Part shown: positions 1 through 64,000 of the stretch, one piece after another | Layout of the letters: the number at the start of each line of letters is the position of its first letter | Numbering within the stretch: the first letter of the stretch is position 1 | NCBI GenBank assembly: GCA_003344405.1 | Contig: NOWV01000143.1 | Coordinates: 62,001-126,000, forward strand | Reading direction: 5' to 3' | Length of the DNA: 64,000 bases | Source: Trichoplax sp. H2 | Taxonomy: Eukaryota | Notes under the pieces: generated by a model | The model's database searches: none | What the model was told of the DNA's origin: nothing | The model's input: only the letters and a program-made list of their open reading frames with translations | Made by a program: the position numbers and the translations under genes

Positions 1-102
1 CAGTACACTGTACTGTACAGTACTCCACTATACAACAGTATACTGTACACCCTACCGTACTATACACCGTACTGCGCTGTACTATACAGTACACTGCACT
101 GC
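1..102. repeat. TACAG/TACTG/TACAC pentamer micro-array (also 3364-3400, 3624-3780, 10120-10415, 19490-19620, 19850-19955, 20222-20345, 63070-63125)
   Basis: Directly visible quasi-palindromic low-complexity arrays such as CAGTACACTGTACTGTACAGTAC. Confidence 0.85.
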
Positions 103-211
103 ACGTCATTGCGGCAATTTTCAAAATCGTCAGTCGGTTGGTTTTTGCAGCATCGTTCTCCATCGACAAAACTGTAAATATCGTCAACACAAGCAAATCG
201 TTGTCAAAATC

Positions 212-1241
212 ATGTCTAGTCAAGCTCAGCGGAAAGAAAATTTACATGCTACTCGGCCTCTTCAAGGTTCGGTTCATGGGTTGATGAGTTTAATTTGGAT
301 TGAAATTAGCCTGTACAATGCAAGTAGCTGTATTGCTGTGTACTGATGTCTTTTTCAATGACTTGTTTATTGATCGATGGATAGGAAAGCAACTTCTATC
401 CAATCAGTCATCAACGAAACGTAGGGCCCTAGGAGATATTGGAAATGATACAAAACTAAGAAAACAGGCTTTACCTAAAAAGCATAATGTACCTCTTGGC
501 AATGTCATGAAAAAAGAAGTCAACGTTGTTCGTGATACTACAATCGACTATGACTGTGAAATCGAGAAACCATCATTTCCGTTAACTGGTTCGTATACTG
601 TAGTATGTACTGTATAGTACAACTAAAAGTTGCATTAATAAGACTCGGTGTAGTTTGCCTTGAAGTGCAATGTTAATAACGTGTATTATTAAATTGTGTT
701 ACACATTGAATGTCTGCATGTACTGGAATACATTGAATTCATGGAATGGACTACAGTAATCGATGAAGAGGAAAATTTTGCCCCTCCAACTTTCTTTCCC
801 AACGTTAAAACTCGTGTAACATTAGACTTTGTCAGGACTTCACCGTGCAACTCAAGCAATACGCTTGCATTGGCTGATTCTAATTGGGAACCTAATTTAT
901 TGGAACTTATCGGTATGCTTGCTATTTTTAAGCTGTAAAACATTCAATTATTTCTTTATTTTTACGCTTGAATCTGTCCAATAATTTCACTTAATGCACT
1001 TCCTAAGAAATCAACTATAGTCACCTAATAGATGATATGTTGTTGAATAGTCTTACTAATTACGTGTTGAATATCGTGGATGAAAATATATTTGAATACT
1101 GTACTCTAAAATGTTAAAATGACTTCAGGTTCGACAAGTGCCCAAGATAGCATGACGTTGTGTCCTGTCAATGAAGATGATGATCTGGACGGTGATGACT
1201 ACAGTCAGCTAAGATTATCGGATATTGACTTTGAAATGTAA
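212..1241 (+). CDS. Securin-like (PTTG1-like) KEN-box/D-box protein, 175 aa, 4 exons (212-266, 385-588, 757-912, 1129-1241)
   Basis: Four exons joined by phase-1 GT-AG introns give a continuous 528-nt ORF: MSSQAQRKENLH...KRRALGDIGN...YDCEIEKPSFP...DDDLDGDDYSQLRLSDIDFEM*. It has a KEN box, an RxxLxxxxN D-box, an EIEK motif and an acidic C-terminus. The gene model is well supported; the family call is inference. Confidence 0.65.
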
Positions 1242-4117
1242 TCTGTGTACAGTACATACCCTCATTTCCAATATTATATCAGTTAGTGTACTATAAATCA
1301 TAAGACTGATAGTGATATCACTTTACTCTCTACTTTTACATAGTCTACTAAGTAATGTGGCTTAATGTCAATTTATTAACTGCTTGATGAACTACAAGTA
1401 AACGTTTTTCAATATTGCAATTTGTAGTTTACTCACTACTACTTTAAATCGGACAAAGCAGTGTTTAGAAATAACTAGTTTTCTTACCGAAAACCCTGTA
1501 CAAAATCGATATGACTACAGAAAACATTTATTTATTATTGTACAGCTATATGTGTGATTTAAACTATTACCAGAGGATATATACTGTATTTGTTGCAGAA
1601 ACAACATCAAAGTGGTCATCAATGATTCATTTTGTTCTAGTTAATCCATGCTTCTACTTGTGTGTCCCATCAAACGTAATACTTTGGTTGAGAAATCATT
1701 GGATGATTGATCAATCCGACATAGCTATGCCTAATATATATCTATCTTTATCTACTATACTTAAATATTGTCTGTTTGAAGGAACAATTGCCTTCTTTTT
1801 CCAATGTGCATTACAATGACACTTTAACCGATAAACCATTTGCAAAGCTTGAACTTTTGATAAATGTAAATTCAACTTTAAAATGAATTGATGATTTATT
1901 GCACTCGATTGCAAATAACTGTTCCAATTTTGTCTACATGATTTAAAGCGTGTATTTATTATGTATAAATAAGGCGGTAGTGAACTGCCCGGTACATTTT
2001 CAATAACTAGTTATTAGGCTATATTGATGCTGAATCAAATTAGGCATTGCTGTTTTACATAAATCAGGAAAACTGATGCAATGCACGTTTACTCAGAGCA
2101 GGAACAAGTAATAATCATTTTTTTACTTGAAACAACAACAGTAATATATCATGAGCAAATCAGGCTAGTCGTAATTGTATGTTGCTTCCTTCTATAGTAC
2201 TTCACTGATAATTACATAGTGTGTTATATTGTCATCCAGTTATTCGGACTCACTTCTCCGTCTACCCGGGTAGCCTTTATTTTGCAGATTGCAGGTACTC
2301 GGATCATGTTTTATTCTTCTGGTTATTATGTGCAATTGCATTAATGTAATTGGATCATCTCAGTATTGCATATATGTATTTAATTTATTGATATATATAT
2401 ATATAGACTTATACAGTATATGCCACGTATAATCCACATCACACGGCCAGGCACTAGACTTAATTGGGCACTCGGGTCTGCAAGCAATTCAGAATGTTAC
2501 TGTACACTGTACATTATGTCGGTATTAGAAAACGACAATAATCGTACAGTAGTATCGTGCGATGCTAAAACTAAAATTATAGCCAGTACTATAAAACTTT
2601 GATACGAATCAAGATATTTAATACTAATCATGTCAGTGCTGGTAGACTGAATTATTAAGGTATGATAGTGCACTAAGCATAACATCTGTTAATATTACCA
2701 GAACTTTTATTCGCACAGTATGGTGTGCGGGTTCGGCTGCTGTAGCTAGTTGTACGGTAATCTAGACCCGATCATGGTCTACAGTCCACACTGTTCAGTA
2801 TGTTCTAGTAATAATCTATGTACCATATTAAAAAGTGAAGTTGAACGAGTGGGTACTAGCTAACTCGTACACTATAAATATTAAATATTACCAGCAATAC
2901 TGGTGAAAGTTTCATCGTCTATTTTAAAAGCGTCAAACACAATACGTTTAAACGTATTACTGGAAGTATGATTTGAGAATTATAATATCTTGATTTTTAT
3001 CTATAGGCGCTACTTTTCCAATTCAGTTATCGATGACAAGTTGAATGAAGTACCTATGTAATCCCCTTTCATTCGATAGGTGTGAATAGTAAAGACTACT
3101 ATACGAGTAAAACGCTTGAAAAATATACAAATCATTACGGACTGTATTATGTCTGATGGTCGGTTAGAACATATTAGATCCATTTTTACACCATTGCACT
3201 ATCGAACGTTTGACAGTGTACCGGGCTTGGAGGATTTGCTGCAGACACTTTATCGTATTAACTTCACTTTAATCTACGTTGGATCGATTGAACGCTGCAA
3301 AATAACAACTATAATTCCACTCTCGTAATATCCAATTTGCATTGATATCGTTTCATCTACAAGGTACTACTGTAGTGTACAGTTACTACAGTATAGTATA
3401 ACGTGATTAATTTCCTTTCCGATAAATCGGTGCATGTCTTTGTGATCAATTTTTACGACGAATTCTATAAAATTTATATGAGACGAAAGACTGGTATAAA
3501 TTTGACTCCAAACTGGTCTTCCATTTATTCCATTTTTTCCTCATTTGAACCGAAATTCATCCCATCGTACAGTACACTGAATCAACAATATAGTGTGGAA
3601 AACGGACAGACAGACATCAAGTTACGGTACAGTACACTCACTGTACTGTACAGTACGATAGAATGGCATGCCGCTCTACAGTACAGTACAGTATGGCGAT
3701 TGCAGGCAGTTTAATCCAGCTTCAGCCACTGACTGCGCCGCAGACTACAGTAGAGTACAGTACATTGTACTGTACAGCACTTCAGAGAAATGAAGCAAAG
3801 CCTGACTCAATACTCCATCTGTCCAGTAGTCGGCCGTAGACCGCACGGATAGGGAAGACTACTGTAGAGACCCTTGGTGAACACTCCATTGCCTCGTAAA
3901 ATCAATGAATCAGTAGACAATATTATGCAAGTCCATGGTAGTGGCTAGAGTTTCTATCCTATCGATGGTTAAATATGGAAAATAGTGATAGACAAAATTC
4001 TTGATTGGTAGAATAGATGGTATTAACATTGATCCAAGTGGCGTTAAAGCTGAAGAAGGAAATTGAAGGTATAAAAACTGACTGTTAGTAGGAACTCGCA
4101 CGACTGTATCGAACGCA

Positions 4118-7100
4118 ATGGCGTTATCGCGTTTGCCAGGTATTTTAGCAATGTACCAATATGCTGTCAGTGCTCACAAAGTTGCCATCAGATTACCGAC
4201 TTTATCCTATCGAAGTAAGTGGACAAAGTTCAATGTACACATTGTGTAGAGATGGAAATGAAATTTTGAATACAGCAGAATGAGATGTAATCCTACTTTC
4301 ATTGTCATATGGAACATTGTATCAGTGCTTTGTTTTTATATTACACTGCTGGCTTGTAGTAATGTACTTACAATATCTCTGGTCTCTGATTTGCCTTGCC
4401 GAGAGTTTACTTCAGTGATCATGGAGTCAATGACGTACTGGATTAATTCTTGCTTAATCTATGCTATCATTCTAGTTTGATAGAAAGATTATCTGATTCA
4501 ATAACCCCAAAATCAATACAAATACTCAATTTACTTGATATTAGTTAGTACTGCGGGACTACAATATTTCATCACAGTTACACCAATTGAATTGCTAACT
4601 TCATAGCAACACGTATTCCAAACGTAAATCTCCTCTTTCATTATGCTAGGTGTTTCCTATGACTTGACTGCACTATTTCATGATCGCAGTTGGGTAACAA
4701 AGTATCGTTATGCAGCACCAATTCGTGGATGTGCAAGTAGCAATCACAACGACGATCCGAAGAAAGAAGATAAAATGGATACCAGTACGGTTGAAGCCAA
4801 ACGTGAGTTTTCGACATTGCAGCTTACTACGCTATTTCTCTTTGTCTACTTTCGACCTAAACATGGATTATTATACCACTGCATAGAAATTATAATCATC
4901 CTTCTATTTCATTAGTTTTGGTGGTTATTAATAGTTCAACAATTTAAAGTAATAATGCTATCATTAAAATCGTTTCTGGCTCTCTACAATTTCGGATATT
5001 TTTGTGATGATTTATAGTATTATGGTACAGTAGATAGAGAGATATAACAAACTACTACGGTATGCATTATGTTTTCAATGACTTACTGTCAACTATAGTA
5101 TACAAGTATGTGTAGTATGAATTGCATGAACGACTTTCAGTCTACTGAAATGTTAATATAATTAGGATGCTTTGCTTTATTTTGGGATAATTACAGCTAA
5201 ACCTACCAAACCAAGATGGAAACCTACAATTATGGACAAAAATGCCAAGCATACCCAAAATACTCAAATTACAGTTGTAAGAGCAATGAACGATTACCTC
5301 CTGACTTTAGAGTAAGTTGAAAGATTATAATTCGTTACTATTTTCACAGCACTGCTATAAGATGCAATCCATGATAACTTTGTTAGTCGATTTCTACAAT
5401 CGCTAAAATTTGGTACAGTAATATATTTGACAGCAATTACATTGATAGTTGACTATATTGCATGTAGTACTGCAAAGGATGTCACGTTGTATCGCGTACA
5501 ATAGTTGTTGATTTAAGCTTTATACTAACACGTACGTAGCAACAAATTGAAACCTTTTGCTTGATTAATGTAGAGATTTACAGGATCTTAAACATATATC
5601 CGTCCGCAGTGCTTATGCATCGGAATTTACCTCGGAATTTATATATTGGAAGTCGGATGTTGAGAAAAGGTAATATCTTGAATATTCTATTTAGGTTATG
5701 CTATGTTTAAATTCGTTTCAAAAGACGATATAAAAAATACGATTTATGAGGGTATAACATACGTGTAATAGCTTAAAAATAATGAAACTTGTTACATCCA
5801 TGACTAAGATTTGATAATTTATTTGGTTTGCTTCATTAGGGCAATAGCAAAATGGGGAAATTTGGAGAATTTAGATAAGGAATTACGCAAAGTGAAAGAG
5901 AAGCTTGATGATGATGAGAGAGGAAGACGAGGTTATAACTTTCTTCAAACATTGTCTTTCTAATAGTTTTAGTAATCCGTGATGGCTATTGTTTTTATAT
6001 GGACAAATATTGGTTTACTCTTACTTTTTAAAAACTATACGTGATTCTGCAAAATGTAAGCCACCCGGATTAAATCTTACATTGAAGTATTCTTTTGCTT
6101 TATACAATAAGGTTTAAGCGCCTTAATGGGACATTTGAAAAAGCAAGTTAAAGATCAGCAAAAATTAAATGTGGATCATAAGGTGATTTAATTAACGTAA
6201 GATTCAAAGTTGTAGATACTGATGCTGTCTAGTTGCAAGCACTTCCGTTGTAATTATGTTATTACAAGATATTGACGCATGCTGGTCTGGTCTAGTGCTT
6301 TATACCGTATTTCGTAGTAATCTTATACTAAATAGATCTTTTATGTTAAAAGCTGTTTGGTAGTCAAGAAGAACGTATGTCACACGTTCGAGGCTCTGCA
6401 AAATTGGTTATGTATGCTATTCTAAGGTACTACTTATCTACTTTATAATATTTATTAACTATAAATGTCAATGTAAAGTGCGTCATTAATACTACCTTCT
6501 TCCTGTTTTTATTACTGCTAATAGCTTACTCGCTACCTAACTATTATATAATATATTTTTATCTTAATTTTAGTAATGTTTCCGTTATGTGCTTTAAACT
6601 ATTGGCATATATTTGGACTGGTTCAGCTTCAATGCTATCAGAGGGAATACATTCTCTAGCTGATGTAGCCAATCAGGTATAAATTCTGAACTAGTTGTTG
6701 TGCCTATTTTATAGTTATGTGAACTGATCTTTCCACATTATTCTCTAGTGTCTATTATTATATGGAATATTTTACTCCCTTAGGCAGCCTTCGCCTGATC
6801 ATCCGTTAGTTTCAGTTACTTGATATTTCTTAGTGATGATTTAATGATAGTAAGCCTTATGAATGATTAATACATTACTATATTGCATTCTGTCTATAGC
6901 TATGGATTTTCTCGTGCACGCTACGTTTATGCTCTCATAAGTGGAGTGGGTATCTTTTGTGTGGGCGCCGGCGTTAATATATATCATGGAATCTCGTTAC
7001 TTATGAATCCTCATCAGCTTGAGTCATTGCTTGTGGTAATTTGGAAATACTACTACAGCTTGTTGTCGAATTATGATATAAATCTCTTAGAATTATTAAA

Positions 7101-8655
7101 TCCATAGAATCCATTGATTTATAAAATTTACTACCTGTGTCAACTTATGATATTGTACATTTTTTAAATTACCGAAATATGAAGATATTGAATAATTATT
7201 TATACTACAGGCATATTCTATACTCGCCGGCTCATTCGTAGTAGAAGGAGGTAGATGTGGTTTTATAATTGTATTAATAATACCTATTTGTAATATTGTT
7301 AAATTGGAAGATCGTTTTCTTAACGATTGATGAAGAAATAAACTTCATTTTTAGCCACACTTATGGCTGCCATCACTCAAGTTAGGAAAAATGCAACTGA
7401 GACTGGTTTAACCTTCAAGGAATATGGTAATGTTGGTGTTGATGTGATTTCCATTCGGTCAATAAGGTGCTAATTTACCCTATTTCTACACTATAGTTTT
7501 AAAAGGACGCGATCCAAATGTGGTAGCAGTATTATTAGAAGATGGTATAGCAGTGGCTGGTGTTTCGTTAGCAGGAATTTGTCTTGCCCTGGCATCGTTA
7601 ACCGGAAATCCATTATACGATGCAGCAGGATCTATCGCTGTTGGAGGTAGTATAAAATACTTTATATCCATTGCTGCTGATTACATTTAATAAGTTAGTG
7701 AATTAATTAAGGTTGTACCTTTTACGAAATAAAAATGTATAATAAAAATTAATTACAATAGGTATGCTAGGCGTGATGGCTCTATTCCTTATACAACGTA
7801 ATGGTGATGCTTTGGTAGGCAGGTAGGTTTTATTCATTAGTTCTTACTACGCCGAACCAATGATGTGATTTCATTAACAGTAATTGTGTAAAATATTCAT
7901 TATTGATTGGATAGATCTATCCCGTATAATCGCCTTCGACAAATAGTGGAGCTAATAGAAAATGACGTTATGATAAGGTTAGAGACAGTGATCAATATTG
8001 TTTAGTCATATAAATTACCGTATTAAGATTGAATTATTTTTGGGGGATATTAGATCGATTCATGATGTTAAAGCAACGGAATTGGGTTTGATATTGCTAC
8101 TAAAATTGTACAATTTTTGTAGAATAAAAAGCAAATGGTGGTTTTTATTAAATTATAATACATGTCTTATACACTAAAGGTGCGGATACCGTTAGATTTA
8201 AAGCGGAAATCAATTTCGATGGTCGTGAAGTTACAAGGTCCTACGCTAATAATATAGACTTGGAGGAGCTACTTGTTGTAGGTTGCGTTGATTGTAAAAT
8301 AGAATTGTAGAGTATAGCTTAGCTTATTTTGATTTTAGCTTTGGTTATGAAGACTCTTCCTTTTGTTGATAGTGCGTAAAGGAAATAAAAACTGTTGAAG
8401 AATTAAATGAGTTTATATTGCATCACGGTGAACGTGTCATTGATGTATTGGGTGTTGAAGTTGATCGAATTGAGAAAAACATTAAGGTGAGTCCACAATG
8501 ACAGACAAATACTGTACTTTTCTTTTGCTATCCTGTAGATCAATAACGTTTAAGCATTAATTAGTTAAATTTAACTTCTTGGTATGTTGATTTTATCTAT
8601 CATTTAATAGAAAGCATCTCCTGAAGTCCGACATGTGGATTTAGAAATTCTATAA
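4118..8655 (+). CDS. SLC30A9: Zinc transporter 9 (CDF family, mitochondrial), multi-exon
   Basis: Exons encode a transit-like N-terminus (MALSRLPG...), then NTQITVVRAMNDYLL, TGSASMLSEGIHSLADVANQ, HPYGFSRARYVYALISGVGIF, GRDPNVVAVLLEDGIAVAG, VRFKAEINFDGREVT and the characteristic end PEVRHVDLEIL*. Confidence 0.95.
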
Positions 8656-10507
8656 TTCTAACCTTCGTAGTTATTGATCAACCGACTATTTATGGTTGAG
8701 GATATTGTTATGGATGAATTGATAGGAGGGTTTGTTAATGAAACTTAAAACTGCTTCACCACTGATGATGGTACTGTATTTAAATTTTGATTTACTGTAC
8801 AATGCAGTCTTTGGCTATATATATTTTTATATAGGAAAAATGATAACACTTAATTTAATTCTGCAGTAAAATTTAAAATTTATCTGAATTTTCTGTTTAA
8901 AGGCTAACAGTAGAGGTATTCAATGTAAATAGGTGATATGCATAGATACGAGATACTGTCCAAGTACACTGTACGTCCGAGTGTACTCACTACAGTACAT
9001 ATATCGTAGATTAGTTAGTTTATGTAATGTATGTTATTTTCAGTCTGTATATGCTGTAAATATGTTATTTATATGTTCATGAGACTGGATATTCTGAGAA
9101 TATCACTTTTACAGGTCTATGTTAGTATAATTGGTAACGTCTGCACATTGCTGCATTATGTTCAACTTTTATACAGGACTGAAGCATACTTCCAAAAAAT
9201 AGGGTAGTATTATTTTGTATGGATACAATTGCTATTTCATTGTCTTAATGCATGATTGCGAAGTGATAAATAAAGTATTGGCCATTCCAGGTTAAACTGC
9301 ATTCAAAATAAACGACTATACAATGGATCGATTCTTTCAAATATGCTTTTCTTAATAAGCAAAATTTGGCTAAAGCACCAAATGCACTCAGAACTGTTGC
9401 TTAATTTCACTTGGCAACTTTTGTGTTTTCTGACGCTTCAAGTAAATCCATGATCATCTGCAAAATGGATTGAGGAATCAACAGTAGTCTTCAATGCTTG
9501 CGCCAATCTGTGCTGGTTGATTGAATGAAGTAGGCCTTGTCATAACATTGATATAGATAATTTGTTATGTAGGAGCTACTTTCTATTTTTAGAATAGTGA
9601 GTAGTCCCTGGTTAGGATTTGTTGGATCGTTCCGACTTATGGAGCCTCATGTCATTGAACATGGTTGATAGGAGGTGGAGCAAAAACTCAGATCGCTCCA
9701 ACCTGCAAATGGTATTACCCATTAGTGCTGAATTACCGTCCTGGTGAGGAATGTTACAGTACAGTACAGTATAGCGCATGGCTAGCCATCCTTATTATGC
9801 AGTTGAATAATTGAATCAACACCTTGGTGTAAAAGCAAATGCAAGTGGATAGCTCAAAATAGAAACACTGTTGGAGGACAGATTGGGCATTTGCTTGAAC
9901 ACGGTGTCGTGCTTGCTTGCCATGATTCCAATACTGTACAGAGTGTACGGTACAAGGGTCACGGACTGATGGTCAAGCGCTGACAGCCAGCTGAGCCATC
10001 GTTCGATCATGGTGAACTACTCAGTCAGTGATCGTCAACCTGACTACTGATTGCGTGCTTGTTCTCACCACTGATCCAGCACCTGTTCCCATATGGTGGG
10101 TTATGTTGCACAGACTCTGAACAGTGCTACAGTACACGTACTGTAGACTGTACAATGTGCATACAGTATTTCTCCTGGTTTGCCAGCGCCTGATCGATGA
10201 CGCTGGTGTTTTGCCATATACAGGATAATTGGTATCATACACTGTACTGTCGAGGTACAATTTTGAACAGTATTTTGTAGTACTGTAGAGTACAGTGCAA
10301 AGTGATTCCGGTCGGGAACGTCGGCACTACAGTATAATGTACTGTAGTGCCGCCATGCCGCTCCCATACAAACCAGTACTGTATAGTGTACAGTGTACAG
10401 TACTGTGTACTGTGGTGAAAAGATTGCCGACAGTGGCATCGAGCTCATCGGGTACTGTACCGATCATTCCATAGTCACGCGCCGCACCGCAGAATTGTGA
10501 TGCAACT

Positions 10508-10517
10508 GGCACGTGAC
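10508..10517. promoter_or_regulatory. CLEAR-like E-box (MiT/TFE site) upstream of ATP6V0C
   Basis: GGCACGTGAC is a 9/10 match to GTCACGTGAC, about 200 bp before the ATG. A degenerate GTCACGCGCC lies at 10474-10483. Confidence 0.55.
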
Positions 10518-10719
10518 ACCCATTGCACCAATCGCACTTCGTCGTCGACTGACTTCGCTTTACGTCATCATCTAGTGTCACTCGCTATGCGTTAAGTGGC
10601 AGTCAATTGGGAAAGTCTTTTCACTCTCTCTTTCGGCATCAAGGCAAACGCAGCTTTCGCTCCAACTTGGCCATTTTTTACTGTATAGTTCTTGCTTAGA
10701 AAAAAACTATTTTTCCAAA

Positions 10720-12454
10720 ATGACTGATACCAACGCTATTCCAATGTATACGCCATTCTTTGGTGTGATGGGTGCTACAGCAGCTATGGTTTTTAGCGGT
10801 AAGTGGAAAGTTTTTTTAGTTGTCAGAAGAGGGAACGGTCAATTTGGCCACAGTAGAAGTGTCATTTTTCCCACCATGTTGTACTGTACTGTATACAGTT
10901 GTAGCAGGGGTTGATAAAGCGTTTCAACTTGCGAGTGCATGGTGGTCGATGACAAGTCTACCATTTTTTTTTCTCATCATGTCTTTTATTTTATCCTACT
11001 TATCTTTAGCCTTGGGAGCCGCTTATGGTACCGCAAAATCGGGTACTGGTATCGCTGCCATGTCTGTTATGAGGCCCGAATTAATTATGAAGTCCATCAT
11101 TCCCGTAGTTATGGCTGGTATCATTGCCATCTATGGTCTTGTAGTAGCTGTTTTAATCGCCAACAGAAGTATCCTTAACATCCACATAAAATAATGTGAA
11201 TTATCGTACAACTCAAAAGAGATATTACAGTACAGGAGGAATAAAAAAGATACACACACTGTGTCAAACATCATATTTCTTTTCCTTAACTTAAACTTTT
11301 ATTTTACAGTCAAGCCAACCGAATATACCTTGTTTATGTAAGTACACCGCCAGTAAGAAATAGGGAACATATGTGTACCAATATGCCCTTCTAACGCGAC
11401 ACATGCTAGTCGCTGATATACCTTTGTAGTCTTAACTTGAATTCCCGTCATGGTATATTGCTTTCGATCGACTTTTACTCTACATTACAATCATTTAGTT
11501 TGGAAGAGACTGTCCGTAAAGCATATCAATATTCGATATTAATTCCCTAGATATTATCGTCATAACAACTTACTGTACTGTCTTTGTATCAAGAACTGGT
11601 CAGTCAACCAGTTCAAAGCGAGAATAGGGTAGCCATGAATATCTAAAATACTTTTGATAGTCGCCCTATCGTATCCATTGAAGTGAATTCCAACTCCTAC
11701 TTACAATAATATCTTGCTATCAGATAAGATACAGTCCGCCGCCTCCTCCTCCTCTTTTTCGAATGTTTCGACGTAGTAGTGCCATTTTACTATCAGTTCT
11801 CTTTCCAAAAAATATCTAGTCCGATCACTTCTCTATCGAACCAACATAGTATTCTAGGACAATAGATGACTTCTCTCTCAGTGATGTTCATTTCTTGATG
11901 ATCGTAGAATTAGATAGACAATCCAATGCTACAACGACATTGAAATAGCATTTCATTCTTGAACTGTTGTCACAAACAGTAAAATGGAATCATTACCCTA
12001 TTAAGGTCATTAAATTCACCTTTCATGTTCAAGATATAGCTTGTAGCGCGTGTAATCAACTTATTCTAGTTGCCCATATTGCGCCACATGTTGCGTTGAT
12101 CTCAATAGAAGATGTATGAGTTGAAGCACGCTGTAGTATGTTGATCCCATTACCAATGTCAATGAAACTTAACCATGATTCTATCTTTGAACATTTTTTG
12201 AACTTGACGCATTTTAATCTTGTTGAAATGGATTTTCTTGTAGGAGTTTTGTCGATCTTGGTGCCGGCCTAAGTGTTGGTCTTAGTGGTTTGGCTGCTGG
12301 TTTCGCTATCGGTATTGTAGGTGATGCTGGTGTCCGTGGTACTGCCCAACAGCCACGTCTTTTCGTCGGTATGATCTTGATCCTCATCTTTGCCGAAGTA
12401 TTGGGTCTTTACGGTTTGATCGTAGCTCTGATCATGTCAACCAAGTCTGGTTAA
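10720..12454 (+). CDS. ATP6V0C: V-type ATPase 16 kDa proteolipid subunit c; exons 10720-10798, 11010-11168, 11310-11337, 12244-12454
   Basis: The spliced product reads [63 protein letters not shown]...[46 protein letters not shown]. All junctions are in frame. Confidence 0.98.
11169..11309 (+). other. U12-type (minor spliceosome) GT-AG intron
   Basis: The 5' splice site is GTATCCTT. A branch point TTCCTTAAC lies at 11282-11290, about 20 nt before the AG. Splicing keeps the frame ([12 protein letters not shown]). Confidence 0.9.
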
Positions 12455-13636
12455 ATGAATGTTTAATCCTTATTTCATGCTTATTATTATGGCGACATCA
12501 ACAAGAGAAAAAGTTTATGTGCAAAATAGAATACAATGTTCTGGTTACGTCAAGAACCATTCCAGAAAAAACATTTGTCACCACACATGTATACAGTAAA
12601 GGAATAATTATGATTACATCAGACATGTTATATTAGACAAAAAGCTGACAAGATGGTTTACAGGCTTTATTTAATATTGATTTACTTCAGAGCTACATAG
12701 ATATACTCCCAATATCGTTTCATTCATAATTAGAACAAATTTGTTACATTGTTATCAATACTTTTAATAGTAGGCTTTATAATCTAAGTGACATAACCAT
12801 TTGCTTTGGAATAAGTTATTATTTGCTTAGTGTTCAGTTATAATCTTGTTGTAGAAACGTTTTAAAACTCGCTGGTGGATCGTCTGCCACATTTGTAGGT
12901 GACTTGCTCTGTTATTGGGCTATATTTCTACGGTTAAATTTAGCCAAACTATTTAGCTTCATTTAGCTTATGCTGAAATTTTAATAAACTGTATCCTTAT
13001 AATATTGCTGCTGACTATTTTTCGATCTGAACTAAAAAGCGGTTATCCCATGTTATATTATGCTTAGGGAAGTACGTGATGAAATAGTTGGCAATGTTCT
13101 ATGCTACCAGTACCTTAATTAATTATCATCGTAATAGGCGTATTTTTCTACATTTAGTGCACATCTCTCCATTGATTCTCTAGAAGATAACGATCCCGTC
13201 TACACTTACTGGAGTGATACAGTAAATAAACTTTTATAACAGTGATGCAATGACTAGCTCCTTTAAAGCAAATAGACAGTTGCTGCTATCGTGCAATATT
13301 AACTTAGCCTACACGAGGGTAATACAATCTATATCTGCGTAGAGCACAACTTTCTAAGAATCGCTTACTGTAACTTTACTGATGAGGCCTATATTTGGTA
13401 ATTACAATTGTTGATGACCATAAGATATTATGCCATGAAGGCCAACTTACTCCAAAGCGCTCGTTAGAAAAAAATTCCAAGAAACAAGAGCCCTCAAGAT
13501 CACGATAAAAATTGGGTACAACATTCTTTATTGACACACGCTATTGGTAAGGTAAATGTGAACTCATTGATATATCTCGCAATTGCAGGCTTAAAAATGG
13601 AATGCCCTTATTGAATGTTTTATAAATAACAATCGG

Positions 13637-16600
13637 TTATAAAATCTTTGAAAATATTTCGTTTAATCGCTTAACCATAGGGCGAGGATCTTCTCCTAGC
13701 CCTGCTGTAATCATGGCATTATCGAAAATCTATATACCGGAAAAGTGTCAGGCAGATAAATAGGATTAATATTATACTAGTAGATTTTTGTGCCAATTTT
13801 ACATGATATTACTATCACTGACAAATGATATGCATTCAAGTTAACTACGCAGCTTCATACCTGCTCTATAATTAACGTGGCCAGTTTTGGATTCTCAGGG
13901 TGTAACTTTGCAAGTTTATGCATTATTTCATGTCTATTAGAAGAAAACAAACAATCGATCATAAGTAAGATGATAACATGTGCGCCACATCCATTCATTT
14001 TATTTTAATCGACCTTAACTACCGATCATATGATAAAATCACGTTTTATCATATAAAATTAAGTACACAAGATAGATGTAGTACAAATATATCATAGCTA
14101 TATCGCACTTTGGATTAATCTCCAATGTTGACTTCAAAAACTGAGATCTTGGTATATTAATTTCGGTGGTTTTCAAAAGTCTTCTAACAATTGCCATATC
14201 CGGCACAGAAACCATAGCAGGATGAGTTGTCAGGTTGTCAGTAGACTAATAAGACAATACAATAACATGTTAGAATATCATCTAGACTGATACAACACGA
14301 TACACAAAGTAGGGATTAGTGCACGCAGTAGTGTCTGGTAGCTGCCACAATCTAAATTAATAAATTGATTGCCAATAAATGGCATTCCTTTACTACATAC
14401 GTATAATGACTAAAGCAACTAGTCAAGCATCTGTGCACTAAATTACTTATCACATTACCTTTACTTCGAAAACTTTTTCTTTGCCAAGAGCCGTTTTTAT
14501 CCAATCGATTAGCTTTGCCACATCTTCATTAGGCAATCTATCCGATTCTGTTTCTTCCGTAACTATGGTCGTACATGAGAAAATAAAAGAACTACTTTGC
14601 ATAAATACATCTTGATAGCTTAACGGAACTTAATACTAAGAATCATTATTGCCTGTATCTTTATCTTCTTCAGATTTCTCTTTATCAACAGTGTCGGTTT
14701 GTTCATCACCCCTAAAGTTTTCAGCTGATATGATGTTTTTCCCTTTGAATTGATGTAAACTTTCCAAAACGATGTCGTCATGCGTATGATAAGCAAATAA
14801 GATCTATGCATTTCAGAAAGCGCGAAATCGTTGAGCATCTACGCAATAAAAAAGCTACTTGTGATTTCCTTTTTTAAAAGCAAAGTCATACCTCTACATT
14901 TTTCTTTTTCAAGGCTTCATAATAAGGCGATGATTCAGCCGCTGCCCGACTTTTTGATTGAAAGAATAAAATCATTATCATATTACATAATATTTCTTAT
15001 GTGCACAGTATATTAGTTAGTTTAAAGTACATCGTAACGTGATTAAGCTAACATATTGCAGAGCAACTTCTTACTTTGGGACACATAGGTAATAGATATG
15101 CTTTCGCCCCGGAGGCATCCGGTCAATATAAGCGGTTAGATTGGTCAATTTTCCGGGCTCTTGAAGTGATGATTCGAAAGAAAACAGTTTTGCAATGTCT
15201 TCCTATAATTGTAAAAGTAAATCTAGATTTACTACGTTTTACTTGGTATACACTGTCCAGTTGATATTTTATTTTTCTAATAAAATTAATGCAAATAAAC
15301 GAACTTTTTTTATACTCAGTATATGAGTATTAATGTGTAAGACGTAACAGAAATCTCACATAAGACTACTTTGTTGATATGCTAACAGACAAAATTAGAA
15401 TTACCTTGGTGGAGCTATCGTCAGCGCTGACTAGACCTTCTCGGAAGAAGAGTCCGTATTTTTGAAAAAAATTTTCAAATTTTACACGATCCTAGTGTTT
15501 AAAAAATGTACGTTGAATTGGGCATTGCAGTTTTGCTAACAACAGGTGTATATCATATACTTATAATGATTTAGGTGGCTAGCATGCTTTTAAATCTCTA
15601 TTACCCTTTTCGCCTCTTCGGCAAAGAAACGCAGGATTCGGGAAGTCAAAACATTGCTAAGCTTTCTAATAATTTTATGACAACGAATTAGTATGTCTAT
15701 AACACAATGCATGGAAAAGCGTCGGTAGTACCTGATTAAAGCATTATCTTGTAACAATTCTCGACTTAAGTTTAAAGGAATATCTTCGCTGTCTACAACA
15801 CCTAAGATATCATTGTAAATCATTGTTAGGAGATTAAGGATGCAGTTGCTATCGGTGATTGCATTTAATTCAATTCAAATACAGTACTAAGCGAAAAATC
15901 GAACATAGTCAGTTACCTCTTAGGAAACGTAACCATTCAGGTAAAATTTCTTTACACTTGGCCTGGATTAAAACCCGACGACTAAATAAGCTGACACCAC
16001 TGTCAATGCGAGAAATTCCTTGCAAGTACATCCCTGGAATATCGTCCGGGACATAAAATAAGCTACGTATACTTAAAGGTGCATCCGTCGTATAGTGTAA
16101 CTTGTAAAGTGGGGTATCAAATCCGCCAGCAATAAATCGGTAAAAGTCCTAATAAAGAATACATGTGAGTCAGTAGGTTGCCAGTCGAGTGTTTTTATGA
16201 ACGTTTTGATACAGTATCTAAAATTAGGTATACTGTGTATAGTGTATATAGAAGGCGTTGATGCCTTCTCTTTATTTTGAATCAATTAACCTGATGTTCC
16301 TGATCCGATATATCATTTGCTCTTTTGGTCCACAAGGCCTATAGAGAATTGTTATAGCATGGTATAGTTAATTCTATGTGATAACTACAGGCTACAGAGT
16401 GTACAGCTACATGTAAACTATCGTACCTCAACTGTATTAGCACATTCACCATCGAGATATATCGGAGATCCAACGAAGTTGCTGTATTTTTTAATCAAAT
16501 CTGCCACAAGAATAAATCGAGGTAAAGGAAAGAGTTGCAATTGCAAGTGAGAAAGAAAAGAAACTTTCATATTGGGTCTACATGGATAAAAATTTTACTG

Positions 16601-19166
16601 TAACTGACCTTGAACGATATTATTTGAAGAGAAGTCTGTAGCATCGTCCTTTAATCGAATTATAATTTTTGTGCCTCGCTGGACGCCTTCAGCTTCAGCA
16701 ATTTTATATTTGCCAGTGCTGTACCCATAATACATACAAAACATTTTATTTCACCATAATTCATGCGACGCAAAATAAAAAAAATTTCCTAGTATAACTA
16801 TTGGAAAGATTAAATTGGTCTTTATGTTGCATCTTACCCATCAGAAGTCCAATGGTAGCTGGGAGAATCTTGAAGTACGGAACGAGAGTACACCTCCACA
16901 GAATCGGCTACCATAAAAGTGGAGTAAAATCCAACACCGAATTGGCCTATAATGCTTGTAGCGATGTTATTGCTATTATCACTTCCGTGTTGCTGCATAA
17001 ATGCCTTAAAATGCAAAGGTTAGACAGATATGGTGTTAATAGCGTCGCAAAAAACATTCTACGGACATTTTTAGACATGGTACATATGCGTTACCTTTGA
17101 GCCAGATCTTGCTATCGTGCCTAGATTTTGAATCATCTCTTCTTTTGTCATGCCTACCCCCGTATCCTGAATGGATGAAAATACCGAAACAATCTTTGAG
17201 GCACGGCATTTTACACTGCAGGAAGCGTTAGACTACTTTGAAGTTTTTGCAATTAAATGTAAAACGATTTCGTCATGTATTGAAGAAAGCAAGAACCGAT
17301 TAGGTTAGTATGTTAATATACTTGAATAGTGAATGTTTTTTTGACGCTATCCGTTGAGATTCTGATTTCTAAGGGCAACTCTTCGTCAATAATTTTCTCT
17401 CCTGTTACTTGAAGATGGCGTAATTTCTCTAGTGCGTCCGAAGCATTGGAGATTACCTCGCGTATAAAAACCTGAAGCAGCATAGGATATGCGTATACAC
17501 ATACAGTATTAGTACAGCCTTAGTAGATTGGCAGAACTTTGAGATTGGATAAAATATAACGTTGTGATAGACTTTCGAACTTTCAGTGAAACATTTCGTA
17601 TAATTTTTTTACCTCTCTCTCAGAGTATAACGATCGAGCTACAATATCCAACAATTGGCGAGTTTCAGCTTGAAATTCATGAGTATCGCCCTTTCCTATT
17701 CGTAATGTCATTATAACTTATGAAACTAGAGCAAAGTAAGCCAGGGGTATCTATCTTGCAACGTATGAAAATTTTTCCACTAATGTAAGCATGTACAAAT
17801 AGACATACCTATTATTTTTTCGCTATCGACGGTCATATGTTCATTTACCGTTGAGCTCTCTTCTACGATATTCTCTTGATCTGCATCGACTTGGGGCGTA
17901 TTAGCATCTTGACTGGTTGTTGTTTGCTTTTGAATTGGCGACAAAGAAAATGCACATCAAGCGTTAGCACGATGACTTTTCTATGGCAATCATTTAAGGA
18001 GTTAATGCAGTAGTAATTTAATCATTCCTGTAGTACTAGAGGTTTAGTAAAGATTGAACTATTTCTCATCCCTTATTTTGATGTCATATTAACAAGAACA
18101 AGAGCAGCACCTGTCATGGGGTGCATTATTGTCAAGATTATACTTCATTTAATTTACCGAATCGATGTTTTCGCTACCAGTAGATTCAGCTTTACCATTG
18201 GAGCATAACCATCTGGAAGAGATTACCCTTGGTCCTACAAAGTGAGATAACATGTACTGTATTATCGATGACGGGTATGATGGTTCAGATAAACTTGTAG
18301 TCTATCATTACAAGAGTTAGTAAAGCTATAGAGGTAATAAAGTATTAAGAACTGTGCCTATAATTGATTAAGACTATTTGATATTCATTTTGCGTGTATG
18401 GCAGAGTTTGTATTTTAGCGCTGCGCCAATATCATTGGTGTCATTCGTGGATAGCAATGAATTCATTCATCGCTCCTTCGATGCGTATATAGTATACCAT
18501 ATTACACTAAGCTCTATGTTATATCATGGTCGGCAGAGATGAATGCTATTGACACTGTAGGAATAAAAGAGAATCAAGGTGATGGCTGGTTGTAATTGTA
18601 AACAAAATCACCTTACCCGACGTCTTGTGCGATCTAAAGTTGATTGACACAGTATTGGAGCCTCTACAGCTCGATCCACTAACTATTCCATGGGACTACT
18701 GTGCTGGACTAGTTTATGGACATGGGCTGATATAGTGCATTACTGCAGGGACCTTGGCCTAGGGTATAGGCAACATCGTCCCTTTCTAATACGACCTATT
18801 TAGTAAAATGGTAGGACTGAAGGCAGTAGCGTGGAGAAAAATGCTGAGACGATTATATCGTACAGTAAAAGAGTGGATAGCCTACTGGTGATGTCGAAAT
18901 GAGCTCGATGATGATGATGAATCGATGCAAAATTGCATTGAGCTGTCAGTTGAGTATTGCATCATCTTTCTTCGTCTGTCTATGGTGAATAGTCAGCTGT
19001 ATGATATAGAATGCTGCCTACCTGTTATGCCCGTATGGATAGGATTATAGTTGAAGTGAAATTGCCTAGTCAGGCCATTACCACCTGCATACTGTCTTGC
19101 AACGAGAGGAAGCGTTAATCGGTTGGCAATCCTCCATAGCCTAAGCTGAGCTCTTAAGCAAGCCAT
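13637..19166 (-). CDS. TRAP1: Mitochondrial HSP90 (TRAP1/HSP75), multi-exon
   Basis: A transit peptide exon [17 protein letters not shown] (ATG at 19166) is followed by [77 protein letters not shown] and the C-terminus [30 protein letters not shown] (no MEEVD or KDEL). The exact exon-2 acceptor is uncertain. Confidence 0.95.
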
Positions 19167-19348
19167 GCTCGACGAATGGTTGACGATGAATGTGCCGTGT
19201 TGGCCATACAGCGTACAATATACCGTAAGCTAGGGTAGTTTATCTTGTAAGCTAGCGTACTGCCACTCTGACGCGTCGTGCAGTCCATCTTGTATACGAC
19301 ATCTACAAGATTGTATCTGAGGTTTTTTTCTTTTTTTCTTTTACCTTC

Positions 19349-20044
19349 AACTAGGTAAACGTGTATATCAGATCTCTTTCTATCCACTCCTATAAAATTG
19401 GAACGATTTTGTAGTCCAAATGATGCATTAAATGATGCTTAACTTGATCTCCATCGAAATTCATTGCACTCCATTGTGGACTCTACAATGTACATTGTAC
19501 AGTGTACAGTACACAGTATCGTTACAATGCTGTACAGTACAGTGAGTACTGTACTGTACAGTAGAAGAATGTGCAGTTGTACTGTACTGTACACTACAGT
19601 ATACTGTACTGTACTGTATAACCCCCATTACTCAGAAACTCAGCGTCAATCGCTTCAACGATGATACATAATTCTAGGAGTCTGTACCTCCAATTTCATG
19701 CCATTATTAGTAACTAGGCAAACGTGTATATCAGATCTCTTTCTATCCACTCCTATAAAATTGGAACAATTTTGTAGTCCAAATGATGTATTAAATGATG
19801 CATAACTTGATCTCCATCGAAATTCATTGCACTCCATTGTGCACTCTACAATGTACAGTGTACAGTACACAGTATCGTTACAATGCTGTACTGTACAGTA
19901 CAGTACGTACAGTAGAAGAATGTGCAGTTGTACTGTACAGTGTACACTACAGTATAACCCCCATTACTCAGATACTCAGCGTCAATCGCTTCAACGATGA
20001 TACATTATTCTAGTAGTTTGTACCTCCAATTTCATGCCATTATT
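19349..20044. repeat. Tandem segmental duplication, ~363-bp period (19349-19711 and 19712-20044)
   Basis: Near-identical blocks run from AACTAGG(T/C)AAACGTGTATATCAGATCTCTTTCTATCC to CCTCCAATTTCATGCCATTATT. Confidence 0.95.
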
Positions 20045-20206
20045 GAAAGAGTACTGATGAAATCGTCTACCATACTGTCTGCACAGGATTTGAACCTTTT
20101 CCCCCCAAAAGAATGTCGCCCCTGTACGGTTCGGGTGTACAGACTCTTACAATAATGTATCACCGTTGAGGCTATTGACGCTGAGTATCTGAGTAATGGG
20201 GGTTAT
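19954..20206. mobile_element. MITE-like non-autonomous element, ~250 bp, with ~53-bp terminal inverted repeats
   Basis: The left end ATAACCCCCATTACTCAGATACTCAGCGTCAATCGCTTCAACGATGATACATT matches the reverse complement of 20154-20206 with about 3 mismatches. I see no coding capacity. Confidence 0.75.
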
Positions 20207-20949
20207 TATGGCTTAGCTCATTTGTGTACTGTACTGTACACTACAGTACTGTACACAAATGAGAAATGGACAGGGTAGAGAAAAGTTGGTCCGATCGGCA
20301 GTGTACAAATTGTGCGTATAGTACTGTACACTGTACACTGTATTCCACACGGTAGAGTGACATTATTTTTGCAAAGTCGCCAACACAAAACTGTCATGGT
20401 AGACAGATGATGCTGAACTAGTACAACTTTAAGTAGACTACTGTACTTGAACGACTCAAGTCTAGCCACTGGAAAACAAATATTATCCACCAGTGATTGT
20501 TGAGTGTACTGTACAACCACACTATTTCAGTCCATAACTTGCTGACTGAATTGGCCTACCCTATAGTACAGTGACATAATTTTTGCTCTTGCTGTCACAG
20601 TCAATCAAGGATATTGGTGGTCCTGGGTATCAATCATCCAACGAATGCCATACTAATGGTAGTAATTCCAACGGCGTCGGTGACCATAGTGGTGGATCCG
20701 CCTTTCACGGCCGACTTGCGCCTACGTGACAAGTTGGAAACTGCTGTTGCTGCCCTCGCTTGACATCATCACCCAATCCAGTCGTAGGGTATATCATTTA
20801 CACCAGCAGTTCGTCCATGGCTCTAGTGTGATAGTCGAGGCACAGTCATTGAGTTCCATACTGGCACCGGTTGGCAGCATTTTTGCAAAGCTCAGCTGCC
20901 ACACTGCCATTCGTTTTGCCAGGGAATCCACGCTAAACTCTTTAAGCCA

Positions 20950-23900
20950 ATGGAGAAGTTAACTGTCAGTGACTTAAATGTCCAAGATAAGCGTATCCTT
21001 ATTAGGTAATCTTGATCTCATGAAATAAGATGATGTCATGATAACTACAGTAGGTACGAGACAGCAAACTGATGATCGAGAAAAGTGTCTTGAGCTGCAG
21101 CAAGGCGTTTCAATGCTGCAACCAGTCGATGGACGAGGCTGGTTGCTGTTTTGCTGTCTTGGTCCACTAGTGCAATAGGAATCATTGATCCAGTTTAATT
21201 CATCGATTGGCTGGCAGTTTGCCATTTGAATCCCTTGTCTCCTGTCTTTTTTCCTTGCTTGAAGCTGAATTGAGTTGATTTTGAGCAAGCAACGTCGCTA
21301 CTATACAGTACGGTGAAAAAGCGACATCATGTTACTGTCGAAAGTAGGAGATGCGTATAAAGTTGCAATTCTCCATGGTTACCTTAAGTCAAGCTGAACT
21401 CAATCAAGTTGATAGCATAGAACGTAACGATAGCCCCCCAAAAGTCCATTATTTTAATGTAGAATGACTTGCCTCAATGGGTATTTCTCCGAAAGCCTTG
21501 CGAATCTTGATAGTATCTACCCAGAGGTAAATGGCTTGATACGCATATACAAGCTACTCAAGCCTAGACGGTACAACCTCAAGATAGCCGATAAAATACA
21601 TTCGACAAACTTGTTGAAACTCTAGTAGTGTTGTTATCAAGTTGTAGTAGGAAATACAACTAGATCAAATGCGAATAGATGCCATGGCAATTACGGTCAA
21701 TGACCTAAAATGAAAGCTAAAATACTACAGTAAAACTCATCCACTGTACAATCCTCATATGAGTAAAAGACTTTACATCAATACGTTTCAAGACACCTGA
21801 TGAAAATGTTGTAGTAGCGACAACAACATCAGTTTACAGTAATGTCCCCATCAATGGAAATGCTATAATAGCAATAGTACAAATAGGTTATGCCATCTTC
21901 CATGGGGTATTCAACTTATTTTTGATGACAAATTTCTGTTAGGGTGGATTTCAATGTTCCTTTGGATAAAGAACTGAACATTACCAACAATCAAAGGTAA
22001 GCTTTGCTCGATCATTTTCAATCGGTTAAGATAAATTGCCTATCTTTGGCTGATAACTGATTCCATAGTAACAAATTGACGATCATCATAACCGACGTCA
22101 AAGCTTAGTTAAAGTCATGTAGTCATTTTTAAACAACTTAAAATCATGATGAAAAGCTCTTCCTTGTCATGGATAATTTCGATCATCAATCATCATAACC
22201 GACATAAAAGCTGAGTTAAAGTCACGTAGTCATTTTTAAACAACTCAGAATTATGATGAAAAGCTCTTCCTTGTCATGGATAATTTCAATCAAGGCTCGT
22301 TTACAATATTACGACGGTAAATTGATGCTGCTCAGCTAATAGCCATAAATTTAGAAATTCCTTATTTCAGCCATGGCCAGCAATGGAAAGGATTTTATTG
22401 AGATAGTTCTTGTATCAAGTTGCAATAGTCCAACAGTTATGATGTGCACGGTGATACCACTCGTAGTTTGAATCAAGGATAATGTAAATGTAACTACTGT
22501 AAAAGTCATTCTGTTACCGAGCTTAAAGAACTTCTAGCCTTACGATTGTTATATTTTATCTCACAATTGCACGATCAAAGCATCTCTGACCTCTTAAAGT
22601 GCCATTCCAAATTGACAATGCACCTCCTGAAGAATTGACTCAAAATTAATTACGGAGTTTTACTTTATCATAGGATTGTTGCTGCCTTATCAACCATCAA
22701 GCATGTCTTAGATAATGGAGCCAAATCGGTAGTTTTAATGAGTCACTTAGGTCGCCCAAATGGTAATCGTAATCCAAAAATGTCCCTTGCTCCAGTAGCA
22801 GGTGAACTAGAGCGCCTTCTTGAGAGGTATGTCGAAATTGAAACAAGTGCAGTATGATTTTGATAACAACTTACTCAATACCCATCATTTGTTTTCATAC
22901 TATCAAATTGCTTCTTACTTCTCCTACGGGAGGACATAATAGACTATTTAAGGTTACTCAATTAACAATGCCACTTTGGTCTACTTGCATTATAGGAGTG
23001 TCATTTTCTTAGATGACTGTGTGGGTCAGTCTGTTGAAGAGGCATGCAGCAACCCTCGTCAAGGTTAAATTGAAATAATCTTATTAGTAATAGACATACG
23101 TAACACTTATCACATCTATGTAAGATAAGTTCTTACGATAGCATATCAATGTTGTAGGTAGTATCATTCTACTAGAAAATCTACGCTTTCATGTCGAAGA
23201 AGAAGGTAAAGGTGTCGATGGCAATGGCAAGAAGGTAAATTGTACTATTTGACCGTGTGGCGGTATCTGGAGAAAATTTTCATACATCAGTTTTAAGAGG
23301 ACAATATATACGCTCGTTTGAAAATCTAGATTACAGCCAGCAAAGATCAGGTTGCTGTCTTCAGAGAATCATTATCTAAATTAGGCGATATCTATATTAA
23401 CGACGCCTTTGGTACTGCTCATCGAGCTCATAGGTACTTCAATAATATTCATTATTCTGTAAAATTTGAATCCATGAAATCTTTCACTGTCAATGCCGTA
23501 ATATAAGTTCGTAAAATACTACATTCGACTACGTGACTTTAATAAGGGAGTAGATACAAATTCAGCTATATTTGCCGTTGATAATTATGATAACATTTGT
23601 TTCATGATTCCATCATTTGCAACAATATCATAACTGAGAAATTTGCTTACGTATAATTCGCTATTTATGCTGTAGCTCCATGGTCGGTGTTGCATTAGAA
23701 CAAAGAGCTGCTGGCTTCTTAATGGCCAAAGAATTAAACTACTTTGCTAAAGCGTTGGAATCGCCTAAGCAACCATTTCTAGCTATACTTGGCGGGTATG
23801 CAAAATAGCATCATTTCGTTACTGTCTATGTAATCAATGGATAATTCATCGAAACTGGAAAACATATTTACGATTATTATACAAATTCTACTTGAAAAAT

Positions 23901-25057
23901 TTATTTAGAGCCAAGGTGAAAGATAAGATTCAATTAATCGAAAATTTAATGGATAAAGTGAATGAGATGATTATTGGGGGCGGAATGTCCTTCACTTTCT
24001 CCAAAGTATTAGATAACATGCAGGTACACTACAATGAACAGATTAAGCATGGCTGTATTGGATGCTAGCAGGTGTATATGCTAACCTTACTAACATTGAT
24101 GTTGTCTTAATGTACAACAGATCGGAAATTCACTATTTGATGCAGAAGGATCAGAAATAGTTGAAAAATTAGTGGAAAAAGCCAAAAGCAAAGGAGTTAA
24201 ATTACATTTTCCTGTGGATTTCGTCACGGCAGATGCTTTCTCCCCAGATGCAGCAGTATATTTACCCAGATATTAGATAGATATAGATTAATTGATTAAT
24301 TAGTTCCTTTTTACAGCTTTCGCTACGTGTATTTACTATTGATAATCTCATTATTCTCATTTATTGCATGTCTCAGACCAGCTCAGCAACGGTAGAGTCC
24401 GGTATACCGGATGGATGGCAGGTAAATTATTTTTCTTCCATCAATTTGACCAATGCAGTAGGAATCTAATCATCTTTATTATTACTTTTGTGCTTTGAAG
24501 GGTTTAGATTGTGGTCCCCAGAGCATTGCTAAATTTCGAGAAGCCATTAGTCGTGCAAAGACTATAGTTTGGAATGGGTTTGTAAAAGCTTGAGCAATTG
24601 AGATCATTTTATGTGTAGTATAATCTACATAGATCTTTCTAAAAGATAGTAGTTGATTAATACTTTTTCGTAATCCGCGAGTAGTTATGATAATTAAGTT
24701 TTTTGTTACATCATTTTTAGACCTCCTGGTGTATTCGAGTTCGAAAAATTTTCTTGCGGAACGAAAGGGGTCATGGAGGCCGTCGTTGAAGCTACTAAGA
24801 ATGGTGCAATAACTATCATCGGTGGTGGAGATACAGCTACATGCGCTGCTAAATTCCGTACTGAAGACAAAGTTAGCCATGTTAGCACCGGTGGTGGTGC
24901 AAGTTTAGAACTGTTAGAAGGTATGATAGTTATTTTCCCCCAATGTATAAATACTTTACTGCCAGCTAAATTTCTTCTAACACATTGGTATTATTCCAAT
25001 TACTTGATGTTAGGAAAAAATCTACCGGGAGTTGCCGCTCTATCTAGCAAGTTATGA
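20950..25057 (+). CDS. PGK1: Phosphoglycerate kinase, about 13 exons
   Basis: Exon 1 (20950-21005) encodes [19 protein letters not shown]. Later exons encode [85 protein letters not shown] and [13 protein letters not shown]. Confidence 0.98.
22081..22293. repeat. Two tandem copies of a ~108-bp unit in PGK intron 2
   Basis: ATCATCATAACCGAC...GATGAAAAGCTCTTCCTTGTCATGGATAATTTC occurs twice with a few substitutions. Confidence 0.9.
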
Positions 25058-25740
25058 AAATAATATTATTTCTATTATCGTCTCTAATTTTATCTATTGA
25101 ACAATGTTGTAACCAAGCAATTGTTAAAATGTTAAAATTTCCTTCATAATTTAGTAGCATAATCTATTGCTTCATCTTATATACTGTAATTGCTAACGCT
25201 ACGGATCATTTCATGTATGAGATTGCAACAGCGAAACTTAGTACTTTTATCATGTATCGGTTTCATCGGGCTTCAAGCTTCATTTTACTGTGATTTGCCA
25301 AATAAAGTTAGCTGGATATAATAATAAATCTAGAAAGTTCTTAAAGAGAGTGGTGTCTCAATCTTTAACGATACCAATATGTCGATGGACAACCTTGTCA
25401 CCAATCAAGCCAAAGTGTTTGCTTACATTGCTTAGAAGTCTTTAAAATCAATATTAGGAAGTTATTCTTAAATACGAGTATTTTATTTATTTATAATGAA
25501 TGTCAATCCGATATAAAACTGCCTAAGATAATATGAAGAATATAAATTGGCTTACAATATGTACAAAAGCCAATTTGATATTGATGTAGGTTATCATTGA
25601 TCGCTAAGCACAATTTTATGGATATAGATTGCACTGAAATAGATTATTAATCATCACTAGGCGACAAAGACATCTTTGCAACGATTATCATCTCAGATAC
25701 AATACGATTGTGTGCTGCAAAGTCATAGTGTACAAAAATA

Positions 25741-28700
25741 TCATTCATCCACGTCCATTAGCATTAGCTCCTCATTATCATCATCTTCAGTCAATGATGT
25801 CCGTTGTTTAAGCTCTCCTAACGTTAATATATATTCTAACGTGGATCTATTACTATTGCACCTATATAAAAAATATAAGCAGCTTAATTACCTAAAAAAT
25901 GTCAGAACGGTGCTTACGTAAATTCATGTACGTAGAAGTATCACATCTTACAATTTTGATAGATCATTTTTCTTGTCCTTAATACTCTTTTGTAGTGAAA
26001 TCAAAATTGGCATAATATCTCCCGATTTCTGTTTCAGAGCAGTACCGTGATGCATTAACAATCGATTAGACCAGATGAGATAGAATTCTAGGTGACGTGA
26101 TGTTTCTAACTCGAACGCAACAAATTGAAGAATTTTTTCTACGTAGACCAATGGTAAGTACTGGCAAACCAAATCAACTAAGTAGGCAAATAATACAGTA
26201 TTTTTGCTTGTAACACTTTCCATCATAATCATACGATCTTATCAGACGTTATAACAGTACTTACTGCTGTCAGGCTTGATATTTTCAATAATTTCACGAA
26301 TGATAGCAACTTCATTTAATCTGAAAGCTAACATTACCGAAGCAAGATAATTGCCATCTTGCAAATTCTGTCGAATAGTTTCAGGGGTAACATCGATACT
26401 TAAATCATACGGGTCAAAGGTTAATGACGAATCCAGTGAATAAATCATCAGACCTTCGGTTGTTGCAGCAGCAAATGAATGGCCTAAATATAAATATAAA
26501 TTATGAGCATATTACGCATAAAAGGCAGATTTAGCTATTAAAAAATAGTCGTAGCGTCATACCAGATGGGCTAAACTGTAAACTTTTCACTCGTATTTCA
26601 GGTCTTACTTTTCTGGAACTCATATCACCTATATAAATCAAATTGCACCGAAATAGTACTTACATACTACTGATTACATGATAAAACATTATCAAGTATT
26701 AATACAACCTTTAGTGACACCAGGTAATGTAATGTCTTCCTTATCACTATCATCACTTAAATCTAGCTGATCTAATGGTCCTGCCTCTGTCATCAAACGG
26801 CTATTCAAAAATTCCTACAGTATACAAAGTAAGATTTTATTCCTCTTTCACATCTTCAACAACATTGTCATAGACGTGTTGATACAAATGACAAATAACC
26901 TGAATACCATCCAAAGATAGATTACGTGATACTTCGAAAGCTTTCAACAAAACCTAACAGATGGCCAGTTATGAACAAAATTTTGAAATTTTTCGTTGTA
27001 CTATATATACAAAATGTGTAGAAATCGGAGAATTTATGCGTACCTGTTGGTTAATATTATAAATACAAATACGCTTCGATCTACCACCTGCTAGGACATA
27101 TTCACCATCCGCAGAATAGCAAAGACAATTAAAGCATCTACATGCGTATATTTTCAAATAATAAATCATCGTTAAATCGTTGTTTTAAAATAGTATTCAA
27201 CTTTTATATTACTACTCAAATAATTGTCAAACTAACTTTCCTTCCGCTGACTTCTTAGCTGTTATAATATCCTGTGAACTTCTACCTCCACCTAAGTCCG
27301 CTTTGGCATCGATTGATCGGGTTTGCATTGCATCTATACTATTCCAAAATGATAATTCGCCATTATATGTCGCCACTGCTAATTCTTTACCACTGGGGCT
27401 GAAGATTGTAAAAGTTGCTAAAATAATAAATTATTGAAACATAGAATTTAGAAAAGAATATCACACGCTATCCCTATTAACATTATTATTATTACCGATC
27501 GAATTGAACTGTAAACATTCCACAGCAGTATTTTTCTCGTATATTTTCCATAATCGAACGGTCATATCCCAAGAAGAAGAGGCTAGTAATGTGACATCTT
27601 TACTAAATGTTAAGGACGAAACTGGGCCTTCGTGACCTTTTAAAATCTATTTCAAGGCAAAGCAATGCGAAATTTTTTTTACTTCAATAAATTTATCTTT
27701 TTATAAGAAGCAAAAGCTGATATTTGTGGTCACAATAATCATCTAAACAGCTGTTGCAATGAGCAAATCATACCTCCAATAGTTTACCAGTCTGCATTGA
27801 CCATACGTAAATATCAAAATGATTATGCGAGCCAGCAGCTATAATTTCATCACCATCTAAGCCAAGACATGAAAATTGAGTTGGAAATGGCGAAACAAAT
27901 GTTCTAAAGTTTCGGTAGCTGTACCATCAAAAAGGTTGTCAATTTTCAGTCTATCAAACAAATATTGCCGTGATGTAGTTTCCAACAGTTAATAAAAGTA
28001 TTGTCTTACCGTATCAAGTCGAATGCTCGTACCGTTCCATCTAAAGAAGCTGAAACAACTACTTGACCATTGGACTTGAATGCAAGTCCAGTTATGCTTG
28101 AATTATGTTCGCTAAAGGTAACAAAGCAGAATCCAGAAGATGTATTCCATAATTTGACCTGAAAATCATATGCAGATATTTCATATGGCAAGTCTATAAG
28201 GTATGCAGATAAAAATAAATATACATAACCATGATTTACCTTGCCATCATCTCCTCCTGTAGCAATTATCTGTCCATCCGGAGAATAAGATAATACATTC
28301 ATATCATAGTAATGGCCTTGTTGCTTTAAAATATATGTCTGACTTTGCCATTCCCATACTAATAGCTGTCCCATTCCAGCACAACCAAACCCCAACCATT
28401 CTCCAGTTTCATTAATAGCAACAGTAGTAATTTTCTGTTGAGATATGCTGTCAATTGGATGTAAAATTTATAACTTTACTGTATAATTTATTAATACTAG
28501 AACTTTTAATGATAATATAATAGCACCGTAAGAGTTACCTCAAGGAGTGAATAAGATTGAAGTCAGGGACTTCATAGAGAGTAAATACTCCGGTATTAAA
28601 GCCAACGATTAGCATATTGTCTCTCTTATGTAAAGTAGCACATGTTACTTCGGCACGATCTTGATTGAAGTAATGCCTATGTTGGATTATGATATGACAC

Positions 28701-30552
28701 ATAGTAATTTCATTACTGTTAAGATCAAACGTATAAGTATTCCGTTTACGCGTATATATAGCAAAATACTTCCGAAGGTAATGCATAAATAACGAACTTT
28801 GCATTTTTTGTCCATTTATATAAGCCTCTTTTAGGTTTCTTTTTCCTACTGTCTGTATCTTCTGAATTAGGGGGTGCACCATCTGCAATATCACTTGCAG
28901 CCATTATAACTGAATGCCAAATGAATAAGGCACCGTCTTTGCTCACAGTATAGATCTACAATACGGTGGTATCATTAGAAAATTATTACCCATAAGGTTT
29001 ATTATAAGTTAAAAATTAAAATTTATAAATGAATATTAAAAAGCGTACATTTAAGCTTTTCTCAGTGAAACAGCTCAATACTATCGCACTTTTATGCCCC
29101 GGTAGCGTCACTGGTGCAAAATCTTCCATTGGATTAGTTGAATATACGCGCGAAGTCATATCTTCCGATCCAATAACGAAAAATCTATATAAGGCATTAA
29201 GTGTTTAAAAATGAATTATTTTTCAAATGCACAAGCTTCATTAAATCAACTTGTCGAGAGAACCCCATGGTACATACAAATAATATTAATAATTATTATA
29301 ATTTAGGTCTTCTACTCTAATAAATTAAAAATCAATTATAATTCTTATTAGTTGGAAACCTTGAATCCCAGCTCCAGTCGATGCACAGAGTGTTATCGTA
29401 ATGTCCTGTATAAGTTCGATGGCGAATTAATGGCTGAAATTTTTTCTCATCGTGTGCTGGAGCTAACCAAACTTCTACATGTTTTTGATGTGTTACAGCA
29501 ATATATCTAGCAATTATTAATGCAATCAAGCGGTTAAATATAAGTACTTTCAATGCAGCAGATACATCGAAATTACAGTATACAAGAAGACTAACTTCCC
29601 ATCTGGACTGAATTTGATATCGTAGACTTTAGATTTAAAGTTGAATCTGTGAAATACAGTCTTGGTTTGCATATTAGCCAGTAGGGCCTTTCCATCTATT
29701 TTTGACAATTATACAAACAACATGAGCTCAAGATATTTACCGTATACAAGAACACACCTCGATCATCGTCATTCATAGTTACTCTGATTACAATTTATCA
29801 AGATTAATATAAACAACAATTGAACATCCAAGAATTAACACAGACTCAAATGAATCGACTTATTCGATAAGTAATAACTACCTTGATCCACCGTTATTAT
29901 TAGTAAACCGTTTGGAGATAAAGCAATTCTTGAAATATTTTTGACATTTTCGAATGGCAAAGTCTGCGATTTATGACTGCAAAACGAAATAAAACATTGA
30001 TAGAATGTGTTCTAACGTACGTATAATCCTCCTTGTACAATAAAAACGTAACAACGAGGATCATTCCATTCAGGTGATGTCAATGCAGACTTACTTCTTA
30101 AGATCAAAAATGGTAATCCTATTTCCAACTGGACTCAACAGGCATTCGTTAGGCGTGAAAAGGATATTGCCACGCTTATAAACAGTTCCGCAAAGGTTGG
30201 AAAACTAACCATGAATAAGAAGAAGATATTAGTTGCAAGCCTAGTAGATAGAGGTACAGTACACGCATCATGGACGTTGATGGTTAAATCTTGTCAATCG
30301 ATCTAACCTGTACTCTAATTGTATGCTGCAGCTCAATTCTATCATTACCTATTCTTTTATAATCGAAAACTAATTGCTATCACCAATACTAGATATTGCA
30401 ATACTTTTGCTAGACAGCAGTCAATAATATCATGGATGTACAGCAAAATTGCCAATCCAATCATTGCCTCCATTACTGCAACGTGTATTTCGTTGATATA
30501 AGTGTACATTTCAGATACTCTACAATCAAATTACCTTATAAGAAAACTTCAT
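25741..30552 (-). CDS. PWP2: Periodic tryptophan protein 2 (UTP1), WD40 SSU processome component, multi-exon
   Basis: An 18-nt first exon MKFSYK (30552-30535) is followed by FSNLCGTVYKRGN, GQLLVWEWQSQTYILKQQGH, YSPDGQIIATGGDDGKVK, SASLDGTVRAFDL, FDPYDLSIDVTP and SRHLEFYLIW. Stop at 25741-25743. Confidence 0.97.
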
Positions 30553-31280
30553 CTTGAAAATTGATCATGGATATTAGCAATCTGACATTCAAAGAGAGCC
30601 TGGCAATGGTATAATATACTGCAAATTAAGAGAATCGGCCTTTCAATATAGTTTAATTTCATAATATGGAGAGTTAGCACGCATGCTACTCTGCGATGCA
30701 GCCTCTAGCTGAGCTTTGCAGAATGCTCAGCTTCCAAGGCTACAGTACATAGTAGCGAGATGAACTGCTTAGCCTAGAAAGAATGAGCCGAATATGTCAT
30801 TTATATGAATCGAGTAGCCATGTTTACGATATATCCCTATAACAGTACATTATACATCATGTTTACGACATAGGATAGCAAAACGACCACTTTCCTGTAA
30901 CTGAAAAATACCAAGTTATACAATTTCTATTATTTCTACGATAAGTATCATACAGTACCCTGAAAGTACTTGATTGTACAGAAGTAAAAATAATGTCGCC
31001 CAATGTACTGTAAGAAGCACTGAACGAATATGCTAGTGACATTCCTTTAGCGAGCGCGAATGGTGTCACATTTCGCATTGTATACTGTATTCCACGTATT
31101 GCTAATGAATGTGACTAAATACTGGGTTGTAATACGAATCGCTAGCATAAGTAATGTCACTATATCTTGCTCAAAGTACCTCCTACAGTACAAATTGAAT
31201 CCCACCGGTGACATCATTTTTGTTCAAGACCGTACGGTACTATACCATCGTCAACGCAAGCGTAGAAGCCAACCAAGGAT

Positions 31281-31294
31281 GTATCCATGGAAAC
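31281..31294. promoter_or_regulatory. RFX X-box upstream of DNAL1
   Basis: GTATCCATGGAAAC is an exact match to GTHNYY-AT-RRNAAC, about 270 bp before the ATG of a ciliary gene. Confidence 0.75.
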
Positions 31295-31565
31295 GTGATA
31301 CCAATAAAACGATCAATTATTCTGGTTTACATACGATTTTAATGCAGTAGATCGAGTTTGATACAAGTTTGCAGACTGCAGGAGTCAATTTTAATACATA
31401 CAGTACGTTATCATCACAATATTGCTGATTTCCAAGTGCTGTTTAGCATCAAGCTTATTTGAGCATTACTGCCCATATTACTGTTCAATCTTTCAGCGGA
31501 CAAGTTGCATTTTTAACTTGCTTATTCTAGGACACCTTCGTATAGTAGTTAATTAATATTATAAC

Positions 31566-32485
31566 ATGTCGAAAGGAATTAACGTTCGAGATGCATTATC
31601 AAGATGGGAAGAGCGAACTGGTAAGAAAGCTGCGGACGAAAAAAAGATCAAAATATGCGGGATGTTACCTTTGATAGAAAAAATGGATGCTTCCTTATCC
31701 ATGTTGGTCAATTGTGAACAATTATCCCTCTCTTCTAATTCTATTGAAAAAATTGCTAATTTGAATGGATTAAAGAATTTAAAGGTTCTATCTTTGGGTC
31801 GTAATAATATCAAGAGCTTGAATGGAGTGGTAAGATGATTAGTATCAAGTTGTTGAATAGTATACTTAATCAGTCTACAGTTACACATTAATGTAGCATA
31901 ACCTTTTTATGCATTTAATGATGAGCGATCGTGCAGTGGAAAAATCATTACTGTAGATACCCAAATACTTATTTTAAAATACACCGCATTAATACAGAAC
32001 AATGTGCTATCGATACTTCTAAACTACTAAAAATGTATCATATTCTAAAAAACGTATACCAAACACGTCAGACTAGCTTCACCTGTTTATCATTAGATAC
32101 TTTACTCTGATTAAAATTTTCTTCAGCAATTGGCATAATTTTGATTTTATATTATATTATATAGGAAGTATTAGGCGATACTTTGGAGCAACTCTGGATT
32201 TCTTATAACAACATTGAAAAGTTGAAAGGTGTCGATCATCTTAAAAAGTTGAAAGTTTTATACATGTCCAATAATAGGGTTAAAGATTGGGCCGAATTTC
32301 AAAAATTAGCTGAGGTAGCGCAGTTGGAAGACCTACTACTTGTTAACAATCCAATAGAAGAAAAGCACTCCAATGATGGAGACTGGAGAGATCAAGTTAG
32401 CAGGCGCTTACCAAAGCTTAAAAAACTAGACGGTGTCCCAATAGTTAAGCAAGAAGAAGACGATGAAGAAAATGCTGAAGATTAA
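31566..32485 (+). CDS. DNAL1: Axonemal outer-arm dynein light chain 1 (LRR); exons 31566-31829, 32165-32485
   Basis: [47 protein letters not shown] / [16 protein letters not shown]...[11 protein letters not shown]...LPKLKKLDG. Confidence 0.97.
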
Positions 32486-33041
32486 TGACTAAAGAAACTA
32501 TTATTTTTTTTTGTACAGTTGCACTAATTAACTTTTGCTTGCTAAGATATTTCAATAGTTATCAATATCTAAAAATTCAAGAGTCTTTATTACTCTGTCG
32601 ATAAAGGTGCCTTTACAAATAGTGCATAAACTTGTAGAATCCCGGTTATTCAAATTGAAATATAAAAATCAAATCATAACGATTGTCGATGATACTTTTA
32701 CAAATTGCGGTTTGATTTTAAGTCTTAATTACTAAATTAAAATACGTTTATAATGCGATAGTGCTGTTATATCAGCCTTAGTTACCATTTTTAATTACGA
32801 TTAGCAAGTAAATTTCGTAAAATTATAGTAACAAGCAATGACAGTCATTATTTATCATATGAAAACATGTAAATTGCATATGCAGTTTTCTGTATAGTCT
32901 AAATAAAAATGTATCACAGACTCATGAATAAAATTACATACTGTACGCGCTACATATTGATGGTGCTTTTATTATTTGCAAAGCTATTCCGAAATTCATT
33001 TGCTATAATGGCATTTGAAACGATCTATTACAGCTGTAACA

Positions 33042-36000
33042 TTACTTGCTTTGAGAGTATAATGAGCTTAACATTTTCATAATATCACCATGACTAGAAT
33101 TGGGATGTTTGGATCTCACAGCTGCAAAGTTTTCTTTCACAAACAAGGCGAAATTATTCGGTTTACCAGATTTCGACTTATTTGAACCGACGTTTCGAAC
33201 CATTTCTAAATGGCTTCAAGACAGTAGGAATAATTACATGAATTCATTCAAATCCTTAGATATAAATATTGTGAAGCAGAATTCCTTCAATTTGTGCGAC
33301 ATTGCAGCTATAACTTACCTAAGGCAATATGGGCAGGCATGGCTGGTTACGTTTATAGACTTTGAATGTCGATCGATTCTATATACATTAAAAAGATATA
33401 AACTAAATACTACTGTAAATGCTTATGCAACTTAAATTCGTATACACTAATTGCATCTTAGGCTTACTTATAGCTACATTCTAAATTTGTACATCTATAA
33501 GTATATTTCGCATGGATGTTGTAGCTGTGGCAGCGGCTGATTAAAGGAATATTAGGATAGATTTTATTTGCTTTATAGGCCCTACACAAATTTATAAAAA
33601 TTCTCCACATTATAAATAGATTTGTGTAATTGTTACGAAACTACGCTTAGATATATATACTCATTACTGACAATCTGCATTTAAATAGGTTTATTGGAAG
33701 TAATTGAATTATCAAATAAGTGTACTATGCTAATTCATTTCTACGAGTACACGAAATAACAGGTCTATAAATGGACTACACCAGCAATAGATAAAATATC
33801 TCTATGATTAAAATAAACACAAAGCAGCTAAACGTCTCTCTATCACTCAATTTGAAATCAAGCAAATTACTACTGTGCCGTACCAATACTTCCAGATTTT
33901 TCCATGCCCGTCTTTGCAACCGTTTACTACCCAAGTCGCAGCATGGCATAATTCATGAATTAGAGTATCACGAATTCGCTCTATAATAGCAAAGAATCAA
34001 ATGTGAAATTACCATTATACAAGATTATAAAATTAGAAAACCGTTACCAGTGGAATCGCAAACTTTCTCCGATAACTCTATCCTTGCGATTCTTGCATTT
34101 TCTCGACGCGTATAAATACAAAATCCGGCAGTTTTTGTCATTTTTTTATTCCACGTAATTTGAAAATCACTAGGTAACTGCAGAATAGAATAGAAACAAA
34201 AAATTTTACGTGACGGTAAAATTTCTAAAGGTTATTGTGATCCCTGAATGTGAGAACTAGCTGGCCGATGAACAGCTACGCGAGTCTACGCGTATTCCGA
34301 AAATGCAGTACTTTCATTACGAGTACGACAGCGTAGAAATTTTAAAATTTCTAGGTTAATACCTTGCTATCGAAGACGCGTCGATTATATTCTTCAAATA
34401 GCCCTTGTACAAGTATATCTCGATTACTTTTCAATTTTCGGACAGACCATGGGGTGTTTCTTTTTGCTGGTGTATCGATACTACATAAAACTGCACTAAG
34501 GGGATCAAAGTTGTACAAATCTTGTTCTTGGTTCGAATTCAAATTTTTTCGCTCTACTACAAGTTGACCTAGTAAGACGATGACATACGAGCGTTACCGT
34601 TTAGGAACAGATCGTTCACTGATTAATAGTGAAGATAAGTAGGACTTACCTGCTTTTTTAGAAGTAGAATTCCAAGGTTTATTTGAAGGAGTGAAACGCA
34701 CCACTGGTGTTGATGATAAGTGATCATCAACCTGCTTGGCATCTGATACAGTGCTAGAATCATTCTTGCTGTTGCAATCATCTACCACAAAATTACTTTC
34801 CTTTCGTAAGTCGTCATTACAAGATTGGACAAATGATTGTCTTTCATCGCTGTCAAGTGATCCGTCAGTGTTATCGCTAACAATAAAATCATTTAGGCTA
34901 CGAATGAAAAAGTTCAGAATTAGCTTATCGTAATTCCCTAGCGAAAGAGGCTACTAAATAGGTCTGATTCCGCCAAGTATTTCAAAAGTTAGTGAATAGC
35001 CCTTATTGATTATTTCGATATAATATATAGCAATAGCTATGATCCATTTTATATTTCACGTCAATACTCGCTAGGTATTTTAATTTATCTTAACCTATCT
35101 GAACTTTTATCGCTTAGCGATTTTCCCATCGTCGGGTTCCTGTGCTTACGTAAAACTAGAATTAAAATATTTTATTAGGTATAGATACATATAATGTTAT
35201 TTCAGGACAGCTATAAATACTTAATTAAGCTTAGTTAAAATGATTTGCTTCGAGTCTCATGCATTACATAATTCAAATTGGTCATCTTCGTCACTACTGT
35301 TACAGTCGCGTCTGCTAAAACGCTCGCAATGGATTTCATTTACTTCGTCAACCCTTGTAAATATATTAGAGTTTGACCATTAATCACTCGTAAGTACGAA
35401 TTATAGCTGCAGCATTACAGAGTTATATTTTCAAATGAATCAAATATTATAATAATCTACAAGGTAAGTATTTAGAGAAGTATGAAAGTTTATCATACCT
35501 GGAAGATTGATCGCTAAGATTTTCTAATAATGAAAACACGTTAGTATACGCATTTCTTTCAGATGATAAATAAAGTATTAGAGAAAAAAATTTTTTTATT
35601 CATACCAGAAGGCCTTGATTCATCAATAAAAGATCTATCTTCTCCACTACAAATGAAAAGGTTGTAAATTTTTAATGATTAGTTCATTAATACATTGCTA
35701 AGAACTTGCAAAACAATTTGGAGTACATTTAACAATAACGCAGGCTAGACTGTACCTATTCAAATTGGATTTATCCGTTGTATGATTCCTATTCCTGCTT
35801 ACATCTGCAAATTGAAATACACTTTTAGGGGTTATTTAAAACACAGAAATAAAACTGCCTATCTAAGCCTTAGTCAATATAGTTTGATGTTCATTAACAT
35901 GAGTTATCTTACCATCACCAGAATTACTACTTTCATCTTTTAGCATAGAAGCTTTGTCTTGATCATAAGCAGTTTTATTACTTTCAGTGCTATTCGAAAT

Positions 36001-39000
36001 ATAGAATTAACCCATAAATTTTGTAGTAGCTATAATATTACCCACGAATTTGAATCATTTCTAGTATAAACTGTTATTATTATTTCTATCAACGACAGTA
36101 TTGTATAAAACAATCAATGTTATATCTAATTAAGTCCTTAATACCTAGAAATCTCATATACTGAGGCACCTAGTAGAAAGTTTATAAATATTAGCATAGA
36201 GTAATAGCACATATTAGTATAACCATAAGAAATTCTTACGTGAGTTGCTAGCTTTTGAGTTAGAATTTAGCAAGTTATGCGAATTGTCGCCTTGATTATA
36301 GCAGATTGAACTGTAGCCATCACTTAAATTAATGCTTGATTCGTAGTCTAGCCTATACAGAGAAATCGAAGCTCTAAGTGTCAATATAGAATATAATCCA
36401 TTAAATTTCAGATGTTGCGAAGAACGCTAAGATTTAAAAATATAAGTTCATTCACTTTTATAGTTTTGCCATTACGGTAAATAGTAATAGCGGAAAATAC
36501 CTAAATTGAAGCTGTTTTCTCTTCATGATAGCACTAGTTAAAGCGTAGTTGGATGTTGATTCCATAGCTATGATCATAACATTGTCATGATAGTATTTGA
36601 AGATGGTAACGTCAAGATTTGGCATAAAGTATATTCTCGTATTCGATTTCATACCATTAAAATATTATACATACAATCATCTAAGTCTTGTTCATCATCG
36701 GCTTCTTCAGGATATTGATAATCTTTAGTATGGATATTTAGTCGTTCGTTAAATGAGCTGCGCCATGCAATATGATCAAAGACGTTAATTAATTAACCAG
36801 CAATAGTGTCAAGGTGCAAATGCTGATATTACGTTTTTTATACACCAATTCCGCTTAGATTAATTTTAATTGCAATAGCTTATTATTAAAGCAGTTTACT
36901 ATATTATTCAGCTTATATCGACCTTGCACATACTCAGAAGATGCGAATTGGTATTCAGATATCACAGAATGAATTGAGTCTGTATTCATAATTTTACCGT
37001 GCTTCAACAAATAGTGGATGCATGTTTCAGCAAAAGGGCAATTTGTGAAATTATTGACTAATAATATCTCGATTAGAAATACAATACATATTAAGCGGAC
37101 ACTGAAGACAGCTTTGTTATACTTCTCACTAATTTACTATGCAAAAGCTTATTCCGAATTTTTCAGGCAGATCTCAACTTAATAATAATTATAATTAGTG
37201 CAAATCAGAATCGGCTTACAAATATCATGACAAATTAAAATACTGCAACGATAAAGCTTAGCGCGAGGGTAACTGGAAGATAAATACTGATAGTCAAAGT
37301 ATATTAGTTCTGACAAGTACAGTACCTACTTCAACAACGGTTAAGTATAGATTCCGATTTAGTAAGCTACGAATTAACTAACTTACTTTTCTTTATTATT
37401 CTCAAAAGGTATGCTACGTAGCGAACTCTCTTGATTGCTGGTATTACCTAGGCTTCTAATATCATCTAATAAAAATAGTATAATCTTACAGTGACGAAAA
37501 TGACAAATTGAAATTGTGATTATTCATGATTATCGTATCGATCAAATACATTCTTCTATACTCTTACTACCATTTTCTAACTTTCTAGTATTTTCGTCTT
37601 CTACAACAGGATTAGATTTTTCGTAATCGTAGCTACAGTTATTTGAATTGTTTGATTTGGTTAACTTATTGCCTCTTAAAGCATCCTCGCTGTTTAATCC
37701 AGATTGATCGACGGCAGTAGCGTCAAAGAAAGTAGAATTTGCGGCAGATTCCACTAAGCTTTCCTTTACCGACGTGTTCTCTTTCATTATATCTTTGTTA
37801 TGGTGAGTAATTTTCTTTTCAACCTATCGATTTCAGTATAGGATTACTGTATTATAATGATTGTACGTACAGATAAACTTTATAGAAGTCTTGCCATGTA
37901 TAAGAGAAATTTTATAGTTGGCTAGTGATGTAAATAATTCACAGTATACATTTGTTACTATTCAATATACCTTTCACTTTTACTAAGAATATGTACTATC
38001 ATAATATCTAGTCAATCTAACACACGTATAGGATGAGAAGATAACGAACGTTAAAATAGTTTAAGTGATCACGACTAGGAGATTAAGAGAAGTTGCCAAT
38101 TAGCTGCATGGCTTAAAAGTAAACTCCACAGCACCGATATATGATATATTTTATCAACTCTACTTCTATGCATTATAATATTACAGTCATTACAATTACG
38201 AAATTCTATCACATTATTTTGCATATTTAAAGATAGCTGTGAGTGCATGCAACAAAATATCATTATTATAGTCAGAGTTGACATTTCAATAATGTGTTAT
38301 GCAATTTTGGCAATTGGTCATCAACACTGCTTTCGTCTAATGTACGATACAACTGCAGTTATTATAATCCATCCTATCACATTGCTTTCTATGTGCTTAG
38401 ATAATGACACCTTATATTCAAATATTATTATGCAATACTTTACAAATTAGGCATTTTATCAACATTACTTAATCAGTATCACTACTAAAATATATCCTCC
38501 CATTACAAGTAATCCTATCGTATTATTTTACATGTTTTAAAATAGCACATGTATGCACATTAAGATAGCGATGAATCCATGTTAAGATATTATCATTTAA
38601 TATAGTATTTTGCAATCCAGGTATTTATGGTAAGCATGGCTTAGGTATGATGTAGTGATGCAATACTTTTATAATAATGTTACGAGAGAGGCTTTAAATT
38701 ACTAGTAACCCCTATCGCATTTCTATACATGTTCACGTTAAGATAGCGATGAGTCCAAGTTAAAATACCATCGTTCCAATAATATCATTTGCAATTCAGG
38801 TATTTTATGGTCAACATGGCTTAAATATGATGTAGCGCTTTTATAATAATGTTACTAGAGAGAGATTTTAAATTACTAGTAATCCCTATCATATTTTTAA
38901 GTATGCTTAAGTTAAGATAGGGATGAGTCCTTCTTTAATATCATCATTTGATACTGTATTTTGCAATTCAGGTACTTTATAGTCAACATAGCTTAGGCAT

Positions 39001-40252
39001 GGTGTAGTGTTTAACAATAATATCACTACAGAGGTTTTAAATTACTAGTAAATCCCTACCATATTATTATGCCTGTTCACGTTAGATAGCAATGAGTCCA
39101 TGTTAAAATATCATCCTTTAATAATACTGTATTTTGTAATTCAAGCATTTCATCGTAAATATAGCTTCGGTATGATGCAGTGCTTTCAATGCACAATGCT
39201 ATAAGAAGTCTTGGGTCACTACAAGTAATGCCTATTACATTATTATACATAGATATGTCAAGATAGAGACAAGTCTATGTTAAACTATGGTTAAACAGTC
39301 AATTTAATACTGTACAGTATTTTACATTTCAAGCATTTTATCGTCCATGGAAACTTCAGCACGATAGGGTGCTTTCAATACACAATGCTACAAGAGGCTT
39401 TGAGTCACTACAAATAAACCCTATCGGATTATTATGCATCTTTACGTCAAGATAGCAACAAGTCTAGATTAAAATATCGTGACACAGTATAACATTGTGC
39501 CTTGCAATAACATCAACAATGCTTGCTTGCGTTGGCTGCGTACAAGTATCATTATTTGGTGTGCATTAAAATGGCGACAAGTACAGGAACAAAAATGTCA
39601 TCATAGGATAATGTATTTTCTAATTGAAGCATTAGGCCATCAATATTGCTTTACTTGTAAATGTATGATGCTATTACAGCCAATGTAAGTCATAGCATGT
39701 GTTAAGAGAGCGACAGGTCTATGCTAAAGTATCAGTGCATCGTAACCAACCACGCATCGCTAAGTGTATAGTCATTTTTACATTTGCAATTCAAACATTT
39801 CTATCAACTCCTCTTGTTATACGATACTACAATCATTACAGCAACTGATTTTAGTCTATAATCTAGAAAAACTTGGCTTCGTCATCCTTCAAGCAAATAT
39901 ACTCATACACTGACACGTTCTCGAGAAAGCAGTATTTTACAGTCGCAATGAAAGATAAACAACATTATGGAAAGATCATTTTCTACCATATCTTATTAGA
40001 CTAAAGGTTACCTACCTGAGCAATAGCCTCATTGATATCATGGCAATGTTGCAAGCCTATTTGGGCAATGAGATTATAAAACTTTTGTGCAATACGCTCC
40101 TTCTCGTCTGTGCTTATGATGCTTGCCATTGGATCTATAGTTTATACACTGATTTGGCAGGTTGCTAAGAATTTCGCTCTTGATGATGTCACCAGAAGAA
40201 CTGAAGATGTCTTCTAATCCACTTGATTTTTTAAACACAGTTGAATGCCTGT
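33042..40252 (-). CDS. GCNA: GCNA/ACRC-like protein: long acidic Ser-rich disordered N-terminus, SprT metalloprotease, C2C2 zinc module and HMG-like tail (5' end uncertain)
   Basis: The 3' exons read FQITWNKKMTKTAGFC, IELSEKVCDS, RIRDTLIHELCHAATW...GHGKIWKYW (HExxH), ISRCHSYNIHAKYTYRC...C, RHSKS...CPYC and NNFALFVKENFAAVRSKHP...HGDIMKMLS. Many short S/D/E/N-rich exons extend to 37823, and plausible exons lie near 40016-40055 and 40150-40252. I could not identify the start codon. Confidence 0.85.
38150..39800. repeat. Degenerate tandem repeat, ~170-190-bp unit, about 8-9 copies, probably inside a GCNA intron
   Basis: AAGATAGCGATGAGTCCATGTTAAAATATC...TTTGCAATTCAGGTATTT variants recur near 38229, 38562, 38740, 38914, 39084, 39260, 39449 and 39704. 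Confidence 0.85.
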
Positions 40253-40630
40253 ACATCAACGATTAGCCTAGAGTGTGTTTACTAGACTTTAGGCTACCAT
40301 TCAGCCCTTCGTATTTATACAACGATATACTCTTTTACTAGTTTAAACCTTTACTTTCAAGTAATCACAAGTCGATATTTCTCTCATCCTAGCTCAAAAG
40401 ACTGCCAATCGACAGCATCAACGGGTAAACACTCTACCACCAATTTTATACGGACAATAACTGCAAAAAAAATACTTGACAGAATGCCAATCTATCCTTG
40501 TTCTAGCATAAGATTGGTAGGGAAGTCTCAAAGACAGGTAATGGCACCACTCTTGGACTGTATCATGAGCTGACTGGCAATTTTTACAGCATTTATTTAC
40601 TCCTTGTAAATCAAAACTACGCTAGAATTA

Positions 40631-40656
40631 TTCAAATTTCGAATAAACCGCCGCGC
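40631..40656 (-). promoter_or_regulatory. CDE/CHR tandem element, likely the GCNA promoter
   Basis: The minus strand reads GCGCGGCGG-TTTA-TTCGAA-A-TTTGAA: a GC-rich CDE, a 4-nt spacer, then two CHR hexamers. Confidence 0.55.
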
Positions 40657-41464
40657 TACGGAGCTTGCGTATAACTGCTGGGGACTCAAATGGACGATGG
40701 TTATGATGCCGCTAAGCCATTATGAACTCGAAGGGCTGCACTCTTTTTTCGAGCATGTAAATCCTGCAAATTCGATCATTCATTTATATATGTATAGAGC
40801 GAAATGTCGTCATATTTATACACGAATTCAATGGTATAAATTTGATTTTTATCCATGGCTAAAGGAAGAACATATTCAAGCTATGGTGTAACTTGTCAAC
40901 TATAATCTCATACTAGCAATAGACCACACTGCACAGTACTGTTTGAGAAATAAGCCTATTTCACTATAGACGCTATGCTAACATTTTTTAGGTACGAGTA
41001 AGTTCACTGATTTGGCAAAATGTTTTATATTTGAAGTTAGTAAATCAGGCAAGAAATATCAAAATGTCAAAGCTATATCATTGCAAGTAGAATTTCGTAA
41101 AGGCCAATTTCTTACTTGGAAATTCGCTCTGCAAGCATGCCTTAATCGAAGCCAATTTCAAGCTCTAGCTATTGGATACTGTATAGCAGAGCACCATAGC
41201 AGCCTATTTGGATAGTAAAACAGTAGAAAACAGTTGCAAAAAGATATTTTATACACGTTCGGGTAGACTATTATTATTAATTCATTCTACATGACTAAAG
41301 GCATTAGAAGTGAAAATATAAAAATAGTTGCTGTTCTTTCTCGAAAAGTAAATACGACTGCCATCAACCTAGCATAATCATGGATGCATTTGAACATTTA
41401 GGTTGCTACTAGCAGAACGAATTACGGCGTAAGTTCGCTGCAATGCGATAGGTGTCTACTCTTA

Positions 41465-42065
41465 GCATAACCACCTGATGGTTAAATCGAAATCTTAAAT
41501 GCTATTTGCAGAAGTAAATAAATTGAGTGAATGTGATAGTCAATATGCGAGTTAACTATCTATCTTGATTACCAGTGGTGGTTAATACTGAAATCTTAAG
41601 TACTACTGGCACTACCAAATCATGGAAAAAAGTTTAGTAAACTGGACAGTCTTGATATACGAGTGCCATTATGATAGCCAGTGATGGTTCATATTAAAAT
41701 CTTAACGGCTACATGCAGAGCTAAATCATGGAATAAGTTTAGTAAATGAAAGAGTCTACGTGCATCTACGAATCTACTATTATTATAAACAAGGATGGTT
41801 AATTTTGATCGCTACTTGAGGAACCAAATCATGGCATAAGTTTAGTGAAAGATTTAGTCAATGTAAATATTCGAGTCTATTGTTATTATAACCAGTAATG
41901 GCTAATAATGAAATTATTAAATAGTACTTGTAGAACCAAATCATAAGATAACCTTAGTGAATGAGGTAGTCCTTATACGAGTATATAATCATTACGTCTA
42001 GTGATGGTTATAATTGAAATCTTAAATTGTAACTTACAGAATCAATCATAGCTTAAACTCTACTG
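41465..42065. repeat. Degenerate tandem repeat, ~105-bp unit, about 6 copies
   Basis: (CAG)TGATGGTTAA...GAAATCTTAA...AACCAAATCATGG...AAGTTTAGT recurs near 41476, 41573, 41679, 41791, 41893 and 41999. Confidence 0.85.
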
Positions 42066-45000
42066 TTATGAAATATTCTAAATATACAGTATAAACTACA
42101 GACAGTGACGATTGATGTTGCTATATTTCTATTTAAACATTCATGAAATACTCTAGATCCGAGCAAGACTGCAGTATACAAGTAGTACAATAATACATAT
42201 ACCTATAATTTCACTAACGACGACATTGTTATCCTTGTCAAGTGATAATTCTGAGCTGGTTGAGCGATTAAAGCCTGTTTTGTATTCCATTTTTTCCCGA
42301 GTTAATTATCTTACTGTATGATACTGAATGTTAAAATGCCTACATTCTTAACATTCTATTTATATGTAGCATGGAAACAAACTGTGCCGATTAACCTGTT
42401 TTAACTAAAATAGACTAGTTAATAAACGCTCTTTTCCATTAAGAAATCATAGCAGCTAAAATGAGATACTAGCCGAGAAAAAAGTCGACTGTTCTAAGTA
42501 TGATTTAATTATTCATAACTATTCATCAAATCTGTTTTTTCCCGAATGTTTCAGATTAAATATAAGATAAACCAGTGGAATAGATGCCATGATTGACAGA
42601 TAATACTAATGATATGCAGTAAATTGGTATGCAATGAAATTTATAATATAGTCAAAATATTCAGCAATACAGCTTTTAACACAATCGTCGCTCGTATAGT
42701 GCCGTATTAATCGCGACTTATAAGCGATATTTTTTCGTTACAAACTATGAATTATTCTCCTTATACTTATTCAATCAACACCCACTACAGTCTATAATGC
42801 ATTGACGTTTACTGAAGTATGCATGAAAAAAGTTTTAATCAAAAGCTAGTATCAAGAACAATTATCATGTTATATCCTCACTATTGTACAATGCGCACGT
42901 ACGATCGTATCAATATCCTTGCCCAACACATAGCAAGAATAAGATGGAAAAAAGTATTATATTAATGAAGATAAACTCATGCCGATGATACCAAAAACAG
43001 TGAAAAATTATAATTTTCCATTATATAACCATATATATATATATATATATATTCTTCTATAATTATTATCTAACCAAGCAGACATTGACTAATAGTTTAA
43101 TACAAGGACAATAGCATCCGTAAAAGACGTTGAAAAGATCTTACGAGTTATCGATACTGATGTAAATGCATGTTTTATAATGTCGATAATATTACAGTTA
43201 CATTATGATTCGGATTCCTTGTTCTTTAATCTCCAGGCATCAAACAATAAAATCAATCAAAACTCGATGTAAAATGTAGCTGTTAAATCATAATTTTTAC
43301 GAATTAAACTGTATAATATTTCCAATCTATCATACTATCTTCCACTATCTTAAGTTCTTTTATGGCAACTACAATCAAAAGTAATATAGACCTCTACTAT
43401 AATCCCCCTTTTAAGTTGTATCTGTCGTACCATTTCTTAAATAGCCACCCAATGTATTGGTATGACTTATAAAAAAGGCATAAAATACAATTCAGATTAA
43501 TCAAAATAATTTTATTACTTTTTCTTGTTCTAGAATTACATTTTAGCTTCTTGATCCGATGCTCAAATATAAATTTAGCAATTATTAATTAGGTCAAGAT
43601 GACATGGCTCTGAATCAGAAAAACTGGTTATTCATCTAGATACGTCTTGGCATACTTGATAATAACCCTAATTCTATATATCTTATCTTCCATTATAGCT
43701 CTTTATTACAATAACAATATCATCGCTTTATAATGATAGCCATTGTGGCTAATATGTAAACAAAACGTGATAAGGAAAGGATGATAAAGTATCGCGTTGA
43801 ATATCGCCTATCATTGATTATTATTATGCTTACTGAACACTTCTATGATTAAATCTTATTCTACGTTCCGTTATATAACAAATTAAAATGTTAGGATGCT
43901 GATAATATTATCAATTTAGTAGAATAATGAAATCAATCGGATAGAGTAAAAGCAACACCACAAATACCCTTTTCACTTTCAACTTGTAATAAAATATATC
44001 AACGTAGTCCGCCAAAAAAGTCTTTCTTCGGGGTCATAGTTACAAATTTAACCCTATTGTCGGCGTTATAGCCAGCTGTTGGGTCAGGTGGTGTTTGCCA
44101 TAAGAAGGAATGCTTTGTGATCAATGAATGGTATTGTCTACACTCTACACATTATTAGTTAGCTATTAACTCTTACTAGTTATTCTATTTACTCTCTATC
44201 AGCTTGTATGCAGTTGAGCATGGATAGAATTTAATTCTATCAATAAACTTAGTCAATGCATGGTGGTATAGTTCAATGAGGAGTTGCTATCATGATAACA
44301 AATTGGAAGGCTATGCTAATAGTTCCTCTAGCTATCTGATTATAAGTATAATTAAATACCCGTAGATAGAATCACTGATACAATTAATTTTTACCATATT
44401 TCACATCTACTTACTCTTCTTTATCCTATTCTAATTAATCATTTACTAGATTAAAATGAATAACAGACTGAGATAGATGTTCAAAATTTACGCCTTTATC
44501 AATTTCTTTTTAGCATTTCAATCTATTAAAGAGGGCTAAATATTATCAAAGGTTGAATTTAATACCAAAAATAGAATTATATTCAATTTCAATAATCGAG
44601 TTAATATATAACATGGAAATAGCGAACAAGAGTTTTGTGGTATGTTTATTCCTATCCAATAAGATTGATTTAGAAAAAAAATGTTGGTATATAGTAGATA
44701 CTAGACATAAAACATATCGGGAATCGCTGGAATAGTTGAAAATTAAAGTAGTTATTGTATCACTGGATAGTTTAAATAATCAAAATTAATTACTCTATCA
44801 TGGTTATAACCGATGATAGGACGATTAAACAATAAATGTCGATGAAAGAGTAAATGTTGAATATTGTTTATCACCAAAGCAGGTGTGAGGAAACTGCTTG
44901 TATGCAGACATAAGCCGACATACCAAAACATTATGCTAGACAAGGAATCTCCGCTGTAGACATTCACAATTTTTGATAGTTACAAATACAAATTAATGAT

Positions 45001-48000
45001 ATCAAGTAACTATCTACTCGATCTACTAAACCATCATTAAGATTTAATTGTGATCTAATCTGGTTAAATATCGTCACATCATGATGTGTAATAGAATTTT
45101 ACCGATACAAACTCAATCTTAGCATGGGATTATATATTATCTGCAAATGATAAATGTTATTCAATGACTAGGATATGAGACTATTACCTTTACAGTAACA
45201 TAAATGTTAAGTTAAAAGTTTCGAAGTACAGTATCGCTATTGATAAACCGTTTAACTCGCCCAGAGCACTTAATCGGTTAAATAGCTTAATTGAGCCATA
45301 GGGAATACAAAATTAATATTACGGTGGTAGCATAAAGAATCAATATTTTATTGCAATCGGCTTGAAATTGAGTAATCTTGACTCTAACCTCTTTGATGTC
45401 GAATCGAGCAAGATCACAATTACAGTTTATGACACATTTAACTCCATCATGGATAAGAAATACAATTCCAATATAGAACGTTACGATGAAAGTGAAATAA
45501 TACGCAACATGTCCCCAATATCTAGACTGACTCATTCAACCTTGTTCATTTTGAAGTTTATGTAATATATCATCAATGTTACAGTGGTGTTTAATTGAAA
45601 CAAATCGTAACGTATGCCACATCAAATGAACAAAGGCATCACTTTATCCTTCGAATGGGCGACAATATATCTTTTCTAGTCCAATATTTGGCCATTGAGC
45701 AATAATTGTACGAATCAGTTTGGATTATGATCTTAATTTATAATAGATGATCATCAATTAATGCTGACACTTTTTGCGTAAAAAGCTGTATGGCTAACTA
45801 AATTGTTGATTCGACAGAGATTGTAAATGGGCTATCAAGCTCAAATTGAACTGTAGCATAAATGGCACCTACTAACTGAAGATATGACAGTACCATACAT
45901 CATAGTAGATTGTAGCATGTCATCATTTTATGTCCTTTATTTATTTCTACCATCTTCATCAATCGCTACGGCCACAGGTACAGTAATGATGATGATACTA
46001 AAATAATCTCTCATTGAGTTAATGGAAAGATTACATAATGAACATCAATCCTAAATTAACTGTATATTAAGCTAAACAGTAGGTTATTGGTAATTTTGTA
46101 TTTACAATTGATACTATTCATAGCAACTAAATATTTTTATAGTGACAGAAACTACACTTAAACGCAATATTCAACGTATTACGCTACCGATATTATGAAG
46201 CGGTTATTATAGTGATAAGTTGAAATTAAGTTTAGATCTAAATAAGGAACTAGGCATACAATATAGTATGGCCTAATGTTCCCATCTTCAGAATGTTCAA
46301 ATTTTTCTTGGCAATCTTACAGTTTATTGCTATGTATTACTCTCTTTCCTTTGGTCAGCCTATTATCAATTTAGCTGTTTTAATACGATCAAGAAGAAGA
46401 AAATAGTTCTTGTCGCTATGAGCTTAAACAGCTACCCATGAATCAACCATCCCATGCCTACATGAAAATGTGTAAAAGAGGTCTTTTACGCATAGCTTCC
46501 TTTGGTAGGCAGTCCATACATAGATATAAATCAGACCGTGTCATTGTTCAGTTATAGTCCAATGATTGACAAGATAATACAAAAATCGCTTTAAATTTTA
46601 AAATTTTCAGCGAGATGGCTTGGTCTCTAAGCTATTCTCTTTCTTCCGTACAAAAATGTTGTATCTAAGTGAAAAAAAAATAGTACTACAGCATGGTTAG
46701 AACAATTTCAAACAATCCTATCGGTATCAATGATGCTGTGTCGGTATTAAAAGAAAAGCAACATTGAATTTTGCTTGACTTTCCATGTCTATGGTATTGG
46801 ATACCTTTTGATGCTTTACTTTAACAGGCTCAATTTCAATTGTACTTGTATGAAATAACTTCAATAATGTTACTAATTTGACTAGTTTAACATGGTGATA
46901 GTAAACTAGACTGTTGCATGTTACGATGTAAATGGTATGATGTTTCTAACGCGAAGTACATAGGTTTCCAGTATGATTGATAATTAATCTCATCGATAGC
47001 ATTTGTGATTGAATTTTGCGTAGCATGTTCGTCGTGGTGGATAGTATGCTCAATCAATTTGAGACTTTTTCTATCATTTCGGTCTAAATCGATACCCGTA
47101 GTATGAGAGCAATGTCAAAGGGAAAAGTTGCTCTATCCATTTATTTCGATTACTGTAGCTTCTATTGTGTTGACAGCATCGATTAGTCTCTATCGATACT
47201 TGAATGGCAGCGTTTGGCGAAATAGAAAGTACAAGAGGGCAAATCTTCCATGGCTACTTTGGCAGTCTACCAAGTTGTGTTGTGGTAGGAAAATCATGCT
47301 TATATAAACAAAATGAACTTGGATTTCAAATTGATAACAGATCGTGTTGGTGGGGAACAAGGAGCATGGTGTTGTCTGCAATTTAGGCAATACATTATCT
47401 TTTGGTAGGGAGCGGTGGCTGATGAGAATTTATTGATTATTAGCATATGAGTACCGTAATGCTATTGTATGTCGTGTGGATGGTGACAAAAAACTAACAA
47501 TTCAACTCCATAGGGGTATAGTATAGGAAATTGTATAAATAGAAAGTAATCGGATCCTGTAAAATTGAAGGGTAAACTATAACAACATGTCTTGTTCGCC
47601 ATGCCGACCACATGACTGAATCAATCGATGAAGTTGTTCGCATACGATAATGGTGATTCGTCATGATCATGAAAGAGTTGGACAATTTGCATTGCTGACG
47701 CAAGATATGAAAGAGATGGAAAAAAAAAAAATAATTTAACAAGTCATAATAGAAAGAGACCCTTATGAATAGAAATCAAAAACAAAATACTGTCGATCTA
47801 TCCAAGTAGAGGAAGGAACACTACTGATTTCTTTTGCCTACACATGGAAGTATCGATCGATAAGTAGAACTTTTGATAAATGAATAGTGATGGACATTTA
47901 TGTTTTTGCAAGAGCGGCAAGTATCCATGTAACGGAAAGAATAGTATAATTAATTTGAGTTAAGTCATAAAGACGATGAGGCGAGAGTGGATAAGATAAT

Positions 48001-49252
48001 TACTGTCATTTTCTCATCGACTACTGCAAATAGATGATGTTGGAGTGGTTGATGATCATTCATTTTTTGGGGGGATCAAATCCATTTTCACTTTTTGCTG
48101 ACTCTAGCCTACACCAGCCAGCCATTGCCCTAAGTCGATCTCTTCCTTTCCCTCTTGATCATGACTGTGCTCTCTCCCCCAATGTCAATATTAACACGTC
48201 GTCAAGATTGACCGTTCCCTTGGACAGAGACGATGTTGATGAAAGCATGATTGCAACTCATCATGTCGTGATTAACTCCGATTGGAAATCATCATTGAAG
48301 TCGTTATTATTTTTGGGGGGGACTTGGAGTATTTTTTGCAACTAAAGTACTCGCGTGCCTTGGATAATCAAAATGATCTTAATAGCGTTTTACGCCACGG
48401 CGCTGGTTGAATACAACCATTGTAATTACTTTTGAAGCCAATCATTGAGTAGCGCACCAATCAGCAGCATGCTATTGTTGACCCTTGAATACAAGGTAGA
48501 GAGTCTGGCGGCAGTATCCACCAATCAACGCCATAAAGAGGTCCAAATGATTGACGTTTGCAACCAATGTCGTCCGTTAATGATGATGATAGGATAGAAG
48601 TTAAAAGCAACCAGTGGTGAACAATCAAACCGATGAAAAATGTGAAAAGAATGCCATTGAAAAGAAATCAACAACAATAGCGTGCAAAAAATAAAAACTG
48701 AAAAGATTCCAACAGCAACAATGGGATAATAAAAAAATAAAATAAGACACACGCTCACATTCGTTAGTTCAACTTGTATAACTTTGAAGTTGATCAATCA
48801 AAAAGTGAAAAATAAAAAGGAAAACTTTGTGTAAAAATAAAAATAATCATCATCATCATAATAATAATCATTCTACACTTGGATTGGACATGTTATTTTT
48901 CGATCGGCTAGTTTTGTTCATTGACTAACTGACTGATTTCATTCCACTTGGACTCACAGTACGGTAGTAATTGCTCGTTGTTAGCCAATAAGCGCAATCG
49001 ATACATTCACTCATAGCCTTCCAATCGTCATGTTGATCCAATGGTACACCGTATGATCGTTCTACTCAATAATTACTTGCAAATTGTACTTGGTTGCTAT
49101 TGAATAATACAAGATCCAAATTGAATTAATCGAAGAGAAATCGACTACAACTCCATCTCCGGTATTATTGGCCTAATCACTTCTAGTGTCGGTGTAAAAA
49201 AGACCTTTGACAACACATACCGTTTATGCATATCCAAGTCGATACATATGGA

Positions 49253-49362
49253 TATATAAAAGAGAAACAAGCAGTCCCAGTGTGTGTCAAGAGTGTAGAA
49301 GAGAGAGAGAAAGAGACAGAGTCAGAGAGAGAAAGTCAGAGAAAAGAGACAGAGAAAGAAAA
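49253..49362 (+). promoter_or_regulatory. TATA box and GA-rich 5' leader of the Q-rich gene
   Basis: TATATAAAAG at 49253-49262, Inr-like CAGT about 30 nt downstream and an (AG)-rich tract at ~49296-49362. Several CCAAT motifs lie upstream (48458, 48522, 48985, 49021). Confidence 0.5.
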
Positions 49363-49502
49363 TAATTGTCAACTTGAGTTTCATTTTTTCTTGAAAGTCG
49401 ATTGATTAGTAACAAGAAAGAAAAAAAATTCAATCATCCAAGTAGTGCAATCAAATCGAGGGTCAAGTCGACATCAATGAATTTTCATTGTTACCACCTA
49501 CC

Positions 49503-52500
49503 ATGAACGAGAACAGAACCGTTACGACCAGCCATGATGATAAATATTCGGAATTAGTTGATCCATGCCGTAAGTTTCTCCAACTTGATTGATTGATGTT
49601 TTGATGTTAATAACGGTAGTAAACGATAAGCGTGAACTAGGTCAAGATTGTCATCGGATAGACTTATCCTAGGCTTGTATATAGTCTATTGAAATACAGT
49701 CGACTCGCAAACAGACTGATGTCAATACTCATAACATAGAGATCGATAGAACCAATCGATCAACATGACTGACTGGCTTACATAGACATATAGTACAAAA
49801 TTGATATCAAAAAGTTGACGTAGATAGGCAGCAATCGATTGAGATAGATTAATCAATCTAGATTGATAGCACAGAAAGGATACGTCTACCGTAAGTAATA
49901 TTGGGTGAAGAGTTTAATATTGTATCGACTATAGTATTCTAGCGCCATTCTAGACGACGACAGTCAATATTCATATCATCTATTTCTATCAGTAATTCTA
50001 TAATTTAATCAACAAAATAAGGTATGATGACGGGTTGATCATCATTAAATAAGCCATGACTATAGTTTAATCCAGTTCATCAAGCTCATTGATATCCTGT
50101 TTTTAATCCCTTTTACGTATATTATTGCAGCAAGTCTTACCTACGAGATGAGTTCAAGAATTGAAAAATGAATCAACGAATTCTAATTTCCACTTGCCTG
50201 TATCTACTGTACTTACTGTCCAACTAAGCTACGTTAATTTCATCTCATGTAAACAATATCGATGATCATGTTACACTACTGTAAGCTAACAGTTAGTGGA
50301 AGGTGCCATATTCATCCATCTATCTAAAGTTTTTATATTAAGTAAACTTCAATCTCAATAATCATAGTGGCCCAATCTATTACAAGAGGTATTATTGCTA
50401 CCTTAGGATTGATTATTTAATGAAAGTAATCAGCTATGACACGCACCAGCGTTATTTTTATCTACACTTTATGACTAATATTAGCGTATACGAATATATA
50501 TGGATCGATCGATAGAGTGCAATCAGTAGTTGTACTAGTAGTTATAAACCACAAGATAGGATCATTCCCTGGAAAGATTGCTTCATTACCGTTACTAGTA
50601 AATAAATGGCGTGTCATTAACCCATTTGGATAGTCAATAGGGATATACCGATTATCTTATACAAGAATATCCCAATTAGCTTAAGTGTCACACACCAGAG
50701 TTATATCAATCAAGTATAAAATATTCATATTACATTATTTTGATACGCCAAGTGAGAATGCAATAATCATCATCAAAATGAAACGTAGTACTACCGCTGT
50801 TGTCATTACTAGATTTGCAATGACATTATCATTAATCAATTTTATATTTAGTAATTGACTATACGTCCATTAATAGAGTAAAGCATTTTTTTTTTCTATT
50901 CCCTTTACTTGGTTCCGCTTTCTTGATGATTATTATATGGTTCTGTAATTGAAATTGTTGTCGTTAATATTTTGTCCGTATCATATATATCCTTGCTATC
51001 ACCACTTCCATTTCTTGGATTAAGCATATGAATATTATACTTGCATATTATTTGGCTAACAAAGTGATTATCATGCAACATAAAATACAAGATGCTTACG
51101 TTTATTCTTAGTTTATATAATATCTATGGTAATAAGTGTTCAAATCGATACATTCAAACAAACTAATGGCGATTTTTTTTTTAATCGTATGAATCGATAA
51201 TAATCATGGGGTTAATCGATTAATTGACTACACTCTAAAAATATACCAAATACAGAAAATCAGAGTAAGTTAAATCAAGAACAACTAGCGAAACAGATAT
51301 ACGAATTACATCCTGGAATGGCTTTGAGAAAGCAGCAAAATCAAACTAACCCCATTATCAGAAATACTACAACTAACATACCCACACACGACAAAACAGA
51401 ACAAAATCCATTCAACCATGTGGCATCGTATCAAAACGATCTCACCAAGGTAAGCCCACCTTAGTATGAATTTCCTATACTCCATTACGATTACTTATTT
51501 TTATATTTAAGTTGAAGGATGAGGTCGTAATCACTGATGGCAAATTGTTTCCTTGTTAGACTTTAATGAATATTTATTTTTCTTCCTTTAAGTTTTTAAA
51601 GTATTCAGACACTTATTTTTACGATAACATGTTTTTGATAATTTAAAATTTTGCTGATTCTTATGTTTACTGTGCTTGATTGATCTGTTACTTATGCTTG
51701 CTAAATACTTATAAACGGTATGAAGGAATTTTATAAGTTACCATCTATAGATCGATACCATGATATTAGTACGAATATCACACTGCGACATTACTGGAGA
51801 TTTATAGCCATAAAAATAATTAAGTTATCCTGGTAATGGAAGTTTCAGACATAAAAATAGTACACAAGTATGTTATGATTAAGTTATTTGGGGAAGTACT
51901 TATAAATTGCTTTCGATCAATTCTACGGGTTCACTTTGAAGACTGAGTGTCTGAGTAAATCATTTTTATTAGACGGCTTACCTCCTATATTGATTTGGCT
52001 AAGACTTTTGCTTATAAAATCTTAAGCAAGGCCAGCTAACATTAATCATAGTTATTCTCGAGTAGCACAAAAATTGATGTTGTAGATGCTGCTGTATGAG
52101 TTGGGAAGACACAATGGCGCTTGATAGCTTAATGCCTGTAAATCTATGTTATATTTGCTAAATAAGAGATGGATTTGTGTTTGCATAATATGAAAACATA
52201 AAAAGAAGTAAGAAACAGACTGCTGGAGATGTAATAAATCTAGTAATGGATGAGATAAAGCGATGATTGTTAAGGATTGAACAATTATCGACATAGTGAA
52301 ATTTTACTTCTAGGATAAAACTGGTTGGACACGTTGTCTAGGATAACTATAATAATTTATAAAAGTAAGATTGCACAGCTTTGAAACGTCTATATCCGAT
52401 TTAGATCATCTACAATCAGGGTATAATTTAACTTTAGTAGAACCATGTACATGTAATGGACGACAAAAAGTTAATGTATATTGTATAATCATGAAGGGAA

Positions 52501-55500
52501 TAATTCCTTAAAAAATTATACAGTAGCAGTTTTTTCTTGGTTGTTCTATCGCCTAATAAATTGCCTTGATAGCGATTTAATGCCTAACGAGAATTGCTGG
52601 GTTTATCGAAAATAGGAAGAAAAGCCATTAAATAGGATAATTTAATGGTTTAACGACAACAGCACAACGACAAGCATATCTTGATTACTCTACAACAGAT
52701 ATACATAGATGTACACCTCCACGAGTAAAGATAGATTAAAGATATCTTATGTGTTATGCCAAAGGAATTAGATTACAGTTACAAGGTATCAAAGGTATTG
52801 TAGTCAAGTTGTCAACTGGAACACCTTGACCTAATCATTGGATAACGAAGTTGGAAGTTTCAGCCTTTTGACTTACAAGTAGCTTAACAGGAGCTTCGGT
52901 GGGTCGTCTTATTGAATACAGCAATTTTTTTTTTAGGAAGAGATGATATAATATTTAAACCACTTATTTAGTTAGGGACTTCGATAAGACTTAATCATAA
53001 CTTCCTAGTTTGTTAATCTATAAAGAAATTTAAAAATTGATCTTTGGTATAAATTGTACAAAAGACCATGATACAGTAGGGAATTAGTGGATCTTTTCTT
53101 CTCACAATAACAGAACTAGCTTCGCTTCTATTTATTGTTTATGTCATATGAGCATTTAAATTATGCTTCTTCCTTTAAATGATCAGTTGCTGACTTCCAC
53201 TGGATTCCGTTACATGCATTGCTAAGTAAGAGTACATGTTTTAATCCTATTAAGTCCAAATATTAACTCTCTAAGATCAAGTTAAGCAATGTATGATCGT
53301 GCGCAATGAAAAATCGGCTCACAATATTTGATTTCTTTCTTAAGGAGTTTAACTATTTTGGAGGGAAAATAGGTATTGATCTATTCAGTAGACATTAAAG
53401 CGTTGATAGATAACTAGTGAACATTTAGTTGACTAATTAAATTTTATTTTATTTATTCTAACCTAAACAAATGTATAACGGTATTGTTAACGGCAATCAG
53501 TATTTTTGTTCCTGAAATAAGAACCATAAAGTAGACTTAAATGATATAGAACTACCGTAAATAAGGTTGCAAACCAATGAAATAGATTTAATCGAGTAGT
53601 TCAAAGAACTAGTTCGAGGTTTCTCTTTTGCTTTAGAAAACGCATATTAATTTTTTTGAAAAGTAATTGAGCTAACTATATCTTGTCAATATAATTTAGT
53701 TCAAATAAGAAGGTAAGATGCATATGAACTGAGAATTAAAGTTATGTATTGCGAGCTATAAGCTTTATTTTTACAGTTGGTACTTGTTTAATTTTATAAC
53801 TTATGACTAACGATAAGAGAATATATTCTATTAAATTTATACATTGAAGGAACCTTAGTACATTTCTATGCCATATGTTCATATCTAATCTTCAATATCA
53901 GTTAGAAAAGAATATACAACTTACGAGAACGAGTTGTTCTCTATAGTACAATTGCTATGTAAAGATAATACACGTTTTAGCAAATGAAAAAGGAATTTAC
54001 TTCCTTTAGATACATATTAGTGTCGTTAACAATCGTCATATTAAAATTGCGGCGAAAAAGCCGGATAGGAAGTTTAATGATAAACGACCTAGAAATACAA
54101 CGTAGAAAATATATCATATCACAATTTGTTCAATATTATAGTCACTTTCTCCTAAGCGAAGCCTGTTATACAGTCAATTTTGGCAAAGTATCCATCATTT
54201 AAACCATTCTTTAAAATTTTAAGAAGTAGAAGAATGATATACAGTCGTTACTTGTGACCAAAAAATAGATAGAATTGCTATTTCATCAATTTAGCGTCGA
54301 AAGTAAACAAAAGTGTCATATCCTAAGTAAGATTGCAATGGTTGAACAAATTAAGCCATAATATCGTAGGAGCTATAGATACCCTAAGTAATATTCAATA
54401 ACTAGTTAGTGTAGTAAAAATCAAGTAATTGTTACATTGAGCAAAAGTTATTATTTCTATTCCTTTAGTACAGTTCTATTAGTCAAGTATTAATAAAGTG
54501 CAAGATTGTTGGATCAACTTTATCTAAAAATTTAATTGACAATGTATTTTATTTAACCTAAATAGCTTAATTAACGTCAAAACTAAGTTCTAGAATACTA
54601 CAAATAGCTGGTTCGAGGCTTACAGAGTCAATGATTACAGTATAGTCATACAGTAACTTATTCCTCAGGTATTATATGAAATGCTTTCAATCAAACCAAA
54701 GCATATGAAAGTCGTATCAAGAGTAGTAAAAAACTAACTATACCATCTGGTTACAATAATAGAATGCATTTTAAAGTCCAAAATAAAATACTACCGATTT
54801 TGCCTTGTAAAAAGATGTAAAATTGATCAAATTAATGTTTTATTTATTAAAATTGTATTTTCGGAAGTCGATAATTGTATAGAAAGTACCGATTCACAAT
54901 TAAAGATGACAGTAGAAACGAGACAACTGCCGACTGTATTAGTTTAATGTTATCTTATTATTATATTCTAATTGAGGACTGACTTACAATTCAATAATCA
55001 AATCACCTGATTAAGAAAGAGAGAAAATATTGATGTGGAGGTTAAAATTGTAAACTTTATTGGTAAACAAGTCAAGTTTGACTAGCCAATCGGTTATAAA
55101 AAATCTTAGTTCTTCAAATAGTAGCCATCACTCGGTAGCATATTCTTCAAAATAAAATTTTGCCCACAATGAGGATGCGTTGAAGTAGTAATTTACCCAT
55201 AGAATTTCTATTAAGTACTTTTTCAACTAGAATTATAATAGAAGGAAGGACTATTTTATCAACTGTTAGAGATTTATTCAAGCCACAGTCTATTAGAACA
55301 CCATACGCCTACTCGAATTATTTTACTTAGATACTGAGCTATGAATAACTCTTACAACGGCAAGTAAAGATTAGGGCAATAATGTAGAATTCTCCAATAG
55401 AAAATAGTATTGCACCTAGTTAATACCAGAGGATTGTAATTGTTATATTTCTCTTTGATATCAAAGTTTAATTAAAAACATGCTTTTAGATCGTAATACA

Positions 55501-58500
55501 CTTGTACACCCATTGTCTTTACTCATCTGTTTAAAACGTAATAAATAGATTTCTGTCTGTTTACACGATTTCGAATCTTTGGATAGTTATAACAAATTGA
55601 AATACGTCGATTACGATTACGGTAACTACAGCAACAACTCTTACACGAAAAAAATTTGGGACCATTTGAATGATTTAATTTCTCTTAATGAATTCTCAGC
55701 TATTAGGCTGAGCGGAATTATTGGTAATCTATTAGTAATTTAATCTAGCTATTAATGGTAGTTAAAGCCTTAACTCTACGTAGTTTTCTTGATGTGGAAC
55801 ACATATATAGCATAAACTACGGTATAGGCAAAGTCAACATACACATTTTTTATACCACCTTTTGTAAACTGCTTAACAAATCATAAATCGATAATACCAG
55901 TCTAAAATCAGGTCTTTACTAAGGTCATCGTTATTTCCATCACTATTATTATAAACTTTATATCTAGATAGTACTGCACCAGGATTGATTTAAGTTCTTA
56001 AAATTTGAAACATAGTAATAGAAGAATTTTGAAATCACATGAAATTTAAATAATTGTTCGCAATATTTCATTAATACCGTACCTATCCATAGCCTTATTG
56101 CTGGTAAGAAAACAATTTTGTGATCAAATAAAAAAAATTTTCTTGGTAAATTAGGATCACATTATGATAGGTCTGTTTTATAAACCATAGAGTTATAGCA
56201 TACAGTCTGTAGCAAAAATACGCTCGTCCGTAAATCATATAGTTTACCTGAAAGTCAAAATGAGAAGCTGGCGATTATTATAGCAATTATTGTTTTCCTA
56301 TTTTGTCGATTAGGTAACTTCATAAATGTAGCAGTTTATTTACGCGTAAAATGTACCAAAATATAGAAACTCCTATCCTTATGTTACCGCGCCATTTTTT
56401 CTTACACTTATAACTTAACTATTCACTATATCGCTTAAATATACAACTTCCCTTTTACTAATAATGTTGATATCTCCATCTAAGCGTATATACGCGGATA
56501 CTGTACTTTCCCGGTATTTATAATATTTATGATAGAGATTTTGTAAATGATTTTAATGATTTAGTAATACTGTACGTCTACTTTCGGTTAAAGTGGGTAT
56601 ATAATTGCGATATTTATCACGACATCATTAATTATTATTGTGTAAGAGAGTAGCCAAACTTACATAAACACTAAGAACATGATATGGAAAGGATCTTCGC
56701 ATTTTCGTCTATCCTTACTAATAGTACATACATTGCTGTGGACTTATATAGTAACATATATACTCCATTGGACCACAAAGTCTATTACATACATTTTTCT
56801 CTTCTGAATTCAAAACTAGAATGATATACTGATAAGGCTTTAGTTAATGTATGGTTTTCTGACTCAAACGGAATTTTCAGTAAGTCAGTTTACCTACTAG
56901 AACAGAGAATCTTACCGGAGTTTGATTATGTATTAAGGGCAAACAATGAGTGAAAATATGGCTGTTTCCGGGATGTAAAAGTAGATTTCATTGCATTCGT
57001 AAAGTGGGTACATTACACTCTATATAAATGCTCCTATTAATGGAATGAAAACATAGGCATTACCAGTATATGTAAATATAATTAGCAACAAAATAATTAA
57101 CTGAAAGCGCCGTAAATTAAAATAGATTATTGAAAATTGGGATACTTTCGTAAGGCAATCGGCTGATTTTGTATACTTAGATGTATGATGCGAGTTGATG
57201 AATGCAACTTACTTACTTGATATCAGCATACGAGTATATACCATGTAGATCTGTATTTATGCTCTTTATCTATGGAATAATCCGCTTGCCAGTATGTTGT
57301 TACATTGATCTAGTCATTGCAATTATATGGCTTTTATCTTAAGGCTCTCATATTTAAGCAGGTCAATATTTCAGCTTAATCTTCACTCTAGAGGTTATGT
57401 TTAAGTAATGTTATTAATATAGTTATTGATAATCAATTAAGTGTAACCAATGTTATACTAATGTAATCAATTAAAGTTGTTGATATTTATATTAGTAGTT
57501 CTCATTTTAATTAATATTTATCTTTTGCACATGTCGAAAATAGGGAAAAACAAAATTTTTATGCTTTGTTACAATTACTTTGCTAACTTATGCATATTAC
57601 ATTAACAATAATCTCACCGGTATACCACATTAACTATTATTTCATTTCTAAATAGTCACAAACGTTACGTCAACAGCAGCAGCAAGCGTTAATGCCCAGA
57701 AAAAGATCAGATTTATTAGCTCCTACAAGTGGTCAAGCATATCATCACGATGGTCCAATTAATGAAGTAGTTTTACGAAATATGGGCAGTACACCAAACT
57801 ATGATTTGCCACCGCAAAGGATGCCTGGTAAAGATCAAGCTACAGATTCTCTTAAATTGAAATATAAATCCATGTTAATGTCTGGTAATAGAAGAAAGAA
57901 ACAATCAGGTGCAAGCCTTGATTTAAATAGCGTACAGGCTAATTCAGTCAACAATAGGCCATCGGTATATAAAAAAGGATTTCATAGTCCAGCTAATTCA
58001 GATATAGCTGTAACAAACTCACCGATTGCTAACTTAGCCGATTCAAAGGTTAAAAGCATGTCAGATCCAGCGGTAGGTGCTGCTTGTACGCCACATGATG
58101 ATGAATCAACGTTGCCGATAACGAGTAGCGTAGGCATGAATATCAATGATCCAACATCGGGTAAGGCCGTTAACGTATCATTAACACCATCTACATCGAA
58201 CACCATAAGTTTAGATGGGATCGTACCAATGCAAGGTAGACATGTACAATCAGTTATTGGCCACCCCAATAAATGGCAAACTTCAACCAATGATGCATCT
58301 GCTGCTACTGTTTCTGCGACATTTATGAGTCCATTTGGTGATATGAATGAGACGAATAATGCGCATACCATACCAGCTAATTATCATCCTCGACCAAATG
58401 GAACAGATAGCAATTTACAACAAGCTAATCACCCAGTGCCATCATTGCAGGTCCAAGTATCGCAACAACAGTCACAACAACAGCAACAACAACAGCAGCA

Positions 58501-59980
58501 ACAAGTACATCAACCTCATCTTCAGGCTGCACATCCGGAAGCATTTATACCTAACCAGGAAATAGATCACTTTCATTCTTCCATACCTAAGCGTCCAGGA
58601 CAAGGTAATGAGCAACAACCGTTATCTTTGAAAGAAATTAGATACAACAGCAGTCAAATTACATATCGGCAACAAATTAATCGGAAACAACAGCATAGAA
58701 AGCATCAAGAACAATGGATGAAAAGGCCGCCAAGGCCACCGATCATACCTAAGGCAAAAGGTAAAGAACAAATCAGACGAGGCCCTATTCCTCATGCGTC
58801 AAGAATCATTATTCAGCAGCAACTTCAACAAAATTCAATGCAAAAGCAACAGCAAATTCGAAACAATTCTCAATTTCAGCAACATGCAGTTTCGTCTGTG
58901 CCATTATTGCAACAAAATTTGAATCACAATAATCCATCAAATCTACAACAAAATCAAAACAATTTTGTTGCAGGGCATTCTATGTTACGCACACAAGCCA
59001 ATAATCAGACAAATTTAGGCAATTATCAGGATCATTCAAATCTACCTGAACATTACATGATCAACACTGACCCAAATAGAATTAATGACACTTTTACCAA
59101 TGCATCACAAGGACCACAATCAACACAAAATCCGCTACCTGCTACATCTCAAACTATGCAGCAATATCAACACGCTCCAATTACGCCTCAAAATCCTTCA
59201 ACTTTAAATGTTGTACCTGAATACGATATCCATGAGAATCCAGTAGGAAATTGGACTACAAATAATAGCAACAAGATTAATTCTGGTCAGGATGGCCTTA
59301 TTGTTACTACACCAAATAGTTATGCACCAAATATACATTTCTCTCAGCAGGCACAAATTAGAGGAATTAATTTAACAACGTATGCTAGAGAGCAGGGTCA
59401 ATCTCGTGCATCGCAAGATTTTGGTAATTTTGTTCGATTACAACAACCGCAAACGTTTCCTCAGCAGCAGCATCACCAACCACAACCGCAACAGCAACAG
59501 CAACAGCAACATTTCGCTCATCAGCAAACTCCATCTAATATTCGTCAAACCTTAGCCACCATGCAACAACAACAGCAGCAGCATCAACAACATCCTAAGC
59601 AACAGCAGCAACATCAGCCAATAATGCAAGAGCCCTCAAATATTGATCAACAGCAGCAATATTATGCTAACTTTAATGCCGAAAATGATTTCAATCAGCA
59701 TTCATTCATGCCTAACTCCGCTGAATTCAATGATCCTAATAAGAGAAATTCGTTTGAACAGAATATTCATTTACCTACGGAGAATCAACGGAGCATCATT
59801 GATCGAGTAATCAATCCTGAAGAGAATTTTAACCATAATAACAATGATAATCTCACCAACATTTACAACAGCATCAATCTAGGAAATTATAGCAATATGG
59901 ATAATCCATTTAATATGCTAAAAGATGGTAATAACGTTACAGATGTTAATGAATTTATTTCATACTTGCATGATACTTGA
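49503..59980 (+). CDS. Uncharacterised Q/N/P-rich low-complexity protein, ~861 aa; exons 49503-49569, 51256-51449, 57656-59980
   Basis: The 2.3-kb open exon with polyQ tracts has an in-frame acceptor at 57655. Two upstream exons with strong donors (C|GTAAGT, AAG|GTAAGC) join in phase. The large exon is solid; the upstream exons are inferred. Confidence 0.75.
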
Positions 59981-60316
59981 TGGTCTAAATTAAATGATTA
60001 ATCTAATTTCAGTTATATATTTATCAATTCATCCATTAGCTTAATTCCTATTGGCAGACATTCTAATGCTAATTCTATCATATTAGTAGATGGATGCGAT
60101 TGCCAGTCTTATTCCATGCTATTATAAGAAAATATGTTAATACTATCGAAATATTGTTATTAAACTTTATTTCAGTATTGTGTGCCATTATTACTAGCCG
60201 GATAACTTTATTTAATATTCATAGAATCAACACTGACAATCTGTTTGATTTATACAAATGTATCAACATATCTAAGATTTTAGATGTAAAAGGTTTACGG
60301 TAATGCTTTTTTTCTT

Positions 60317-60446
60317 ATGTAGATAAGAATTTTACAAAATATTCATTGCGGCGTTTAACCATATACAGTAGTAAATACATATATATATATATGTAGATAA
60401 GAATTTTACAAAATATTCATTGCGGCGTTTAACCATATACAGTAGT
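60317..60446. repeat. 56-bp direct duplication separated by a short (TA)n tract
   Basis: ATGTAGATAAGAATTTTACAAAATATTCATTGCGGCGTTTAACCATATACAGTAGT occurs at 60317 and 60391. Confidence 0.95.
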
Positions 60447-63319
60447 TATAATTTTAGATGGAAATTATATTGGGTTATTGGCTGGTAATGCAGATTATTG
60501 ACAGTGATTTCAGCATTGTACACGATTTTACTGCAGTGCAATTATCTATAGGCGCTGACTTATAATATTGTTAAAAGTAAAGATTGGAATAATTTATAAA
60601 TATTTAGTATGATGTGGGAGTAAGATATACGAGTATATTAGTATTACGATTAATTGTCAGCTACGATAACGGAAGAATATTTGCTACCTATTGTGCTATA
60701 TGCAATACGATAAATATATCCAAAAAGCCAAATCTAGAATTGTAAGAAAAGTATGTAAAAGATGACTATCTAATTAGAGTTTAAAATAGGTTATAATCCG
60801 ACATAATGTTATTCTAATTATTTAATATTCTGATGTACATGTTATTCTGTATATAGTGAAGAACAACATCTGCAAACTTTGCCTTTTAAATCCATGCTGC
60901 TGATAATAATTGATTAAATCTGGATTTCATGTACTTTGCTTTCGTTTTCTGTTTCCTTTTAATGCATGAAATGTGTACTCCTATGTCTACAATACGTGTC
61001 AGGTAACAACACAAAATAGTTCCAGAGAAGGATAAAAATGCTAATAATTCAAACTCTACTGATCAATTCTAGCAACTTTTTTTGTAAAGGTCAATGATTA
61101 CAGGCATACGGCACTAGTGCAAAATGATTCATATCGGCTAACGAGTTATAATATTACCTTTGTCTACGTAACTTATCTATCTAGAAGATATATAGCGCTA
61201 CTTGCATTGTACGACATGACTTAGCCCGATTGCTCGACCATTTCCAATGGCGTATAATATAGTAAGTTACTTATATACGAATATTAATGAGAGGCTGTAT
61301 CGAGCAAGTCTTCACTATCATTGCCACTATCACTTAATATGCAATACTGTATACGTGTAAGTGACATAACGGACTTGGTCAAATTATGCTGTATCAGTAT
61401 ATTAGCTGAGCTCATTATTTGGGCGTACAATTTACTATACCAATATTCGAATTACCTTAGCCTTGAAATATCCATCGACGTACAGTAGTCAATTAAAATC
61501 AAGCCTTTATCTAATTATGAATCTGTCTATCCTATAGTTTTACATACGAATACGTAATTGGGCTTTGTCACCCTTATCTAGCACAATATTTCAGCGCATA
61601 GTGAAAGAGAGAGTTTGCATTTTCTCTCTATCTCTTTTGAATCATTGCAGTTTATGTTTGATTACCAGTGCTGCATAAGTAAACGAAAAGTAAGCAAGTA
61701 AAGTTCTTTCTTTTAGCCGTTATGAATAATCTTTTTTCTTTTTACCGAGCTATCCTAATGTCTAGTTTAAGATACGTCAGTTGAAAACTATGACATTGCC
61801 GTTTCCGTTGGGACGATCTTAAACTGACTATTATTTTACGCTAGATCCAGTCCTTTTACTCGTACGTAGGTCAAGTTTGGGTGGACTTTGGCTGATGATG
61901 AAACATCTCGTCTGACCAAGTTACTGCACTATTTTTACTCTTCAGTGGTGTCTTCATGTGATAGCTGTCCTATTTCGTGATCGTTATTGCAGCTTGCAGC
62001 CTCAGTTAATCATTACAATTTGAATTATTCTCTTTCAATTCCCTGTTATGAAGGCGTGCACGTAGTGTTTTTATCCCACTTTTTCTTACGGAAAACATCG
62101 TGCAATACAACTTTGTTATTACACTCTCATAATGCTAGCGTCGAGCTTGTAGTACACGAATGGATGGCCACTACAGTAAAACATAGCTGAAACAAAGTAA
62201 CACCTCGATACAGTAAGAAGCAAACTACTGCTACCACACGCTAGAATAAAGCAAGGGAAAAGGTGGAAATAGAGCAGACTATGGAGAAAAAGTCTGCCAA
62301 TTGGCAGATTGGGCTAGACTACCAACAAATTGAATTGCCATTTTAATTGAATTGAATTTACTGGAGTCATTTGATAATAAAAATGGGACAGCCAATGTCG
62401 TTAATATACGTTTGTGTGATCTCTACGTATGTATGCGTGTTTCTACAGATGGCTGGAAAAGAAAGCCTGCAGTAAATACTAGCTGGATATTTGATTACAG
62501 ACAGTAGAGGAGGCAAAAATCAATGTACATTGTTCCATTTCGCCATGCACAATCGCATATTCTAAACATTGCATATCATTATTTTATTGAATGAAACCTA
62601 GCGGACTACGATGTTTATTTTTAACCTCTTTATGTTGAGATATTTCCTGGATAGATTAGAACGTATGAACATTTTTATTGATACAGTATAGCTTGTGCAG
62701 TTGTAAGCTTGACTAATTTTCATGGAGATATTATGCAATGAATAAGCCAACCTCCTCTAGAAGCCTATAATTATATACAAATTGGTAATGATATCATTTT
62801 ATTTCATAGCCATTCCTGTAGTAAGAAAGTGGCCGGCCATTGCTATACCGTTGGCTTTGCCTGCAAAATCAATGTCTCTACAGTAATGATAATAACCAAT
62901 CTGCTGCGGCTGACGTCACTACTTTCATACAGTTCACCATGGCTGTACTACGCCGTGAAGTTAGTATGGGTACCAAACTGCGTTTCCGTCATAGTATAGC
63001 GCACCACCCCCATACTTGCTTTACACACCGAAACGGCCAACCCACCAATGAACTGTGTGTTGACGCATCCTGTACGTTGTACAGTATACTGTACAATGTA
63101 CGACCACTCGTGCAGTACTGTGACTGTTGGCGAGGGCAATGGACTACGCCAACGCGTTGTACCCTAAGGTCTGCCTACCTGGGCACTGGGCCAGGGACTC
63201 GACACGAAGTAAAACCGCCGTACGGAGAAGCCTTGAGTGTCTGAAATCGCATCAATCAATCGGCCCAAGACAAACCACTCAATAACGGTATTAGATTTGC
63301 GTTTTGGCCTTACAACACG

Positions 63320-63343
63320 ATGGATTACCTACAAACAACTAAG
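63320..63343 (+). CDS. Probable first coding exon (MDYLQTTK) of a gene that continues beyond the window
   Basis: ATG...AAG|GTATGT is a strong donor, downstream of a GC-richer promoter-like stretch with a TACAGTA cluster. The product cannot be identified. Confidence 0.35.
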
Positions 63344-63421
63344 GTATGTTAGCCAAGAATAAAATCGAGACCACACGATCATGCTATTCCAACTGATTTT
63401 CAAATTTCCCTTCATGTCTGG

Positions 63422-64000
63422 CGTTATACAGTCCATGGGATTGTGAAGAATTGATCAAAATGTTGTCATACGGGTCCAGTTGAGACTGGTTGAGGCTAGT
63501 TGAGACTGGTTGAGACTAGTTGAGACGGATGTGTTGTCTTCCCTCTAGGTTGTATCTGGCTCTAGTATCTGCCTTTGGATAGATCGTTATACAGTCCATG
63601 GGATTGTAAAGAATTGATCGAAATGTTATCATACGGGTCCAGATGAGGCTCGTTAAGACTAGTTGAGACTGGTTGAAACTAGTTGAGACGGATGTGTTGT
63701 CTTCCCTCTAGGTATATCTGCCTTTGGATAGATCGTTATACAGTCCATGGGATTGTAAAGAATTGATCAAAATGTTGTCATACGGGTCCAGTTGAGACTG
63801 GTTGAGGCTAGTTGAGNNNNNNNNNNNNNNNNNNNNACCTACAAACAACTAAGGTATGTTAGCCAAGAATTAAATCGAGACCACACGATCATGCTATTCC
63901 AACTGATTTTCAAATTTCCCTTCATGTCTGGCGTTATACAGTCCAAGGGATTGTGAAGAATTGATCAAAATGTTGTCATACGGGTCCAGTTGAGGCTGGT
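63422..64000. repeat. Minisatellite with a ~150-163-bp unit and internal 10-bp GTTGAGACT(A/G) subrepeats, interrupted by an N gap (63817-63836)
   Basis: Units begin CGTTATACAGTCCA at 63422, 63585, 63734 and 63932. Confidence 0.95.

Follow-up and report, generated by a model that had tools for sequence, protein, structure and literature searches.

The window analysed here is the whole 64,000-nt stretch of Trichoplax sp. H2 DNA of which the first lines stand above. Positions 212-1241 of its forward strand hold TrispH2_008959, a gene of four exons that together encode 175 codons and a TAA stop (528 nt in total), as found by reading the DNA and translating the pieces. All three introns are of the GT..AG type and lie in phase 1, with the codon split after its first base (Table 1). 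The preliminary description, made from the letters alone, had proposed a four-exon, 175-aa reading frame here and had guessed at an early-branching animal; the translation and RNA contigs confirm the former and the source, a placozoan, the latter. With the exon-2 peptide as a query for longer proteins, the spliced translation proved identical letter for letter to an entry titled "hypothetical protein TrispH2_008959 [Trichoplax sp. H2]" (175 aa, 100% identity). The expectation that the gene would be annotated only as hypothetical was therefore correct, and it has neither a name nor a Pfam entry in the tables extracted from the placozoan cell atlas (PMC10580291).

Table 1. Coordinates of TrispH2_008959 and its parts, counted from the first nucleotide of the window.
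Feature	Position	Strand	Content and evidence
5′ UTR	129..211	+	83 nt as far as the RNA contigs reach; no ATG, so that the mRNA contig has its first ATG at 212
Exon 1, coding part	212..266	+	Residues 1-18 and first base of codon 19
KEN box (exon 1)	233..241	+	Residues 8-10
Intron 1	267..384	+	118 nt, GT..AG; joint 266/385 in RNA contigs X15 and X9
Exon 2	385..588	+	Residues 19-87 (part)
D-box RRALGDIGN (exon 2)	420..446	+	
Basic linker (exon 2)		+	
Pseudosubstrate-like segment (exon 2)	546..581	+	DYDCEIEKPSFP
Intron 2	589..756	+	168 nt, GT..AG; joint 588/757 in X15, X9 and X6
Exon 3	757..912	+	Residues 87-139 (part); includes the conserved NVKTRVTLD block
Acidic IDEEE (exon 3)	759..773	+	
WEPNLL (exon 3)	885..902	+	
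Intron 3	913..1128	+	216 nt, GT..AG; joint 912/1129 in X15, X9 and X6
Exon 4, coding part	1129..1241	+	Residues 139-175 and stop (1239-1241); includes an acidic stretch
QLRLSDIDFEM (exon 4)	1206..1238	+	Conserved C-terminal block
3′ UTR	1242..1925	+	Roughly 660-680 nt; contig ends at 1903 in X9 and at 1925 in X6

Evidence for transcription came from contigs of four public runs over positions 1-3000 of the window, of which X15 is RNA on record, X9 and X6 are probable RNA and X1 is DNA-like. Intron 1 is removed in contigs from two of the four runs and introns 2 and 3 in contigs from three of the four; run X1 covers 7-2047 unspliced, with no splice joint. The X9 contig (1273 nt) is explained over its full length by positions 129-264, 383-587, 756-911 and 1128-1903, leaving no further exon. 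The preliminary description had allowed that transcripts might splice into additional domain-coding exons, and this contig carries none. RNA contigs cannot prove the true 5′ end of an mRNA, and the 5′ UTR is given in Table 1 on that understanding. The gene model, expression and splicing of TrispH2_008959 are real. A few unspliced or intronic RNA contigs (X15, 238-412; X6, 926-1077) are read as pre-mRNA or DNA carry-over. A CHR-like TTTGAA lies at 120-125, just 5′ of the start of the RNA contigs; the window has 125 copies of TTYGAA where 115 are expected, and the element was therefore discarded as evidence.

The surroundings of the gene were searched with Pfam, using 68 of the 76 stop-to-stop ORFs of at least 75 aa in the window (the eight that lie inside 1-2010 were excluded). 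The neighbours are ordinary: a cation efflux protein, V-ATPase subunit c, HSP90, PGK, a Utp12/WD40 protein and an LRR protein. Among these 68 ORFs none has a Peptidase_C50 domain.

A regular-expression scan of the protein located KEN at residues 8-10, the D-box RRALGDIGN (RxxLxxxxN) at residues 31-39 and EIEK at residue 77, inside DYDCEIEKPSFP (73-84). Residues 19-72 are basic (12 K/R versus 4 D/E), residues 73-92 are acidic (8 D/E), and so are residues 141-175 (1 K/R versus 11 D/E). Every element that the preliminary description had listed, namely an N-terminal KEN, the D-box, a basic region, the EIEK segment and an acidic tail, was thus recovered by the motif and charge scan. The canonical separase cleavage site is absent, with no match to [SDE]xExxR and none to ExxR across all 175 residues; the pattern [SDE]xExx[not R] fits twice, with overlap, to DCEIEK at 75 and to EIEKPS at 77. 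Nor does the protein contain an LPE-type motif ([LVIA]P[ED]; the nearest is F-A-P-P at 94-97, which is F-I-P-P in the other orthologue), NxLxΦE (the nearest is P-L-T-V-I-D at 84-89) or an FGF motif. In 200,000 shuffles of the protein, KEN arose 10,185 times (5.1%), RxxLxxxxN 13,914 times (7.0%) and EIEK 266 times. KEN and the D-box occurred together 704 times, and KEN, D-box and EIEK in that order not once. Therefore the single motifs are cheap, but the ordered triple is not.

We searched for relatives with HMMER among 1.84 billion representative proteins (E≤0.001) and obtained five hits: TrispH2_008959 itself, three short ORFs matching exons 2, 3 and 4 at 69, 60 and 51% identity, respectively, and one 405-aa protein. 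A profile search added one more exon-4-like fragment. The last of the five hits is a filamin protein (PF00630, E 1e-34, four repeats) and was rejected: the 24-36% similarity recurs over each unit, so that the score is summed over repeats, and TrispH2_008959 itself has no Filamin match. Across searches of 1.84 billion and 5.8 billion proteins nothing was recovered beyond the query itself, exon-sized placozoan-like fragments and this filamin-repeat protein. With exon 2 as query, metagenome contigs yielded 385 pattern matches, none of which was confirmed. The orthologue fragments come from no fewer than two further placozoan-like sources, in which the ORFs were called exon by exon. Moreover, in the supplement extracts of PMC10580291 orthogroup OG_2803 comprises four genes, none of them named, with one per placozoan species: TrispH2_008959, Hhon_g10994, TriadG56115 and PlH23_004773.

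The fragments were aligned after their intron-derived ends had been trimmed. Exon 2 of a second placozoan-like orthologue is 69% identical to that of TrispH2_008959, and within it KRRALGDIGND and the 15 residues around EIEK (IDYDCEIEKPSFPLT) are invariant. The other invariant blocks across the aligned fragments are PLGN, then IDEEE, NVKTRVTLD and NWEP.LLELIG in exon 3 and QLRLSDID.E in exon 4. The D-box, the EIEK patch and three blocks towards the C-terminus are thus the constrained parts, and the linkers vary; this distant comparison covers exons 2-4, and the KEN box (exon 1) is known from the Trichoplax sequence.

Family searches did not name the protein. Against Pfam at E≤10 the whole protein has no securin (PF04856), sororin, geminin, cyclin or kinase match, and the three longer exons taken singly, together with four orthologue fragments, gave nothing; HMMER filters discard most matches with E above about 0.1. 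A sub-threshold match of the whole protein to ASPRs (E 0.083) was taken as chance and unrelated. In the PDB, phmmer with exon 2, exon 3 and the whole protein, as well as a profile search, found no securin chain. The only match there was a filamentous hemagglutinin (E 0.44-0.84), also taken as chance. The PDB does contain separase-securin complexes (7NJ1 and 5U1T are mentioned in the extracts of PMC10317155). The preliminary description had held that ordinary searches miss securins, and the Pfam and PDB results agree with it; the profile-HMM comparison that it proposed gave no match to PF04856 at E≤10. Membership of PF04856 by the HMM criterion is not shown. The description had also raised the prospect of a better match to another family of APC/C substrates, and no sororin, geminin or cyclin appeared in Pfam at E≤10.

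A language-model feature search pointed towards securin. A chordate "securin isoform X2" cluster was matched at rank 15 with a score of 0.90 (176 of 256 features), behind unnamed eukaryotic clusters, and among the 30 matches this cluster, with PF04856 on 51% of its members, was the only Pfam-named set. With residues 60-175 alone as query, the same cluster stood at rank 2 among named clusters (score 0.80). We treat these matches as leads only. Literature on securin in Trichoplax and Nematostella, and searches with the gene identifiers, gave no paper naming TrispH2_008959.

The features expected of a securin can be drawn from the extracts of several papers. Separase recognises (S/D/E)xExxR, and securin is a pseudosubstrate whose P1 is not Arg, known securins having a large hydrophobic P1 (PMC10317155). 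The same extracts report that human securin also has NxLxΦE, LPE and a hydrophobic stretch, and that its residues 163-202 are predicted to lie on the N-terminal HEAT domain of separase. In the extracts of PMC6858450, the human pseudosubstrate is 113-EIEKFFP, which becomes cleavable when 118-FP is changed to RE, and 130-LPE docks on an exosite, with VPE as the yeast counterpart. In a phylogenomic survey, securin turned up in less than half of the metazoan genomes (PMC3195147), and securins escape sequence searches (extracts of PMC6690013). The latter names the D box, the KEN box and a conserved patch containing a key Glu as the sole conserved features of securins, and all three are present in the right order in TrispH2_008959.

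We compared the protein with human PTTG1 (O95997, 202 aa, PF04856), whose sequence is printed in PMC11524581. The two are of similar size and share the order KEN, D-box, basic linker and acidic pseudosubstrate core EIEK..FP. Six colinear matches were seen: KEN; R[RK]ALG; EIEK followed by FP; PL.[IV][LI]DEE; WE.NLL; and a C-terminal DID. This comparison was made by eye, post hoc and without statistics, and at that level it bears out the claim of the preliminary description that the features run in the same order as in vertebrate securin at similar size. WE.NLL and the terminal DID, likewise matched by eye, are common to placozoans and human securin, in which the C-terminal region 163-202 is predicted to bind the separase N-domain. 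The differences are also plain. EIEKPSFP (77-84) has one more residue between EIEK and FP than human EIEKFFP, and P1 would be Ser82 or Lys80 (followed by Pro), the register being ambiguous, whereas human P1 is Phe118. LPE (human 130-132) and NxLxΦE are found in human securin but not in TrispH2_008959; KEN and the D-box are 23 residues apart rather than 52; and the stretch leading up to the C-terminal motif is more acidic as well as longer. PMC11524581 counts human securin among the disordered proteins that it examined by NMR. AlphaFold2 run on the single placozoan sequence gave a mean pLDDT of 36.8, with 169 of the 175 residues below 50; single-sequence folding often models poorly anyway, and the lack of a predicted fold agrees weakly with disorder.

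Yeast Pds1, plant PATRONUS and other functional securins share with TrispH2_008959 the features by which the class is defined, namely an N-terminal KEN and/or D box and a conserved patch with a key Glu, and the definition further includes the role of this patch as pseudosubstrate, an unstructured chain and C-terminal separase binding (extracts of PMC6690013 and PMC10317155). These securins were defined by genetics and biochemistry, whereas TrispH2_008959 is known from sequence and co-expression. Yeast Cut2, C. elegans IFY-1 and Drosophila Pimples also belong to this group of securins, which have no recognisable sequence similarity.

Expression context was taken from extracts of supplement files 3 and 4 of the placozoan cell atlas, which spans four species (PMC10580291). 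Orthologues fall in the modules Tadh.red (0.638), Hhon.green (0.846) and HoiH23.black (0.79), all annotated "cell_cycle_2" by the authors, and among the other members of these modules are PLK1, CDK1, Aurora kinases, cyclins B and A, and CDC20. For the H2 gene the score is 0.905, in TrH2.green, where it is listed 35th of 422 rows; there it is joined by cyclin A1, CDC20, a geminin, FBXO43, CNTD1 and numerous orphans, and this module has no row in the extracted annotation sheet. H2 CDK1, PLK1 and cyclin B2 are in a different module, TrH2.bisque4. Co-expression with cyclin B, which the preliminary description had suggested as a check, thus holds for the orthologues in three of the four placozoans and fails for the H2 gene, which shares its module with cyclin A1 and CDC20 but not with cyclin B2. 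Separase is present in H2 (TrispH2_009495, Peptidase_C50). Among the entries of the two files as extracted no gene is named securin or PTTG1, the nearest name being a PTTG1-interacting protein.

Taken together, the motifs, their order, their conservation and the co-expression make a separase inhibitor the best reading of this gene, as the preliminary description had suggested, and TrispH2_008959 is likely the securin of this placozoan, and probably a very divergent homologue of PTTG. We infer that it binds and inhibits separase, that it is destroyed in an APC/C-dependent manner, and that it shares common descent with vertebrate PTTG securin. The more exact proposal, of a true PTTG homologue that kept the six colinear motifs, has neither LPE nor NxLxΦE and carries Ser or Lys-Pro in place of a hydrophobic P1, is put forward tentatively, as something to which we give slightly less than even credence.

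We propose that such a securin would work as follows. A small, mostly unfolded protein would be made in dividing cells, and its C-terminal two thirds (approximately residues 73-175) would lie along separase. The acidic patch D75-C-E77-I-E79-K80-P-S-F-P would occupy the substrate groove of the protease as a mimic of the (S/D/E)xExxR cohesin site, and it is predicted to be non-cleavable because there is no Arg at P1 in either possible register. The downstream blocks PLTVIDEEE, NVKTRVTLD, NWEPNLLELIG and QLRLSDIDFEM may grip the rest of separase. At metaphase, the APC/C with CDC20 or CDH1 would recognise the N-terminal KEN box and D-box; ubiquitination would then lead to the destruction of securin, and separase would be free to cleave cohesin.

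The most serious rival is that TrispH2_008959 is another small APC/C substrate of the cohesion and cell-cycle machinery, most plausibly a sororin-like WAPL antagonist whose C-terminal LSDIDFE contacts cohesin, EIEK being incidental. Sororin (CDCA5) is likewise small and KEN-bearing with a short acidic-hydrophobic C-terminal motif (PMC11148194), the placozoan protein lies in a cell-cycle expression module, and its C-terminal DIDFE resembles the YFRDIDAFE that exemplifies the Sororin domain, which is preceded by a K/R-rich cluster (PMC11148194). Moreover, the extracted atlas module table (file 3 of PMC10580291) contains no gene named sororin or CDCA5. The resemblance weakens on closer comparison, and we consider a sororin unlikely. 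Residues 141-175 form an acidic stretch, not a K/R-rich cluster; the F-x-x-Φ-D-x-[FY] spacing is unmet unless a deletion is assumed, and the second aromatic is Leu in two of three orthologue sequences. There is no FGF motif, and at E≤10 the only Pfam family match is the sub-threshold ASPRs one. A sororin would leave unexplained the invariant 15-residue EIEK block, the canonical D-box and the fact that the closest cluster with a name is one of securins, and it lacks the EIEK pseudosubstrate patch that TrispH2_008959 has. Sororin is not known to have a canonical D-box. Geminin fares no better, as it has no Pfam match here and separate Geminin-domain genes are listed for H2 in the extracts of PMC10580291.

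It is also improbable, if by a hair less so than a sororin, that the gene encodes a disordered, cell-cycle-regulated protein peculiar to placozoans that has another function and came to look like a securin by convergence of short linear motifs, such motifs arising readily in disordered sequence. The cheapness of KEN (5.1% of shuffles) and RxxLxxxxN (7.0%) favours this reading, as does the fact that very large protein searches found homologues solely in placozoan-like sequences, with no PF04856 match. Securins, however, are known to escape sequence searches (extracts of PMC3195147 and PMC6690013), the ordered triple was never reached in 200,000 shuffles, and conservation is concentrated on the D-box and EIEK block. 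Three more colinear matches to human securin, again by eye, follow the pseudosubstrate, and H2 has a separase for which the extracts of PMC10580291 name no other candidate inhibitor. The remaining possibility is a chance or non-functional ORF, or part of a larger gene, for instance the N-terminus of a cyclin B. Its frame is indeed open upstream of the ATG as far as the window start. The D-box RRALGDIGN resembles that of B-type cyclins. Against this, the 1273-nt RNA contig is fully explained by the four exons, begins at 129 and has no ATG before 212; there is no cyclin domain in Pfam; and the 175-aa product was annotated independently, with one orthologue per species in four placozoans in the atlas extracts. 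On these grounds, above all the RNA contigs and an orthogroup spanning four species, we exclude a chance ORF or gene fragment as extremely improbable.

In summary, we identified TrispH2_008959 as the likely securin of this placozoan. Chromosome segregation has in securin a central switch, one that evolves fast and was detected in only a minority of the animal genomes surveyed (PMC3195147). Naming the gene would add a missing piece to the known cell-division machinery of an important non-bilaterian model and offer a small protein on which separase regulation can be tested in an animal of very few cell types; the gain is one of annotation and evolutionary understanding, not of new mechanism. The D-box, the EIEK patch, WE.NLL and the terminal DID would be the parts of securin fixed over the longest distance among animals. 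If TrispH2_008959 is a true PTTG homologue, the end-to-end antiparallel wrap of securin around separase, from active site to N-terminal domain, would have been fixed in the placozoan-bilaterian ancestor, and the human exosite motifs would be later or interchangeable additions. Moreover, the placozoan sequences may then anchor a profile for the "missing" securins of other animal phyla.

A HMMER search of protein representatives with the 175-aa candidate securin (P0004) as query returned P0008, a protein of 405 aa with four filamin repeats, at an E value of 8.8e-5. The score arises from a recurring KRRA...TIDYD.QKE.PP..IT pattern; P0008 is most likely a chance match, its score having been summed across the filamin repeats.

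Upstream of the gene, the hexamer TTTGAA, the cell-cycle homology region consensus, lies at 120-125 on the reverse strand, 4 nt upstream of where the longest RNA contig begins on its 5′ side. Across the whole window this hexamer occurs at about chance frequency (125 observed vs 115 expected). At the sites of GTAC-rich short repeats, the contigs of sequencing run X1 fork, connect (23 to 2498) and stop; the CAGTACACTGTAC-like element is therefore a dispersed low-complexity repeat. The neighbouring genes, called from Pfam matches to ORF pieces between 6449 and 32482, comprise six named loci that have no relation to the candidate securin finding. The window is 34.3% G+C, with 20 N, and is intron-rich; by far its longest uninterrupted open frame spans 774 aa (57656-59977, forward strand), for which Pfam gave nothing at E<=0.001.

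Repeats and Pfam-named neighbours of the candidate securin gene
Feature	Position	Strand	Remark
GTAC-rich short repeats, CAGTACACTGTAC-like	1-110, 600-621, 2500-2517		both sides of the gene and its intron 2
Cation_efflux	6449-7104	+	Pfam on ORF pieces
V-ATPase subunit c	10820-12451	+	Pfam on ORF pieces
HSP90	15593-16148	-	Pfam on ORF pieces
PGK	23769-25054	+	Pfam on ORF pieces
Utp12 plus WD40	25951-28467	-	Pfam on ORF pieces
LRR	31557-32482	+	Pfam on ORF pieces

Lastly, in the module table of the placozoan cell atlas (PMC10580291 supplement file 3), the candidate securin gene is not a member of the H2 module containing CDK1, PLK1 and cyclin B2. It instead belongs to TrH2.green, a module of 422 rows that is without a row in the annotation sheet provided by the same authors. 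Its co-members include FBXO43 (Emi2-like), CNTD1, an HSF5-like factor, a Tudor protein and XRCC3, together with cyclin A1, CDC20, geminin and numerous orphans. On our inference, TrH2.green may be the signature of a germline-like or oocyte-like state.

Follow-up and report, generated by a model that had tools for sequence, protein, structure and literature searches.

Peroxisomal phosphoglycerate kinase (PGK) has precedents in kinetoplastids and fungi, as a first-pass annotation of the DNA studied here had stated, and two sources bear this out (PMC7729029, PMC3798809). In Trypanosoma brucei, the sequence of glycosomal PGKC that resembles a peroxisomal targeting signal of type 1 (PTS1) ends a 20-residue extension and cytosolic PGKB is the product of a separate gene; the glycosomal PGKs of Diplonema papillatum and Perkinsela end in SKL and GKL, respectively (PMC7729029). 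Fungal PGK gains a PTS1 by stop-codon read-through (Ustilago maydis) or by alternative splicing (Aspergillus nidulans; Freitag et al. 2012, as reported in PMC3798809), and the role proposed there for the peroxisomal enzyme is redox and ATP balance. In mammals, LDHB and MDH1, cytosolic enzymes of central carbon and redox metabolism, are partly peroxisomal through a C-terminal PTS1 carried on a stop-codon read-through extension (PMC4359377, PMC4207609).

A PTS1 spans about 12 residues, comprising the terminal tripeptide, of which SKL is the classical form, about four residues in contact with the entrance to the PEX5 cavity, and roughly five more that are solvent-accessible or easily unfolded (Neuberger et al. 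2004, PMC545800). According to the same study, placement of its C-terminus in a buried beta-sheet prevents the import of DHFR-SKL, slightly longer tails do get imported, and PEX5-competent termini are also found on secreted, mitochondrial and even bacterial proteins. In U. maydis, the FBA dodecamer imports GFP completely and full-length GFP-FBA gives cytoplasmic fluorescence; that study adds that weak or partly masked PTS1 signals are a recognised way to dual targeting and that partial import is easily overlooked and may be common (Ast et al. 2013). Three of five human single-nucleotide variants tested made a working PTS1 de novo in cytosolic proteins (Chong et al. 2019). In an in-silico table, T. 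adhaerens is credited with PEX7, a PTS2-type thiolase and a PTS1-type acyl-CoA oxidase (Gonzalez et al. 2011, PMC3178647), so the import system is presumably present in this animal. The peroxisomal membrane lets small metabolites through but is not freely permeable to adenine nucleotides and NAD(H).

The gene analysed here lies in a 64-kb stretch of Trichoplax sp. H2 DNA (the window) and resembles the genes for PGKC and for the D. papillatum and Perkinsela PGKs in that its product is a catalytically ordinary PGK whose C-terminal PTS1 tripeptide is hard-coded. Judged from sequence, it may represent, in an animal, the already known class of PTS1-bearing PGKs, its targeting function being putative. 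It differs from PGKC in lacking an extension and in having a single gene and a single transcript form, and the localisation of PGKC has been demonstrated whereas the Trichoplax protein is known from its sequence. Together with the fungal cryptic signals, it indicates that an opisthokont PGK is able to acquire a PTS1; in fungi, however, the signal is encoded beyond the usual stop codon or by an alternative exon and reaches a minor extended isoform only, whereas SKL sits on the native tail of every Trichoplax molecule. The signal is likewise hard-coded in contrast to the read-through extensions of LDHB and MDH1. Hidden signals (DHFR-SKL, lysozymes and bacterial enzymes in PMC545800; U. maydis FBA) resemble it in pairing a PTS1-competent end with a structured terminus, and show little or no import; unlike that of DHFR-SKL and FBA, masking in Trichoplax PGK is deduced from a model and homologous crystals. 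A further counterpart is the PGK of Capsaspora owczarzaki (P0139, XP_004364164.1), which ends ...LPGVTALSAKL, with the same tail length and the same position of the tripeptide after ...ALS; it comes from a separate lineage, a unicellular relative of animals, is 71% identical overall and is equally uncharacterised.

The Trichoplax PGK gene and its transcript

Stop-to-stop open reading frames, motif scans and RNA junctions delineate a 13-exon PGK gene at 20950-25057 on the + strand, and its exons, spliced at the RNA-seen junctions, give 1248 nt encoding 415 residues with 0 internal stops. Its features are as follows; exons 2 to 11 each rest on RNA joints and the spliced product.

20950..21005, + strand: PGK exon 1, with the ATG at 20950; joint to exon 2 in RNA contigs of 3/4 runs
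21943..21996, + strand: PGK exon 2
22674..22826, + strand: PGK exon 3
22996..23063, + strand: PGK exon 4
23158..23234, + strand: PGK exon 5
23330..23433, + strand: PGK exon 6
23676..23795, + strand: PGK exon 7
23909..24023, + strand: PGK exon 8
24121..24255, + strand: PGK exon 9
24377..24421, + strand: PGK exon 10
24501..24577, + strand: PGK exon 11
24721..24920, + strand: PGK exon 12, from sequence and RNA joints; ends in a single G at 24920, phase 1
24921..25013, + strand: PGK last intron, 93 nt, GT..AG, in frame and stop-free; joint in 4/4 runs
25014..25057, + strand: coding part of PGK exon 13, including the TGA stop at 25055-25057, from sequence, RNA and spliced product
25046..25054, + strand: AGC AAG TTA, Ser-Lys-Leu, the canonical PTS1 tripeptide at the C-terminus, from sequence and spliced product
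25058..25328, + strand: PGK 3' UTR; AATAAA at 25301-25306, poly(A) added near 25328

A run search returned 20 rows holding part of the PGK gene, all from runs labelled with two coded organisms, and Logan contigs from four runs in three studies were compared to the locus (X12 and X15, RNA on record, coded organism B; X7 and X8, RNA by guess, coded organism A). All 12 introns were seen as GT..AG joints in these contigs, ten of them in every run; the joint of intron 1 was absent from X7 and that of intron 9 from X12, each being present in the other three. The last joint, 24920|25014, was found in all four runs at a contig word depth of 179-213 (it is listed as 24918 to 25012, a cut that was placed two positions rightward). 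Exon 13 reads GA AAA AAT CTA CCG GGA GTT GCC GCT CTA TCT AGC AAG TTA TGA. The reading of the last exon and the SKL ending put forward in the first-pass annotation therefore hold in the genomic letters, at this joint and, as described below, in the full-length protein.

The 3' end, for which RNA-seq confirmation had been proposed, is also borne out. Contigs of all four runs cross the stop, extending to 25176 (X8), 25311 (X15), 25321 (X7) and 25328 (X12). Behind 25328 the X12 contig carries a loose run of 14 A followed by TCAAA, 22 nt past the AATAAA at 25301-25306; this A14 end and the AATAAA place the end of the PGK mRNA about 271 nt past the stop. No base differences from the RNA contigs are listed in any of the four runs across 24260-25400. 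From 25012 onward the X15 and X8 contig pieces have 0 other letters, and the X12 and X7 pieces have two each, which are missing from the list of differences located away from the ends of contigs. No alternative last exon was present in the contigs of the four runs, bearing in mind that contigs drop rare variants. PGK with the SKL end is expressed that way.

Two other forms of the C-terminus were considered and rejected. After the TGA the frame continues AAA TAA, so read-through adds nothing to the protein. Retention of the last intron would insert 31 residues before the final segment, and none of the contigs listed for the four runs retains 24921-25013. An open stretch of 31 codons such as this intron has is estimated to occur by chance in about 1/10 of cases at such AT-rich composition.

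Protein identity and copy number

The spliced product is identical in 415/415 residues to Trichoplax sp. H2 PGK RDD39229.1 (P0012) and has a single difference, G132S, from T. adhaerens PGK TRIADDRAFT_63295 (P0013); P0012 and P0013 both carry precomputed Pfam PF00162.25. A phmmer comparison against human PGK1 chains gave 619 bits over residues 2-413, with residue 2 aligned to residue 4 of human PGK1 and no presequence. Invariant columns of a 63-sequence alignment include R37, H61, R64, R120, R168, K217 and the GGGD/STGGGA stretches, some of which we take to be substrate-binding residues. By Pfam domain, family-invariant residues and fold, the protein is an ordinary glycolytic PGK.

Protein searches with exon 12, the full-length protein and residues 372-415 yielded one PGK per Trichoplax species, and the next best full-length match after the two Trichoplax proteins was 73% identical. 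The gene is apparently single-copy. A second, cytosolic PGK form produced by a paralogue, alternative splicing or read-through was not found in the protein searches or in the RNA contigs of the four runs, which have one 3' exon joint and from which rare variants are dropped.

C-terminal tails across the PGK family

We collected 278 distinct PGKs, mostly animal, by querying with the whole protein, with exon 12 (compared with longer proteins) and with residues 372-415; 261 of them had the conserved LELLEGxxLPGxxAL within the last 40 residues and formed the tail set. Canonical PTS1 ends were scored as [SAC][KRH][LM], the PTS1 tripeptide consensus, at the free C-terminus. Only three of the 278 PGKs ended in this way, namely the two Trichoplax proteins (SKL, one amino acid apart) and C. 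owczarzaki (AKL), so that outside Trichoplax the count was 1/276; this agrees with the earlier statement that typical animal PGK tails are not PTS1-like. Among the first 207 proteins the common tails were SDA (56), TDA (13), SEA (11) and SNK (9), and no canonical end was present in any other animal, sponge, cnidarian or choanoflagellate PGK in the 278-protein set. The tails of early-branching relatives are not uniform:

Sycon: SSA
Corticium: SDA
Nematostella: SSL
Dendronephthya and Xenia: SEA
Oculina: SDA
Microstomoeca (choanoflagellate): NEA
Choanoeca (choanoflagellate): NDA
Three eukprot proteins (P0253, P0259 and P0269): SSKQ or SSK

An attempt to place P0253, P0259 and P0269 by identity matrix was given up, as all pairs in the matrix were 65-72% identical.

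The proposed alignment of PGK C-termini across placozoans, cnidarians, sponges and choanoflagellates thus had a divided outcome: SKL is shared by two near-identical Trichoplax and is missing from the sampled cnidarians, sponges and choanoflagellates. These two Trichoplax are the only placozoan PGKs sampled, Hoilungia, Cladtertia and Polyplacotoma not being in the databases, and because the two lineages are near-identical, their sharing of SKL cannot show selective retention. PGK tails vary freely (SDA, TDA, SEA, SNK, SSL, SSA), so that few changes separate SKL from neighbouring states. Given how often each residue occurs at the last three positions in the 261 tails, 0.23 canonical tripeptides are expected, as against the three seen in two independent lineages; the excess over this tail-composition null is modest and falls short of compelling. 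The common ...ALSDA tails contain an acidic residue; the last 12 residues of Trichoplax PGK have none.

The comparison with a human-type ...ALSN tail made in the first-pass annotation was apt. In human PGK1 chains ...DALSN is followed by a single last residue, and 198/261 PGKs have three residues after the conserved ...AL; Trichoplax has four, as do 53/261. In the phmmer alignment residue 413 of Trichoplax corresponds to residue 415 of 416 in human PGK1, which makes the Trichoplax tail one residue longer. Against the 261 tails and human PGK1, Trichoplax PGK has no PTS1-bearing C-terminal extension.

A scan of 1.84 billion representative proteins gave 150 PGKs, of which four had a canonical tripeptide end:

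Bacteroidales representative PGK: ends SRL
Plant chloroplast PGK cluster, representative PGK: ends …ALDEAVPVAVAKL
Two metagenomic representative PGKs: end …SLSLKSPRSKL and …ALSNQPGTGAGSGNLTSKL

The SRL end of the Bacteroidales PGK is necessarily meaningless as a PTS1, and the 150-representative set is a mixed background and not evidence for Trichoplax. In the two metagenomic SKL-ending PGKs, SKL is separated from the conserved tail by 7 to 15 additional residues. With the 20 residues of PGKC, known or likely peroxisomal PGKs therefore carry linkers of 7-20 residues. Having neither an extension nor a second form, Trichoplax PGK is unlike the dedicated peroxisomal isoforms.

Structural setting of the SKL tail

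An AF2 model of Trichoplax PGK built on the 63-sequence alignment had a mean pLDDT of 94 overall, 93 at residues 401-410 and 83 for the last five residues, and adopted the two-domain fold of PGKs, in which the C-terminal segment comes back to the N-domain. In the DSSP assignment of this model, a helix at 394-400 is followed by coil, a short helix at 406-409, coil at 410-412, a bridge at S413 and coil at K414 and L415, and residues 3 and 5 are also in the E state. The NLPGVAALS stretch upstream of the motif has no acidic residue; in the model, 406-409 is helical and S413 is in the bridge. Many human and pig PGK crystal structures could be superposed, through their residues 2-416, on residues 1-414 of the model (Z 56-59, rmsd 0.8-1.7 A, 401-413 aligned positions); the last resolved residues of these structures are 416 or 417, and VIA-align against human PGK1 5m3u gave Z 58.7 and rmsd 1.0 A over 413 aligned residues. 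Since the superposition extends to residue 414, the equivalents of S413 and K414 are ordered in the crystals and only L415 projects beyond. We infer from this modelled position that SKL would probably be largely masked by a packed tail without a flexible linker.

Probable masking, possible dual targeting and alternative explanations

On present evidence we lean towards a lineage-specific, largely masked SKL on a cytosolic PGK. The short, fast-evolving PGK tail would have drifted to -SSKL in the Trichoplax lineage, leaving SKL attached without any flexible linker to the C-terminal segment, which packs against the N-domain. Because the motif lies on a packed segment without a linker, PEX5 would be expected to bind it poorly; PGK would then remain almost entirely in the cytosol, with at most trace import into peroxisomes and no dedicated role there. 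Several observations point away from masking. SKL is the strongest PTS1 tripeptide, here at the end of an acid-free 12-mer; two lineages carry a canonical tripeptide where 0.23 occurrences are expected, and the AKL of Capsaspora occupies the same position. The one-residue extension and the drop in pLDDT at the terminus could allow the end to fray. Peroxisomal PGK recurs in fungi, kinetoplastids and diplonemids, and partial import of the kind that is easily missed may be common.

The main alternative is a functional but inefficient PTS1, by which most PGK would stay cytosolic and a minority would be imported, giving dual localisation with a physiological role; we take this reading seriously while judging it the less probable one. 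PEX5 might capture the minority of molecules whose last residues are frayed or whose C-terminal segment is undocked. Imported PGK could interconvert 1,3-bisphosphoglycerate and ADP with 3-phosphoglycerate and ATP, and in Trichoplax could thereby couple the permeant 1,3-bisphosphoglycerate/3-phosphoglycerate pair to an impermeant ATP/ADP pool, buffering peroxisomal ATP/ADP and, with GAPDH, also NAD+/NADH, as proposed for fungi. That the tripeptide is canonical and expressed, that Capsaspora has AKL at the homologous position and that the excess over the tail-composition null, though modest, is there all fit this account. So do the listing of T. adhaerens with PEX7 and PTS1/PTS2-type cargo (PMC3178647), the peroxisomal PGK of fungi, the hard-coded PTS1 of Euglenozoan PGKs including -SKL in D. 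papillatum, and the recognition of weak or partly masked PTS1 signals as a route to dual targeting. Weighing against it, SKL is conserved only in two near-identical Trichoplax lineages among the PGKs sampled, there is no linker, homologous C-termini are ordered in crystals, and DHFR-SKL and FBA offer precedents for masking; the literature searched yielded no localisation data on Trichoplax PGK. Two more extreme explanations fare worse. The strength of the SKL tripeptide would also suit efficient, glycosome-like targeting of all or most Trichoplax PGK, yet one PGK per species and one C-terminal form in the RNA contigs, on a tail without a linker, make full relocation very unlikely, as complete import would strip cytosolic glycolysis of PGK. 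Still less credible is an artefact in which a wrong exon, an assembly error or a mis-annotated 3' end lies behind SKL: the RNA contigs exclude it, with the 24920|25014 joint in all four runs from three studies, contigs crossing the stop to the poly(A) and letter-perfect X15 and X8 pieces from 25012 onward, and two independent public annotations give the same C-terminus.

The first-pass annotation proposed that part of the PGK may be routed to peroxisomes; the evidence leans against efficient targeting. Limited accessibility of the motif, as that annotation also suggested, could give dual localisation, which is the most that the data allow, and a peroxisomal glycolytic or ATP/redox shuttle in Trichoplax is speculation.

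Significance

A broader version of dual targeting is that placozoans and, independently, Capsaspora import a fraction of their sole PGK through a hard-coded PTS1 at the native C-terminus, whose partial masking by the fold would determine the cytosol-to-peroxisome ratio; we regard this as tentative and rather unlikely. If true, it would reveal for the first time an ATP-generating glycolytic step in the peroxisomes of an animal and add a third opisthokont route to peroxisomal PGK, beside fungal read-through and alternative splicing, and would support the view of a peroxisomal GAPDH/PGK-type ATP/redox shunt as ancient and repeatedly re-invented. Should SKL work in Trichoplax itself, this would become the first animal in which an ATP-forming glycolytic enzyme is shown to reach peroxisomes with neither read-through nor alternative splicing. 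Masking of the tail by the fold, and not recoding at the RNA level, would then set the amount imported, with a bearing on the compartmentalisation of glycolysis in glycosomes and on peroxisomal ATP and NAD(H) balance. If SKL is instead silent, Trichoplax PGK would provide a clean natural case in which an abundant cytosolic marker enzyme carries a hidden PTS1, and a caution for motif-based predictions of peroxisome proteomes in non-model animals.

In the main text of the open full-text literature searched, we found no mention of a PTS1 on Trichoplax or Capsaspora PGK. The Trichoplax PGK protein sequences are already public.

PTS1-like tails in other phosphoglycerate kinases

Among 278 distinct phosphoglycerate kinase (PGK) proteins, mostly animal, a canonical PTS1 tripeptide was found outside Trichoplax only in the PGK of Capsaspora owczarzaki (P0139, XP_004364164.1), a unicellular relative of animals. 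This protein terminates in ...LPGVTALSAKL, and comparison of the tails placed its AKL at the position occupied by SKL in the Trichoplax enzyme. An -SSL tail, from which SSKL differs by a single insertion, was present in the PGKs of Nematostella (P0124), Mactra (P0047), Habropoda (P0109) and Anthophora (P0258), as well as in P0236 and in P0234 (Frieseomelitta, a name that is less certain); SSL is the glycosomal signal of PGKC in T. brucei.

The wider scan of cluster representatives added a PTS1-like tripeptide at the C terminus (…ALDEAVPVAVAKL) of P0308, the representative of a cluster from Gossypium and other plants annotated as chloroplastic PGK. It also yielded two JGI metagenome/metatranscriptome PGKs, P0302 and P0303, in which 7–15 additional residues precede the terminal SKL (…SLSLKSPRSKL; …ALSNQPGTGAGSGNLTSKL). 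These two are likely to be genuine peroxisomal or glycosomal PGKs of protists. Two further JGI proteins, P0183 and P0201 (665–666 amino acids), are TPI–PGK fusions (PF00121 and PF00162) whose PGK part is about 70% identical to Trichoplax PGK; one cluster comprises 100 members.

RNA contigs across PGK introns 1 and 9

The main PGK contig of sequencing run X7 (1,674 nt) begins at 21725 and reads unspliced into exon 2 (region 21725–21994), lacking the exon 1 joint. No in-frame ATG was found in this unspliced stretch between the stop at 21926–21928 and exon 2, and the contig start probably represents pre-mRNA or an alternative 5′ end with no coding effect. Separate low-depth contigs with numerous small indels covered 20996–21580, in intron 1, in all four runs. 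Because one joint in these contigs jumps back by 79 (from 21382 to 21304), they suggest a polymorphic tandem duplication within the intron. Intron 9 was crossed unspliced by one contig of run X15 (24226–24406) at a depth of 38, compared with 179 for the spliced form, apparently pre-mRNA or intron retention at a low level.

Other features of the window

10820–11191, plus strand, exon matching ATP-synt_C (PF00137, 9.8e-13)
20974–21297, minus strand, open frame of 107 amino acids, overlapping the PGK intron 1 region
25948–28467, minus strand, WD40-repeat gene, tail-to-tail with PGK
57656–59980, plus strand, uninterrupted open frame of 774 amino acids
63817–63836, assembly gap (run of 20 N)

By its sequence, the ATP-synt_C exon is assigned to a V-ATPase/ATP synthase proteolipid subunit gene. 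The 774-amino-acid frame had no match in a Pfam search and its atlas look-alikes (BCL9, mastermind and Mediator-like clusters) all scored below 0.8, together suggesting a long disordered, lineage-specific protein. Exon 28006–28464 of the WD40-repeat gene carries the WD40 match (1.8e-18); WDR3-type beta-propeller models also matched this exon, but under the curated cut-off.
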